From: Emiliania huxleyi CCMP1516
Taxonomy: Eukaryota
Length of the DNA: 64,000 nt
Direction of reading: 5' to 3'
Assembly (NCBI RefSeq): GCF_000372725.1
Contig: NW_005202303.1
Span: 1-64,000 of the forward strand
Part shown: piece by piece, positions 1-64,000 of the stretch
Layout: each line of letters begins with the position of its first letter
Position numbering within the stretch: the first letter of the stretch is position 1
The notes under the pieces: model-generated
The model's database searches: none
Seen by the model: only the letters and a program-made list of their open reading frames with translations
What the model was told of the DNA's origin: nothing
Made by a program: the position numbers and the translations under genes

Positions 1-204
1 CCCGTGGGCGGCGCGGCACGCGCTGCGTGGGCCAGCACGACCCGCACCACCCACGGGACTGAACCCACATTGGGTTTGATCCTCTGGGGGTATGGTACTA
101 GGCCCGACCTGATGAGCGTGTACTACGAGCGAGAGATGGGCCGCCCGATCGACGAGCTGCGGGCGGAGCTGCGCGTCGAGCTCCTGCCGCGCACGATCAA
201 ATGA
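1..204 (+). CDS. COQ4: Ubiquinone biosynthesis protein COQ4, 3' end (partial; intron 31-101)
   Basis: Splicing a GC-AG intron at 31-101 gives PWAARHALRGPDLMSVYYEREMGRPIDELRAEL, matching the COQ4 C-terminal PWA...DLMxVYYE...ELR pattern. Confidence 0.7.
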   Translation, partial: PVGGAARAAWASTTRTTHGTEPTLGLILWGYGTRPDLMSVYYEREMGRPIDELRAELRVELLPRTIK

Positions 205-626
205 GTCGAGTCACTCCTCGCTGCTAAAGGCCTAAGACTGTGTGTGTCCTGTGTGTCTGTCCTGGGTGTGTCCTGTGGAGCTTGCGTGTGTGTGGTCTCT
301 GCGCCGGGAGCTTTGGCGGGGCGCAGAGCCAGAGGGAGAGCGAGAGGCCGTCGCGTGCGCAACTGCCGAACTGGCAATTGTCTTTCTCGAGACACGTAAC
401 CCGTTCTGCCCGACAACATACGTACGGCTCTACGTTGTACGTATGGGGCACGCACAGCCTCGCTGCGAGAACCGAGAAACAAACGGCGCGCGAGCGAGCG
501 CGACAAACACCGACATAGGCGACGTCCGACGAGGACACGCAAATGTCCAAGCGACGGTGCGCGCTCGCGCGACGAGGCGCGAGAGTGCGCACCCACAATG
601 TGTGGGTCGTGGAGCCGCAGCCTCCG

Positions 627-3600
627 TCACTGGTCGAGCCCGAGCTCCTTGAGCCGCTCCTGCTCGTCGAGGGCGATTAATTAACATCTAATGATTGATT
701 AGTATTTATCTCATTAATCAGTGCTCCTGCTCGTCGAGGGCGATGCACTGCTGGATGATGGGCTCGATCTGGCCGGTGAGCACGCCTGATATTGACATTA
801 TGATCACGGGCGCGTGTCTTTTTTTCTTTTTTTTCGATCTGGCCGGTGAGCACGCCGTCGAGCGCAAAGTTGGATCCGAGCCGGTGGTCGGTGCATCGCG
901 AGTCCTGGGGTTGGGGTGTGGTATGATAAGGCACGGTGGCCTTCTCCACACGCACACGCGCGGTGGTCGGTGTGCAGCGCGGGTCCTTGTAGTTGTATGT
1001 TCGGATCTTCTCGGAGCGAGAGCCCGTGCCGACCTGACATGTATGGTATGCTTATGATAGGATTGGAATGGTATTGCGAGAGCCGGTGCGGGCCTGCATC
1101 TTGCGCTGCGAGGCGACAGCGGCCTGCTGCTCCTCCACCTGCATCTGGTACAGCTTTGCGCGCAGCATCTGCAGCGCCAGCTCCTTGTTTTTGAGCTGCG
1201 ACCGCTCCTGTTCACGGCTGGAGGTGTGAAGAGACGCTGTTCACAGCTCCTTGTTTTTGAGCTGCGACCGCTCCTGCGTCACGCAGGCAGAGAGGAGGAT
1301 ACCCCGAGAGGAGCCCGAGAGGGCAGAGAGGAGCCGAGAGGAGCCGAGAGGAGCCGAGAGGAGCCGAGGGGAGCAGAGAGGAGCCGAGGGGAGCCGAGAG
1401 GAGCCGAGAGGGGGTGGAGAGGAGCCCAGAGGGGGCCGAGATTGTCCGAGATTGTCCGAGATTGTCCGAGTGTCGCTCCTGTGTCACGAAGAGGCGGATG
1501 CCGGTCGGCTTGTGCGTCAGGTCGATCGCCGTCTCGACCTGATTCAAGAGCCCCTTGCCTCATTCATCTCCTCAATCTTTGGCCTCGGGTCGACCGCCGC
1601 GTCGACCTTGTTGACGTTTTGCCCGCCCGCGCCGCCCGAGCGAGCCGCGTGCATCTCGATGTCGCCGGGCTTGATCTCGACGGCAACCTCGTCCACCTGC
1701 GGGGGAGGTGTGGGGGAGGTGTGGGGGAGGTGTGGGGGAGGTGTGGCGGAGATGTGGGGGAGGTGTGGGGGAGGTGTGGGGGAGGTGTGGGGGAGGTGTG
1801 GGGGAGGTGTGGGGGAGATGTGCGGGAGATGTGCGGGAGATGTGCGGGAGGTATGGGGGAGGTATGGGGGAGGTATGGGGGAGGTATGGGGGAGGTGCGG
1901 GGGAGGTATGGGGGAGGTGTGGGGGAAGGTCGAGCTGCTGCGCCTTGCCGCACGCGTCGATCAGGGAGGTGAACGTGTTCACGCCGGGCTGCAGCCCGCG
2001 CCGCACCATCTCGTCGTAGAACTGGAAGGCGCGCGGCAGCTGCTGCGCCTTGCCGCACGCGTCGATGAGGATGTTGTACGAGACCTACAAAGGACAGAGG
2101 CCAAGACAGCGTCGACCAGTGTGAGTTGTACCAGACCTGCGTGAGCTGCACACGCCAGCCTCAGGGCACGCGNNNNNNNNNNNNNNNNNNNNNNNNNNNN
2201 NNNNNNNNNNNNNNNNNNNNNNNNNNNNNNNNNNNNNNNNNNNNNNNNNNNNNNNNNNNNNNNNNNNNNNNNNNNNNNNNNNNNNNNNNNNNNNNNNNNN
2301 NNNNNNNNNNNNNNNNNNNNNNNNNNNNNNNNNNNNNNNNNNNNNNNNNNNNNNNNNNNNNNNNNNNNNNNNNNNNNNNNNNNNNNNNNNNNNNNNNNNN
2401 NNNNNNNNNNNNNNNNNATCTCCCAGATCTCGCCGCCGAGGTGTGCACGCGCCCCTGCGTCTCTGTCGCGCCCAAAAACTGCCACGGTGGACGCCCGCCT
2501 GGGGACGAGATCCGGGAGATATGGCGAGATATGGCGAGATATGGCGCTGCACACGGTGGACGGAGTGGGTGGGGGGGAGGGATAGGGTGGAGGGTGAGGG
2601 TGAGGGGGTGGGGGTGGGGGTGGGGGTGAGGGGTGAGGGAGAGGGAGAGGGAGAGGGTGGAGGGTGGAGGGTGGAGGGTGGAGGGTGGAGGGTGGAGGGT
2701 GGAGGGTGGAGGGTGGAGGGTGAGGGTCAGCGCAACCGGCTCGACCTTGAGCTCGACGGACCCGCCCGTGATCTCGGGTAATCTCGGGTGATCTCAGCTG
2801 ATCTCGGCTAGTCTCGGGTAATGTCAGCTGATCTCGGCTAATCTCGGGTGATCTCGGCTGATCTCGCCTCGAACTTGAGCTTCGAGTAGACCGACTCGCC
2901 CTTGATCTCGAGCGTCGCGTCGCGCACACCGCCTGGTGGGAGATACAGCCGAGATACAGCCGAGATACAGCCGAGATTGTGCCGAGATTCAGCCGCCTGG
3001 TGGGAGATTTGGCCCAGATCCAGCCGAGATCTAGCCGAGATTTAGCCGAGATTAGCCGCATCTCCCCCCATCTCCCCACACGTCCGCCCACGTCCCCCCA
3101 TCTCCCCCCATCTCCCCCCATCTCGAGGCCGCCTGCGTCGGAGTCGGAGGCAGACACGACTCGAGACTGCCAGCCTAACGGCGACATGTCCGGGACATGT
3201 CCGCAGCCATGCCCCTCTCAGAGGAAGGCGCGCCTCGAGAGGTGACCGCCCTGCGACTGGGCGTAGCGCGAGTAGAGCGAGAGCAGGTCGTTCGCCCAAA
3301 TCGCGGCCTACCGCACCACCCACCGACCCTGAACCCACACAGGATTCGATACGTTGGAGGTATGGGACCCGAGCGGCGGCCTCGTCGCCGCCGGTGCCCG
3401 CACGGATCTCAAACATCACGTTCTTGTCGTCGTTTGGGTCTGCGGCGGAGAGAGGTGTGGGGAGATATGGGGAGATGTGAGAGGAGAGCATGAGCATCGA
3501 TACTAGTGAGCAGAGGAGAGGGAGGTGAGAGGAGAGGAGAGGAGAAGGAGAAGGAATTAGTGGGCGCTACTGCAAAGAGAGGAGAGGGTAGGAGGAGGAC

Positions 3601-4125
3601 TAAAATGGGCGCCAACATAAAGCGAGGAGGAGGACTAAGTGGGCGCTAGAAGAAAACGTGAGGAGGGACTAAAGTGGCTGATCCGTCTCCGCCGCGCGCG
3701 CCGGTCGGCAGCAGCAGCAGCTTGAGTCGGCCGTCGAGCGCCTCCATCGCCTCCTCCACCTCGCGGATCTCGGCGCGCGCCATCTCGCGCAGCTCCGCGT
3801 CCTCCTCGTTGAACAGCTCCTTGCCCTCCTCCAGCCGCTGCTCGAGGCTCTCCCACTCGGCGAGCGCCTCCACCGTGCTGTCGAGCTTGGAGCGCTCGCG
3901 TGAGACGCGCAGCATCTCCTCGACGTTGGCCTGGACCGCCGGGTCCTCCAGCTGCGCGCCGAGCTCGTCGTGCACCTTGCGCATCTCACGCAGCCGGTCG
4001 AGTACGAACGCATCCACCATCACCGCCGCGCCACCTCTGTGAGAGCACATCGCTGGCAGCGGCGGCGCCCGCGGCGCAGCAAGCCAGCCATGAGCGATGA
4101 GCGGCAGAAGCAGCGGCCCGGCCAT
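627..4125 (-). CDS. prfA: Peptide chain release factor 1, organellar (probably plastid), multi-exon; interrupted by the N gap
   Basis: Exons encode [30 protein letters not shown]...[38 protein letters not shown] (GGQ motif), [21 protein letters not shown]; hydrophobic N-terminus suggests a targeting peptide. Confidence 0.9.
1927..2085 (-). other. Pentatricopeptide-repeat (PPR) exon fragment inside the RF1 locus, next to the gap
   Basis: [51 protein letters not shown] is about 1.5 canonical 35-aa PPR motifs. Confidence 0.75.
2173..2417. other. Assembly gap (N run)
   Basis: 245 N bases. Confidence 1.
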
Positions 4126-4257
4126 GAGCTGTGAGCTTGGAGCGGCCACGAGGAGCTGAACGCGGGAGGAACTGCGCGGGAGGAAGCAGCGATAGGCAGC
4201 GATAACCAGCGACGCGTGTGAGCACACTGCGAGCTCGAAAAAAGATGACCCGCTATG

Positions 4258-4957
4258 TGTGAGGTTGATGACTGCACTCCAAGTGCTCCAAGTGCAAGAT
4301 GCTCCAAGTGCTAACGATCGCCATACAGACATGGGTGCGAAACAACGACAAGACCAAGGCACGGGCAGAGGAGAGAGAGAAGAATATAGGGCGGATAAAT
4401 AAAGCGCCTGTTCACGGCATGGAGGGTGAGCCACGCTGAACGTAGAGCCGAACGGGAGGAAGCCGGGGAAGAAGACTCCGAGGAGGACGAAACACCAGTG
4501 GTACAGTCTGTTGCGGGCATTAAGAAAACAGGATCTCGCTATAGGGTGCCCACAGGGCCCAAAAAAAGAAAGACATCGGATGTGTCTTGTGAGCCTGTTT
4601 GTGTCTGTGTGTCGCTCGTGCGTGTCGTCATCATCTGTCTAGTGTCCACCCATACCGCGTTGGTGTCCAGTCCGAGCCTGGCTGTTCTTCACCTTTCTAC
4701 CTACCTACCTGGATGTGAGGTTGATGACTGCACTCCAAGTGCTCCAAGTGCAAGATGCTCCAAGTGCTAACGATCGCCATACAGACATGGGTGCGAAAAA
4801 CAACGACAAGACCAAGGCACGGGCAGAGGAGAGAGAGAAGAATATAGGGTGGATAAAGCGCCTGTTCACGGCATGGAGGGTGAGCCACGCTGAACGTAGA
4901 GCCAAACGGGAGGAAGCCGGGGAAGAAGACTCCGAGGAGGACGAAACACCAGTGGTA
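4258..4957 (+). repeat. ~245-bp direct repeat pair (4258-4503, 4714-4957) separated by a MITE end and a retroelement-tail repeat
   Basis: TGTGAGGTTGATGACTGCACTCCAAG...GAAACACCAGTGGTA occurs twice almost identically. Confidence 0.9.
4580..4710 (+). mobile_element. Dispersed repeat, probably the 3' end of a non-LTR retroelement/SINE; other copies at ~11510-11745(-), ~21812-22030(-), ~44160-44290(+)
   Basis: Shared GTGTCTTGTGAG...CCCATACCGCG...GGTGTCCAGTCC...GGCTG core; three copies end in (CCTA)n/(CATA)n tails; variable 5' extent. Confidence 0.7.
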
Positions 4958-5224
4958 ATCCCGTCGTCAGCTGTAACGATGCACCCGAAGGGGACCCCAG
5001 CGCCAGCATCATCCGTGGAGGTACAAGTGTTCGAAGAGAGAGTGGACCTGAGCAACGATATGACTCGGCGGCAAATGATCGCAGTCGGGGCGTCAGAAGA
5101 GTCGTCCTTGCGCGAGGAGAGCTCGATAAACTCGAGGGGCCAAAATGTGCCGCGAGGAGGGCAGAGGCCAGAGCTGCGCCGAGCAGCGAGTAGAGAGCAA
5201 GGGAGCGGCAGGCGGCGGCACCGT

Positions 5225-5660
5225 CGCAGGACGAGGCAGAGGAGAGCGACGCGACAGAGGAAGAAGCGACAAAAGAGAGAACGACGAGAGTGGGACGACC
5301 GCGGGGACCGGGGTGTGGCATGAGCCTTGACTTCGCCTGGGGTCCATGCCCGAAGCCCACCCTGTGAATGTAGAAGGTAGCCATCCATGGTTTGCATAGT
5401 TGGCTCAATTATAGTCGGGATTTAAAGCTCAATTGCACGCGCGCACAAACACCCACGGCATGAAGGTTGCAGCGAGAGTCGGCGAGAGACTCACAGCGAC
5501 TGCGAGGAGAGATACTGTAGGAAGAGGCGGACGCCCAAGGGTGGGCGACGGCTAGCGCATCACACCCCTCTCCTTAAAATCCCTGTGTGGTGGCGGCGTG
5601 CCGTCCTCCCATCCCTCCCTCTTGGGGTTGGGCTGTCTGTTTTCTTTCTTTCTCTTTCTC
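5225..5660 (+). repeat. Dispersed repeat shared with ~56775-57050
   Basis: CGCAGGACGAGGCAGA...GGCATGAAGGTTGCAGC...CTCTCCTTAAAATCCCTGTGTGGTGG at both sites; this copy has an extra ~135-bp insert flanked by GGCATGA. Confidence 0.8.
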
Positions 5661-5821
5661 TTTACGAGGTAAAGGTACGAGGAGAGGGGGGGGGGCGGGG
5701 GGAGGGGGGGGAGCACGATTTGATCGATTGATAGGTACGAAACACCTAACATCCAAGTGGTATCGCCCTCTTGCGTTGTGGCAGACGACGGCTTCAGACT
5801 CGAGACTGGCGCGGCGTGCGT

Positions 5822-7157
5822 TCAGCCAACGGCCGCGCGGTCCTCCACAAACGAGGGCTCCCTCTTGGACCGCCGGGCCGCCTCAAATCCATGACCCATC
5901 TCGCTCCGCCGCTCGGCGCGGTGCATCGCCTCCTCGATCGCCTCCGCCAGCGCGTGCGCTAGGGTGCTCGTCTGCACCCCAAAGCGTGCCGTGAGACGAC
6001 AGCCACCCGCCACGAGTCCCTGCCACGAGACAACCGCCTATTCGCGTCCAGAGCTGAGCAGGAAAGGATGCGATAGTCGCGGCCCGCATCGAGACCGCCG
6101 CCTCCGCTGCCGCCTTGAGCGCGAAACTCGCGTCAGGCATCTCTGCACCGCGTGCCCCGGCGCCTAGGCGATAGGGAGAAGGGCACGTACATGTCGCCCC
6201 CTTGAAGATGGGGAAGCGCGTGTTTGGCCCGCGGGAGCGCGACGTCCCCCTCAAGCTCTCCAGGGCGGTAGAAGGGCACGACCTTTTCACAGGCAAGAGG
6301 GTGCCAAAAGAACGACCCCGGGAGCACACGGTGGCAGAACGCGCGCCGCGTGCACGATTGTGCCGTACATCTCGCGCAGCTCCCCGTGGCTGCTCGCAGC
6401 GGTGGCGGGAAGGGGCGTGAGGAGGTGGCGTCAGGGTTGGAGGAAGGTTCGAGGAGGAGCGAGGAGGGGATGTGGCGGTGGCGACGCGGCCGGTGGTGGG
6501 GCACGATGCGTGGACGGTGAGCAAACGGGCGGCGGTGTCTAACAGCCGGCTTCGACTAGCCTCGCAAGGTGCCTGCTCCCGACCACGGCGCCGCCCGCGG
6601 GACACCGCACGCCTTGGGCGTCCGCCGGAAAGCGGGGAACAGTCCTATGAGGTGACGAGAGCGGGGAACAGTCTTGCAACCTCGACGCTGCCAAGAGATC
6701 GCCAACTCACACCAATAGGCAAGGGTGGTTAGGGATACCAAGCAAAGAATACGAGATTCTAGAAAGGCACGAGAGACTGTGCGCAGCTCAAGGCCGCACC
6801 TTACGTCGGGTCTCCGTAGAGCTCCAACCAGCACTCATCGCGGGGTGTGAAACGCGTGCCCGCAAGCCGCTCGTTCGCTGGGTTGACGAGCGCGTCGTTG
6901 GCACCCTCGCCGCCGGGCGGATGTGTTACGATGCAAGCGGTGCGGTGCACCTCTATCGACAGCGGCGCTCCCTCCCAACCACGCACATACTTGCACGCCG
7001 GGCGGCCGGGCAGCTTCTGCGCACTCCACGCGCGCCACTGGTCAAGGCCTCCGTCCGTGGTGTCGCGGCCCAGCGCACGGGTGGACGCGGACCTCGCGCC
7101 TCGCGAGCGGCACATGGCGAGCCTCAGTGCAGGTCCGACGCGGCGAGGGGCGCGCAT
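5822..7157 (-). CDS. Macrodomain (ADP-ribose-binding/hydrolase-like) protein, multi-exon
   Basis: DALVNPANERLAG, VRCPAGGAVV, ELREMYGTIVHA and LGAGARG correspond to the macrodomain VNAAN, CxTGxAV, IHxV and GxGxxG segments. Confidence 0.7.
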
Positions 7158-7225
7158 GAGCAAAGCGATCTTGACGGCGAACCAGCGTCTCACGAGAGAT
7201 TCATTCCGTACTCAGTACGACGTTA

Positions 7226-7280
<55 letters not shown>

Positions 7281-7283
<3 letters not shown>

Positions 7284-7510
7284 GGTGTTAGGTATCTTGT
7301 TGGCAAATCAGGACACCGAGCTCACACAAATTCACAGCCTTGTTATGAGAAGAAAATACGTGTCCCATGGCGCTATGCGCTGGTCTGGATAACTGGATAC
7401 ATACCCATCACTGAGCCGACAATGCTACGGGAGGTGGTTCGGACGCCCGCCGTGGTTTTCTTTCTTTCAGACCGTGTGTCTTGATTTGCCAACAACACAC
7501 CTATAACGTA
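7281..7510. mobile_element. Putative TA-flanked MITE with ~35-bp imperfect TIRs
   Basis: TACGGTGTTAGGTATCTTGTTGGCAAATCAGGACAC ... GTGTCTTGATTTGCCAACAACACACCTATAACGTA; adjacent to a (CT)n tract. Confidence 0.65.
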
Positions 7511-7963
7511 TTCACAGATAGGTTGATAAGAAACAAGAAGCTCACATAGCGCAGAGACAGTGAGGGTGTGAGAGGCGGACCTAAGTTCACAGAAACGCAC
7601 GACCGCGGAGTGATCAGGAGACCAGCGCATCGTCGGGCACCACCATCGCCCCTCGCACGCGGTGTGTGCGCGCCTCTGACCTCCCTCCAGTGCACACACG
7701 CGGCGCGCCCTCTCCCTCTCCCATAGAGTGCCGCCGGCGCGCCTTTGCCGCGTGCCTCTGCAGCGGCCATCGCACCGCCAGCGCACCGCCAGCGCAAGAG
7801 CACAAACACAGTATTCAGCCTGGCCCTGGCCCTGGCCTGGCGACGGCCGAACTCTGAACGGTCGCTGTCTGGCCGCGCGCGCCTCCACGCCTCCGTGCTG
7901 CAGCACGCCAAGGCGCTGAGCGCCTTTCACCGTATCGATGCAGGCGGCAGAGAGCGCAGCGGC

Positions 7964-9738
7964 ATGCAGCAGGTCCTTCGGCAGATACAGGAGGCGGTCG
8001 AGCCGGTGCTGGAGCGCAGCCTGACGAAGCGCCGGCGCCAGGAGTTCCTCGCCTCGGCCGGCCCCCTCTTCCTCTGCCTCACCTTCATCGAGGATGCGCT
8101 GCGCGTGCTGCTGCGCTGGAAGGAGCAGATGAGCTACATGACCGTCACGATGCGCATGCGCGCGCCGCCCCCACCCAGCGAGCCGCAGCGGATTTCGCTC
8201 GGACCGCGCGCCTCACACGCGCCGCTCGCCGCCGCCGCGCAGGAGCGGCTGGCTGGGTGGACTCCTGCTCATCTTTTCGCTCGTGACGCAGGCGCCGGCA
8301 CTGCGGCGCCCGGCCGCGCAGCCAAAGAGAGAGAGAGACGCGAGACGCGAGCGCGTGCAGCGGGTGGAGCGGGCCGCCGCCGCCGCTGGCGCGCCTTCAG
8401 CCTGCTCTCGCGGGAGTCGCGGACGCCGGACACTCGCAGGCAGTCGCGCGGGTCTGCAGCCGCGGCGCTCACCCTTGATTTGGTACCCGCTCTCGCGGCC
8501 CGCACCAAGACACAGCCGCTTTACCGGCGCCGCCGCCGCCGTCCGCAGATGACGGGGAGCGTTTTGGTGCTGCGTCCAAAGGAGGTCAAGCCCAGCCGCG
8601 TGAAGGTTGGCTGCTACACACTGCTCGCCTTCGTCTTCCTGCAGCCCTTCATGTACGGCCAGGCGAGATCAGCCGAGATCAGCCGAGATCAGCCGAGATC
8701 AGCCGAGATCAGCCCTTCATGTACGGCCAGGCGCGCGACGCTAGGAAGCGGAATACGGACTCTTGTATCCCAACCAGCGCCCGAGAGGACACGCATTCAG
8801 CCGTATTCACGCGGTGCTCTGAACCCGCTGCACAATCCCGTCTCCCCGCCCTGAGGCGTGCTCAGCTTCTAGGCGCGCGACGCAGACTTCATGTGCCGCA
8901 GTGTGACACTAGCGGGCGGGCTGCTGCTGCTCATCTGGTCCGAAAACGACCGCAAGCAGCGCAGCGAGGACATGGGCTTGCCGTCCGGTGCCCGCGCCCG
9001 CCCCTGCCGCGCCCGCCCCTCCCACGCCACCGCCACTCTCGACGCCGCAGCGCGTGCCCCGCACCGCGCCCCCCCACTCCGCCCCCCCACTCCGCCGCCC
9101 CACACGGCCAGGCATGGAGTCGACGAGCTCGGACCGGCTGCAGCTCTGCGGGTTAGCGCTGCCGTCCGGCCGCCTCCTCTTTGCGCCGCCTTTTCTCCCC
9201 AGCCCGGCCGGAGCCGTCATAGGCGCGTCCTGCTGACCTTCGGCCCGCGTGTTTCTTTTTTTGACGCGTATTTCTTTTTCTAGCGTAGGCGCGTCCTGCT
9301 GACGTTCCTCTTCTTCTTCCAGGCCGTGTACTCTGAGAATGGCGGAATGCACCGCCTCTGGACGGCGCCGTCTCTCTTCGGGCTCATCAGCTTCGTGGTG
9401 CTCGCGGGCCTGGCGGGTGCGAGACGCCCCCGAGACACTTCCGAGACACCTAGATCACACCTCCGAGTCAGAGACGTTTCTGCCGACGCGTCCACGGCAC
9501 GTCCGCAGGGATGGTCTGCGCGGGCTTCAAGACGGAGTGGTCGGCGCTGCTGCTATGCGGCATCCTCTTCCTGTCCAACCTCTACATGTACCCCTTCTGG
9601 TCCATCCGCGAGGGCCTGAGGGACTTTTACCGCTACTACTTTTTCCAGACCCTCTCCATCATCGGCGGGCTAATGCTGCTCGCGCTGCACGGCCCGGGCG
9701 GGATCAGCTTGGACAAGGGGATGAAGAAGGCCATCTGA
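7964..9738 (+). CDS. SURF4: SURF4/Erv29 family ER cargo receptor, multi-exon
   Basis: FLCLTFIEDALR..W, FMCRSVTLAGGLLLL, GFKTEWSA, YFFQTLSIIGGLMLLALHGPGGISLDKGMKKAI with a KKxx retrieval motif. Confidence 0.9.
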
Positions 9739-10373
9739 CACGTGGCGCGACTGCACTCGCCGTGCGAGTCAGCTGCAACTATCTGGGACGAGAGGCCGGA
9801 GGGGCCGGGAGGTGGAGGCGGAGGAGGGGTGGCGTGCCGGCGGAGATTACTCGACGCGCGGGTACAGGAACGGAGAGGGTGCGAGGATTCTCCGCGTTCG
9901 TCGTTTGTTTGCTCGCTTCACGCTTGTGTGCGCGACGTCCGGTTGCGCAGCCCCCGCGCCCCGTCGCGTGCTCAAGTACACGACTGATCAGTGAACAAAA
10001 ACATCCCACACCTGTGTGCGACCCCACGCCCGCGCCTCGACGGCGTGAGGTCGAGCGCGAGACGCGCGGCGCGAGATCCCCGCGCCGCGCGCGAGAACCA
10101 CAACCAGGATGAACCACACACATGTGTGACATGAATCATGATCGATGATGCGCACATGAGAAGTGGGATGGGCTGTACCACGTATAGACTAGTACGCGCC
10201 AGGGGGGCGCGGCCGCGGGCGGTCCCAGGCGCAACCCCGACGCAGAGGGCGTGTGGTGTGTGTTTGGCTTTGGGGAGATTCGTGTAAGTAGAGATATGGC
10301 AGCGTGAGAGTAGAGAGACATGTTGTGCTCCCAGGAGCCCCCCCCCCCCCCCCCCCCATCTACTCCCCCGCGG

Positions 10374-11291
10374 CTACCGCGAGTAGGAGCGATCCTGTGG
10401 CACGACTCGTCCGAACTCGTCGACCTTTGGCTGCAGCTGCTCCACACTGTGTGCAAAGTTGCAACGGTCGCCGAATGTGCAGGTGCCCGCTGCATGCCGC
10501 CTGCAAAGCACCGTCCTCCACCCGGGGGGCTTCCCGCTGACCGAGGGCGGCTGCGGCTGCCTCCCGTACGCAGCCGTCTCCACCGCCGCCGGCTGCGGCG
10601 GCGCACCGTACGGGTACGGGGCGGCAGCCACACTGTAGGAGCCGGGAGGCGCGTACTGCTGCGACGTCGACGGTATGAATGGCGGCGCCGCCGCCGCCGG
10701 CTTGGCCCGCAGCTCCGCCTGCCCGTGTGCAAAGTTGCACTTGGCGCCGTACGGACAGCCGCCTGTCGACGCAAACCCTTTGCACAGCACCGTCTTGTAC
10801 ATGGCCGCCTTTGCGTCACCGTCGAGCGTGCGCTTGGGCGCATGGGAGGGCTGGTACGCGTGCGCGGCGGGGCTGCTCCCGCCGTAGATCGGCGGCACGC
10901 CATATGCTGGCGCAGCAGACGCCTGAGCGCTCACGAGCGTGTGCATCGCTGTCTCGACGGACGTCTTGGTGCCGCGCATCGAATCGGTCGCCTGCCGGAG
11001 GAACTCCTGCGCGCTCTGCTGCTGCTGCGAGGCGACCTGGAGCTCCGCGTGCAGGCGTGCCATATCCGGCGTGCCATCCGGCGTGGATGTGACGATCGCA
11101 AGTGCCGTGATGAGCGCAGTGCCGGCCGCCTGCTGCGCCTGCTGCGCCAAGAGCTGCGCGTTCTCCGCCGCGAGCAGCGACGTAAGAGGGCGGAGGGTCT
11201 CCACTGTCTCTGGCGCCGCCATGCTGGGATACGCACCACTAACCGGCGGCGCCAAGATGCCGGAAGGGTATGCCGCACCACTGTGCTCCAT
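10374..11291 (-). CDS. Tandem CCCH zinc-finger (TIS11-like) RNA-binding protein
   Basis: YKTVLCKGFASTGGCPYGAKCNFAHG and WRTVLCRRHAAGTCTFGDRCNFAH. Confidence 0.9.
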   Translation of the reverse strand: MEHSGAAYPSGILAPPVSGAYPSMAAPETVETLRPLTSLLAAENAQLLAQQAQQAAGTALITALAIVTSTPDGTPDMARLHAELQVASQQQQSAQEFLRQATDSMRGTKTSVETAMHTLVSAQASAAPAYGVPPIYGGSSPAAHAYQPSHAPKRTLDGDAKAAMYKTVLCKGFASTGGCPYGAKCNFAHGQAELRAKPAAAAPPFIPSTSQQYAPPGSYSVAAAPYPYGAPPQPAAVETAAYGRQPQPPSVSGKPPGWRTVLCRRHAAGTCTFGDRCNFAHSVEQLQPKVDEFGRVVPQDRSYSR

Positions 11292-11775
11292 ATTCCGGAT
11301 GGGCGAGCGTCGACACGAGCGATTTCTTTTCTCAAATTCCTGTGATGAACGTGTGTTGTTGGAAAATCAAGAGGTCCGTTCAGTTATACGCCGTTCAGTT
11401 ACCACGTGAAGTCATGGCGGCCGGTATTGCACGGAGCTCCGTGAGCGGCGGCGGGCTCAAACGAGCGAATGGGCGGCTGCTCCCCACAGACAGGAGTTGC
11501 ATACATAAGGTATGTATGTATGTATGTAGGAAGGTGAAGAACAGCCAGGCTCGGACTGGACACCAACGCGGTATGGGTGGACGCTGGACAGATGATGACG
11601 GCACGCACGAGCGACACACAGACACAAATAGGCTCACAAGACACACAGCCAGCGGGCTGCCAGCCTGCCACACACCCTGAGTAGGCGTACACATAACTCA
11701 AGGCCACATCCTCCTTGTCGCCCCCCCCAGCACTCCAAGCACCATCGCCGCACGGTCGCGCCGCCGCCACTCGGC

Positions 11776-12597
11776 ATGCCTCAGCAGTGGTGGGGCACGC
11801 ACGTGCGGCCGCCGCCGCCCCTGCTCCGGGAGGACGAGGATTCGCCAATCGAGGACGAGCTCATCGAGGACGGGCTCAACGGCATGTGCGTGTACGACGC
11901 GCAGGAGATCACCGTCGCCCGTGAGCCACCCGCGCCGCCTCCGGGGAGGATGGGCGACCCTCTCTATACGGCCGCGGTGGAGCAGCTGGAGCGGTGCCTG
12001 CCGGTCTTGAACGGGATGGTGTACGAGTTCGAGGATCTGCGGCTCGCGATGGCGCAGCGCGGCGGCCTCGCCACCCTCCTCGAGCTGCTGCCCCACGCGC
12101 CACCGCACGTCGAGGAGGAGGCATTGCACGTCCTCCTCAACAGCCTCTATGGCCAGCCAGAGGCGAGCAAGCTCGCCACTCTCCGCCTGGGCGCCGTCGG
12201 CGTGCTGCAGAAATCTGCAGCCGCCGCGGCGCCGGCCGGAGAGCCCGCCGTGCAGAGCATGTGCTACGCCGTGCTTTGCGGGCTGGTGGACAACTGCCCG
12301 CGCGCCGCCGAGGAGTTCCTCACCTCATCAGCCGCGCTGCAGGCGTTGCTCTCCTCGTGCAGCGGAGCTGCGATAGGGTCCATAGGGTCCGGCGACGCCG
12401 CGAGGGAGGGCGAGGTACAAGAGCGGGCGACCGATCTCCTCCTCGCCCTCTGCCAGGACGGCACGGTGCGCAGCGCGCTGCTCGCCTCAGACGTGGCCAC
12501 CCGGTGCCTCGAGCGGGTGGCTTCGGCCTCGCGAAACACCTTGCACGCCGGCAAGGCGAGGCAGGCCTTGGCTGAGCACCGCGGCTGCCGGACGTAA
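11776..12597 (+). CDS. Hypothetical ARM-repeat-like protein
   Basis: 273-aa intronless ORF with host-like codon use and amphipathic helical repeats (GGLATLLELL, GAVGVLQK, ALQALLS). Confidence 0.55.
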   Translation: MPQQWWGTHVRPPPPLLREDEDSPIEDELIEDGLNGMCVYDAQEITVAREPPAPPPGRMGDPLYTAAVEQLERCLPVLNGMVYEFEDLRLAMAQRGGLATLLELLPHAPPHVEEEALHVLLNSLYGQPEASKLATLRLGAVGVLQKSAAAAAPAGEPAVQSMCYAVLCGLVDNCPRAAEEFLTSSAALQALLSSCSGAAIGSIGSGDAAREGEVQERATDLLLALCQDGTVRSALLASDVATRCLERVASASRNTLHAGKARQALAEHRGCRT

Positions 12598-12975
12598 CTC
12601 GTAAGGCTCTTACTTGCTGAGTATAGTTCTACGGTACATTTATCTCATATAGTTCTACGGTACATTTATCTCAACGGGGCAAGGGCCCGTTCACCAGAGA
12701 CGGTCCGTCACTAGAGACGAGGAAGAACCGGCACCGTGCGGGACCAGCGCCACAGACTCCCTCGAAGTCGAGAGTCGTCTCTGGTCTCTCTCTCGACCTC
12801 TCTCGGTCGGTTGCGTCGCCACGCCTCTCACTATCAGGGACACACAAGCTTCGTCACAACTCACAGACAGAACAGCAGACAGGTTCACACGAAAGGTCCA
12901 GGCACGCAGCCACCCGCTCTTGTTCTGGAGCCCTCCGCTGTGGACGCGCGTGCCTCGCCGGCCCCTGGAAGACGG

Positions 12976-15604
12976 CTACCCATGGTACGCCTTCCATGAG
13001 TAGCCCGGCTGCCTGGCGCTCGTGACGGTCTTGTGGCGCAAGTACTCGTGGAGCCCCGCCTCGCCGTACTCGAAGCCGAAGCCGCTCGCCTTCCACCCTC
13101 CAAACGGCGTCTGCGCCCACAGCGCCTGGTTGCAGTTGACCCAGACGTTGCCCGCGTCGAGTTGCGCCGCGACCCTGTCGGCGCGCGCCTCGTCTGCAGA
13201 GAGAACGGCGTGGCCGAGGCCGTAGGGCGAGTCGTTAGCGAGCCGGACCGCCTCCTCCTCGGTCTTGAAGGTGCGGACGCACAGAACGGGCCCGAAGATC
13301 TCCTCGCACCTAATCTCGGCAAGCCCCGGATCGGTCGCTGGTGATCTCCGCGCAGCGCGGGACCCGAGCTCTCAGCCTCGCGCCACGCGGAGCTGCCGAC
13401 CGGGACGTTGTTCAGGATGGTTGGCTTTACGTAGTATCCGCCCTCCAGCCCCGGCACGTCCGGCGGCCCGGAGCCCCCAACGAGTACCTCCACCCCCTCG
13501 CCTGTGAGCAGCTCGGGCGGTGAGCCGCGCCTCTTTTCGCCTCCCGAAGAAAGCACGGCGGCGGCTCGCCCTCGGCCTTCCGCACGGCGGCGGCGATGCG
13601 ATCGCGCTGCGTGGCAGAGATGACGGGGCCCATCTGGGTGCCTTCGGCCTTCGGATCGCCGACGCGCAGCGCGACGGTGGTCTCTTCAAGGGCCTTGAGA
13701 AGCTCCGTAGCGATAGACTCGTGCACCAGCAGCCGCGACGTGGCGGAGCAGACCTGGCGGGCGGGCGACTTCCGTGAGCTTTCCGTGAGCTTTCCGTGAG
13801 CACTCCGTGTACACTCCGTGAGCTGTCCGTGAGCTTTCTGGAGCGCGCGCGCGGTGTCGGAGAGCATGCTCGCCATGGCCCACATCCTCGCTCAAGTCTC
13901 GGCCGATCTCCGGCGCCATGGAGCTGCCCCTGTGAGCTCTCGTGTCCAGCAGTCCGGACCCAGTGATACGGCCGGTGGCAGTGTGGCCTCGTGTCGGCTC
14001 CCGAGCCACTCGTGCGCAGCGTGTGTGTGGAGTAGTGTGTGCGCGTGGGCCCGTCCTCTGTGCTAGGGCGTGTGTAAGACTGGCTGACTGACTGAATGAT
14101 CTCCGCGGCGGCGCCCACACTCATGCGCTTAAGGGGATGTGGAGCGCGGTGCGCCCCGTGTGCGCTCTCTTCTTGCAGCGTGGTGGTGTTGCGGGTGTGC
14201 GGAGGGCGCGCGGGCTGGGCCGTGGTCACCAGGGCTGGTGCAGCCGAGTCTCTCGCAAGTCGCATCGCGGCGCGATGGACAGAGATATGGACCACTCACT
14301 GGCTGACTGACTGATCTCCGGCTGCGTGTCCGTGCGACAGTGCCGTATCTCCCCATATCTCTCCACATCTCCCCACATCTCCCCATATCTCGCGTGTCTG
14401 TGCGACGGAGCCGTGTGACGGCGCCGTGTGACGGCGTGGCTGCGGTCTATGGGGAGATATGACCTCGAGCACGCCTCGCCGCTGCTCACGGTGAGATATG
14501 GGGAGATATGGGGAGATATGGGGAGATATCACCTGCCCGGCGGCAGAGAAGATGCCGACCATGGCCCAGTCGACAGCAGCGTCGATTGACGCGTCCTCAA
14601 AGACTAGGAGCGCGCCCTTCCCGCCGAGCTCGAGCGAGCTCCGCCGCAGCTTGTTCGCCGAGCAATGGAGCAGCGCGCTCCCGGCGGCGGAGGACCCAGT
14701 GAAGGACAGCAGGTCGAGCCTATCCGCGACGCTTCCGAGAAGGTTCCGAGAAGGTTCCAAGAAGGGGCCGAGGGCAGTCCGCCTCTCGAGCCGTGGGTGG
14801 TTGGTCAGGCAGTCGGCGCCGCCCTCTTTGCCGTCGGGCGGCCCGCCCGTGATGACGGTGAGCGCACCCTCCGGCAGACCATTCTCCCGCCCAATCTCGC
14901 CGAGCTTGAGGCAGGTCAGAGAGGCGAGCGGCGAGGGCTTCAGGAGGACGGAGCAGCCGGCAGCGAGAGCGGGAGCAACCTTGGCGGCCGCCTGCATGAG
15001 AGGATAGTTCCACGGCGTGATGGCGCCAACAACGCCGGCGGCCGCGGGCACGATGCTGGAGCGGAAGTCGCCGTCGGGCAGGGCGATCGGCGACGGCTTC
15101 AGCATCTTTGGCGCCAGCTCTGCCATGTACTCGAAGACGTCGATGCACATCTGTATGTCTCCCGCCGTCTCGCTCACGGGCTTACCGCAGTCCTGCGTGC
15201 GAAAGGCGGAGGCACGGGGGCCGTAAAGACCCTGCCGTGGGGTGCGTGACGCGAAACGCGGCTTAATATGGCGGCTCCAAGCGTGCAGGGATCGGGGTTG
15301 AGTGGATACGGTCGCTGACCTGGGACTCGAGCTCCGCGAGCTCGTCCTTTCTCTCGGTGAGCGCCGCCGCGATGCCGAGCAACGACTCGGCCCGCTGGTC
15401 CACTGCATCCGCCTTTGACCATCCCGACGCCTGCACGCTGGCGGCAGCCTCGACGGCAGCCTCGACGTCAGCGACGGTGGCGTCGGGAATCTCGGTAAAG
15501 ACCTTGCCGTCGCGAGGCGAGTAGACGGGTATAGCGCTCGCCGCGCGCGCTCGGGAGAAGCCGAGCGCGCGAACGCGGCCGAGATGAGAGACGGTCCGCA
15601 ACAT
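12976..15604 (-). CDS. Aldehyde dehydrogenase, betaine/aminoaldehyde dehydrogenase-like, multi-exon; possible mitochondrial presequence
   Basis: [34 protein letters not shown] (catalytic Cys), [18 protein letters not shown]. Confidence 0.9.
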
Positions 15605-16159
15605 TTTCGGGCCTGTGTCGGTGGAGACTTGTTCACACCGGTATGCCTTGCTCCTTTAGGTGCTCTTAATACGTTCTGATTCTTGTGCTGATACTTGCGT
15701 CCGAGACTGCTTGTGTTAGCCCTGTGGGTTTTCTTTTGCCCTCGGTGTCCTGTCTCGGTGCGCCTGCCTTGGTTGGACCAGCCGCCTGCCTCCCCATGTG
15801 GTGATTGTTGTTCATAACGATATCCCTACAACCACGATCGATGCGAGGACGCAAGCCCACACCAAACTCGGCCATTCCAACGGCCAGACCGCTCGCTTAA
15901 GGCTGATTGGCTAGACGAGCGGTCTACCCCCGACGGGGCGGCCTGGATCAACGGGGGATGACATGTTGACATCCTGCCTCCCGGCACGCCGGGAGGAGGT
16001 GGGTGCTCCGCCGCCGGACCCCCCCCTCCATCACCCTCGCCCAGGGATCTACAATGCTGTCTTAAGGGGTCCGACCTGTGGGCTCTGCCTGCGCTCGGCA
16101 CCGGGCACCGCCTCGGTATACAAAATGCGCCTGCGGGCGGACCCTTACAGATCACAGAT

Positions 16160-17318
16160 CACTGGATAGGGTCGATTCCGTATGGTACGGGACCCCTCGA
16201 TCGTCTCGCCCTCCCTCACTGCACACTGGTGTGTTCATTGGGGGGGGTCATAACAAACACGGTACAGGATCGAGGTGCACGCTGCAGGAGCAGTGTCGTC
16301 CCCCCTCTCCCCAACGGCGATGGCGGTGTGACCGATCGAGCTACAAGAAAGAAGAGCTTGTTCTGCAGGATCCGGGATAGTCTGACGCACTACTTTCTAC
16401 CTCGTGCCACGTCACCCTCCCCGCTGCTCGCTTGCCCGCTCTGCCCAGCCGACCGACGCCCCGCCATCCGTTGCCGTTATGCCGCCGCTCCTTACTGTCC
16501 GCCGTGCCGTCGTTCTTTACCATACCGCGCCGCCTTCCCATACTTCCTGCTTCGCGACGGGGTTTGTGTTGAGGAGTGACCCGTGCCGCCGTGTGCCCCG
16601 CAGCGGCCTCGCTGGGCCAGAAAGTCGGCCCCGAGTGCCAGCAGCAGCCTCGTTGAGCCAGAACGTCGGCTCGCGAGGTGGGTGCTAGTATGAGCCCGCT
16701 GAGGCGTAGTGCTCTTGCAGAGGCGGTTAGTGGTGCACTAACCCCGAGAAACCCTTCGGGTCACTCCTCATCGCAAACCCTGTCAGCAGTCCTCCTCCGG
16801 GAATGTACGTAAGAGCCACGTCGAGACGGACTTCTTGAACAGCCGGGCAACATGTCTTCCTTACTATTATTAATTGATGCTTTTTGCACGGCTGAGCCCC
16901 CCCCCCCCCCTCCCCCGCGCCCACTCCCTGCCCTCTCCCGCCACGCACTCCGTCAGAGCCCCCTCCCCTCTTGCACAACAGGAATTTTGACAATTAACAA
17001 GGTTGAATGGTGGGCTTGCCCACCCCGGAGTGGTTCGATCCCACATGAATCCGAGACGGTGACGGGATGCTGGCTCTGTGGTCTCAGGCCCAGTGAGGTA
17101 GTGCACGAGACTATCCCGGATCCTGCTGAACAAGCTCCTCTTGTAGCTCGATCGGTCACACCGCCATCGCCGTCGGGGAGAGAGGGGACGACACTGCTTC
17201 GGCAGCGTGCACCTCGATCCTGTACCGTGTTTGTTATGACCCCCCCCAATGAACACCAGTGAGGGAGGGCGAGACGATCGAGGGGTCCCGTACCATGCGG
17301 AATCGACCCTATCCGGTG
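16160..17318. mobile_element. Element with ~230-bp terminal inverted repeats (16160-16393 / 17098-17318); a solo end also occurs at ~51405-51460
   Basis: CACTGGATAGGGTCGATTCCG...GGATAGTCT is the reverse complement of AGACTATCCCGG...CGGAATCGACCCTATCCGGTG; no coding capacity or clear TSD. Confidence 0.8.
16390..16821 (+). repeat. ~430-bp segment duplicated at ~18756-19200, containing a highly structured ~225-nt core
   Basis: Near-identical direct repeat with a 28-bp terminal stem and several internal hairpins. Confidence 0.9.
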
Positions 17319-17419
17319 CTCAAGTGCTCAAGTGCTCAAGAGCCACGTACATTGAGAGAGAAAAAAACAGCTTTCCCTTCCGTCTGCGCGCACGTCCCAC
17401 TTCGCGTCTTCGGACGCAT

Positions 17420-18172
17420 ATGCAGGCGCATCATGTGCATGTTTGCTTGGTCGTTCTGGTGCTATTGGCGGGAACTGGGCTCTACTATCTGGCCAACTCC
17501 ATCGACAGGATTGTGGCCAGCTTGATCGAAAAAAGTGGAACATATGCTCTGGGGACGACGGTTCGCGTATCGGATGTTCGCATATCGCTCAAGGAAGCCA
17601 AAGGCTCGATTTCCGGTCTGACCGTGGCGAATCCGAGCGGCTTCAGCGGTGAGGCAATCTCATTTCAGGATATTGTGATCAGGATTGACCCGGCATCAAT
17701 CTTGTCGCGGGAGCCGATCGTGATCACCGAGGTGACGGTGCGGTCTCCGTCGGTCAATCTGGTGCTGGGCGCAAATGGATCGACAAATATCCAGGCGCTT
17801 CTAGCAGATGATTCGGGGTCTTCGAGCAAGCCTTCGCCGTCGACGGATACCTCCGGTGGCTCCTCTTCTCGATTGCGGATCAACCGACTTGAGATCGCCG
17901 ACACCAGTCTTGCGGCGGATCTCTCGGCTGTTGGCGGCAAGAACTTCAGCACCACAATCCCTGCCTTGCGGCAGTCCAATGTCGGCGGTGGGAGCGGCGC
18001 TGCACCGTATGCGCTCGCGACCACGATTGCCAAGGTTTATGTGTCGAAGGTGGGGGAGTCGGTAGCTCTTGCCGAGGCCGAGAAGCAAGTGAACAAACTC
18101 GTCGACAAGCATTTGGGCGGCGACGCCGGAAAGGCGGCCAAGGGACTATTGGGCAATATTCTCGGACAGTAA
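17420..18172 (+). CDS. AsmA-like/DUF748-like protein of bacterial type, intronless (250 aa)
   Basis: N-terminal TM helix, then IEKSGTYALGTTVRVSDVRISL..GSISGLTVANPSGFS..IDPASIL..IVITEVTV..TNIQAL; lower GC3 than flanking genes. Confidence 0.75.
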   Translation: MQAHHVHVCLVVLVLLAGTGLYYLANSIDRIVASLIEKSGTYALGTTVRVSDVRISLKEAKGSISGLTVANPSGFSGEAISFQDIVIRIDPASILSREPIVITEVTVRSPSVNLVLGANGSTNIQALLADDSGSSSKPSPSTDTSGGSSSRLRINRLEIADTSLAADLSAVGGKNFSTTIPALRQSNVGGGSGAAPYALATTIAKVYVSKVGESVALAEAEKQVNKLVDKHLGGDAGKAAKGLLGNILGQ

Positions 18173-18394
18173 AATGGCCGCGGCAGGCGGAGCGGCTCTG
18201 GTTCGATTAAAGTTGTCGAGAAGAGGATTCTGTTTTGCCAGCTGGGGCCTTTGCAGACGATGACATTTGCGGGAGCCCGAGGCGAGCGTGAGGCTCTGCG
18301 CCGCTCATACCCTCGCGTATTCCTCTCGCGCGTCGAACGCACTCATCAACAAGCGAATGTGTGTATGTCTGGGTGTGGAGTCGCGAATCTAGGT

Positions 18395-18710
18395 GAGTCG
18401 CGCCATCCTCGATCGCGTGCAAAGCTCGCTTCCGAGCTCTCACGCCGCGCGTAGGGCCCTTAGGGGCCTAGAGAACACAACCCCCTCTCCTTAGGGGCCT
18501 AGAGAACACAACCCCCTCTCCCTTTTCTCCCAGTAAGCTAAAAGTACGTACGGGCCTAGAGAACACAACCCCTCTCCCTTTTCTCCCAGTAAGCTAAAAG
18601 TACGTACACTTTTAGCTTACTGGGAGAAAAGTACGTACTTTTAGCTTACTGGGAGAAAAGGGAGAGGGGGTTGTGTTCTCGTACGTACTTTTAGCTTACT
18701 GGGAGAAAAG
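18395..18710. repeat. Hairpin-rich element terminus with direct and inverted copies; also at 46975-47137 and 47497-47626, diverged at 19201-19260 and 19561-19598
   Basis: AGCTCGCTTCCGAGCT and TAGGGCCCTTAGGGGCCTA hairpins followed by GAGAACACAACCCCCTCTCCCTTTTCTCCCAGTAAGCTAAAAGTACGTAC in both orientations. Confidence 0.9.
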
Positions 18711-19257
18711 TCGCCCTCCCGCCGCCTCGCCGCTACCTCGCCCGCTCGCGCCCGACTTTCTACCTCCTCGTGAAACACCCCGCCACCTCACCCTCCTGCC
18801 GCCCCGCTGCTCGCTTGCCCGCTCTGCCCAGCCGACCGGCGCCCCGCCATCCGTTGCCGTTATGCCGCCGCTCCTTACTGTCCGCCGTGCCGTCGTTCTT
18901 TACCATACCGCGCCGCCTTTCCATACTTCCTGCTTCGACGGGGTTTGTGTTGAGGAGTGACCCGTGCCGCCGTGTGCCCCGCAGCGGCCTCGCTGGGCCA
19001 GGAAGTCGGCCCCGAGTGCCAGCAGCAGCCTCGTTGAGCCAGAACGTCGGCTCGCGAGGTGGGTGCTAGTATGAGCCCGATCCGTCGCAGTGCTCTTGCA
19101 GAGGCGGTTAGTGGTGCACTAACCCCGAGAAACCCTTCGGGTCACTCCTCATCGCAAACCCTGTCAGCAGTCCTCCTCCGGGAATGTACGTAAGAGCCAC
19201 ATACATTGAGAGAGAGACAAGGGAGAGAGAGGCGCGATTTCTAGGCCCTTGGGGGCC

Positions 19258-19563
19258 CTACCAATCAGCGCAGTCGGAGAAGCCGGTGAACGAATCTTCG
19301 GAGAGGATGGGGCAGTCATCACTGCCGCGCTCACTGGGTTCGAGAGATTGTGCGAGAGATTGTGGGAGAGAGCTTGCGTCGGAGTCGTTCCTCCGCTCCC
19401 ACCTGTCGAGTGCAAGCTTCAGTTCCTTGGAGTCGAGGTACCAGACGCCGTCAACCTGCCCTGCGCTCTGAGCAAAGTCGAGGGCCTTTTCCCTCTCGGC
19501 CCGAGCCTGGGCAGCAGCGGCCTGGCGTGTTGCATTCTTCTTTGCGTTTGACGGCTTCTTCAT
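19258..19563 (-). CDS. Small hypothetical ORF (101 aa) exactly bounded by repeat modules
   Basis: ATG lies within the module at 19561 and TAG within the hairpin at 19258; no recognisable domain. Confidence 0.35.
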   Translation of the reverse strand: MKKPSNAKKNATRQAAAAQARAEREKALDFAQSAGQVDGVWYLDSKELKLALDRWERRNDSDASSLPQSLAQSLEPSERGSDDCPILSEDSFTGFSDCADW

Positions 19564-19667
19564 ACATTGAAAAGGGAGAGGGGGTTGTGTTCTCTAGGAC
19601 GTACGCATAGCACAAACCGCCGGAACTCAAACCAAACTCGTGCGTTCTTCTCTGTGTGGTAGTCCAA

Positions 19668-20496
19668 ATGGCGTGCTGTACGAGCGCGTCGCCCATAGCT
19701 CACCTTCCGCTCGATCTCCTGGCGCACATGGCGACTCTAGGAACATCCAAGTTGGACGCGTTCCGCACCCTCACCCTCCTCTGCTCCACATCCTCCTCTT
19801 TGCTCCGCACGCTGAGGCAGGAGCGCACCGTCCATTACAAACAGAAAGCGATTTGAGGGAGGAAGCATAACACACACGCCATTCCTCTCTTGCTGCAGCA
19901 AGATGCGGTATAGTAGCAGCAAACGAGCAAAGGTCTCTCACGACATCGAAACTCTGCCAGGGCGTGGAGGCGGGGAGAAGTAGCGCAGCCCTTGCCTGAC
20001 TCAGCGTGGACTGACTGACCCCACCCTCCCCTCCCAGGAGCGGTCGAGGCTCGCGGTCGATGCGGCGGAGAGCCTCGTGCAGCGCTACCGTCGCCAGTCC
20101 AGCCGCCGGCACTGCGGCCGATTCCTTGTCGAGCTGCAGCTGCAGAGCGACGAGCTGCTCGAGCTGCTCGTGGCTCCTCCGCCGCCGTCTCCGACCGAGC
20201 TTTTGAACCTGAGCCAGTGCGGAGTCGGGCGGCTGGAGTGCTACCTGTTAGCCATTGCGCTCTCGCGCGGCCTCATGACTGGCGTCCAGGTGCTCTGGCT
20301 GCAAGATAATCAGGTTGACGAGTGTTGCGTGCTGTGGCTGGCTCGTGGTATCGACTCCATGCCACTCAACTCTCAACTGCGCTCAATCTCCCTGGGCGCC
20401 AACCCAGCAACAACCGCGCCGTCTGCGAGGCGCGCTGTTGCCTCCCTCGAGGCCGCAGGCCGCGCACGCCGCATCAAGATCCGCCCTGCCTCGTGA
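19668..20496 (+). CDS. RNI-like leucine-rich-repeat protein (5' structure uncertain)
   Basis: LLNLSQCGVG, VQVLWLQDNQV and LRSISLGANP are LxxLxLxxN repeats. Confidence 0.55.
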
Positions 20497-20641
20497 GGCG
20501 GCCGTGACACAGGAGTAGTCGGAGCTTTGCCGGTTTGTTGTGCCCGCTCGAAGAGACAGCTCCACGTCGACCGCTCGAGGTGGCCAGAGCCCACACGAGG
20601 CGTTCTTTGTTTGCTCTGCCGGCCAAGGCCAAGGAAGCCGT

Positions 20642-20874
<233 letters not shown>

Positions 20875-21109
20875 TTTTAGAAGCGAACAAGAATTTTGGC
20901 ACTGACAGTGTGACTTGGGCTCGGCAGCTTGTCGACTACCAGCCGAAGCCTCTCTTGTGTGTGTGTGTGTCTTGTTGCGCCTTGCGGGGGGGGGCCGGAG
21001 ATCGCGCACTAAATCGGATTCGGTGCATGCGGCGAGGAGGCCGCGGTTGTATAAAGTTCATTCTTGTGAACAAAATACTGTCACTGTGCGATTTCGGGGC
21101 CCGGGGTTG

Positions 21110-21810
21110 TGCGTTTATGTGAACACGTCACCGACATGTGCGAGATCGGCGGGGACCTGCAGTCCCAGCGCGATGTCCACTACGAAGTCAAGGTGCCTAG
21201 CGCCCTCACAAAGACGAGGCAGGCTGGGCAGGGCTCGGCGGCACACGGCGGATGCTGTGCGTCACTGGGCCACAAGTTTGGTTTCGGCAACACCCTCGAC
21301 CAAACCTTGCTCAAGGTTCTTGGGTGCAAAGAGCGCGGCCACAAGTCACAGGGCCCGCTCGTCCATGCGACCGGTAAAGGCTGGGTCAAAGGGCACAAGG
21401 GACAGTACTACGACGCGCTCCATGTCAAGAACGGAATCGTCAGAATTTGTCTCGTCGAAAGCCAGGGCGGCATCGCGCCGCCAACCAAGAGAATCATCCA
21501 CAACTTCGCCAAAGAGGTCAGCAGCCCGAGCGCCGTCGACCGCACCGACTACGGCACAGCCTCCGGCAGCGCCCGGGGCTTTGTCCAGCACCACTCGCAA
21601 CAGCTCTCGCGCGCCGCCGTCTGTGGCGACGCGCAAAACATCAACAACGCTGCTCGCAACATGCGTGTCGCGCACTCATTCATGACCGGTCTCAATGCCC
21701 CACCCCCCTGCGCGCGGGCCTTCTAGGCCCGCGGGTAGTCTCCCCCCATTCCCAGGGCCTCCAGGGCTCGCACCTCAACCTCTCACAGACCAGCGCACAG
21801 CGCCATAGGA
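21110..21810 (+). mobile_element. 5'-truncated non-LTR retrotransposon encoding the C-terminal restriction-like endonuclease (CRE-like)
   Basis: DVHYEVK...GQYYDAL...LVESQGG...FVQHHSQQLSRAAVCGDAQNI resembles the RLE D/ExK, KY, VExxGG and QRLSxAVxxGNA motifs. Confidence 0.65.
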
Positions 21811-22470
21811 CGTAGGTAGGTAGGTAGAAAGGTGAAGAACAGCCAGGGGCTCGGACTGGACACCAACGCGGTATGGGTGGACGCTGGACAGATGATGACG
21901 ACACGCACGAGCGACACACAGACACAAACAAGCTCACAAGACACACAGCCAGCGGGCTGCCACACACCCTGAGTCGGCTTACACATAACTCAAGGCCATA
22001 TCCTCCCTGTCGCCCCCCCCAGCACTCCACGGTACCAAGAGTACAAACAAGGGCACAACGACACAACAGACGACAGGAAGTGACATGCGAGGCTAGAGCA
22101 GGCTTGCTCTACCTCCAGCAATCTCTCCGGCCGGCGAGGCACGGACGAGACCGTGTGTGGGGTCTAGTGAGGTGTCTATGGACGCCCTCCTCAGAGGCTA
22201 GCTGCCTACTGCTAGCCCTATCTCGCACTCACAGGCGATGACAATCCAATGTGTGAGTGTATGCAAGCAGAGGCGCGTGTGCTAATTCTAGGCCGCACGT
22301 CGTGGCACTATGACGGAGGTAGACGTGCGACCGCAGCGCGCCCACCACGTATTTTCTTCTCAATAACAAGGCTGTGAACAAAATAAGAGAAGGTGGAAGG
22401 CTCCATGAACTCGCACTCGCAGGCGACTGCTGGCAGGCGAGTGCCTGTTCGCCTTTCGCGTCCACTCAGC

Positions 22471-22949
22471 ATGGGCCAGCTTGTCGGCATCGTCGTGACG
22501 CTCGCCTCGCTGGCTGTCACCAGTGGCGTTGCCTACTCGCCCGAGGGCCTTCAGCGCCGCCTCGACAAGGCGAAACGGCCCACCAGTTGGCAGAAGCGGC
22601 TTGACAAGGCTCTCACAACTGCTTGGGTGACCCCCCTGAGTGCGTGTGCTCACGTCTCCTCTGACTTGCGCAGGCTCTCCTCGACGTCGACAAGAACCCG
22701 CAGCAGCGAATCCGCCTGCTGCAGAAGGTGGCCGGGGATGGCAAGAAAATCGTCAGTGACGTGCGGGTCGCGGCGGCCGAAGTTCAAGAGAAGGGGATCG
22801 GCAAGGGCCACCCGCTCCTCCTTGACCTCCTTTTTCCCGACGGCACGACGGCCAGGTCGGATCTCGAGGGCCTCGTCGCGCTGCGGAAGCAGCTGCCGGA
22901 GCTCACCAAAGGACTGGCGCCACCGACAGTGGAGCAGCTCAGGTGCCTG

Positions 22950-23032
<83 letters not shown>

Positions 23033-24741
23033 CTCCTCCTCCTTTCTTTCCTCTCTCCTCTCTCCTCTCTCCTCTCTCCTCCCTCTCACCGCCCCTCGCC
23101 ACGCCTCTCAGGGCCGCGGCACCCGCAGCGCCGATCGACCCTACGCGCGTGGCGAGGGCACTTGCGGACTTGGCCGGCGACGAGCGCAAGCAGCGCGAGC
23201 TGCTGCAGGAGGCGAAGAACGCGCTCCGCTCTACGCCCAAGGGGCAAGGAGACTCTAGAAGCGGAAAGCGTGGACGCCTCTTCCAACTAGCGCGGGGGGG
23301 CACGGGGATTCGGCTGCATCCCGCCGTCTTCTGCCGTCTTCCGCGGTACTCGCTGCATCCGTAGCCCGTGTATTCACGCGCTGCTCTGAAGGCACGGCGC
23401 AATACCGTCCCTCCCGCCCCCCCTGACCTCGGCGTGGCTCATGAAACAGCCTCGGGGCATTCCAGTCTCCTATCTGCCCGCGGGCCGACCCTCACAATCT
23501 CACAGCTCACAACGGGCGCGTCTCTCTTCATTCACCACGATTGGCCCCCCTGCACACTACCGCGTGGGTGGTGTTCAGTTCGCACTCCAACAGCCCTCAT
23601 AACAGGCTCGAGACGCCAAAGTACCGCGTGCTCCGCTCGTGGCGGGCGGGGCCGGGCGCCCTCGACGGCGTTGTCGAGCTGAGAAGCTACCCGCCCTTCA
23701 CCGTCGCGCGCAAGGGCATGGGCGGTGCGGGCTTCGGCGCCGTCGAGACCCCCTACCCCCACGGTACCCGCACCCATCCCGTACCCCCACGGTACCCGGA
23801 CTCAGGTGCGGGCTTCGGCGCCGTCGAGGGCGGCGGCGCGGGCTTCAACGCGCTCGCTTCATACCTCTTTGGGGACAACGCGGGCGTCGCTAGAAGCGGA
23901 ACACCTCCCCATATCTCATCACATCTCCCCGTATCTCCCCATATCTCGGCGAGTCTCACACGGCACACGAGACCGTGCCCCACAGGCCCTCACGGTGGCT
24001 GCTCTTGCTGCAGGCGGACGGCGCTGCGATGGCGATGACGACGCCGGTTGGGATCGACGTGTCCGGCGGAGGCGCCGCGAGCTCGATGAGCTTCGTGCTC
24101 CCGAGGGACGCGGCGCGGGCGCCCCCGCGGCCGAACGCCGACGGCGGCGTCGCGCTCGACGAGGTGCCCGCGCGGATCGTCGCCGTCAAGGCGTTCGCCG
24201 GCGTCGTCACCGACGGCGAGGTGCGGCGGCAGCGCGATGCCCTCGAGGCGGCCATCGAGGCGGACGGAGGCACGGCGCCCGTCGAGACCCCCTACCCCCG
24301 CGGCACCCGCACCCATCCCCTAACCACACGGTACCCGAACCCAGGCACGGCGCCCGTCGAGGCGGGAGCCTTTTCGGTGCTGCAGCCTAGTTGCAACTGC
24401 GCATTCTTGTGTTCCAAGTAGCACTCGAGAGGTTCACTGTCTTCGCAGCCCCTCGTACTCACGCGGTGCTCTGAACACACTTCACAAGACCGCCTTCCCG
24501 CCCTGATGTCGGCGTACTCGCCACGTAGGTGCTGCAGTACAATGCGCCGTACGCCATCCCGTGGCGGCGGCGCAACGAGCTGGCGATCGTGGTGAGCGAG
24601 GTGGTGGCAGAGGAGGAGGCGGCGTCAGCAGGCGAGGCGGCGGCGGGCGACGCCGAGGTTGCGCCAGCAGACGAGGCTGCGGGCGAGAGAGAGGGGCGAG
24701 AGGGCGTCTCATCGTGGTACGACACGGGGGTGCGGCTCTGA
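22471..24741 (+). CDS. SOUL heme-binding protein, probably plastid-targeted, multi-exon
   Basis: LETPKYRVL, ELRSYPPFTVA, GFNALASYLFGDN, MAMTTPV, MSFVLP, LQYNAPYAIPWRRRNE; signal peptide followed by an AYSP motif. Confidence 0.9.
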
Positions 24742-25020
24742 GAGAGGAGAGAGGGTGAGGCGGCCGTGGGTGGTGCGCGTTCTCTCACGAGCGACGGGCC
24801 GCCTCTCTCCGTGTGTGTGCCGTCACTACCGCGTTCTTGCTCTTGGCCGTCTGGACTTGAGAGTTTACTGGTTGTGGCCGCTTTGTGGAGCTCTCTGCCG
24901 CGGCCGTGCGGAGCGGGGAGACCGGGACCGGCGCGCGGCTCTGATGTCTGAAACTCACCCCCCCCCCCCCTTCTAGAATGTGCGAGGGTATTTTTTAGTG
25001 AAGCTGATGAATCGGTGGCT

Positions 25021-25572
25021 ATGCTCGTCAACATGGTCATCAACGAGGAGGCGGAGAAGCTCGGCGGCGATGCGAGCAAGGTTCGTGGTTCCCGCGTAGT
25101 GCGTGCTCTAGTGCGCCCCAGTCCCCGCCGCTGAGCTGACAGGGCACTCGCGTCGCAGGTTATCATCGGCGGCTACAGCCAGGGCGGCACCATTGCCGCC
25201 TCGGCCGCAGTACAGCTCAAGCCTTCGTTCACGAGCACGGCCTCCCGAAAAGGCGCTGATCGCGATCGACACGCTGCCGATGGCGTTCGCGCAGGTCAAC
25301 ATCAACAAGCACGAGGGCGATGGGGAGCCCGCACTCGTCGACCCCAACGCCACCGCGATCAAGGTCTTCTACTTTGTGGGAGAGAAGGACAACACCTATC
25401 CCGTGGCCAACCAGGACCAGGCGTGGGCCTCGAGGCGTGGGCGCGCTTCAAGAACGCAGGCTTCTCGGTCACGCGGCACGGCCAGCCGGGCGTCCGCCAC
25501 GAGTTCGCGCTGCAGAAGGGAGGCCTCACGCAAACGGCCAAGTGGATCGCGGAGGAGTTCTTCGGCAGATGA
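25021..25572 (+). CDS. Phospholipase/carboxylesterase family protein, C-terminal half only (possibly a pseudogene)
   Basis: VIIGGYSQGG nucleophile elbow, VGEKDNTYP (Asp) and GVRHE (His); no N-terminal half visible upstream. Confidence 0.65.
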
Positions 25573-25831
25573 TGATCACGACTCCCACCGAGCCGCGCCG
25601 CGCTGCGCGCGCGCGCGGCTCACTCGCTACCACCGACACCCGTGCGTGTCTCACTAAGAGCCACTCTCGCCAACAACACCACCCCCACCCCCACCACTCT
25701 CCGACCCTTTTCAAGAGAGGTGAAGAATCTCAAAATAAAAAAACGCTGTCTGGCCGAGTCGGCCGCGTCCCAGTCCGGCCCGCTCTAGCTGCCTACTCTC
25801 GGCTGCTACGACGCGCTCCATTCTCCGCCGC

Positions 25832-26653
25832 ATGGTCCTCGTCAAAGGCCTCGACCGAATCGACGGTAGTGTGCTGGCCGGGATGCCAGACGCGCTGTGG
25901 TCACGTCACACTGCCGAGCTGCGGCAGCGCTTTGAGAACCAAGAGCCGCCACCGCTCGGGTTTGGTGATTTCTGCGCGCGATTCGACACGGGAGAGCTCT
26001 CCACGCTCGCAATGAGGGAGCACACGGGCAGCGATATCGCGGGCGACTGCGCGGGTGTTGGTGTGGATGGCGCGGGCGGCAGCGGCGCGGGACGGGGAGG
26101 CCTGTGCGTGATTGGCCCTGCATGGACGCGCGGCGAGATAGAAAAGCCGGAGGGTGTGCGCATCATGGGCTCGTACGATGCGCTCTTCTACACCGAGGAG
26201 CAGCAGAGGCGGCTTGGGGTGGACGAGTCCGGAGCCAAGGTCGCGCGCGACCGGAGCAAGTTCTTCGCGCCCGAGGCTGCGCCAGCCGCGAGCGGCCGCT
26301 TCCCTGAGCACTGGGGGCGGCCGCCGCTCAAGCAGACGCGGGACCTGCGCCCGCTGCCCGGCGGGTACGGCATGGGGAGCGGGACGCTGGCCAAATGGGT
26401 GGCGGAGAAGATGGCGGTGGACGCGGCAGGCGGCGCGGGCAGCGGCGCCGGCGCCTCAGCCGCCCGCAGCTGGCCCGACCTGGTTGGCAGTAGCGGTGAG
26501 GCGGCGGCCGCCGCCATCCGCGCCGCGCGGCCGGACCTGTCAGTGTCGCTGGTCGGCGTGGACGACATGATGACAATGGACTTTCGCGAGGACCGCGTCC
26601 GCATCCGCGTCAAAGAGGACGGCACCGTCGACTCTGTCCCGCAGGTCGGCTGA
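25832..26653 (+). CDS. Protein with a C-terminal potato inhibitor I (serine protease inhibitor) domain
   Basis: SWPDLVG...MMTMDFREDRVRIRV...VDSVPQVG. Confidence 0.85.
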   Translation: MVLVKGLDRIDGSVLAGMPDALWSRHTAELRQRFENQEPPPLGFGDFCARFDTGELSTLAMREHTGSDIAGDCAGVGVDGAGGSGAGRGGLCVIGPAWTRGEIEKPEGVRIMGSYDALFYTEEQQRRLGVDESGAKVARDRSKFFAPEAAPAASGRFPEHWGRPPLKQTRDLRPLPGGYGMGSGTLAKWVAEKMAVDAAGGAGSGAGASAARSWPDLVGSSGEAAAAAIRAARPDLSVSLVGVDDMMTMDFREDRVRIRVKEDGTVDSVPQVG

Positions 26654-27327
26654 GTCGGCCGTGCGGGGGCCTAGGAACGGGTGTGTCGGCGGCGCGTGTG
26701 GACCGTCTCAATCGGTGCCGTGCGGTGGCAGCCAATCCAACTGCCGCCTCTGGTGGTTGTGTGAAAGGCAGCAGGCACCGGCTCTCGGAGATCTAGCACT
26801 ACATGTACGGGTGCGGCGTCTGTAAGGGGGTGGTGCGCAAGGGCAAGCATCTATGGGCTTATGGGTGCAACTCCTAAGGCTTATGGGTGCAACTCCTGTG
26901 CTGCGGTGCTGCGCGCGCGGATAATAGTCGTGCGCTGGCTGGCCTCTGGGTGGTCGGCTCGACCTGTAAAGCCGTAGACTCTGGAATCTCCACTCTGAGC
27001 ACTGCGGTCTGTGACTGTGTTGTCGACCGACAACGAAGACACAGTGTTAGATACTGTCACGAAGAAAAATATACATTCGCGCACGCCCACCTGCACCTCG
27101 CGCGAAGCACGCGCAACTCTTGTGATGCTCGATTGTGATGCCAGCGAGGAGCGAGCCGGCGCCCGGCGGGTCTTCTGTTAGTTCGCCGCGCGCGGCCGCC
27201 GAGCGGTGGCAGCGGTCGGGGCGCGGTGCGCAGTCGACTTCGCGGCCGCCCATCCATGCACGAGCTGCGCGTGAAACACTGCGCGAGTGCAACCACCCAC
27301 GTGAAACACTGCGCCTCTCACGTGTCA

Positions 27328-28779
27328 CTAGCCCACGCGGCGGCGCGCGGCGACGGCGACCACGAGGGCGGCGGCGGCGAGCCCGACCGCGCCGAGCTGA
27401 ACTCGCCGTTTCGCGATCGCCTTTGCGACGCCTGCGATTGCCATCAGCGCGCCGCGCCGGTAGTAGCCGTGCCTTAGGCGGTAGTGCAGGCCGAGCGCGG
27501 CGAAGGCGGCGTGGTGCAGCTCGACGGCGAACCCGCGCACCTGTGACGCGTGCCGCAGCGGCACCGGGAAGCGGACGAGCAGCTTGCGCAGCTTTGCCTC
27601 GCCCTCCACTGCCGCCTCAAGAGCAAACCCGGCGCAGCTCACGCCCGTCATCTGCGCGCCGGTCGCGCCCGCCACGCCGCAGAGGCCGCGTGCGTACGCG
27701 AGGCACGAGTCGGCGTGGTCGCCTAAAAGTGCTTGCCGTCGCCCGTGAAGGGTGACATGATGGTGTTTTCCCGCGAGGGGTTGCATCACGCCGTGACGGC
27801 ACCACACACACAAACTAAATGCTAGCCGACACGCGCGGCGTGCAAGCCTCAGCCCTGCTCTCTCGGAGTGCCGCTGAATCTCTCGCGCCATGGTGGAAGG
27901 GACCGCAGGTCGCAGGCGGCCTCCCTTGGGCCGGCACCCGGCTCCCCTCTACGCAGCGCAGTCGTCCGTGGCTAAGCCTGGGAGGCTCAGGCGACGCAGT
28001 CGTGCCTGCTCGAAGGCCCACGTGGCTATCTCGCGGTGTGCGTCTCGCCCGGGCCGCACGCGCACCGTTCATGTGGCCGACGACGCGCGCCTATGTGCAA
28101 CCCGGCGCCGTCTGACCAAGTGCAACCCGGCGCCGTCAGCGCGATCTTTGTCATCGCTATTGGCTCGTCCCCGAACGTGCGTGCGTGCGGCTTGGTTGTG
28201 CTCTTTGTGCGGTAGTCGCCGGAGAGGCGGAGGGCGGGCGCGAGCGGGAGAGGTGGGTGAACAGAGGTGACCAGAGGTGGTCGAGAGGTGGCCGAGAGGT
28301 GGTCGAGAGGTGGTCGAGAGGTGGCCGAGAGGTGGCCAGAGGTGGTCGAGAGGTGGCCGTAGGCGCGCCTCGCTCATCGCGAGCGCATCGGTGACGGACT
28401 TTGGGAGGAGGACGCAGCAGCAGGCGCCTTTGAGACTGAGCGGTCCCACGTGCGTGCCGCACGGCGACGGCTGCACCGCCACGCCAGGAGGAAACCATGC
28501 GCGCAGCGAGGAAAGCAGCGTGCCAGCCGCGTCCGTGTGGAGCAGCACGCCCCGGCAGAGCTCGCCCGCTGTGATGGGCGCCGAGACGAGTCCGTCAGAC
28601 GCGACGAGCACGCCGATGAGCGTCTCATCCTCTGCTAGCTGCGGGAGCAGCGGGCCGAGCTCCGCGCCCGCGCAGCCGGCGAGTTTCGCAGACTCGTCGC
28701 CGGAAATCACCCGCGGCGGCGCGGCGCGGATGCTCGCGAGGGACAAGTACTTGCGTTCGCCGGAGAGGTGGAGCTCCAT
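27328..28779 (-). CDS. DUF2470-domain protein with a C-terminal TM segment, multi-exon
   Basis: VGHMN|GDHADSCLAYARGL..AQMTGVSCAGFAL matches the DUF2470 HMNxDH motif. Confidence 0.65.
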
Positions 28780-28917
28780 TGTCAGCCAGTCGGCTGGAGA
28801 GCAAGCGGCTGGGGCCTGGGGCAGGAAGAAAGCCGACGGTTTGGGGAAAAATCACAAAAAAGATGAACACGAAACCTCCGTGAAGGCACAAGACCTCGCG
28901 CTTCATTCGCGAGGCAG

Positions 28918-30435
28918 ATGCTCGCGCCGCTTCTGATCGCCGGCGGCTGCGCTCTGCTGCAGCGGCCGCGGCTGCTGCAGGCGTCCGCGCCGCAGTCTCT
29001 CCGCCTCGCCGCCTCGCCGCTCGCGCAGGTCCCGGCGGCGGCGCCGGCGCCCGCAGCTGCACAGCCGCCGGCGAGCTCTGGCAAGAAGGGCAAGGGCAGG
29101 CTCAACATCCGGATAGACGACGAGTGGTACGACCTGACCAACTGGCGCGCGGCGCACCCGGCGGGCACCCACTGGATCGACGCGTACAACAACTCCGACG
29201 CCACCGAGGTGATGTACGCCTTCCATTCCGACAAGGTTCACCGCATCGCCACCGCCCGCCCGACCAGAGCCGCCGCACACCCGCCTCGTCGCCGGCGGAC
29301 GCCTCGGCCGCCTCCGTGCCCGCCGCGCCGCCGGCCGGCGCCGCCCTCCGGCCCTCACCCTCACCCTCACCCTCCCGTGCAGGCCATCAGCATGTTCAAG
29401 CGGCTGCCAAACTCCAGGGCGCCGCCCGAGGGCATCGCGCCGCCGTCGGCGTCGACGTACGCGTTCCGCGAGCTGCGGCAGCGGCTGGTGGAGGAGGGGT
29501 GGTTCAAGATCCACCCGCTCGGCGAGCTGCAGAAGCTGGCGCCCTGGTCCGCCGTCACCGCCGCCGGCGTCTGGCTCGCGCGGAGATCCGGCTTTTGGTC
29601 TGCCTTTGCGGGCGTCGTCTGCCTCGCAATCGGCAACTCGCTCGCAGGGTGGCTGTCGCACGACTACGTGCACGGCCGGCAGCCGTTTGCGTGGGCGATG
29701 CGCGGCTTTGGGGAGCTGATCGGCGGCATGTCCACCACGTGGTGGTCCAACAAGCACAACATGCACCACGCGCTGACCAACGAGGTTGGGTACGACGAGG
29801 ACATCGCCCTCGACCCCGCGCTGCACCTCTGGGCGCCCGACCCGCGGCACGACACGCTGCCGTGGCTGCGGCAGTGGCAGCACGTCTACTGGCCCCTCCC
29901 GTACTCGATCCTCTTCCTCTACTGGCGCTTCGACTCGATCCGGTACGTCCTCAAGGACAAGAAGTGGGGCGAGGCCGCGCGGCTAGCGGCGCACTGGGCG
30001 GCCTTCTCTGCGCTGGTGCCCTTCCGGCTCCTGCTCGCCTCGGTGTGGCTCTCGGGGCTCATCACGGCGACCATCGTGACGGTGACGCACCAGAGCGAGG
30101 AGATCTTCCTCGGCGACACGCTGCGCAAGTACGACTTCGTCGAGGCGCAGTTCCGCTCCACGCGTGACGCAAAGTGCAACAACTGGTTCTCGGACGTGCT
30201 CTGGGGCGGCATGCAGTGGCAGCTCGAGCACCACCTCTTCCCCACGATGCCGCGCTACCGCTACCCGGCGCTCTCCAAGGTGCTCGCGCAGTTTGCGTCG
30301 GAGAACGACCTCACCTACCGCGTCACCGGCGAGTTCAAGATCATCGGCGACAACGTCGCCCTGCTCAAGAAGATCGGGCAGGGGCCGCAGCAGCCGGGCA
30401 ACCCGAACTCGGAGCCCCTCTTCAAGCAGGTCTGA
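28918..30435 (+). CDS. Cytochrome b5-fused front-end fatty acid desaturase, probably plastid-targeted (in-frame intron 29236-29382)
   Basis: YDLTNW...HPAG b5 motif; His boxes HDYVH, HNMHH and QLEHHLFP; bipartite-like N-terminus. Confidence 0.92.
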   Translation: MLAPLLIAGGCALLQRPRLLQASAPQSLRLAASPLAQVPAAAPAPAAAQPPASSGKKGKGRLNIRIDDEWYDLTNWRAAHPAGTHWIDAYNNSDATEVMYAFHSDKVHRIATARPTRAAAHPPRRRRTPRPPPCPPRRRPAPPSGPHPHPHPPVQAISMFKRLPNSRAPPEGIAPPSASTYAFRELRQRLVEEGWFKIHPLGELQKLAPWSAVTAAGVWLARRSGFWSAFAGVVCLAIGNSLAGWLSHDYVHGRQPFAWAMRGFGELIGGMSTTWWSNKHNMHHALTNEVGYDEDIALDPALHLWAPDPRHDTLPWLRQWQHVYWPLPYSILFLYWRFDSIRYVLKDKKWGEAARLAAHWAAFSALVPFRLLLASVWLSGLITATIVTVTHQSEEIFLGDTLRKYDFVEAQFRSTRDAKCNNWFSDVLWGGMQWQLEHHLFPTMPRYRYPALSKVLAQFASENDLTYRVTGEFKIIGDNVALLKKIGQGPQQPGNPNSEPLFKQV

Positions 30436-31245
30436 GGGCGCCGCGCCACGGCACGCCGGCGCGGCCAGCCGCGCTCTCCCGCCCTCGCCGGTGGCGGGAC
30501 GCGGCGCATGGTATGCGTTCGACGGTCGCCGGCCGTGGTGGAGGATGCTGTTGGGCGGGGGTGGGGGGGGATTCCCTCCTGGACTGTTGGTCTGAGTCGC
30601 ATGCGATCATGCCTCATGTGGAGACGATTCGACGCATTCTCATTGTATGAGAGCGGGCAGTCCGCTCGCCCGAGTAGCTTGTGTTAGGTCTCTATATTGT
30701 TTTTGCCGCTTCAGTAACTACTAGGGGAGACATCTTGTCGTCGCGACTTCACCGCTGGGAAAAGTGAGACAAGTCCACACTGCACACGACCTCACAAAGA
30801 ACCGACAGTGCAGCGGTCTCGGGTCTGCCACCACTGGCACTGCCAGTCGAGCAGTGCCCTGTGAATGCCTGTGTGCCGCCAGACCGGCAGACGAGTGGCG
30901 GGACGCGGCTCAAGTCTTCTCCGGTCAAGCTCAAGTGGAGCAGGCACTCTAGCTAGCGGTGCGCAGCTGGCACCCCCGCGCGCACGCCGCGGGGCTGGAC
31001 GGCTGCGAGGCATGACCCGATCCGAAGACCCATGAGCCGTGGGTTGAGGCGGGGAACCCGCACTCTGTATATCGTCCGCCCGGAGACGTGCCACGTCCGC
31101 CAGAGACCAGAGGCGCAGCATGCGGTGTAGACCGGTAGAGTGCACCCGCTGTAGCTACACTCACCGCTGTGGCTACACTCACCGTCTGACCTCCAAAGCA
31201 TTACGAGAGCGTCAACGCATATTCATTTGAAAGCAATAGCTTTTG

Positions 31246-32747
31246 TCATGTTCTGTCTGCATCTTTAGGCTCTTCCGCAGTGACGATGATCGATGATCGC
31301 CATTCTCCGCCTATCTCGCGGCGCTTTCCCAGTCTCGCGGCGCCCGCATTCGTCTTCCTACGGCACGCCAAAGTAGTGGCGGATTCTACGGAACAATCAG
31401 CAACGGACAACGGAGGAACGCCGCGCGAGTCATGAAGTCCCGAGTAGGAGCTGAAATCGGAGCTCGCAAAAGCAAGCATAGCCCATCTTTGCCGCCAGAT
31501 CCTCACCAGGTGCCCCGGGGGCCATGTAGCATCAGCTGCGTGAACGTGAGCTTCATTCGAAGCCAACGAGTGCTGCAATCTCCAATCGCTACCTCACGCG
31601 TCGCAGTATCCTTTTCGGTGACGGGGCTGCCGCTCTCCCTAAACGGCTCCACCTCACCGACACCGTCAGCAGCAGCATCGCCCGGCTCCGCAGGCGCTGC
31701 CGTCGAAATCGAGTCGCAATCAGACGCGGTGTCAGTGGCGTCTCTAGGCTCGCCTTCCTCGAAGCCCTTGAGGTAATCTCGCGCCGCACCCCCTCTCCTG
31801 CGACGGTCGGAGGGCGGCGGCCAGCAGGAGGACCGGCAGCGAAATCAGAACCGCGACTGCAAGGGTTGGCAAGCGCTGGAGCGGAAGAGGCTGCCTTGGC
31901 GATGGTCGGTTTGGTTGCGGCGGGAGTCTTGGCGGCCGAGGTGGGGAGGGCAGCCAGGGTGGGGAGGGCGGAAAGGGTGGTTGAGGAGGGCGCGGCGGGT
32001 CAGGTGGCTTTGACGGGGGAGCGTTCAGGTTGCGAAGGCGGAGGTTGGACAGCCGCATATCTCGTGGAAGCGACCGCATACAACTTTTGCAAAGAGCACC
32101 TCAAGCACCGCGAACGTGTCCGTAGAGGGGGCAGAGATCGATACGGAGAAGGAGCTACCGTGACGCCGCAGCGCCACCGCGCGGGGGTCGACCTCAGGCG
32201 GCAGGCGATCGCGAAGCAGCGTGGTTAGCTCCTCCAGGGACAGCGCGCTGGCCAGCTTGCGGGACTCGTGTGTGTGTGGCACGGCCTCCGAGCCTCTGAG
32301 GGCCGGCGGCATGGGTATCACGTCAAAGGTGATCTCCATGAACCTCGCAGGCGGCGGCGGTGGAGAGAGAGGTGGCGGTGAGGGAGAAAGGCTCGGGAGG
32401 AGGAGCGGCGCCGCGATGATAAGCATGCACACAGTTGCAACAACTGCCAGCTTCGCACCTCCGCCAGAGCCCGACGGCCGGCCGGCCAGCGACCTTCCTG
32501 CTGCTGCTGCTGCACCCTGCTCCGTCCTGACCGGTTCTTTGCCTCGGCTGGCCGAGACTCTCTCCAGCTGCCTCGGCACCATCTGTGCTTGCCGCACGCC
32601 CTTTTCAAGCCACTGCCTCTGCACATCTTTTGGCGAGAGATGTGCGCAGGCTGGATCTGAGGAGAGGCTCGCCGCCTCGACAATCTGGGCCAGCCGAAAC
32701 AGCTGCTCCTCACGACTCGAACGCGTCGGCGAAGCGGGCGAAAGCAT
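31246..32747 (-). CDS. Hypothetical proline-rich membrane protein (exon structure uncertain)
   Basis: TM segment LAVVATVCMLIIAAPLLL, Pro-rich tracts, second hydrophobic segment near 31830. Confidence 0.35.
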
Positions 32748-33207
32748 CGTGGTGGAGGGGGAGCGGGGGGGGTCGCAGAGGTTCGTTCCGCGCGATTCAT
32801 GTGTTCGCGCCCCCCCCCCCCCCCCAGCCGCGATTGCCGAAACTCGCTCCAATGGTCTCAATACAGTCCACCCCGGGAGCAGGTAGCATAGATCGCAGAT
32901 GCCTCGCCGGCGCTGCTTGCGGCACCTCTACCTGTGCGGTCCGAGCGGCAGAGCGTCCGCAAGGATGGAGTACGCGGTGTCCGACGTTGGTTGGTTGGCC
33001 ATGTTGGTTAGGTTGCAATCGTGGATTGATCCGAAGGCCGATCGTGCTATCCGCCTCGGTGGCGCAGAGTGCGCCGTTAATTAAAAAGTGGCTTCAGCCC
33101 GGCGCCGTTTTCTCCGCCGTTCCGGCGCACTCTCTATTAGGGTTGGCACCCAGGTGTAGTTTTTTGCTTTGATGAGATGAAATTCTGCCTGACCGGCCCT
33201 GCGGTGC

Positions 33208-33255
33208 CCCTACCTACCTACCTACCTACCTACCTACCTACCTACCCTACCTACT
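33208..33255. repeat. (CCTA)n tandem repeat
   Basis: Directly visible; same unit as the retroelement tails. Confidence 0.95.
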
Positions 33256-34539
33256 TTGCTACTTATGGGGGAAAAGAAATCATAGGATGGTTGAAGGTGG
33301 GGTACTATACCAACTAAAGTGATGGTTGGTGGTACTCTCCTGCAACCACAGTCCTTCCTGTGACATGGCAGGCCACTCTCAAGCCCTACAAGCACCAACC
33401 AGATCACCCACTTGGGGAGGGTTGACATCGATCATCGTGATTTCCGCGCAAAATTTCATTTCCTGCTGTGAAAATTCCGGCGTGAAGAGAGGGAAAACCC
33501 CGACGGGAGGGCCCTACCCTACCTACCCCGTCATGCTGTCCGCCCAAGCAAAAAAAGAATACACCTGTGGCACCCACATTGTGGTTGCCCCTTCCTACTG
33601 TGCCGTACGAAAGTGTGAACAGGTTGGAGCAGCAGCTCCTGGGCACGGCGCCGCAGGCGCCTGTTGATAGGTCCAGGTAACAGGTGAAATAGCCCTGGAT
33701 GGGCAATGCATACGCCTAGTTGGGCCTCAGATCGCCCGACCGCGTCCCGGTGCTCTGCCGTCGGATTTGTGACTCCGCCGCACCGCGCCGCGGCCGGGGG
33801 CCCTCCGAAGGCCGAGGATGGCCGTGACGGACCGGGACGAGCTCTGGGAGGTTCAGTGTCAGTGTATATATTGTAGAGACCAACCATGTCCACAATATCT
33901 CTCAGTCTAGCTAAGCCTGGGAAGGCGATGCCGGGGCCGTACAGCAGCTTGTTGGTGCTTCGTTCGCCGGCGTGCGTCCCGGAGCGGTCCCGGGCGGGTC
34001 CGTGGGAGGAATACGAGGATCAGCGCCGACGGCGCTCTGATTCGACATTTAACTTCAAACAAAGAGTGGCACGCGCCGCAGCGCGGTGCATGCCACTGTC
34101 AGGAGCGGATCCGTCAGTTAGTCGTGGTCACGCCGGCATCGTGATCCTCACAACCGGCCAGGGTTGCCTCCGCACTAGTTCATCGAGGTAGGTAGGCTCG
34201 AAGCGGGCGAGCGTCGACTCCTGGTACGAAAGGCAAGCGCACCTCAATCGTACGTATCACGTGTGAGCCCGTCGTATCTGGAATTCTGGTCTCGTACTCC
34301 TTCCATAGCACACGTCGCATCTGTAACCATGTGGATTTGTCGATATAATTCCTTCTTTTCCACGCAGAAAGAAAGAAAGAAAACGGACAACCCAAGTGAG
34401 TCTTTTCCACGCATGAATAAATAAATGAAACGGGCACGCCAAACGAGGGGTGGGAGAAGGAGAGGGTCCCCACCTGCACGAGCAGGATCTTGTAAGGACG
34501 ATCAGGGAGACACAGGGGAACGGGAGCGGGGAGCGCATC

Positions 34540-36333
34540 GCGACACGGAGTCATTCTGCAGCGCAAACTTCTTTTCCGACGTCCTGAAGTCTGCCAACGA
34601 GGCGAAGGAACACCTGTGGGTGGCACCCACATCTGTGGTTGCCCCTTCCATGTTCCACTGCAACGGCGACGAGTTGCCGCCGTCCCGGCCCGCAGCCGTC
34701 GAGACCCGAGCCGTGTGGGAGAGGCACGCACCAGCATCTGAGCCGATCGCAAACTCGCTGCTCGCCTCGCTGCTCCTGGAGGACCTCGTGCCCGAAGGTG
34801 GCATCCTCGATGTCGGCGCCTTCGACGGCGTTTTTGCCAACTTTTACGCGGAATTGATGCCCCACCGCACGATTTACGCCATCGACCCTTCCATGGAGAA
34901 CATCAAGAAGATGCGGCTGCCCAAGCAGGCTCGCTCGTTGCCGCAGCAGTCGAGCTCCACAGCAGGCCGAAGCGGTTGCCCGCCCGCTCCTCAGGCCCGC
35001 AACCTCTGCTCGCTGTGGGGCGCGGTGGGCGAGGCGGACGAGGCGGCACAGGTGAATCTTACAGACGCGGAGGCGAATGGGTCGCAGCCGGTGAGGGACC
35101 GAGGGTACCACTACGTGAACGAGCGCCGCCGCCGCTTCCCCATATTCGCTCGACACCCTCTTTGCGCGTACGCGCATGGGCTTCCTGTGCAGCTCTCGAC
35201 CTCTCGAGGGGCAGCCCGGGTCCGTAACGTCCACGACACGTCCCTAGCGTGCCCCGAAGGCATCTTGACCTCGAGGGGCACGAGCTACCGACCCTCAGCG
35301 GGGCCCGCCAGCTGCTGCAGAGAGACAAGCCGCTGCTCTCGTACGAGGTGGCGGTGCACAGGCACCAGGCGCACACCAAGGCGCTTCTCGGCTACATCGA
35401 CTCGCTCGGCTCCTCCTCCACAAATCGAGCGGAGTGGTCCGAAGCGAGCTTGGCCCCACACCCGCTGCCGTGAACAGGCTACTCCTCCTTCCTTATCGAG
35501 GAGATCGCAGGCATGACCGCCGACGTGCGCAACGTGCTCGCCGTGCCGGCCTCGCGCCTGCGCGCCTTCACCAGCTCCCCCGCCCTCACCGCCGCTTACC
35601 TTGGCAACGTGCGCCGGGCCCCCCGCTTCGCCGGCTCCCCTCGCCTGCGTCGACGCCGCCCGGCCGCTTGCCCACCTGTCGTCCTGCGGCTGCACAGACC
35701 GCGCTTGCAAAGTCCACTCTCAGCCAGCTGCCCCCCTCGGACGCTCAGGCCCTCCTCCCGGTGGACGAGAGTACCATTCTGTTGCACGCCTTCCCCTGCT
35801 GCGCGCCCAAGCAGCCCTGCTGCCCCGGCGGCCGCAACGCCTGTTGCGCGCACTGGCAGGTCCACAGCACGCACGCACACCCACACACACACACTCTCTC
35901 TCATGCACACACACAATCACACACACACGCTCCCACACGCGCACGCGCGCGCACGCGCGCGCACCCACGCGCACCGGGCCTTGCACTTGAGATATGCGTA
36001 CCTCACCTCACCAATGAGAAGCGCACCTCACCCTCCCCTCCCCTACCTCTGCAGGTCCACAAGTGGATCGGGTCGGTAGTCGCGCAGGGCGGGGCCGATC
36101 TGACCTTCTTCACGCGCCGGCGCTGGTACGACCAGGGCTGGAAACCGCAGCTGAGAGACCGCAGGGAGAGGACGAACCACGTCTGGCAAATAAGACGCCC
36201 GCTCAACATGTCGGGCATGACGAACGACCAGGACGTGCCGCGCGCTTTCGATGTGGAGGCGGAAACAACGACCGGGTCCGCGTTTACCCGTGCCGTCCGG
36301 GAGTCGAAACCCCGCAAGGTCAAGTCGAGTTAA
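34540..36333 (+). CDS. FkbM-family SAM-dependent methyltransferase, multi-exon (start uncertain)
   Basis: ILDVGAFDG, IYAIDP, HLDLEGHELPTLSGARQLLQRDKPLLSYE. Confidence 0.8.
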
Positions 36334-37734
36334 GAGATTTGGCATCATTTTTGCCCAAGCATATTGCATATTTAGAGTTCCTGAGTATATGAATATTATT
36401 ATCGGACAAAGAATTTTAAGCATTAAGCCAGATCTGAGATCTTCTTCTCAATATATCGATGTATTCAGCGAAGTCATGTCCATCCCGGGCTCGCAGACGC
36501 CCTAAAATTGCTCAAAAGACTAGTTGCAAATAGGGTCGCGTGAACATGATGAATTTTGATGTTTTTTTGTCCGTGTTGCTCCCAGCGCCCTCGCCCGGCT
36601 CCCTGAGGCCATGGCTGGTGATACTAGTACGGGGGGCTACCTGTGGCTACCGCGAGAGCGACCCAACTCGTCGACATCGTCCGATGATGGTGCCTCAAAG
36701 TCAGCCTGCCGGAGGCTATCGTCGCGTCGAGCCGGCGGTGGCCGTGACATGTGGTATCACCGCCCCTCGCAGGCTTTGCCTCTGACCGCCACCGTTCCCA
36801 GGCTGCCTAATGGGATGGAAAGGAAGGCTGGGCGAGCATATAGAAGCGTGCTCGACCTCGTCGTGGCAGCCTGCACGGCAGCGCTGGCAGGCGCGATGAG
36901 CGTCGTGCCACCTGACCCGAGAAGGGTCGCAGGCGTCGTACCGAGCGCGTCGAGACCGTGTCCTGATGCGCTCTGCACGGGTGAGTCACGTCGGCGTCAA
37001 AGGAGCGACGTGCGACCTGTCAGAGCTTGGTCTCCGATCTCAGCGGCGCCGAGTCGCCTTCGGTGGCGACAGCTAGGATGCATCTCCTCCGTCGTTTTTC
37101 GCGCGATGGCCCTGGGAAGCTGGCGGCGCACGCAGGCGGACCTTGTGTGCAACTAGTCAAAATGGGCCCAAATCGCTTTTCAAATTTGCTCGGATCGCTT
37201 CAAAATCGCTTGGAATTTGCGAATAATTCGATCTAATTCGATTTCAGCCACCATCTAGGCGACGTTTGGGACTAATGTGTCGACATTTTACGCTTTTGGA
37301 GGTGAACATCAGTGATCAATACCTCAATATATTGTCAATAGTTAGAGGGGATGCTGTCAATAATCAATATCAATAGTTACAGTGGCGAGAATCAATCTTT
37401 CTCGACTGCCTTAGGCGACGACTTCCTACGGCTTCTGAGGAAAGCCGTCGCCCGCACCTTGCCTGTCGCGTGAATCGTCCTGTGAGACCGCATTTCGGGC
37501 GCGACACCGACCGAGGTCCAACCTTGGTATGTGCCGTAAGCAGCTTGTTTTTTGTTTGTTGATAATGTTGTGCGTGCGTGCGTGGGTCGGGGCACCTAAC
37601 TGCTCTGTCTCCCCCCACAACTGCCGCTTACATATATCTGGTGCCTGATTGGGTAGTAGTACAAAGGGGTATTGGATCCACGGTCTCGGACAGATGGCTT
37701 TCTAGGCTTTCTAATACAAATTCTAGGCTTTCTA

Positions 37735-38198
37735 CAGTGGGTTGCGGGCATTAAGAAAACGTACCATTAAGAAACCCTACCAAGCGATTTCCGCAAAAAT
37801 CTAAGAAATCACGGCGCGCCGCAGGCGCGGCCCCGAGAAAAGGCCAGACACGAGTGTGAACGGGAGGCCCAGCTCAAAATTTCTCTTCGCCTGCGGCGCG
37901 CGCACTTGTCACTTTCCAAGTCTGCGGTGTTCTGAGTGGATGGAGTGAATGGAGGCGTGTGTGCGTCTTCCCGTCATCCAGTATCCAGACAGAGAGCCGA
38001 CTCGGCGGCAGACTCTGGCATCGCCCTCGCGGACCGCAGCTTACCTCTTACCTAAAAAATCCTTCGGGCCGGCGCTCTGGCTTGAGTGCCCCGGCCGGAG
38101 CTAAGAAACCACGGCGTGGGGTGGATGAGGGCTGTGGAAAGGCTTAGAAACGGCGGCGTGCCGCGGAATCCTGTTTTCTTAATGCCCGCAACCCACTG
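37735..38198. mobile_element. Tc1/mariner/pogo-type MITE with 26-bp perfect TIRs and TA TSD
   Basis: TA|CAGTGGGTTGCGGGCATTAAGAAAAC ... GTTTTCTTAATGCCCGCAACCCACTG|TA; a related end follows a TA at 4502. Confidence 0.9.
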
Positions 38199-38343
38199 TA
38201 TGATGGCGATAGCAGTTGGGAAGGTGGGGCAACGCAGGTCTTTGCGGCGCCGACATTGACCTGCGGTAGAATTTGCTGCCAACCCTCGCGTCCCCGTTGC
38301 CCTCGTCTGCTGCACCGCCTTCCAGCAAGCTAGGCACGAGCCC

Positions 38344-39031
38344 ATGGCGATGGCCTCGACCACTCTCACGCCTCCAGCCGGTATAAGGCGACGGAGAAAG
38401 GCGCACGACGCCGCGTTCAAGCACAAAGTGGTCCAAAACGCTCTCGCTCGTCCAGTTGGGGCAAGGATCAAGCCCACGTGCCGCGAGTTTCCGGGGGTTG
38501 AGCCGGTACGCTGCGGCCAGCGACCCCGCCCACCCCATCACATTCCTGCACGTTACATCCCAGATAAGGTGTCTGACCTCGCCGAGATTCCATCCCCACC
38601 CCCATCCCCAGGTGCAGCTGCGGAAGTGGATCAAAGTCTACCGCAGCGGGGCTCCGCAGCCCCCCGGCGTCGGAGTCAACGCTCCAGATCTCTACGTCCT
38701 CAACCACGGCGTCCTCAACCAAGGTGGATGGGCAGTAATTGCAAAGCTTCACGACGTGGTCAACGCAACCTTACTGCACAATGCAGCCGTCCCCCCTTCG
38801 CGCGGCGTTCCCATTGGCGGGTGGGGCAGCGTCCCATCGCCCCCACTTCTCGCATACACCGCGCTGCCGATCTGGGCTGGGGCATTCGGTCTCTGCCATG
38901 CAGCAGCAACTGGCGCACCTGATCTCCGGGTGAGCCCCGCCCCCGTCGCCCCCCTCCTTGCTAGGTCACACTTAGCCCCCGTAATCGGGTCAAGCTTGAT
39001 CGACAGTCACGTGAGTCGTCCTGCTCTTTAG
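38344..39031 (+). CDS. Brinker-DBD/pogo-like HTH protein (intron 38506-38611)
   Basis: RRKAHDAAFKHKVVQNALARP..RIKPTCREFPGVEP|VQLRKWIK. Confidence 0.65.
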
Positions 39032-40609
39032 GCCGCCCGGAGTGGCTCAGCTCAACACGCTAGTGCCGGTTGCGGTGGCACATCCTCTTCCGAGGCTGAT
39101 GCACGGTCCGGACGCGCGCGTCACGGCGGCGCAGGAGTTGCTCAAGCTCTCGGCCTGAGGCCGTGAGGGTGCCACGGCCTGAGCGACAGCCTGAGGCCGT
39201 GAGGGTGCAGTCGCCCACTCCTCTTCTGGGCCTTGGGACGCCCAGGCCCGATCGCGCGGCAGTAGGCGCTGTCACGTATCATTCCACGTACGCGATGCTC
39301 TCCAGTCTTGAACTCGATCCACGCACTCAGCCCCCACCGAATGGTCCAGGCTCTGGGGGTGTCTGTTCGAGAGCTCTGGTCGCTTAGCAGTTTACGTAAC
39401 CACCGTTTCTTTTGTCGTTCATGATTGCTTGCTTATTTTAGACACGTGCCCGCTTCCCGACGACTCTCTCTCTCAAGCACACCCCCGACTCTCTCAAGCA
39501 CACCGCTCTCGCAAAACCACAAACCTACCTCGCGCGGGCGGGGCCGCGCGGCGGGGGACCTCTCTATACCCGGCGGCGCGAGAGAGCTCCCCCACAGCCA
39601 GCGAGGCCCGCGCCGCGCGCGTCGCAGCATACGTAGTCATCTAGACTGGCTGGGGGCTGGGGGGGTAGGCAGACAGGCCTCGAGACAGGCCGACCTTCAC
39701 AGTTCACAGACTTGTTATTGAGAAAGGAGGGGATCCCCTGGAGAGGGAGGGCCGGGGCGCGGTGAGGCGCGGCGCGCTGCGGAGGGCGGGCGGGGATGGC
39801 GAGGGGTGTGCCGTGTGAATTCCGGGGCTGTGCGTTTATGTGAGGCCACAGGAGAAAATTCTTCCGTGCGCTCCACCCCAGGGTTCAAACTTTTTCCGGG
39901 GTATGGTATGGTACCCTCGGCCAACCCACCTCGAGACCATACCCCCCCGCCTCTTGGAAGACCTGCTTGGGGTATGGTAGGGCTAGCCTTGGGCGGTCAG
40001 GACCATACCCCCCCCCCCCTTTGGGCCGCCGAGATTAACCATACCCCAGAAAAAGTTGGAACCAGCAACCCCAACCTCTTCGGCAGCCCCGCCGTTTCTC
40101 CTCCTGCGCCTCTTTTTACGCCTTTCATTCGAGAGGGGGGGACGAGGTCTCATCAACTTCGAAACCGCCTTTGAAAGGGGGAAATGCGTTCGTCCCTGAG
40201 CGGGTTGAGGCGGGGGTGGTGTGGTTTCACTGCGGAGATCTCTTCCAGTGCGCAGTGGAGTACTAAAACGATCTTACGCGTTACGGCTTTAAAGTACAGA
40301 AGTGTGCGACGTGTGTGTGTGCGTGTGTGTGTGTATCCACAATCCAGACTCGTGTCGCGCGCGCGTTCGAAGCGACGTTTTCCTGTGCCTGAGTGAGAGC
40401 CCTGAACACGACATCAGCAGAATCCAGAAAGACTAGGCAAGGCTGGCACAGCACACACACGCATCACAAAAGCTTCAAGAGTTACAAAAGTAAACGCCTT
40501 GAGCCAAGTGCTCCAGCGAAGCCCACACACGGTCACAAACCCACATGACACGCCCGCACTCCGGCCTGCAGAACACCCGCAGCCAGAGTGTGCTCGGCCC
40601 TCTACAATT

Positions 40610-43600
40610 CTACACGTCCAAGATCTGCACCCCTGCCGCGCCCCTGCCGCCGGAGCCCACCAGCTGGCCCGTCCGCACCTCGTTTGGCGAGTCTGAAGAC
40701 TGGCGGCGGCCGCCGCCCTGCCGCCGTCTCCGACAAGCGCGGGGAAAGAGCGCGGTGGAGGCCGCCACGAAGGCAGCCCCCACCAAGAAGCCTAGCCCCG
40801 CTGCTGAGGCGCGCCCGCCCACGTCGTACTCGAGTGAGAAACGCTCGCCCGGCTGCGGCGGCGGCAGCCGCGGCGGCGGCGGCGGCGGCGGCGGGTGGGC
40901 GGCGGGAGGCACAGCGGGGTCGCAAGCTCCCTCTGCCGGCTGGCTGCAGCTGCGATCGGCGCTGCGCACGAGCCAAGCGCCTAAAGAGCTAAGTACTGGA
41001 CCTAAAAAAGAAATACAGCCTTCCGCGTTGCGGACGAGCCAGGCGCCGTCGGTGTCGGCGAGGCGGGTGGCCGAGTTGTCCTCTCCGTAGTGCGTGCGCG
41101 TGAAGCAGTGGCGGTGGTCCCAATCGACGTGGCCCTCCGCCGCGTCGAGCGAGGCGCACGCGGCGCGCGTCCAGTTGAAGCGCGCCTAGAGACAGACACA
41201 TCGCGCGCTGTGTTTCTTCTTTGAGGGGGGGGGGCTGCCGCCAGAAGCGCGCCTAGAAATAGAATTTTACAACGAAGCTCCCTCTCACGACACTGGGCAC
41301 GGGACTGGCGCTAGAAAGAGAAACATTCAGGCAGCAGGGATGATGGGCTATACCTCGGCTATATCTCGGGCTCTATCTCGGCTATATCTCGCGTGCGTCT
41401 CGTTGACGAGGGTGAGGAGGCCGACCCCGAAGGAGGACTCGCGGAAGGCGGACCTAGAAAGCGACGTCGCCCCGGTTGTATTTCTTTTTCAGCCGACCCC
41501 GAAGGAGGACTCGCGGGAGGGGCGGGCCAGGCTGGCTGCGGCTCGCGCCACGGCACGTACGCGCTCTCCCGGTTGCCGCCGTCGCCGAGGTTGAGGTAGA
41601 CGGGGCCGCACCTACAAAAACAAAGATGGGCCCGCCGCGCTTCTCTTTCAGCCGTTACCCGAGGTTGAGGCACACGGGGCGCGCACGGGTGGGAGCAGCC
41701 GTCGTAGACGGGACGCGAGCGCTCGTAGGCGTGCACGTGCCTAGCAATAATCCAACTAGAACAGATTAAGATTTAACAAGAACTCATGGAGCGGCTCGTA
41801 GGCGTGGAGGTGCCTGATTGTTCACAACGAAACAATGCACGACTAGCAGCCATCGATGAGTGATGACTAAGCCCTCGCCGCACTGTTCCCCGAAAAGGAC
41901 GACGGCTAGTGCTAGTCCGACCCGTTGGGAGGACGACCCCGGCCAGTCCGCACCACCCCCCACAAACCGCCCCTCGCAAAGACCGCATATGGGGGGGCGG
42001 GGGACTGCTCCTGTGTACCCATCTCCTGGCGTCTCTGTTCTTCCGTAAGGTTGTTTGCCCCGAGAGGACGAGGTCGACGCCCGCCTCGAAGAGGAGCGGC
42101 TCCATGTCCCTGCGCATCAGCTCCGCCTCGCCCGCGTGCCCTACACCCAAGGACTGCCTGTGAAGCCATCGGAGCGGCCCCTGCTAGCTCCGCCCCGCGT
42201 CGCGCGGGCCTACAACCCATCGCCACGCGTGACTCGCAGCTCGTGCACTAGTCGCAGCCCCGCGTCGCGTGGCCCGAGTTGGAGTTGTACCTGAGTTGGA
42301 GTTGTACCACGGCGCGTGCATCATCACGACCAACCACGGCGTGGCGGCGCGGTCGACCGCCGCCAAGTCGCGCACCAGCCATGCGTGCTGGAGCGAGCCC
42401 GCCTGCACGGTCAGTGGACTGTGAACCGCTGATGACTAGTGGACTAAGGCTGGAGTTAGCCCGCCTCTGTCGCGGCGTACGACGACAGCGAGATGAGGTG
42501 CAGCGGCCCGACGGCGCGCGACCACCACAAGTTGCTCGGCGAGCCGGACGACCTAACGATGAATGATGCGTCATTCGCAACTAACACCACACACAAGTTT
42601 CGGCGAGCCCGGGCGACCTAATGACTGATGGTGACTGATTCATCATTCGTCAGCAAAACCAGCACACGTCGAGCCGGACCCGGACCGGTACGGCATCGGG
42701 TAGCGCGTGTTGTACGAGACCCACGCCTCGGCCGTCCCAACCTGAAGTACCAACGAGGAACGAGTAGCTGCTGCTGCCCCTCTACGAGACCACGCCCCGG
42801 CCGCCCCAGCCTGTTTATTGATGATGACTCATCATTGACTGCTCTTGCCGCTGTACGAGACCCACGCCCCGGCCGCCCCAGCCTCGTGGTTCCCGCCGCA
42901 GCTCATCACGGGCACCGTCGCGGCGAGGGGCTGCATCAGCCTGGCGTAGCTGTCCCACCGCGAGTAGAAGCCTATCGGAAAAGAAACACGTCGTCGAAAA
43001 AAGAAACACGCCGCGCGTCCCACCGCGAGGAGTAGCCGTCGGCGTACGAGAGGTCGGCTGTATCTCGGCTGTATCTCGGCTGTATCTGGGCTGTATCTCG
43101 GCTGTATCTGGGCTGTATCTGGGCTGTATCTCGGCGACATCTCTGCTAGGCTCTGCCGTCGGCGTACGAGAGGTCGCCCGCAAGGAGGACGAGTGATCCG
43201 CTCCCTTGCAGCCTGACTCACTAGGGCTCAGTAAGTACTTGGAGGAGGACGAGGGGAGGCCGGCCCGTCGCAGCCTCGTCCGCAGCAGCTCCGCGTTGGC
43301 TAGCGACACCTCCGTCTGGCCTACCGTAGAAGAAGAAGCACGCCGTCCAAAAAAGAAACACGACGGGGGGCCAGCGACACCTCCGTGCTGGCCGAGGTCG
43401 GCGGTGAGGCCGATTGTCCACGGGTAGACCGAGCTGCCGCCGCCAGAAGCCGCTGCCTTGCCGTCGCCGGAAGCGTCGCCGCCATCGCCGCCACCGCCAT
43501 CGCCGCCACCGCCGCCACCGCCGCCGCCGCCGCCGCCGCCTCCCTCTGCCGATGCTGCGGAGCCCGGCGGGTACGTGAATGCGAAGGTTGCGCTTGACCC

Positions 43601-44844
43601 CGCCACGCGGTACTGGTAGGCAACCCCTGGTGGTGAAGGCGCGGGCTCATGCGGACCAGGGAGGGGCATTGCAGTGAACGCGGGGAGGGGCATTGCAGAG
43701 GCGGTGCAAAGGCAGGGGACCAGGGATGGGGATGCAAAGTGTGAGAGGGAGAGGGAGGGCGGGCGGCGCTGCGTCTCGACGCCGAGAGAGGCTCCCGCAA
43801 CACACAACACCCTGGGCCAGGTCACACTTGGCGATCACCGGGCGAGAGGACGGCCATATCTCGGCTACACCTCGGCTACATCTCGGCAGTATCTCGGCTG
43901 TAGCTCGGCCATATCTGGGCTGTATCTCGGCGGCATCTCGGCGAGGCTCACCCGGCGAGAGACGCGGCAGCGGTACGGTGTGCACGAGCGGAGAGTTGTA
44001 GTACCTGCGGTGTGAATGCACCAGCGATACGAGTTTTGGCTCGCCTTCCCTGGGACCGCGTGTTGCGTGTCTGACTGTCACTGTGCTGCCGTGCGATCCG
44101 GGCCTGGGTTGTGCTGTGGTGTGAATAAACCCCGCATCAGGGCGGGGATGGCGGCGGCAGCCTGGCCGAGTGTCTTGTGAGTCTGTGTGTCTGCGTGTCG
44201 CTCGCGCGTGTCGTCCTCTTCTGTCTAGCGCCCGCCCATACCGCGCCGGTGTCCAGTCCCAGCCTCTGGCTGCTCTTCCCCTCTCTATCAGGATGTGTGG
44301 AAGCCCAGCTGGCGGAGTGTCTTGTGTGTGTGGTGTGTGTGTGTGTGACTGTGCGTCCAGTCCGAGTATCTATCTGGTTGTAGTACATGGCCGGGTTGTT
44401 GTACTCGCCCAGGCCCGAGGTCGGGCGCGCCGCTGCGGCATGGTACGACTGGCTCCGCCCGAATGGCGCCACCGGAAGGTGCGACGCCCACGACGTAGTG
44501 TCCTGCAGCGCCATCAGCTCGGACGGCTGCGCGCCGGCGGCGCCGAGGGGCGGGTCGGTGAGCGCTCTAGCCTCGAGCCACATAAGCTGCGAGTATGCGG
44601 AGCTGCTGCCGTTGGCGACGAGGACCAGACCCGGCTCGTCCGCCTCCCAATAGGCCACGGACGAGTCAACAGACTCGTCCTGGCTGGTGTAGACGACCAC
44701 CATCTCGCCCGGCCCGCCCAGCTGGATGTGGACCTGCTCGCTCTCGCACGCGGCGTCGCAGCTCTCGTTGAGCGAGAGGAGTCGGCGCGAAGGCGTACCA
44801 TTGCGGCGAAGCGGCGAGGTGTGGCCCGCAGCCGACTGGGACAT
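40610..44844 (-). CDS. Purple acid phosphatase with a C-terminal TM anchor, many exons
   Basis: EQVHI, ADLG, GDLSYAD, GNHE, VMMHAPWY, SGHVHAYER, GDGGNRE, FRESSFG. Confidence 0.92.
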
Positions 44845-45592
44845 CGTGTTTGCCTAGGTGCGTAAAAGAATTCTACGAGCGCCCTCTCACAGCAGACTGG
44901 CACGAACTAGCACCACAAAAGGCACAGCGTAAAAGAAGAATTCTTGCAGCACTGTCTTTTCTTTCTTTCTTTTTACGTCCCTCCCTTGGGTTTTCTGTTT
45001 TCTTTCTTTCTTTTCTTCCTTTTTACGGCCGGGCGGAATGTGTTTCGCCTTCCTAACTACCTAAATAAATGTGGGATGGTGAGGTCAGGTCAGGTGGTGT
45101 AAGCAGTAAGGTAAACTTCTGCAGTCACACTCACACACTCAAGGTGTTACAATATGCACTTGGGTGCGTTTGTTGGGTGTTTGTGTGCGCACGCGCGTGC
45201 TGCATGTCATGTGTGTGTCACAGTTTCTCGCCGAACTATGAAAAGTTGCGCACGAGTGAGCTCATCTTTGATGCCAACGAATCGGTGGCCGTGCCCGTCG
45301 CGCGTCGGCGAGCTTTACGCGCTCGCCTGTGAGCGCGCTCTCTCGGCGGTGCCAAGGCTGGCTCCGGGCCAGCGGGGGTGCTAGCGGGGTCAGGGGCGGG
45401 AGCTCGCCGCGCACACAAACAGATTTCAAGGGCGTTAAAGGAAATTGCGTTTACGAAAGTAGTAAACGAGATGAACACAGCTCTGCGCTCGCACCGCGTG
45501 AAACTTCTCGGGGCAGTAGCTGAGGGCTCACCTCGGGGAACTCGGCTAAACTCAATGGACGAACTCTTCGAGACGACTAGCTGCCATCCGCA

Positions 45593-46969
45593 TTAGCCGA
45601 GCTTTTGGACTTCCGTGCACGATTTCAGCCCAAAGTCCTGGATGCCACCGGAAAGTGTGATGAAGTAGACGCAGGAAGAGGTCTCGTGGACGTCGATGCT
45701 GAGGGAGCCCTGAGTGCTGCTCTTAATGTCCAGGTACAGCGTGGAGTGCCGAGGATAATCGCATCCGTTTGTTGAGCCGTCCGAATACTCTTGCTCATTT
45801 CCCTCAAAGGGCTGATCCGGCGCAATGGAGCCATAGATATCGGCCGCGTTGCTGGAAAATGTAGCGTCGTCACAACTGCCGTCGTTGCTAACGATCCCTT
45901 CAATCGTTTGGCCAATCTCGACCCGGAAGCAGTGCTCACTGAGAGGCGTCAGAGCATCGACTCTCTGAGAGGCCACCGACGCGTAGAAAGTCCGACCCTT
46001 TGTCGCCTCCAACACATGCTTTGATGATGGATCCACACATTCGTCCCGGTAGTCAGTGAATGGGGTCCCGACGGCGAGCACGATGTTGCGCCCGCCATGG
46101 TACGATTTGCTGGTCGCGAAGTGCAAAACCACGGACCACGTGTCTAAGTAGACGAGCGTCACAGCTCGAGCGAGTTGGGTGGGAGTGGGAGGCCCAGACC
46201 CGGGAGTGGGGTGGGATGTCGGGTTGTCGTACGCGCCTCCCTTTTGCGTTGCGGTGAAGATGGCGCCACCTCCAATGGGCTCGATCTCAACCAGCGTGTC
46301 TGTATCCAGAAGGTAATGATCGAAATGGTGCGCCACGATAGACTCGACGCCATCCAAGTTGACGTCGTACTCCATGTCGAGGTCATAAACCGTAATTACA
46401 ACCTCGTGCAGCGCGGCGTGATACTCGCCCCCGGGATAGAAGAAACCGAGCTGCAGCTCTACAGACTTGTCGGGTGCGAGGTTGATCTGCGCGAACGCCC
46501 CGTTGATCGTGTTATAAGCAACATTGCCCGGGATGTAGGCGTCCGATTGCGACCCAATAACCTCGATCTTCATGTCAAAGGGGGTCCCTTGGTCCGTGGT
46601 CCCGACAGAGGGCAAGTACATATGCGGCTCGCCAGTCATCGGACCAGCGCCACCCAGGTTGTTGTGCACCCCGCCCCGAGTAGCAATGCCCATAGATCGG
46701 GCAAGCGGGGAAAGCAGGCCCGAGATGGTGTCAAACGCATCGAGGTGCTGTGCTTGCTGGTGGGCTAGCGGCAACGCTGCTAGCCCAACCAGAAGGGCGA
46801 CGCCGGCCAGCATTCCGACTCGGCGGCAGGACGCGGTAGGACTCCCACGACTCCCGGGGTTTATGTCCATCTGTGGGAGTTGGGGGCGCGTCGCAACCGA
46901 CGCCTGCTGCCCGACCAGCCGAAGCGAAACCCATCTCACGGACGGATCGAGCTCTAGAGCTCTACTCAT
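45593..46969 (-). CDS. Intronless membrane-anchored/secreted protein: NNLGGxGP beta-domain plus a C-terminal MRH-like module (start may be 46868)
   Basis: TM segment MLAGVALLVGLAAL; HNNLGGAGP...FAQINL...VYDLD...DNP...GRN; C-terminal YSDG..C..R...VHETSSCVYFI. Confidence 0.65.
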   Translation of the reverse strand: MSRALELDPSVRWVSLRLVGQQASVATRPQLPQMDINPGSRGSPTASCRRVGMLAGVALLVGLAALPLAHQQAQHLDAFDTISGLLSPLARSMGIATRGGVHNNLGGAGPMTGEPHMYLPSVGTTDQGTPFDMKIEVIGSQSDAYIPGNVAYNTINGAFAQINLAPDKSVELQLGFFYPGGEYHAALHEVVITVYDLDMEYDVNLDGVESIVAHHFDHYLLDTDTLVEIEPIGGGAIFTATQKGGAYDNPTSHPTPGSGPPTPTQLARAVTLVYLDTWSVVLHFATSKSYHGGRNIVLAVGTPFTDYRDECVDPSSKHVLEATKGRTFYASVASQRVDALTPLSEHCFRVEIGQTIEGIVSNDGSCDDATFSSNAADIYGSIAPDQPFEGNEQEYSDGSTNGCDYPRHSTLYLDIKSSTQGSLSIDVHETSSCVYFITLSGGIQDFGLKSCTEVQKLG

Positions 46970-47751
46970 CAAATGTACTTTTAGCTTGGGAGAAAAGCTG
47001 GAGTTATTTTCTCATGTACGTACTTATAGCTTACTGGGAGAAAAGAGAGAGGGGGGTTGTGTTCTCTAGGCCCCTAAGGGCCCTACGCGCGGCGTGAGAG
47101 CTCGGAAGCGAGCTTTGCACGGCGATCGAGGATGGCACGGTTTACCCCCTTCACCGAGGCGATGGAGATGCGTTCCGCGTGGTGTGACACAAATGAGAGG
47201 CGGGAGTGGGGAGGGTACGCGGTGCGGTCAACGCCCGAGCGTTGAGCCTTGCGCGCAAGGCGGTTGATCTTTGCAACTGCTGGCGGCGAGAAGCCGTCGC
47301 CGAATGTCTCGTGGAGAAGCAGGTTGAACTTGTTGCGTTTGGTGAAGATCCCATCATGGTAGTGGCCTCTCTCATGTATGTGGCTCTTACGTACATTCCC
47401 AGTTTACAAAAAAACTCCCTCGCACAACACTGGGCACGGGACTGGCGCGCACTGTCACAAAGCGACTCGCCCGCGAGGGCGTATTCCGTATACGCGGTAC
47501 TTTTAGCTTACCTGGGAGCAGGGAGAAAAGGGAGAGGGGTGTTGTGTTCTCTAGCGTCTAGGCCCCTAACGGCCCTACGCGCGGCGTGAGAGCTCGGAAG
47601 CGAGCTTTGCACGGCGATCGAGGATGTAGAGTGGCGCTTCGGAAGAGGTTCCTCTTTCCGCTCCCCCTCCCCCCCGCAAGCGAGCCTGGTAAAACACAGC
47701 GACCGTGTCTCTGACTCCCCTCTGACGCTAGCGCCTTTCAGCGTTTCAGGT

Positions 47752-50700
47752 TCAGCTGCTCTGGACCGCATTGGAGCCGGCGGCTGCCTGTGAGAGCGCC
47801 ATGTCGTCGAGCTCCTCCATGAGCGCCTCGATGTTGGCGTAGCCCTGCTCCTCGAGCGAGCTCGCCGACGTCGTGCTCTCGCCGTCGCCGCGCACCTCTC
47901 TCTGCGCGGCGTGCAGGCTGCGCAGGCCGGCGGCCGCCTCGTCCTGAAGATAGTGAAGACATCAAGGCGACTCAGGGTGCGAGAGTATCCACATCGGGGT
48001 GCACCTCTCGGCTGTGTCTCTCGGCGGTGTCTCTCGGCGGTGTCGCGGCTAAGTCGCGGCTATGTCGCGGCGGTGTCTCGGGCATGTCTCGGCGGTGTCT
48101 CGGCGGTGTCTCGGCGGTCTCTCGCCTCGTCCTCTCCGAAGCACTCAGCGAGGGCCGTGTCGCCACTCATCACGTGCACGCGCGGCCGGTCGCCGTCCAC
48201 CTAACCACACCTCACGCTGTGAAGAGACGCCGTTCACAGCTCACGCCGCCGCGCGGACCGGCCGTCGCCCACCCACAACCGCTTCACGCGCCGGATGCGG
48301 CACCCGCCCGCCTATGAACAGAAATCCGCGCGTGAAAAAGAAATACGACGACAAACAAATATGGCGCGCGTCGCGCCAGCTCGAGGGCACGGCCGCCGGG
48401 CCAGCTGCCTGCAGCCATGGACACGATCGGGGTGAACCGGGGATGTGCTTTTGCTTGAATACCCTCTCGTGCCGTGCATGGGGTGTAGCATCGCATCAGA
48501 TGTATTTAGGTAGCATCGCATGAGAGGTAGCATCGCATCAGATGTGGCATCGCCACAAGGGGATGCAACTGCAGCGAGTACAGCGGAGTACAGCCGACCA
48601 CAGCTGAATGCGTGTCCTCTCGAGCGCTGGTTCGAACGCGTATTCCGCTTCTAGGCCCAGCCGCCGGCGACGAACGCCGCGGGCGCGCCGTCGATGAGTG
48701 TGTCGCTGAGCAGCGCGCGCGAGTTTTCGGCGAGGAGTAGCGCGGCCTAGTCAGAGCAACTCATCAGAGTATGAGGATTCAACTGGTGAGAGGTGTCTCG
48801 GGAGGAGTAGCGCGGCCTAAGAACGATGAGTCATCATACTATTAGAATGATAACTGGTGAGAGGTGTCTCGGCGATAGCGCGGCCTAAAAGAAGAGGCAT
48901 CACAATTGAGAATGATATAACTGGTGAGAGGTGCTCGGCGGTAGCGCGGCCTCAGAGCAGTGCGACAGCGTGCAAGCCGTGCAACGTAGCCGCGCCTGGG
49001 AGATATGGGGAGATCTGGGGAGATTGCAAGCCGTGCAACGTAGCCGCGCCTGGAGATATGGGGAGATCTGGGGAGATAGCCGTGCAACGTAGCCGCGCCT
49101 GGGTGGGTCAGTCAGTGTGACACACTCCCAGCACGGAGGATGGGGCACATACACACTCGCGAGCACACGGGGGCATTGCACACGAGGCGGTGTGTGCGTT
49201 CTCAGGGAGAGGCAGCACCACGCAGACATACGTGCAATCTTCAGAGGGGCAGCGGTGGGGAACTCGCGCGCCTTGTTCCGCAGCCCCCTCCCCTACCCCA
49301 CAGGACCCGAACCCACCCTCCCCTACCAGCCGAACCCACCCGCGGCGCCTTGTTCCGCAGTACCAACGCGTAGCACGCCTGCAGTGTGGACACGCAAACC
49401 TCAGGGCGGGAGGAGGCCGTCTGTCTCTCCCTTCTCGACTGTCTGTGCTTGTGCGTCTTGGGCCCCGGGGTTGTGTTTTTGCGTGAATTCGAAGGCAACG
49501 CGGTCCTCTCTCGAATGCTGATCAGAATGCAACTCTCGTCTCCAGTTTCTCTCGGGTCGCAGGCCGTCTTTCGGATGCCGGCCTCCTGCACCGACCTGCG
49601 AAGGAACCGGGAAGGGGGAGCGAGGACTGCGTCGGGAGGGGGGCCAGTCGTACTACGCGATGGAGGGGAGCCAATGCGCTACTCTTAAGTGGTTGGAGAC
49701 TCCTCGGAGGCAGCCGCGACAGCTCAGAGTGTCGGCTGTCTTCTGGAGGGGAGCCAATGCGCTACTCTGAAGTGGCAGCCGCTTATGGAGGAGGGCCAGC
49801 TGAACTACTCGAGAAGGAGCGTCTGTGTTGGGGCCAGGATGCGAGGAAGGCTGTTCAAGGGCTCGTGCGTACCCGTAGGCCGAGAGCACCACCACGCTCG
49901 TGCCCATCTCCTGTTGAAAACAATACGCGCTGCAGATGCGTGCTGCCTGCTCCGCGTGTTTCTTTTGCGGCTGACTCCTGCTCGCTCTCGCCGCCGAGCG
50001 TGCACCGCTCCAGCGTCACCTGCAGTGCAAAAGTGATATGCATGCATCGGGCGGTTGGGGCACGCACGCGCAGCACACTCAGGCGAGGGACTTCAGCACA
50101 CTGCAACACACTCAAGGCGAGGGACTTCAGCACACTCCACGCCGTGGGGCTAGCACGCACGCATGGAGCAGGTGTGGGGCAAAGACGGCCGAAATATGCA
50201 CCTGCGCGCCGCCGCTCAGCCGCAGAGCGCAGCCGTGCGAGCAGCGCAGCCTAAAAGAAGCCGCGCCGTCAAAAACAGAGACGGATCTCTTCGAGCGCAC
50301 CCGTCAGAGCAGCGGAGCCGGAGCCGCGCCAGCAGCCACTGGCCTCCCACGCACCGCAGGCAGTCGCCGCCTAAGGACATGTCTCGGACATATCGTGGAC
50401 AACACCTGGACCTGTCACCTCTACAGGCAGCTGCCGCCGGCGTCGTCGAAGCGCACGCCGTGGATGGAGCCGCCGCCGGCGCCGAGCACGAGCGTGCCTC
50501 GAACGACCGCGCCCACCTCGCCTCGGATGGCGAGCGGCAGAGCGCTCAGCGGCTGCAGCGCGGCGCCGCAGTCGATGTGGTGCTCGCCCCGGCGCAGCAG
50601 GATGCGCTGCCCCGGCGCGGCACGCGCGATGGCTACGGCCAGCGAGGGCGCGTCGTCCGGCACGATCAGCTCTATGAAGCGCATGATGCAGCGGAGGAGA

Positions 50701-50825
50701 TCGGCGTGCGACGCCACCAGCCGGAGGGGAGACCTCTCGCCGAGCCGCTCGTGTGAGGCCATGCAGAGGGTAAGCGCGGTCGTCGACCATGCCCCCGTCA
50801 ACCATGGCGCGTCAGGCGACGCCAT
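47752..50825 (-). CDS. Right-handed beta-helix (pectin lyase-like fold) protein, multi-exon; exon linkage uncertain
   Basis: VPDDAPSLAVAIARAAPGQRILLRRGEH...LAIRGE...IHGVRF; later exons VTLERCTL and ALLSDTLI. Confidence 0.55.
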
Positions 50826-52006
50826 TGGCGCAGCGACGCGTGAGCCTCACTGACTGGCCCCTACCTCGACGAGGCCCGATGGACGTACCAGCCCGCAATC
50901 GAGTCTTCTGATAAACGCACACGTAGTGAGAGAGAGAGAGTCCGTACGTAGTACATGTACACGTACGTACATGTACCACTACTCTCTCTCTCTCTCTCTA
51001 CATGTACGTACTTTTTTTCTCTCTCTCTACATGTATGGAAGATACAAAGAGACGGAGGAGCAACGAGCGCCCTGGCGTGAGCCAAAGACACTCCCTCCGT
51101 AGACACTGATCACACACGGGTGGGTGGGACAGGGTGGGTCACAACGAAGCACGAGAGCGTGCACGACAGAGCGACGGCGCAGCGCACTGCCGTCCAGCTA
51201 AAAAGCGGCGGCCGACGGCTGCTGCGCAAAGTGATCCGTTCTAAAATAGGTGCCGGGGCCCAACGGATAGATGAATCCGGGGCACCCTCCGCTCGAATCC
51301 CTGGCCATCGCACGGAACTCCATGACGGGGCTGTCACTCGGGAGCCAACCCGCAAGCGGAATAGACGCGCAAAACGTGTCGTGAAGCACTCACGCAGACG
51401 GGGGGGGGTCCCGTACCCGCCATGCGGAATCGACCCTATCCAGTGCTCAAGTGCTCAAGTAGAATGCGCCACGCTGCCCGGCGTTTCTCACTTTCCGGGA
51501 ACAGCAGACACTCTTTCTTTTACTGGAAAATTCTTCGTTGGGCGTTGCCGTTGAGAGAGAGAGAGAAATCTCTCTCTCTCTTTTGCCGTTGGTAATTTGC
51601 AAAAATGCTAAATGCTTGGGCAAATTACACATAAAATCAAGCTTGTGTAACGCGCGCTGTGCCACTGTAAAATGGACGAACTAGCCTGTCACCGAACACC
51701 GACAGTTGGAGTTGCAGTTGGTGGGAATTGAATAGCTCCGCACACGACATGCTTGGTCAAGACAAGAACCACATAACGAACTAGTAGCACCCCCGCCCCG
51801 CCCCTGAACACACATCTGCTCCTCTCGACCACAGGAGGGGTACGACCAGGCCGAGATGGTAAAGCCCTAGCCCGAGGCTACTGCGCCTGCGCACTCCAAC
51901 CCCAGCGCCCAGACCGAACACCCGCGCCGGGGTGGGCCCTCCGGCGGCTCGACGCCGCAAGCACGAGTCAGCCGCCGCAGTCGTCTTGGAAGAGGAGCGC
52001 GGCCCG

Positions 52007-55000
52007 CTAGTCGTAGACGTCAAAGCAGACCTGTCGCCTCTTCTTGGGCGCGTCGTAGTCCTTGACCACCGCCGCTGCCAGCGCGCCGCCGCCGTCTTCG
52101 CCCCCTGCCGCGGCGTTGGCCTGCTCCAGCGCACGCTTGCGCGCCTCGCTCTGCTGGTTGAGGCAGGCGGGGTTGAACATGATGTAGCGCGCGCTGCCGT
52201 ACGAGAAGTCGTCGTCGGACTCGGTGCCTAAGACAAAAGAAAGCGGACTGCCCGGTGTGTGTCGCGTTCGTGAGCAGCCGTCGTCGGACTGTTGTGCAAT
52301 CGGTGTTCGGCGTGCCCGCCATCCCGCAGCCGCAGTAGCCGTCATTGCCCTTGTCGTGCTCGAAGCCGCGGCCGCACTCGCACTTCTTGGAGACCGCCTC
52401 GGCGCACGCCTGAGAGGTGGCGGAGAGGTGGGCAAGGGGTGGCAGAGAGGTGGGCAAGGGGTGGCGGAGAGGGTGGCGGAGAGGTGGCGGAGAGGTGGCC
52501 TCGATCCCAAGCCGAGACGGGGTGGTGGTGGGGTGGGGGGAGATGTGGCCGAGATCGCGCCTCGAGCGTCATCCCGTTCCCGAGGTGCAGCCGGTGAATG
52601 TCGCCCGCGCCGCCCGCGTTGCTGAAGCAGGAGCTGTCCTCGGCGACCTAAGGCAAGGCAAGCTCCACTTCCTTCTCCACACACACGAGGTGGTGAGGCA
52701 AAAGGCCAGGGCAGACCCTCGCGACTCCACATCTAAAGTCAGGAGCCCCACGGCAGTCAGGCGCCAAACCCAATGTGCGTGGGGAGAGCGGAACCCAACC
52801 CCTCCCGGCTAGGCGTGCGCACCAGCTTATAGCTCAGCCCGCCCGACGGCTTGGGCGCCTCCGCCTCGAGCTTCTTGAAGAGCTCCTGGGCCGGCGTCGC
52901 CTAGGAACCGGTGTGCGCGCCGCTTCAGACAGGAGCTACACCCGTCACGGACGCCAAGGCTGCTGAGCGGGCCACAAGTCTCCCAAAGCAGGCGTGGGGT
53001 GCTAGCACTACGGGTGTGTCGAGGCAAAGGCGCACAGCAGACCACTAGAGGCGGCTACACAATCGCGTGGGCGTCGCCTTTGTCGCCCGGTGGCTCGCCG
53101 TCCAGCCTTCCATGTGCCTAGATTAGCCGAGACGAGCCGAGATGAGCCGAGAGTAAAACCAGCCTTCCATGTGCCGAGATGAGCCGAGATGAGCCGAGAT
53201 GAGCCGAGATGAGCCGAGATTACGTCCAGCCCTCCACGTGCCTGCGCGTGCCGTCGAGCGTCTCCTTGCACCGCTGCATCGCTTGGTCCGCCTGCGCCTC
53301 CACCAGCATCGCGCCCTTTCCCGGAAACTTCCAAAAGACGCCGGACTCGACGAGGCGCGAGAGCGCGGCGCCGTGGAACCTTTGCATTGGGGCCGAGGAG
53401 TCGCGACCAGTGGAGGAGGAGTGTGTCGGCCGGCGGGAGTCCGGTGGTGGTGCCACTTCGTCATCTTGTCAACCTGAGCCCCTCTGCTCTGCTCTTCTCT
53501 ACTCTTCTCTTCCGTTCTCTTCTCTTCTCTCTACACCCTGCAGTGTGCAATACACTGCGAGCAAAAGACACTGAGGAGGGAGCGGAGGGAGGGACGCGCC
53601 CCTTCATCATCTCGTCGAGATGTGGGGAGATGTGGGGAGATGTGGGGAGATGTGGGGAGACGCACCCCTTCATCATCTTGTCGACGGCCGCCACCGCCTA
53701 CTCAATCGCGATCTCGCGCGATCTCGCGCGATCTCGGATGATCTCGTTGCCGACGGCGGCCGCCACCTCGTCGCGCAGCTTCGCGTTGTCTGCCGACTCC
53801 TCGCGGTACCAGTAAAACTTGGTGCGCAGCTCTTCGTTGAGGGTGGCGCACCTGTTCACAGCTGCAGGTGTGAAGAGACGCTGCTCACACCATCGTGCAG
53901 CTCCTGGTTGAGGGAGGAGCAGCTGCGAGGGGAGAGGAGGCCGACAGGAGGGCGGGGAGGCGGGTGTTGTGCAGCAGGTTGTGCAGAGTACTCGGAGCAC
54001 CGCGTGAGTACGAGGGGAGGCGGAGACAGTGAGTACAGCTGAATACGGTCGAGTACAGCGGAGTGCGTGTCCTCTCGAGCGCGAGTTGGGGTACACGAGT
54101 CCGTATCCCGCTTCTAGGGAGGCGCACTGCTCGTCGAACCACTTGCGGTTGCGCTCGCGCAGGCGGTTGAGGGTCTCGGCCTCGTCGGCCGTGTCGAGCT
54201 CGAGGTCGGAGCGGTCGAGGATGTATCCGTGCTTCAGCCAGAGGGAGACCTGCTCTCGGGAGGGGTGGGGAGGTTTGTGGAGGTGTGGGGAGGGGTGGGG
54301 AGGGGTGGTGAGGGGTGGGGAGGGGTGGGGAGGGGTGGGGAGGGGTGGGGAGGGGTGGGTAGAGGTGGGGAGAGGTGGGGAGAGGTGGGGAGAGATGGGG
54401 AAGGTGTGGGGAGGTGTGGGGAGAGATGGGGAGATCAGGGAGATCTAGGGAGATCTGGGGAGGCCTGCGCGACAAAGTCGGTGCCGACGAGCGGCTGCGG
54501 CGTGCACTCGGAGAGGGTGAGCACTGTCCCCGCCTAGTACCATACCCGCCAGAGTCTCGAACCCAGTGTGGGTTCGGTCCCGTGGCTGTAGGGTGAGCAC
54601 GGCCCCCCGCCTCCTTGCAGCGGTGCACCGCCTTGAGGTCGTGCATCGCCGCCGCACGCACCTGCGCGGGTTCGGGTTCCGGGGTGGGTTGGGGATCCCA
54701 GCCCCCCCCCCCGAGAGATCTGGGGAGATTGCAGCGGGAGAGATGGGCACTGTCAGAGTCGACGAGAGGGTCTACGAGAGGGCATGAGACGGGAGTGGCG
54801 GCGCGCTCGGCGCCCCGGCTCTCCCCTGCAGAAGGGGGGGGAGAGGCAAGAGAGCCCCGGCGTTCGAGTGGACCTGGTCGGCGTCGTGCAGGGCCCAGGC
54901 ACTTCCCAGGCACTTCCCAGGCACTTCCCAGGCACTTCCCAGGCACTACCTAGGCACCACCTAGACACCACCTGGTCGGCGTCGTGCAGGTAGTCCGCCG

Positions 55001-56579
55001 ACAGGATCGTCGAGTTGTACTTAGCCAGGTTGGCAACCACTTCGTCCGAGGCGTGCGGCCGCCGCACCTGCGCGCTGAGTACGCCGACCTCGGGGCGGGA
55101 GGGCGGACTCGCGCAAGGGATTCAGGCGGGGTGTGAATACCAGCGACACACAAGTCCAGTTCAATACCGCGGACTACAGCGGAGCACAGTCGAAGACGCC
55201 TCCTCTCGTGCGCTGGTTGGGAAGACAAGAATGCGTCCTCCGCTTCTAGGGCCGCCGCACAGTCACCAGCTCCTGCTGCTCAAAGAGCCGCTCGACGAGC
55301 CAGGTGGAGGAGGAGGCGGCCTCACCTGGAGGGGTAGGGTGGTGGCGGAGGGGTGGGGTGGTGGCGGAGGGGTAGGGTGGTGGCGGAGGGGTGGGGTGGC
55401 GGCGGAGGGGTAGGGTGGTGGCGGAGGGGTGGGGTGGCGGCGGAGGGGTGGGGTGGCGGCGGAGGGGTGGGGTGGCGGCGGCGGAGGGGTGGGGTGGCGG
55501 CGGAGGGGTGGGGTGGCGGCGGCGTGGGCGGCGGAGGGGTGGGGTGGCGGCGGCGTGGGTGGAGGAGGAGGAGGGAGGGAGTGCCTCCCAAGACAGCGAT
55601 GCCCGCGCCGGACGCGCGCGAGGCGTTGCGCAGCGCAGCGAGCAGGTCGGTCGCCGCCATGCCTGCAGGAAGGTTCCGAGAAGGTTCGTGGACGGCTCCG
55701 CGCCGCGAGCGGCTCCGTCGCCGCCAGACCCGAGTTGTGCAGGTTGTAGATGTTGAAGGATTGGATCGACCAGACGAGCCGCGGCTTGGCCTAAGGCAAG
55801 GTGAGGTCAGGTAGACTCCTCCACACACACGAGGGTGGTGGGGCAAGGGCCGGGCAGCCCCTGGCGACTCCACGTCTAGACGACAGGAGCCCCGCGGCAT
55901 TCAAAGTGCAGGGCCCAGTGCGCGTGGGTGAGCGAGTGTGAGAGTGCAGATTGGCCTGCAGCAGCGGGGCACTTCTCAGCTACCCAGGCGCCTTTTGCAC
56001 GAGTTGGCCGCTGTCGGTGAGGGCCTGCAGCATCGACAGCGCGTGGCTCGCGTGCGCGTTCAGGCTCGCCACCGTCGACGCGTCCACCGGGAACATCGTG
56101 TTGAAGATGACGACCGAAGAGAGCAGGTAGACGAGCCCAAACAGGTTGGCCTCGTACGTCTTGGAGGTGATGCCGCCGACGCCGCTGAAGCCCTCAGTGT
56201 CGATGAAGAGCACGCGCAGCGTGCTCCCGTCCGCCACCTTCACCTCGATCGGCTGGCTCGCGATCCACACTCCGCCGGTGTGCGACGTGACGCCCGAGCC
56301 AACCTCAAAGATGTTTTCGTGCTCGCCGCGGAAGAAGGCGCGGCCGAGGATGGAGCTCTTGCCGGTGCGCGTGGGGCCGACGGCGCTCACGATGGCGAAG
56401 GGCTCCGTCTGCGCCCGCAGCACGTTCAAGCCTTCCTCGACCAGCTCGAGCTGGCCGGTGGACACAGCGGGCTTGCGAAAGAGCGGCACGGCGTGCCACC
56501 CTTGGTCGCCGGAGAGACCGCCGAAGGCCAAGCCGACCTCGAGGAGGGCGAGGAGGGGGAGGATCGCCCGCGTGCCCAT
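52007..56579 (-). CDS. Guanylate-binding protein (GBP/atlastin-like) GTPase with a signal peptide and Cys-rich C-terminus, many exons
   Basis: VSAVGPTRTGKS (G1), SHTGGVW (G2), FIDTEG (G3), LLSSVVIFN; downstream RLVWSIQSF and VRRPHASD. Confidence 0.85.
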
Positions 56580-57073
56580 ATATGCTGCTGAGGTGTGGTC
56601 GAAGTGTTTACGTGAGCAACCACAAGGCTTTGGTTCGAAGCAAGCCCGAGCCGCTGACAAGTTCACGGTTGGGAAAAAGAATTTTCACGTCCCACTGGCA
56701 GCCCTCCCTTGGGTTGCCCGTTTTCTTTCTTTCTTTTACTGGGCACGAAAAAGAACATCCACCAAGACATTTTGACTCGCAGGACGAGGCAGACGAGAGC
56801 GACGCGACAGAGGAGGAAGGAAGCGACAGGAGGGAGGGAGAACGACGAGAGTGGGACGACCGCGAGGTGGCATGAAGGTTGCAGCCGAGGAATCGGCGAG
56901 GGACTATGCGAAGGGAGATAGAAAGAGGCAGACGACCAAGGGTTAGGGTGGGCGACGGCTAGCACCACACTCCTCTCCTTAAAATCCCTGTGTGGTGGGG
57001 GCGTGCCGTCCTCCCATCCCTCCCTTGGCTTGTCTGTTTTCTTTCTTTCTTTACTCGGAGAAAAGCCCGATGA

Positions 57074-58303
57074 CTACCTGAGGGAGGGTGTAGAGGATGT
57101 AGAGTGTACCGGATCTGGCGCATCCTCGGTCACCATTTTGTCGAGCAGTACGGCGACAACAACGTTGATGAGCACGATTTGGCAGATGACGATGAAGGAG
57201 ACGTAGAAGAGCGCCGGCCCGAGCGCCATTTTCATTGAAAATATGGCCGGACGGGCGACCATCTCGGACCACGACTCGCCCGTCAGCACTTGAAAGAGCG
57301 TGTACAGCGCGCGGAAGAAAGTGCCGTAGTACTCTTCGCCGTACGTGAAGCCACGTGCCGTCTCGGACGAGACCGTCTGATTGAGCGAGCAAAGGCCGGA
57401 CTCGACCTCCTCCTCGGTGCAGACTCCGCGCAAGACGTTCTCGTTGTAGGTGGTCAGGGTGCCATCCTCGCCCGTCATGTGAAAAAAGTCGACTCCGAGA
57501 ATCGCGTAAATGCACATCACGATGACCTGGATCACAAAGGCGTTGAACACGCCGGGGATCGCGGTGCCCAGCGATGTCAGGATCTTGTTGAGGCTCTTGA
57601 CCCGCTTGAAGAGGCGGAAGATGCGAAAGGCGCGAAGGTTCCTAATGAGAGCGAGCTGCGGTGGCATGAAATTGCCGCCGATCGCCTCCGCCATGGAGAC
57701 GCAGCCGATGCAGACGACAAGCAGGTCGAAGATGTTCCAGCCTGGGTCAGGGTGGGCGGCGGTGAGAAGACTGGCTCGGGGCAGGGTGGGCGGGCTGCGG
57801 GCCCGAGCAGCACCGGGGTTGTGACGCCAGAACGCAAAAGCGAGCCCGTAGAAGTTAACGAGCAGCTCGATGAGGAAGAGCATGTTGAATGAGAACTCGC
57901 CCCACTTCCAGACTGCGGGCGTGAGCTGGTCCACATACGGATCAAACTCCTTCTCGGCGATGTTGAAGATAAAGTTGGAGACGATGAGGACGGCAGTGGC
58001 AATCTGTACCGGCTGGCTCTGATAGGCCTGGTAGACTTGGAGCTGGCGCGGGAGGCAGAAGACGACTCCCTTCGGAGGAGGCATAGCAATGTCTTCCCAG
58101 GTCAATGCTGTCGACTTTGGGGCGGGCTCGGCTGCCGCATCTCCACCGGCCTCTGACGGAGCATAAGAGCAAGCGCTCTCCGACGGCGTGCTCTCTTCGC
58201 AGTCGGTGTCGGAGCAAGCAACTTCGCGGTTGTGAGCCGCGGCCGCAGCCTGTGCCTGGGCCTCCCTCTTGCGTTTGCGGGCGGCGTGGATCGCCGCGAT
58301 CAT
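57074..58303 (-). CDS. Single-domain voltage-gated Na+/Ca2+ channel, EukCatB-type (in-frame intron 57742-57813; C-terminus possibly truncated)
   Basis: 6TM layout; WNIFD; S4 RNLRAFRIFRLFKR; long S5-P loop; filter FQVLTGESWSE; S6 LINVVVAVLL. Confidence 0.9.
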   Translation of the reverse strand: MIAAIHAARKRKREAQAQAAAAAHNREVACSDTDCEESTPSESACSYAPSEAGGDAAAEPAPKSTALTWEDIAMPPPKGVVFCLPRQLQVYQAYQSQPVQIATAVLIVSNFIFNIAEKEFDPYVDQLTPAVWKWGEFSFNMLFLIELLVNFYGLAFAFWRHNPGAARARSPPTLPRASLLTAAHPDPGWNIFDLLVVCIGCVSMAEAIGGNFMPPQLALIRNLRAFRIFRLFKRVKSLNKILTSLGTAIPGVFNAFVIQVIVMCIYAILGVDFFHMTGEDGTLTTYNENVLRGVCTEEEVESGLCSLNQTVSSETARGFTYGEEYYGTFFRALYTLFQVLTGESWSEMVARPAIFSMKMALGPALFYVSFIVICQIVLINVVVAVLLDKMVTEDAPDPVHSTSSTPSLR

Positions 58304-59014
58304 ATGCCTATTGTTTGCGTTGATCGGGGTGGGGTGCGCCCCACGCCCACAGGCCCACGCCCTACCCCTTCTGAGCGGGCCGCACTCTCGCGGCGGCTAC
58401 AAGGAGTGACCCAGGTTGTTACGGACGGCGCGCGAAAGTATAATTGCAAAAAAACAACGGGGACGCACAACTGGAAAGTGAGGGGCGAAGAGGAGTCAGG
58501 CGGAGCGGTACACAATCAAACCTACCGTGCTGGATGCGCCTCCCGCCACTCTCGGATCATCCGGCGCAGGATGTGGCTCGCGGGAAGAGACAGATAAAGC
58601 TAAGGTAAGGTAAACTTCTCCAGACACACGAGGTGGTGGAAGAGACAGATGTGCTCGCGCAGTGAAAACGAGTGCGGTGTGTCTAGTTGGCGTGGGTAAT
58701 CTTGGTGTTGGTGATGACTTGAGTTCCCATGCGTCTCCTCTTACACGCGTTTATTTTGACCGGTCATGTGAGACCGGTATACGCCTGTCCGAAAGCGAAA
58801 ACCGAATCCCAGATCCCACACCGCAAAAAGAGAGTAAAAGAGAATTTTTGACTGAGCCACGATTTGGCATGGCGCAGGACTCGACCAGACGCTGCTATCC
58901 GCGTGCGTCCAACTTTGTTGTGTGTCGCTGCGTCCGTCCGTGGGCAGCGTGGCCAGCGTGTGCTCGCGTGTGCGCCCCCCACCAAACGTCACCCTCTGGA
59001 CGCCTGCGTACATC

Positions 59015-61046
59015 CTAGAGCCGCAAGTTCTGCGGCCGCAAGCGCAGCTGCTTCCCGCCGTCCAGCAGCGCGAGGTAGCGGCCGCTCGACTCCTCAAACT
59101 CGAGCACCCGCGCGACGAGCCCGTTGTACTGCGCGGCGCCCTGCAGCCCGTCGACGATGCCGTGGGCGCCGTCCGCAAGCCGCACGTTGGCGTACCCCAC
59201 CGGCAGGCTCTGCCCGCTCGCCAGCTCGACGCCGTACATCTCCGCCTCTGCGTTCCGCTCGAAGATGGTCCCAGTGGCGCCCTCGTGCTCTGCCATCGAC
59301 GCCGCGAGGCCGACGAGCCTCACCTGGAAGAAGAAACCAGGATCGATCTGTGTTTCTTGTCTACAGGCCTCCCATCTCGAGATCCCCCGAGATCCCCCGA
59401 GACTCCCCGAGATCCCCCGAGACTCCCCGAGATTCCCCGAGATTCCCCGAGATTCCCCGAGATGGCCCGAGATGGCCGACGAGCCTCACCTCGGCCATCT
59501 GAAGCAAGTTGGCGAGCTTGAGCGCGAGCGCGCCGCCCTCGCGCAGCTTGACCGTGTACCGCCCGCTCCCCTCGTCCACCCCCTCCACCACACCCACCGC
59601 GCCATTCTTCTCCGGCTTGCTCACCAGCCCGACCAGCTTGACGTACGTGTGGCGCGGCAGCCGCACCCGCGCCGCCGCCGCCGCCGCCTCCGCCGCCGCC
59701 GCCTCGCCCGCCGCCAGCGCCTCGGCCGCCGCCTCCGCCGCCACCCGCTCCTTCTCCGCCTCGGCCGCCGCCGCCACCGCCGCCGCCTCCCGCTCCTGCT
59801 CCGCGCGCCGCTCCGCGACGACGGCGCCGAGCCGGACAGAGCGCTCGATGTCGACGTCGTCCGGCATCACGCGCTTGCGGTGCCCGTCGTAGAGGCTCGC
59901 CTCTAGCTGGCGCTCGTCGTAGTAGCGCCCGCTCATGCTGTCGACGCACGCTGCCGCCGCCGAGGAGGCCTCGAAGCGCAGGACGACCGGGCACGCGGCG
60001 TCGGCGGCGAAGCACTGCACGCGCTCGATGCGGCCGTGGCGCGCGCACTCGAGCCACGCCTCTTCTTCGATCCCTCGGATCATCTCTTTCGCGTCGGTCG
60101 ACGTGGAGAGCTGCTCCTGCGTGACCATGCCGCAGTAGGGTTAGGGTTAGGGTTAGGGTTAGGGTTAGGGTTAGGGTTAGGTTAGGGTTAGGGTTAGCTG
60201 CTCCTGCGTGAACATGCCGCAGACGACGGCGATCCGGCCCCAGTCCGACTCGGCCACCTTCGGCTTGTCGTCGAACGTGGCCGGCGCGACCGAGAGGTGC
60301 TCGCCGAAGAGCGCCCACTCGCGGCCCGGCTCGAGGGCCGCCTATTCACAGCTGCACTATCCATAGCTGCACTGTTCACAACCCCACCCGCGGCCCGGCT
60401 CGAGGGCCGCCTTGACCGCCCCGCCCGAGGCAAACGTCACGATGCCGTCGCCCTTGTTCTCGCCGCGGCCGTCCTTGTACAGCTTGACGCGCTTCACCTC
60501 GCCCGCCTTTGGAAGGGGAGGCGGGAGGCGGCGGGTGCGAGGCGTGACGGGCGAGGAGGAGAGGCGAGATGCGCGCAGCGGAGGCGAGGGAGGGAGCGGC
60601 ACGCGCAGGCGGGCGATGCCGGCGAGCTCTCGCGCCTTGGAGAAGAGGTTTTGCACCGCCGTGTGCGACACCTCGGTCGGGATGCCGCACACGTACACCG
60701 ACCAGTTGGCCGCGTTGGCCGCCTGATTCGCCGCCTTCTCCTTACGCTTCTCCGTCTTACGCGCCAGCTTGCGCGCCCGCGCCGCCTCCGCCTCGGACGG
60801 GCCGACCTCCGACTTTTGCGCGTCGAAAACCTGCAGGTAGAGGAGCCTTCTCGGTCAGAGCGCGCTCGCGGTTGGTGGTCGCGACCGCCGCTCGCACACC
60901 GAGTCCCAAGCCGACTCGACATCATCGTGCGCCTCGCCGTGCACTGACGCTTCGTGCAAGCTGCGCTTGCGCGCGGCGTCGAGCCGCGCCTGCTCGCGGG
61001 CCATCGCCGCCTGGTACGCACTCGGGCCGCCATCGGAGCGCGACAT
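59015..61046 (-). CDS. Tat-SF1/CUS2-like splicing factor (RRM + UHM) with C-terminal SH3-like repeats
   Basis: YVCGIP..LFSKAGEVKRVKLYKD..KGDGIVTF; ECARHGRIERV..VVLRF..MSGRYYDERQL; repeated VxLxGLxxxxxxNG..GRYxVxL..LxLxxxNL. Confidence 0.75.
60136..60197. repeat. Interstitial telomeric (TTAGGG)~10 array forming an intron interior
   Basis: Directly visible. Confidence 0.95.
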
Positions 61047-61643
61047 CACAAACAGAAGCGAGCGACCGTGGGATGAACCCCTGCGGGCCCTTGCGCGCCC
61101 GTACTAACAAAAGAAATCTTGGCTCACGCCTTCGACCACTCAGCGGGGCATGGCTGGGCATGCAGGTCCGCCAGTCGGCCCGGCCTCTGACGTGGTGCTG
61201 CCGCTGCATTCGCTGAAGAAGAGAGGTGCGACTTGATTGGAGGCACTGGAGGAGGCGAGGGTGGGGAAGGGAAGGTTGGGCCGGGCCGTGAGGGGCTGAT
61301 GGCGCTGGCCAGCGCGGGGTGTGAGATGTCGTCGTCGTCGTATACTGCTGGCCCTCGAGTTGCCCAGGGCTGTGGGCTGCAGAATTGGCGTCTGTGGCGT
61401 CTACGCAGGCTCTGCAGCGTTAACTGGGCACGAGCCAGGAACAGGCTGGCCAGGCCGCAGGTGGCTGTGTGGGTGTGAATCCCGGGATTAGTCAATGGTA
61501 CCGCGTCGCCTTGCGGGCAGAGCCCTGAGCCACCCTTTGTCTTGCGCGGTCAAAAACGACGAAGTGCGCGCCCACTACTAACAAGAAATCGAATAAAAAC
61601 CTTCGGCGCCAAACGCCTTCGCCTTCGACCACTCAGCGGGACC

Positions 61644-64000
<2,357 letters not shown>

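What the first reader, a model, noticed from the sequence alone, without database searches (positions are those of the whole stretch)
657..1277. Introns are systematically bracketed by 10-30-bp duplications of exon sequence that supply the GC/GT donor
Seen: repeats flank many introns. RF1: 657-677/724-744, 764-786/835-857, 1179-1210/1246-1276. SURF4: AGGCGCGCGACGC 8729-8741/8871-8883. SOUL: GGTGCTGCAG 24376-24385/24528-24537. Also GBP ~54872/54971, Tat-SF1 ~60110/60197 and ~60320/60390, and PARP AGGCCTTCGA either side of the (CA)n intron. The first copy gives the donor and splicing restores one copy, leaving the protein unchanged. Known: introner transposons in Micromonas and Aureococcus co-opt short TSDs for splice sites. 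Inference: long, variable duplications with heterogeneous fillers suggest a different ongoing intron-gain route (staggered-break repair or TPRT), which could also explain the excess of GC donors.
Basis: partly seen in the sequence, partly recalled or inferred. Interest (0 to 1): 0.8.

Follow-up and report, generated by a model that had tools for sequence, protein, structure and literature searches.

The report
Long duplications mint new algal introns
In this coccolithophore-type alga most short (60-81 base) introns that could be checked consist of a 10-40 base copy of the neighbouring exon plus a filler, which likely marks introns being created at staggered DNA breaks inside genes and would explain the alga's many unusual GC and GA splice donors.

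Summary
All nine named repeats exist (coordinates off by 1-2) and each allows an in-register G[C/T/A]..AG excision; three use GA donors, and in three the duplication also gives the acceptor. Spliced RNA or protein confirms that one copy remains. In an unbiased set, 10 of 13 short introns but 1 of 12 long introns are bracketed by such a duplication, so 'systematically' holds for short introns only. Not an assembly artefact. Best reading: intron gain by templated repair of staggered breaks in exons, filtered by splicing. Gain itself (intron-free alleles or relatives) was not shown; overwriting of older introns remains open. Emiliania introner families are already catalogued, without long duplications.

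The parts
660..726 (-). RF1 intron, 67 nt, GA..AG; both splice sites inside a 22-nt duplication (18 nt upstream of the junction, 4 downstream); AT-rich filler
   Evidence: spliced homolog P0002 holds one copy
786..855 (-). RF1 intron, 70 nt, GC..AG; 22-nt copy of the next exon start, then filler carrying the acceptor
905..985 (-). RF1 intron, 81 nt, GA..AG; decayed ~25-nt duplication
   Evidence: two database proteins read through it (P0004, P0035)
1034..1093 (-). RF1 intron, 60 nt, GC..AG; 18-nt duplication with 3 mismatches
1208..1478 (-). RF1 compound intron, 271 nt, GA..AG; its last 66 nt (1208-1273) are a unit of ~28-30-nt exon copy plus the 38-nt filler family E (1208-1245); upstream part is 10-nt tandem repeats
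1539..1606 (-). RF1 intron, 68 nt, GT..AG; decayed duplication
3175..3249 (-). RF1 intron, 75 nt, GC..AG; decayed duplication
8663..8730 (+). SURF4-like gene, predicted 68-nt intron; 24-nt duplication around a 10-nt tandem filler whose period runs 5 nt into the second copy
   Evidence: splicing inferred
8731..8872 (+). SURF4-like gene, predicted 142-nt intron of the fixed-10-nt-duplication introner family (element starts at 8741)
   Evidence: splicing inferred
24377..24528 (+). SOUL-like gene, predicted 152-nt intron of the fixed-10-nt-duplication family
   Evidence: splicing inferred
41177..43386 (-). Purple acid phosphatase gene, run of duplication-bracketed 64-74-nt units and nested units
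   Evidence: spanned by DNA contigs of runs X2 and X4
48201..48272 (-). RNA-verified 72-nt GT..AG intron: decayed ~32-nt duplication plus family E
48746..48949 (-). Three head-to-tail 66-70-nt intron-like units, each starting with the next exon's first bases and ending in TAG
   Evidence: splicing not seen
50251..50318 (-). RNA-verified 68-nt GC..AG intron, 26-nt duplication with mismatches
52228..52297 (-). RNA-verified 70-nt GC..AG intron with decayed duplication
54874..54971 (-). GBP gene, predicted 98-nt GT..AG intron; both sites in a 21-nt duplication; 11-nt tandem filler
   Evidence: splicing inferred
60117..60203 (-).
   Evidence: splicing inferred
60342..60410 (-). Same gene, predicted 69-nt GC..AG intron; 30-nt duplication plus an E-like filler
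   Evidence: splicing inferred
63550..63879 (+). PARP gene, predicted 330-nt GC..AG intron; 10-nt duplication, (CA)n and a repeat family ending at the acceptor
   Evidence: splicing inferred

Best explanation
Most short introns checked here are a copy of 10-40 nt of the adjoining exon plus a filler, and they likely arise when a staggered break inside a transcribed exon is repaired with filler DNA copied between the two overhangs. Shown: the duplication-filler-duplication build, its splicing to one copy, the donor (GC, GT or GA) taken from the upstream copy, the acceptor taken from the filler or from an AG inside the duplication, total length clustered at 65-79 nt, recurrent filler families, copying of whole units between unrelated genes, tandem arrays. 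Inferred: two nicks up to ~40 nt apart leave 3' overhangs; one end is extended on an available template (the 3' part of another intron, a short template reused in 10-11-nt steps, or telomerase RNA) by a reverse transcriptase or end-joining polymerase; the ends join by 2-5 nt of microhomology and fill-in duplicates the target; only products that start with G[CTA], end in AG and reach about 60-65 nt are spliced and survive. A separate family with a fixed 10-nt duplication is a conventional introner working alongside.
For: Splice-agnostic scan of 299 kb (window plus 120 loci): 88 of 154 repeat pairs lie 65-74 nt apart; 67 of 108 pairs at 60-84 nt allow an exact in-register G[CTA]..YAG excision versus 21% of controls, 80 of 108 versus 34% allowing 8 nt slack. 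In 17 of those 67 the duplication extends >=5 nt upstream of the junction as well, as expected of one continuous target. Family E: 107 of 113 usable copies are followed by G[CTA] (none GG), 83 of 113 have the exon start repeated 21-40 nt upstream (control 1.4%), 74 of 83 give 65-74-nt introns; upstream sequence continues the reading frame in 50 of 64. Matched length 10-36 nt; 24 of 64 have an unmatched tail >=8 nt, 17 not explained by an indel. One family occurs with duplications from ~6 to 41 nt and a 5' end shortened accordingly (read by eye). Filler periodicity runs >=3 nt into a duplicated copy in 10 of 27 periodic fillers versus ~5% (6 of 33 rows dropped by eye as tandem arrays). Telomeric filler at 60136-60195. 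Repair of 3'-overhang breaks mainly yields tandem duplications in mouse cells (PMC5730883, section 14); staggered-break repair was proposed for Daphnia gains (PMC3443670 passages).
Against: No intron-free allele or relative was seen; DNA runs X2 and X4 carry the introns they span, so gain is inferred. The process is nearly confined to genes (23 of 25 pairs in 62% of the window, p 8e-4, my rough gene spans) and to sense orientation, which random break repair does not explain. The narrow total length needs a steep mutational fall-off or a ruler, since introns of 124-353 nt are spliced well. E is exactly 38 nt in 100 of 113 copies, more like a defined element (although the search pattern selected full-length copies). 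No CpG enrichment in duplicated targets (0.133 versus 0.146 and 0.152, n 62). No enzyme was identified.
Confidence: 0.5

Rival explanations
1. Each filler family is a dedicated non-autonomous mobile element (introner); E is a 38-40-nt element whose integrase or non-LTR reverse transcriptase cuts with a 25-36-nt stagger, so the duplication is a true but unusually long target-site duplication. This is almost surely right for the fixed-10-nt family.
For: E has a fixed core length, near-palindromic 10-nt terminal repeats, an invertible middle, about 520 stored stretches estimated in the metagenome collection; fixed 3' ends at the acceptor with variable 5' ends in two other families resemble target-primed reverse transcription; fixed 10-11-nt duplication in 11 of 15 copies of the long family; Emiliania introner families of unknown mechanism are listed in supplements of PMC9860276 and PMC12130899.
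Against: Unique AT-rich, tandem-repeat and telomeric fillers show the same geometry and the same total length; duplication length varies 10-36 nt within E with foreign tails; no transposase or RT found next to any copy examined (13 window ORFs; loci not scanned); E copies fold no better than shuffles.
Confidence: 0.26
2. The introns are older; their 5' part is overwritten by repair on the spliced mRNA, cDNA or an intron-free allele (aborted intron loss), and their 3' part is homogenised by gene conversion between introns, which spreads E and whole units.
For: Explains confinement to genes and sense strand, the excess of duplication on the donor side (50 of 67 with <=4 nt upstream), identity falling from 0.94 near the donor to ~0.6 next to E (first 14 nt were selected on), conserved total length, and whole units shared between unrelated genes (L080 to L049/L067, L025 to L017, L035 to L047, L028 to L102).
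Against: Duplications that straddle the junction on both sides of one filler (17 of 67; 60117-60203 with telomeric filler) would need two overwrites; the long family keeps a crisp 10-nt duplication and an intact 5' end in 11 of 15 copies (copies were found by that end).
Confidence: 0.2
3. Plain tandem duplication of ~70 nt of exon around AG|G, with later decay of the middle (Rogers-type), or assembly error.
For: Tandem duplication is an accepted route of intron gain (PMC3443670 passages); tandem arrays of whole units exist.
Against: Fillers are unrelated to the exon while the copies are often perfect, and belong to families shared across genes; DNA contigs of two studies, RNA junctions and a spliced protein support the structures.
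Confidence: 0.04

Closest known systems
Introners (Micromonas, Aureococcus, Symbiodinium, Polarella, Chrysochromulina; PMC9860276, PMC12130899, bioRxiv 10.1101/2020.10.14.339549)
   Same: Repeated intron sequences at unrelated genes; one splice site carried, the other co-opted from a target duplication; GC and GA donors; exon starts with GH. The long family here (10-nt duplication, CT after it) matches the Symbiodinium/Polarella pattern.
   Different: Reported duplications are 3-9 nt and fixed per family; here 10-40 nt and variable, filler often family-less, total length near constant, whole units copied and amplified.
Emiliania huxleyi introner families in Gozashti et al. 2022 and 2025 supplements
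   Same: Same lineage; families of 70 and 37 nt, 82% in genes; one 70-nt family noted with '10bp terminal direct repeats', co-opt 5' carry 3'.
   Different: Listed with TSD unknown, none, 2 or 4 nt and 5-45 members (2025); the method needs similarity to begin within 10 intronic bases of both ends, so introns whose shared part starts 27-36 nt in would be filtered out. Their sequences were not in the supplements I could search, so identity with family E is untested.
[quoted passage not shown]
   Same: Direct repeats flanking new introns, filler inserted at staggered breaks.
   Different: There short repeats flank 43% of gains and fillers are unique or mitochondrial; here repeats reach 40 nt, mark most short introns and fillers recur as families.
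Tandem genomic duplication of AGGT-containing exon sequence
   Same: Both splice sites can come from the duplicated AG|G (660-726, 54874-54971, 60117-60203).
   Different: Most of the intron is foreign filler, not duplicated exon.

Membership tests
Introner (general) | Similar intron sequences at several unrelated genes | tested here: met
   Family E in 113 usable contexts, long family 15 copies, whole units shared
Introner (general) | Precise splicing restoring the mRNA | tested here: met
   RNA junction at E intron 48201-48272 and others; RF1 protein. Long-family copies not RNA-verified
Introner (general) | Similarity extends to both intron ends | tested here: not met
   For E the shared part starts 27-36 nt after the donor; met only for whole-unit copies and nearly (+11) for the long family
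Introner (general) | Insertion at new positions (empty site in alleles or relatives) | tested here: inconclusive
   Two DNA runs carry the introns they span; only 15 of 166 joint rows were shown
TIR DNA-transposon (MITE) introner | Fixed short target-site duplication | tested here: not met
   Short class: 10-36 nt within family E. Met for the long family alone: 10-11 nt in 11 of 15
TIR DNA-transposon (MITE) introner | Terminal inverted repeats | tested here: inconclusive
   E has a near-palindromic 10-nt terminal repeat; long family shows an 8-nt inverted match at 8741/8872 but only CT..AG in other copies (by eye)
TIR DNA-transposon (MITE) introner | Autonomous transposase partner | not testable with these tools
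   No genome held
Non-LTR retrotransposon / SINE (TPRT) | Fixed 3' end, variable 5' truncation, variable duplication | tested here: met
   Two filler families with shared acceptor ends and different 5' extent (few copies, by eye)
Non-LTR retrotransposon / SINE (TPRT) | Partner LINE with matching 3' tail; RNA intermediate; genome-wide insertion | not testable with these tools
   No genome; copies are nearly confined to exons, which argues against a free SINE
Break-repair intron gain | Direct repeats enriched over background | tested here: met
Break-repair intron gain | Junction microhomology and heterogeneous filler | tested here: met
   (10 of 27 versus ~5%)
Break-repair intron gain | Repeats enriched in gained versus conserved introns | not testable with these tools
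   No orthologous genomic loci available

The most novel reading that the evidence does not exclude
The alga runs a splicing-coupled intron factory without a dedicated transposon: the 3' parts of existing introns, whole excised introns, short repeat templates and telomerase RNA are copied into staggered breaks in exons, the overhang supplies the donor, and new introns become templates in turn, so that most of the genome's short introns and its GC/GA donors come from one self-feeding repair route.
Probability: 0.3. Interest if true: 0.9.

Novelty: new variant of a known kind. Interest (0 to 1): 0.74.

Why it matters
How new spliceosomal introns arise is a long-standing question, now mostly credited to transposons with short fixed target duplications. 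Here most short introns of a major bloom-forming alga carry a readable birth scar of another size class, in every stage of decay, so mechanism, age and rate become testable with existing strain genomes. It offers a cause for the GC and GA donors and the 10-11-nt intronic repeats of this lineage, shows a class that the published introner screen would filter out, and explains gene-model errors: the public Emiliania RF1 model P0035 reads through three of these introns.

Tried and rejected
No whole genome is held for this window. Two filler patterns found nothing in viral contigs. No Rfam match in 5 of 120 loci. Five filler copies fold no better than shuffles (z 0.1 to -1.2), so a structured-RNA role is unsupported. 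Idea that breaks fall in CpG-rich methylated linkers (recalled for this lineage): no CpG excess in duplicated targets, and the one literature search for it returned no usable paper. Idea that the GC before E is target microhomology: only 7 of 17 clean cases have it in the exon copy (background 15%), so it is mostly part of the element. No clear drift of the intron copy towards a stronger donor (5-9 mismatches per position in 137). The negative correlation of duplication and filler length (rho -0.79, n 93) is partly built in by the 58-95-nt window and may count both strands of one site, so I rely on the splice-agnostic spacing peak. A first coding model had one training exon out of frame (43 of 64) and was redone (50 of 64). 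No Pfam RT or transposase in 13 window ORFs. Earlier scan findings: none for this genome, two unrelated introner notes.

Full report
Organism and setting. The window is eukaryotic, ~63% GC. An RF1 exon finds a protein named as Emiliania huxleyi at 94% identity and unnamed 361-aa proteins at 93-95%; an intronless gene at 57074-58303 is a close paralog of the channel in PDB 7x5v (that this is the Emiliania channel NaVEh is recalled). I treat it as E. huxleyi or a close relative. No whole genome is held.

Observation. All named repeats exist, with 1-2-nt corrections in RF1. Exact two-copy repeats of >=16 nt at 35-199 nt spacing number 32 in the window and none in 10 local Markov shuffles.

Splicing. 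Contigs of two RNA runs laid on 40500-53600 share 15 displayed junctions (151 further rows were not shown). All resolve to G[CTA]..AG: 10 GC, 4 GT, 1 GA; the donor dinucleotide equals the next exon's first two bases in 14 of 15. An anchored score of intron start against next-exon start averages 5.5 versus 1.2 for mismatched pairs; 5 of 15 score >=8 versus 0 of 210; no permutation of 20,000 reached the observed sum. Protein P0002 matches the RF1 exons exactly with one copy of each duplication and fixes 10 introns outside the N gap. Pooled, 10 of 13 short introns (60-81 nt) and 1 of 12 long ones (124-353 nt) are bracketed by a clear duplication (Fisher p 0.001).

Not an artefact. Contigs of DNA runs X2 and X4 (different studies) span the duplicated sites, for example 41282-41870 with 2 differences and no gap, and 41235-43087 (table 8). 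P0004, a different allele, and the public model P0035 read through intron 905-985.

Fillers. Self-comparison shows recurrent filler families in the window. A scan of metagenome contigs for one, the 38-nt family E (window 1208-1245, minus strand), gave 121 stretches from 15 of 64 parts of the collection, mostly two assemblies; 120 loci (235 kb) reached the script box. Of 136 distinct matches, 18 lacked the acceptor end in that orientation (several are an isomer with the middle inverted, on the other strand) and 5 were cut by contig ends. Of 113 used, 100 are 38 nt, 107 are followed by G[CTA], and 83 have the exon start repeated 21-40 nt upstream (1.4% in mismatched pairs); 74 of 83 give 65-74-nt introns. 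Upstream sequence continues the downstream frame in 50 of 64 non-array cases; phases 35/15/14; matched length 10-36 nt; 24 of 64 have an unmatched tail of >=8 nt, 7 of them explained by indels. The pattern selected full-length E, so its truncation could not be judged.

The build is not tied to E. A splice-agnostic scan of window plus loci found 154 repeat pairs, 88 of them 65-74 nt apart; of 108 at 60-84 nt, 67 permit an exact in-register excision (control 21%) and 80 with 8 nt slack (control 34%); in 17 of the 67 the duplication reaches >=5 nt upstream of the junction. Fillers include 10-11-nt tandem repeats, AT-rich palindromic runs, a family that appears with duplications of ~6 to 41 nt and a correspondingly shortened 5' end, and telomeric repeats. 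In 10 of 27 periodic fillers the period runs >=3 nt into a duplicated copy, against about 5% in controls (I dropped 6 of 33 rows that were tandem arrays). In the window 23 of 25 pairs lie in genes, which cover about 62% by my rough spans.

A second class. A 110-185-nt family starting at 8741, 23255, 23890, 24387, 48654, 54117 and 55249 has its donor exactly 10-11 nt upstream with 8-11 matches to the exon start in 11 of 15 copies.

Mobility of whole units. The same donor-side segment plus E occurs in unrelated genes: L080 (its own exon resembles the segment) and L049/L067 (two assemblies); L025 and L017 (as a dimer); L035 and L047; L028 and L102. Gene identities of these loci were read by eye. 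Head-to-tail arrays occur in loci and at 48746-48949. Copying of excised introns, circle integration or conversion between introns would all fit; chimeric assembly could add to the arrays but the unit must still exist at two sites.

Mechanism. I favour repair of staggered breaks with templated filler (0.5): one continuous target is duplicated around a foreign insert, junctions show microhomology, telomeric repeats serve as filler, and 3'-overhang breaks are known to yield tandem duplications (PMC5730883, abstract and section 14 read). A spliceosome that accepts G[CTA] with little further consensus and a floor near 60-65 nt would filter the products: short fillers survive only with long duplications. 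Weak points are the confinement to exons, the narrow upper length, and no empty site seen. Dedicated elements with a long stagger (0.26) and overwriting of older introns (0.2) remain open.

Literature. PMC9860276 (passages; supplement rows) gives introner duplications of 3-9 nt and lists five E. huxleyi families (653 copies, 82% in genes, lengths 70 and 37, TSD unknown or absent). PMC12130899 (passages; supplement rows) lists three, unclassified or LTR-like, TSD 2, 4 or none, one noted for 10-bp terminal direct repeats. Neither main text names Emiliania. Their screen needs similarity to start within 10 intronic bases of both ends, which would exclude most E introns. bioRxiv 10.1101/2020.10.14.339549 (parts 1-2 of 4 read) reports 3-8-nt duplications with GA/GC donors in dinoflagellates. 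PMC3443670 and PMC11282704 were seen as passages. Ten searches found no paper describing long variable duplications at haptophyte introns; the library lacks most subscription papers, including the Emiliania genome paper and Huff et al. 2016 (both recalled only), and the family sequences were not in the supplements held, so overlap of E with a published family is open.

Verdict. A real, widespread and splice-verified intron architecture; introners in this alga are known, the long variable duplication class appears undescribed. New variant of a known kind, interest 0.74.

Noticed in passing
window 1930-2090 (minus strand), beside the N gap 2173-2417: Inside the RF1 gene lies a stretch that reads like two PPR repeats (motif recalled, not scanned), with RF1 residues 203-211 unplaced; either a mis-join at the gap or a captured exon.
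   Followed up: no
window 4581-4710, 11514-11737, 21812-22029, 44137-44362: A ~220-nt repeat family with a 4-nt tandem tail, retroposon-like; one copy sits in the phosphatase intron 43996-44377, which is bracketed by a 10-nt duplication. An ORF at 21070-21726 just upstream of one copy has no Pfam match.
   Followed up: partly
window 16157-19611: An intronless DUF748/AsmA-like ORF (17240-18172) between repeated flanks (421-nt direct repeat 16406/18782, inverted 16157/17098); looks like a bacterial-type gene held in a mobile element.
   Followed up: partly
window 57074-58303 (minus): Intronless single-domain voltage-gated channel, close paralog of PDB 7x5v, next to genes with an intron every 60-100 nt; intron density is very uneven across the window.
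   Followed up: partly
window 46618-47928 and 50988-51861: Very high summed contig depth in DNA runs (up to ~180,000 versus ~90 for single-copy parts): very abundant intergenic repeats.
   Followed up: no
loci L011, L044, L051, L103, L107: Family E occurs as isomers with the 21-nt middle inverted, and as a fully palindromic form, suggesting template switching on a hairpin.
   Followed up: partly
window 47944-48125: RNA-verified intron where an 11-nt repeat at spacing 188 is spliced as 182 nt, leaving two extra codons in frame.
   Followed up: no
window 34353, 44981, 56699, 57015: A short T/C-rich family just upstream of gene starts, one copy between 13-nt direct repeats.
   Followed up: no
L045 1798-1863: Contig ends in telomeric CCCTAA repeats directly after coding-like sequence; may be another telomeric filler or a chromosome end.
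   Followed up: no
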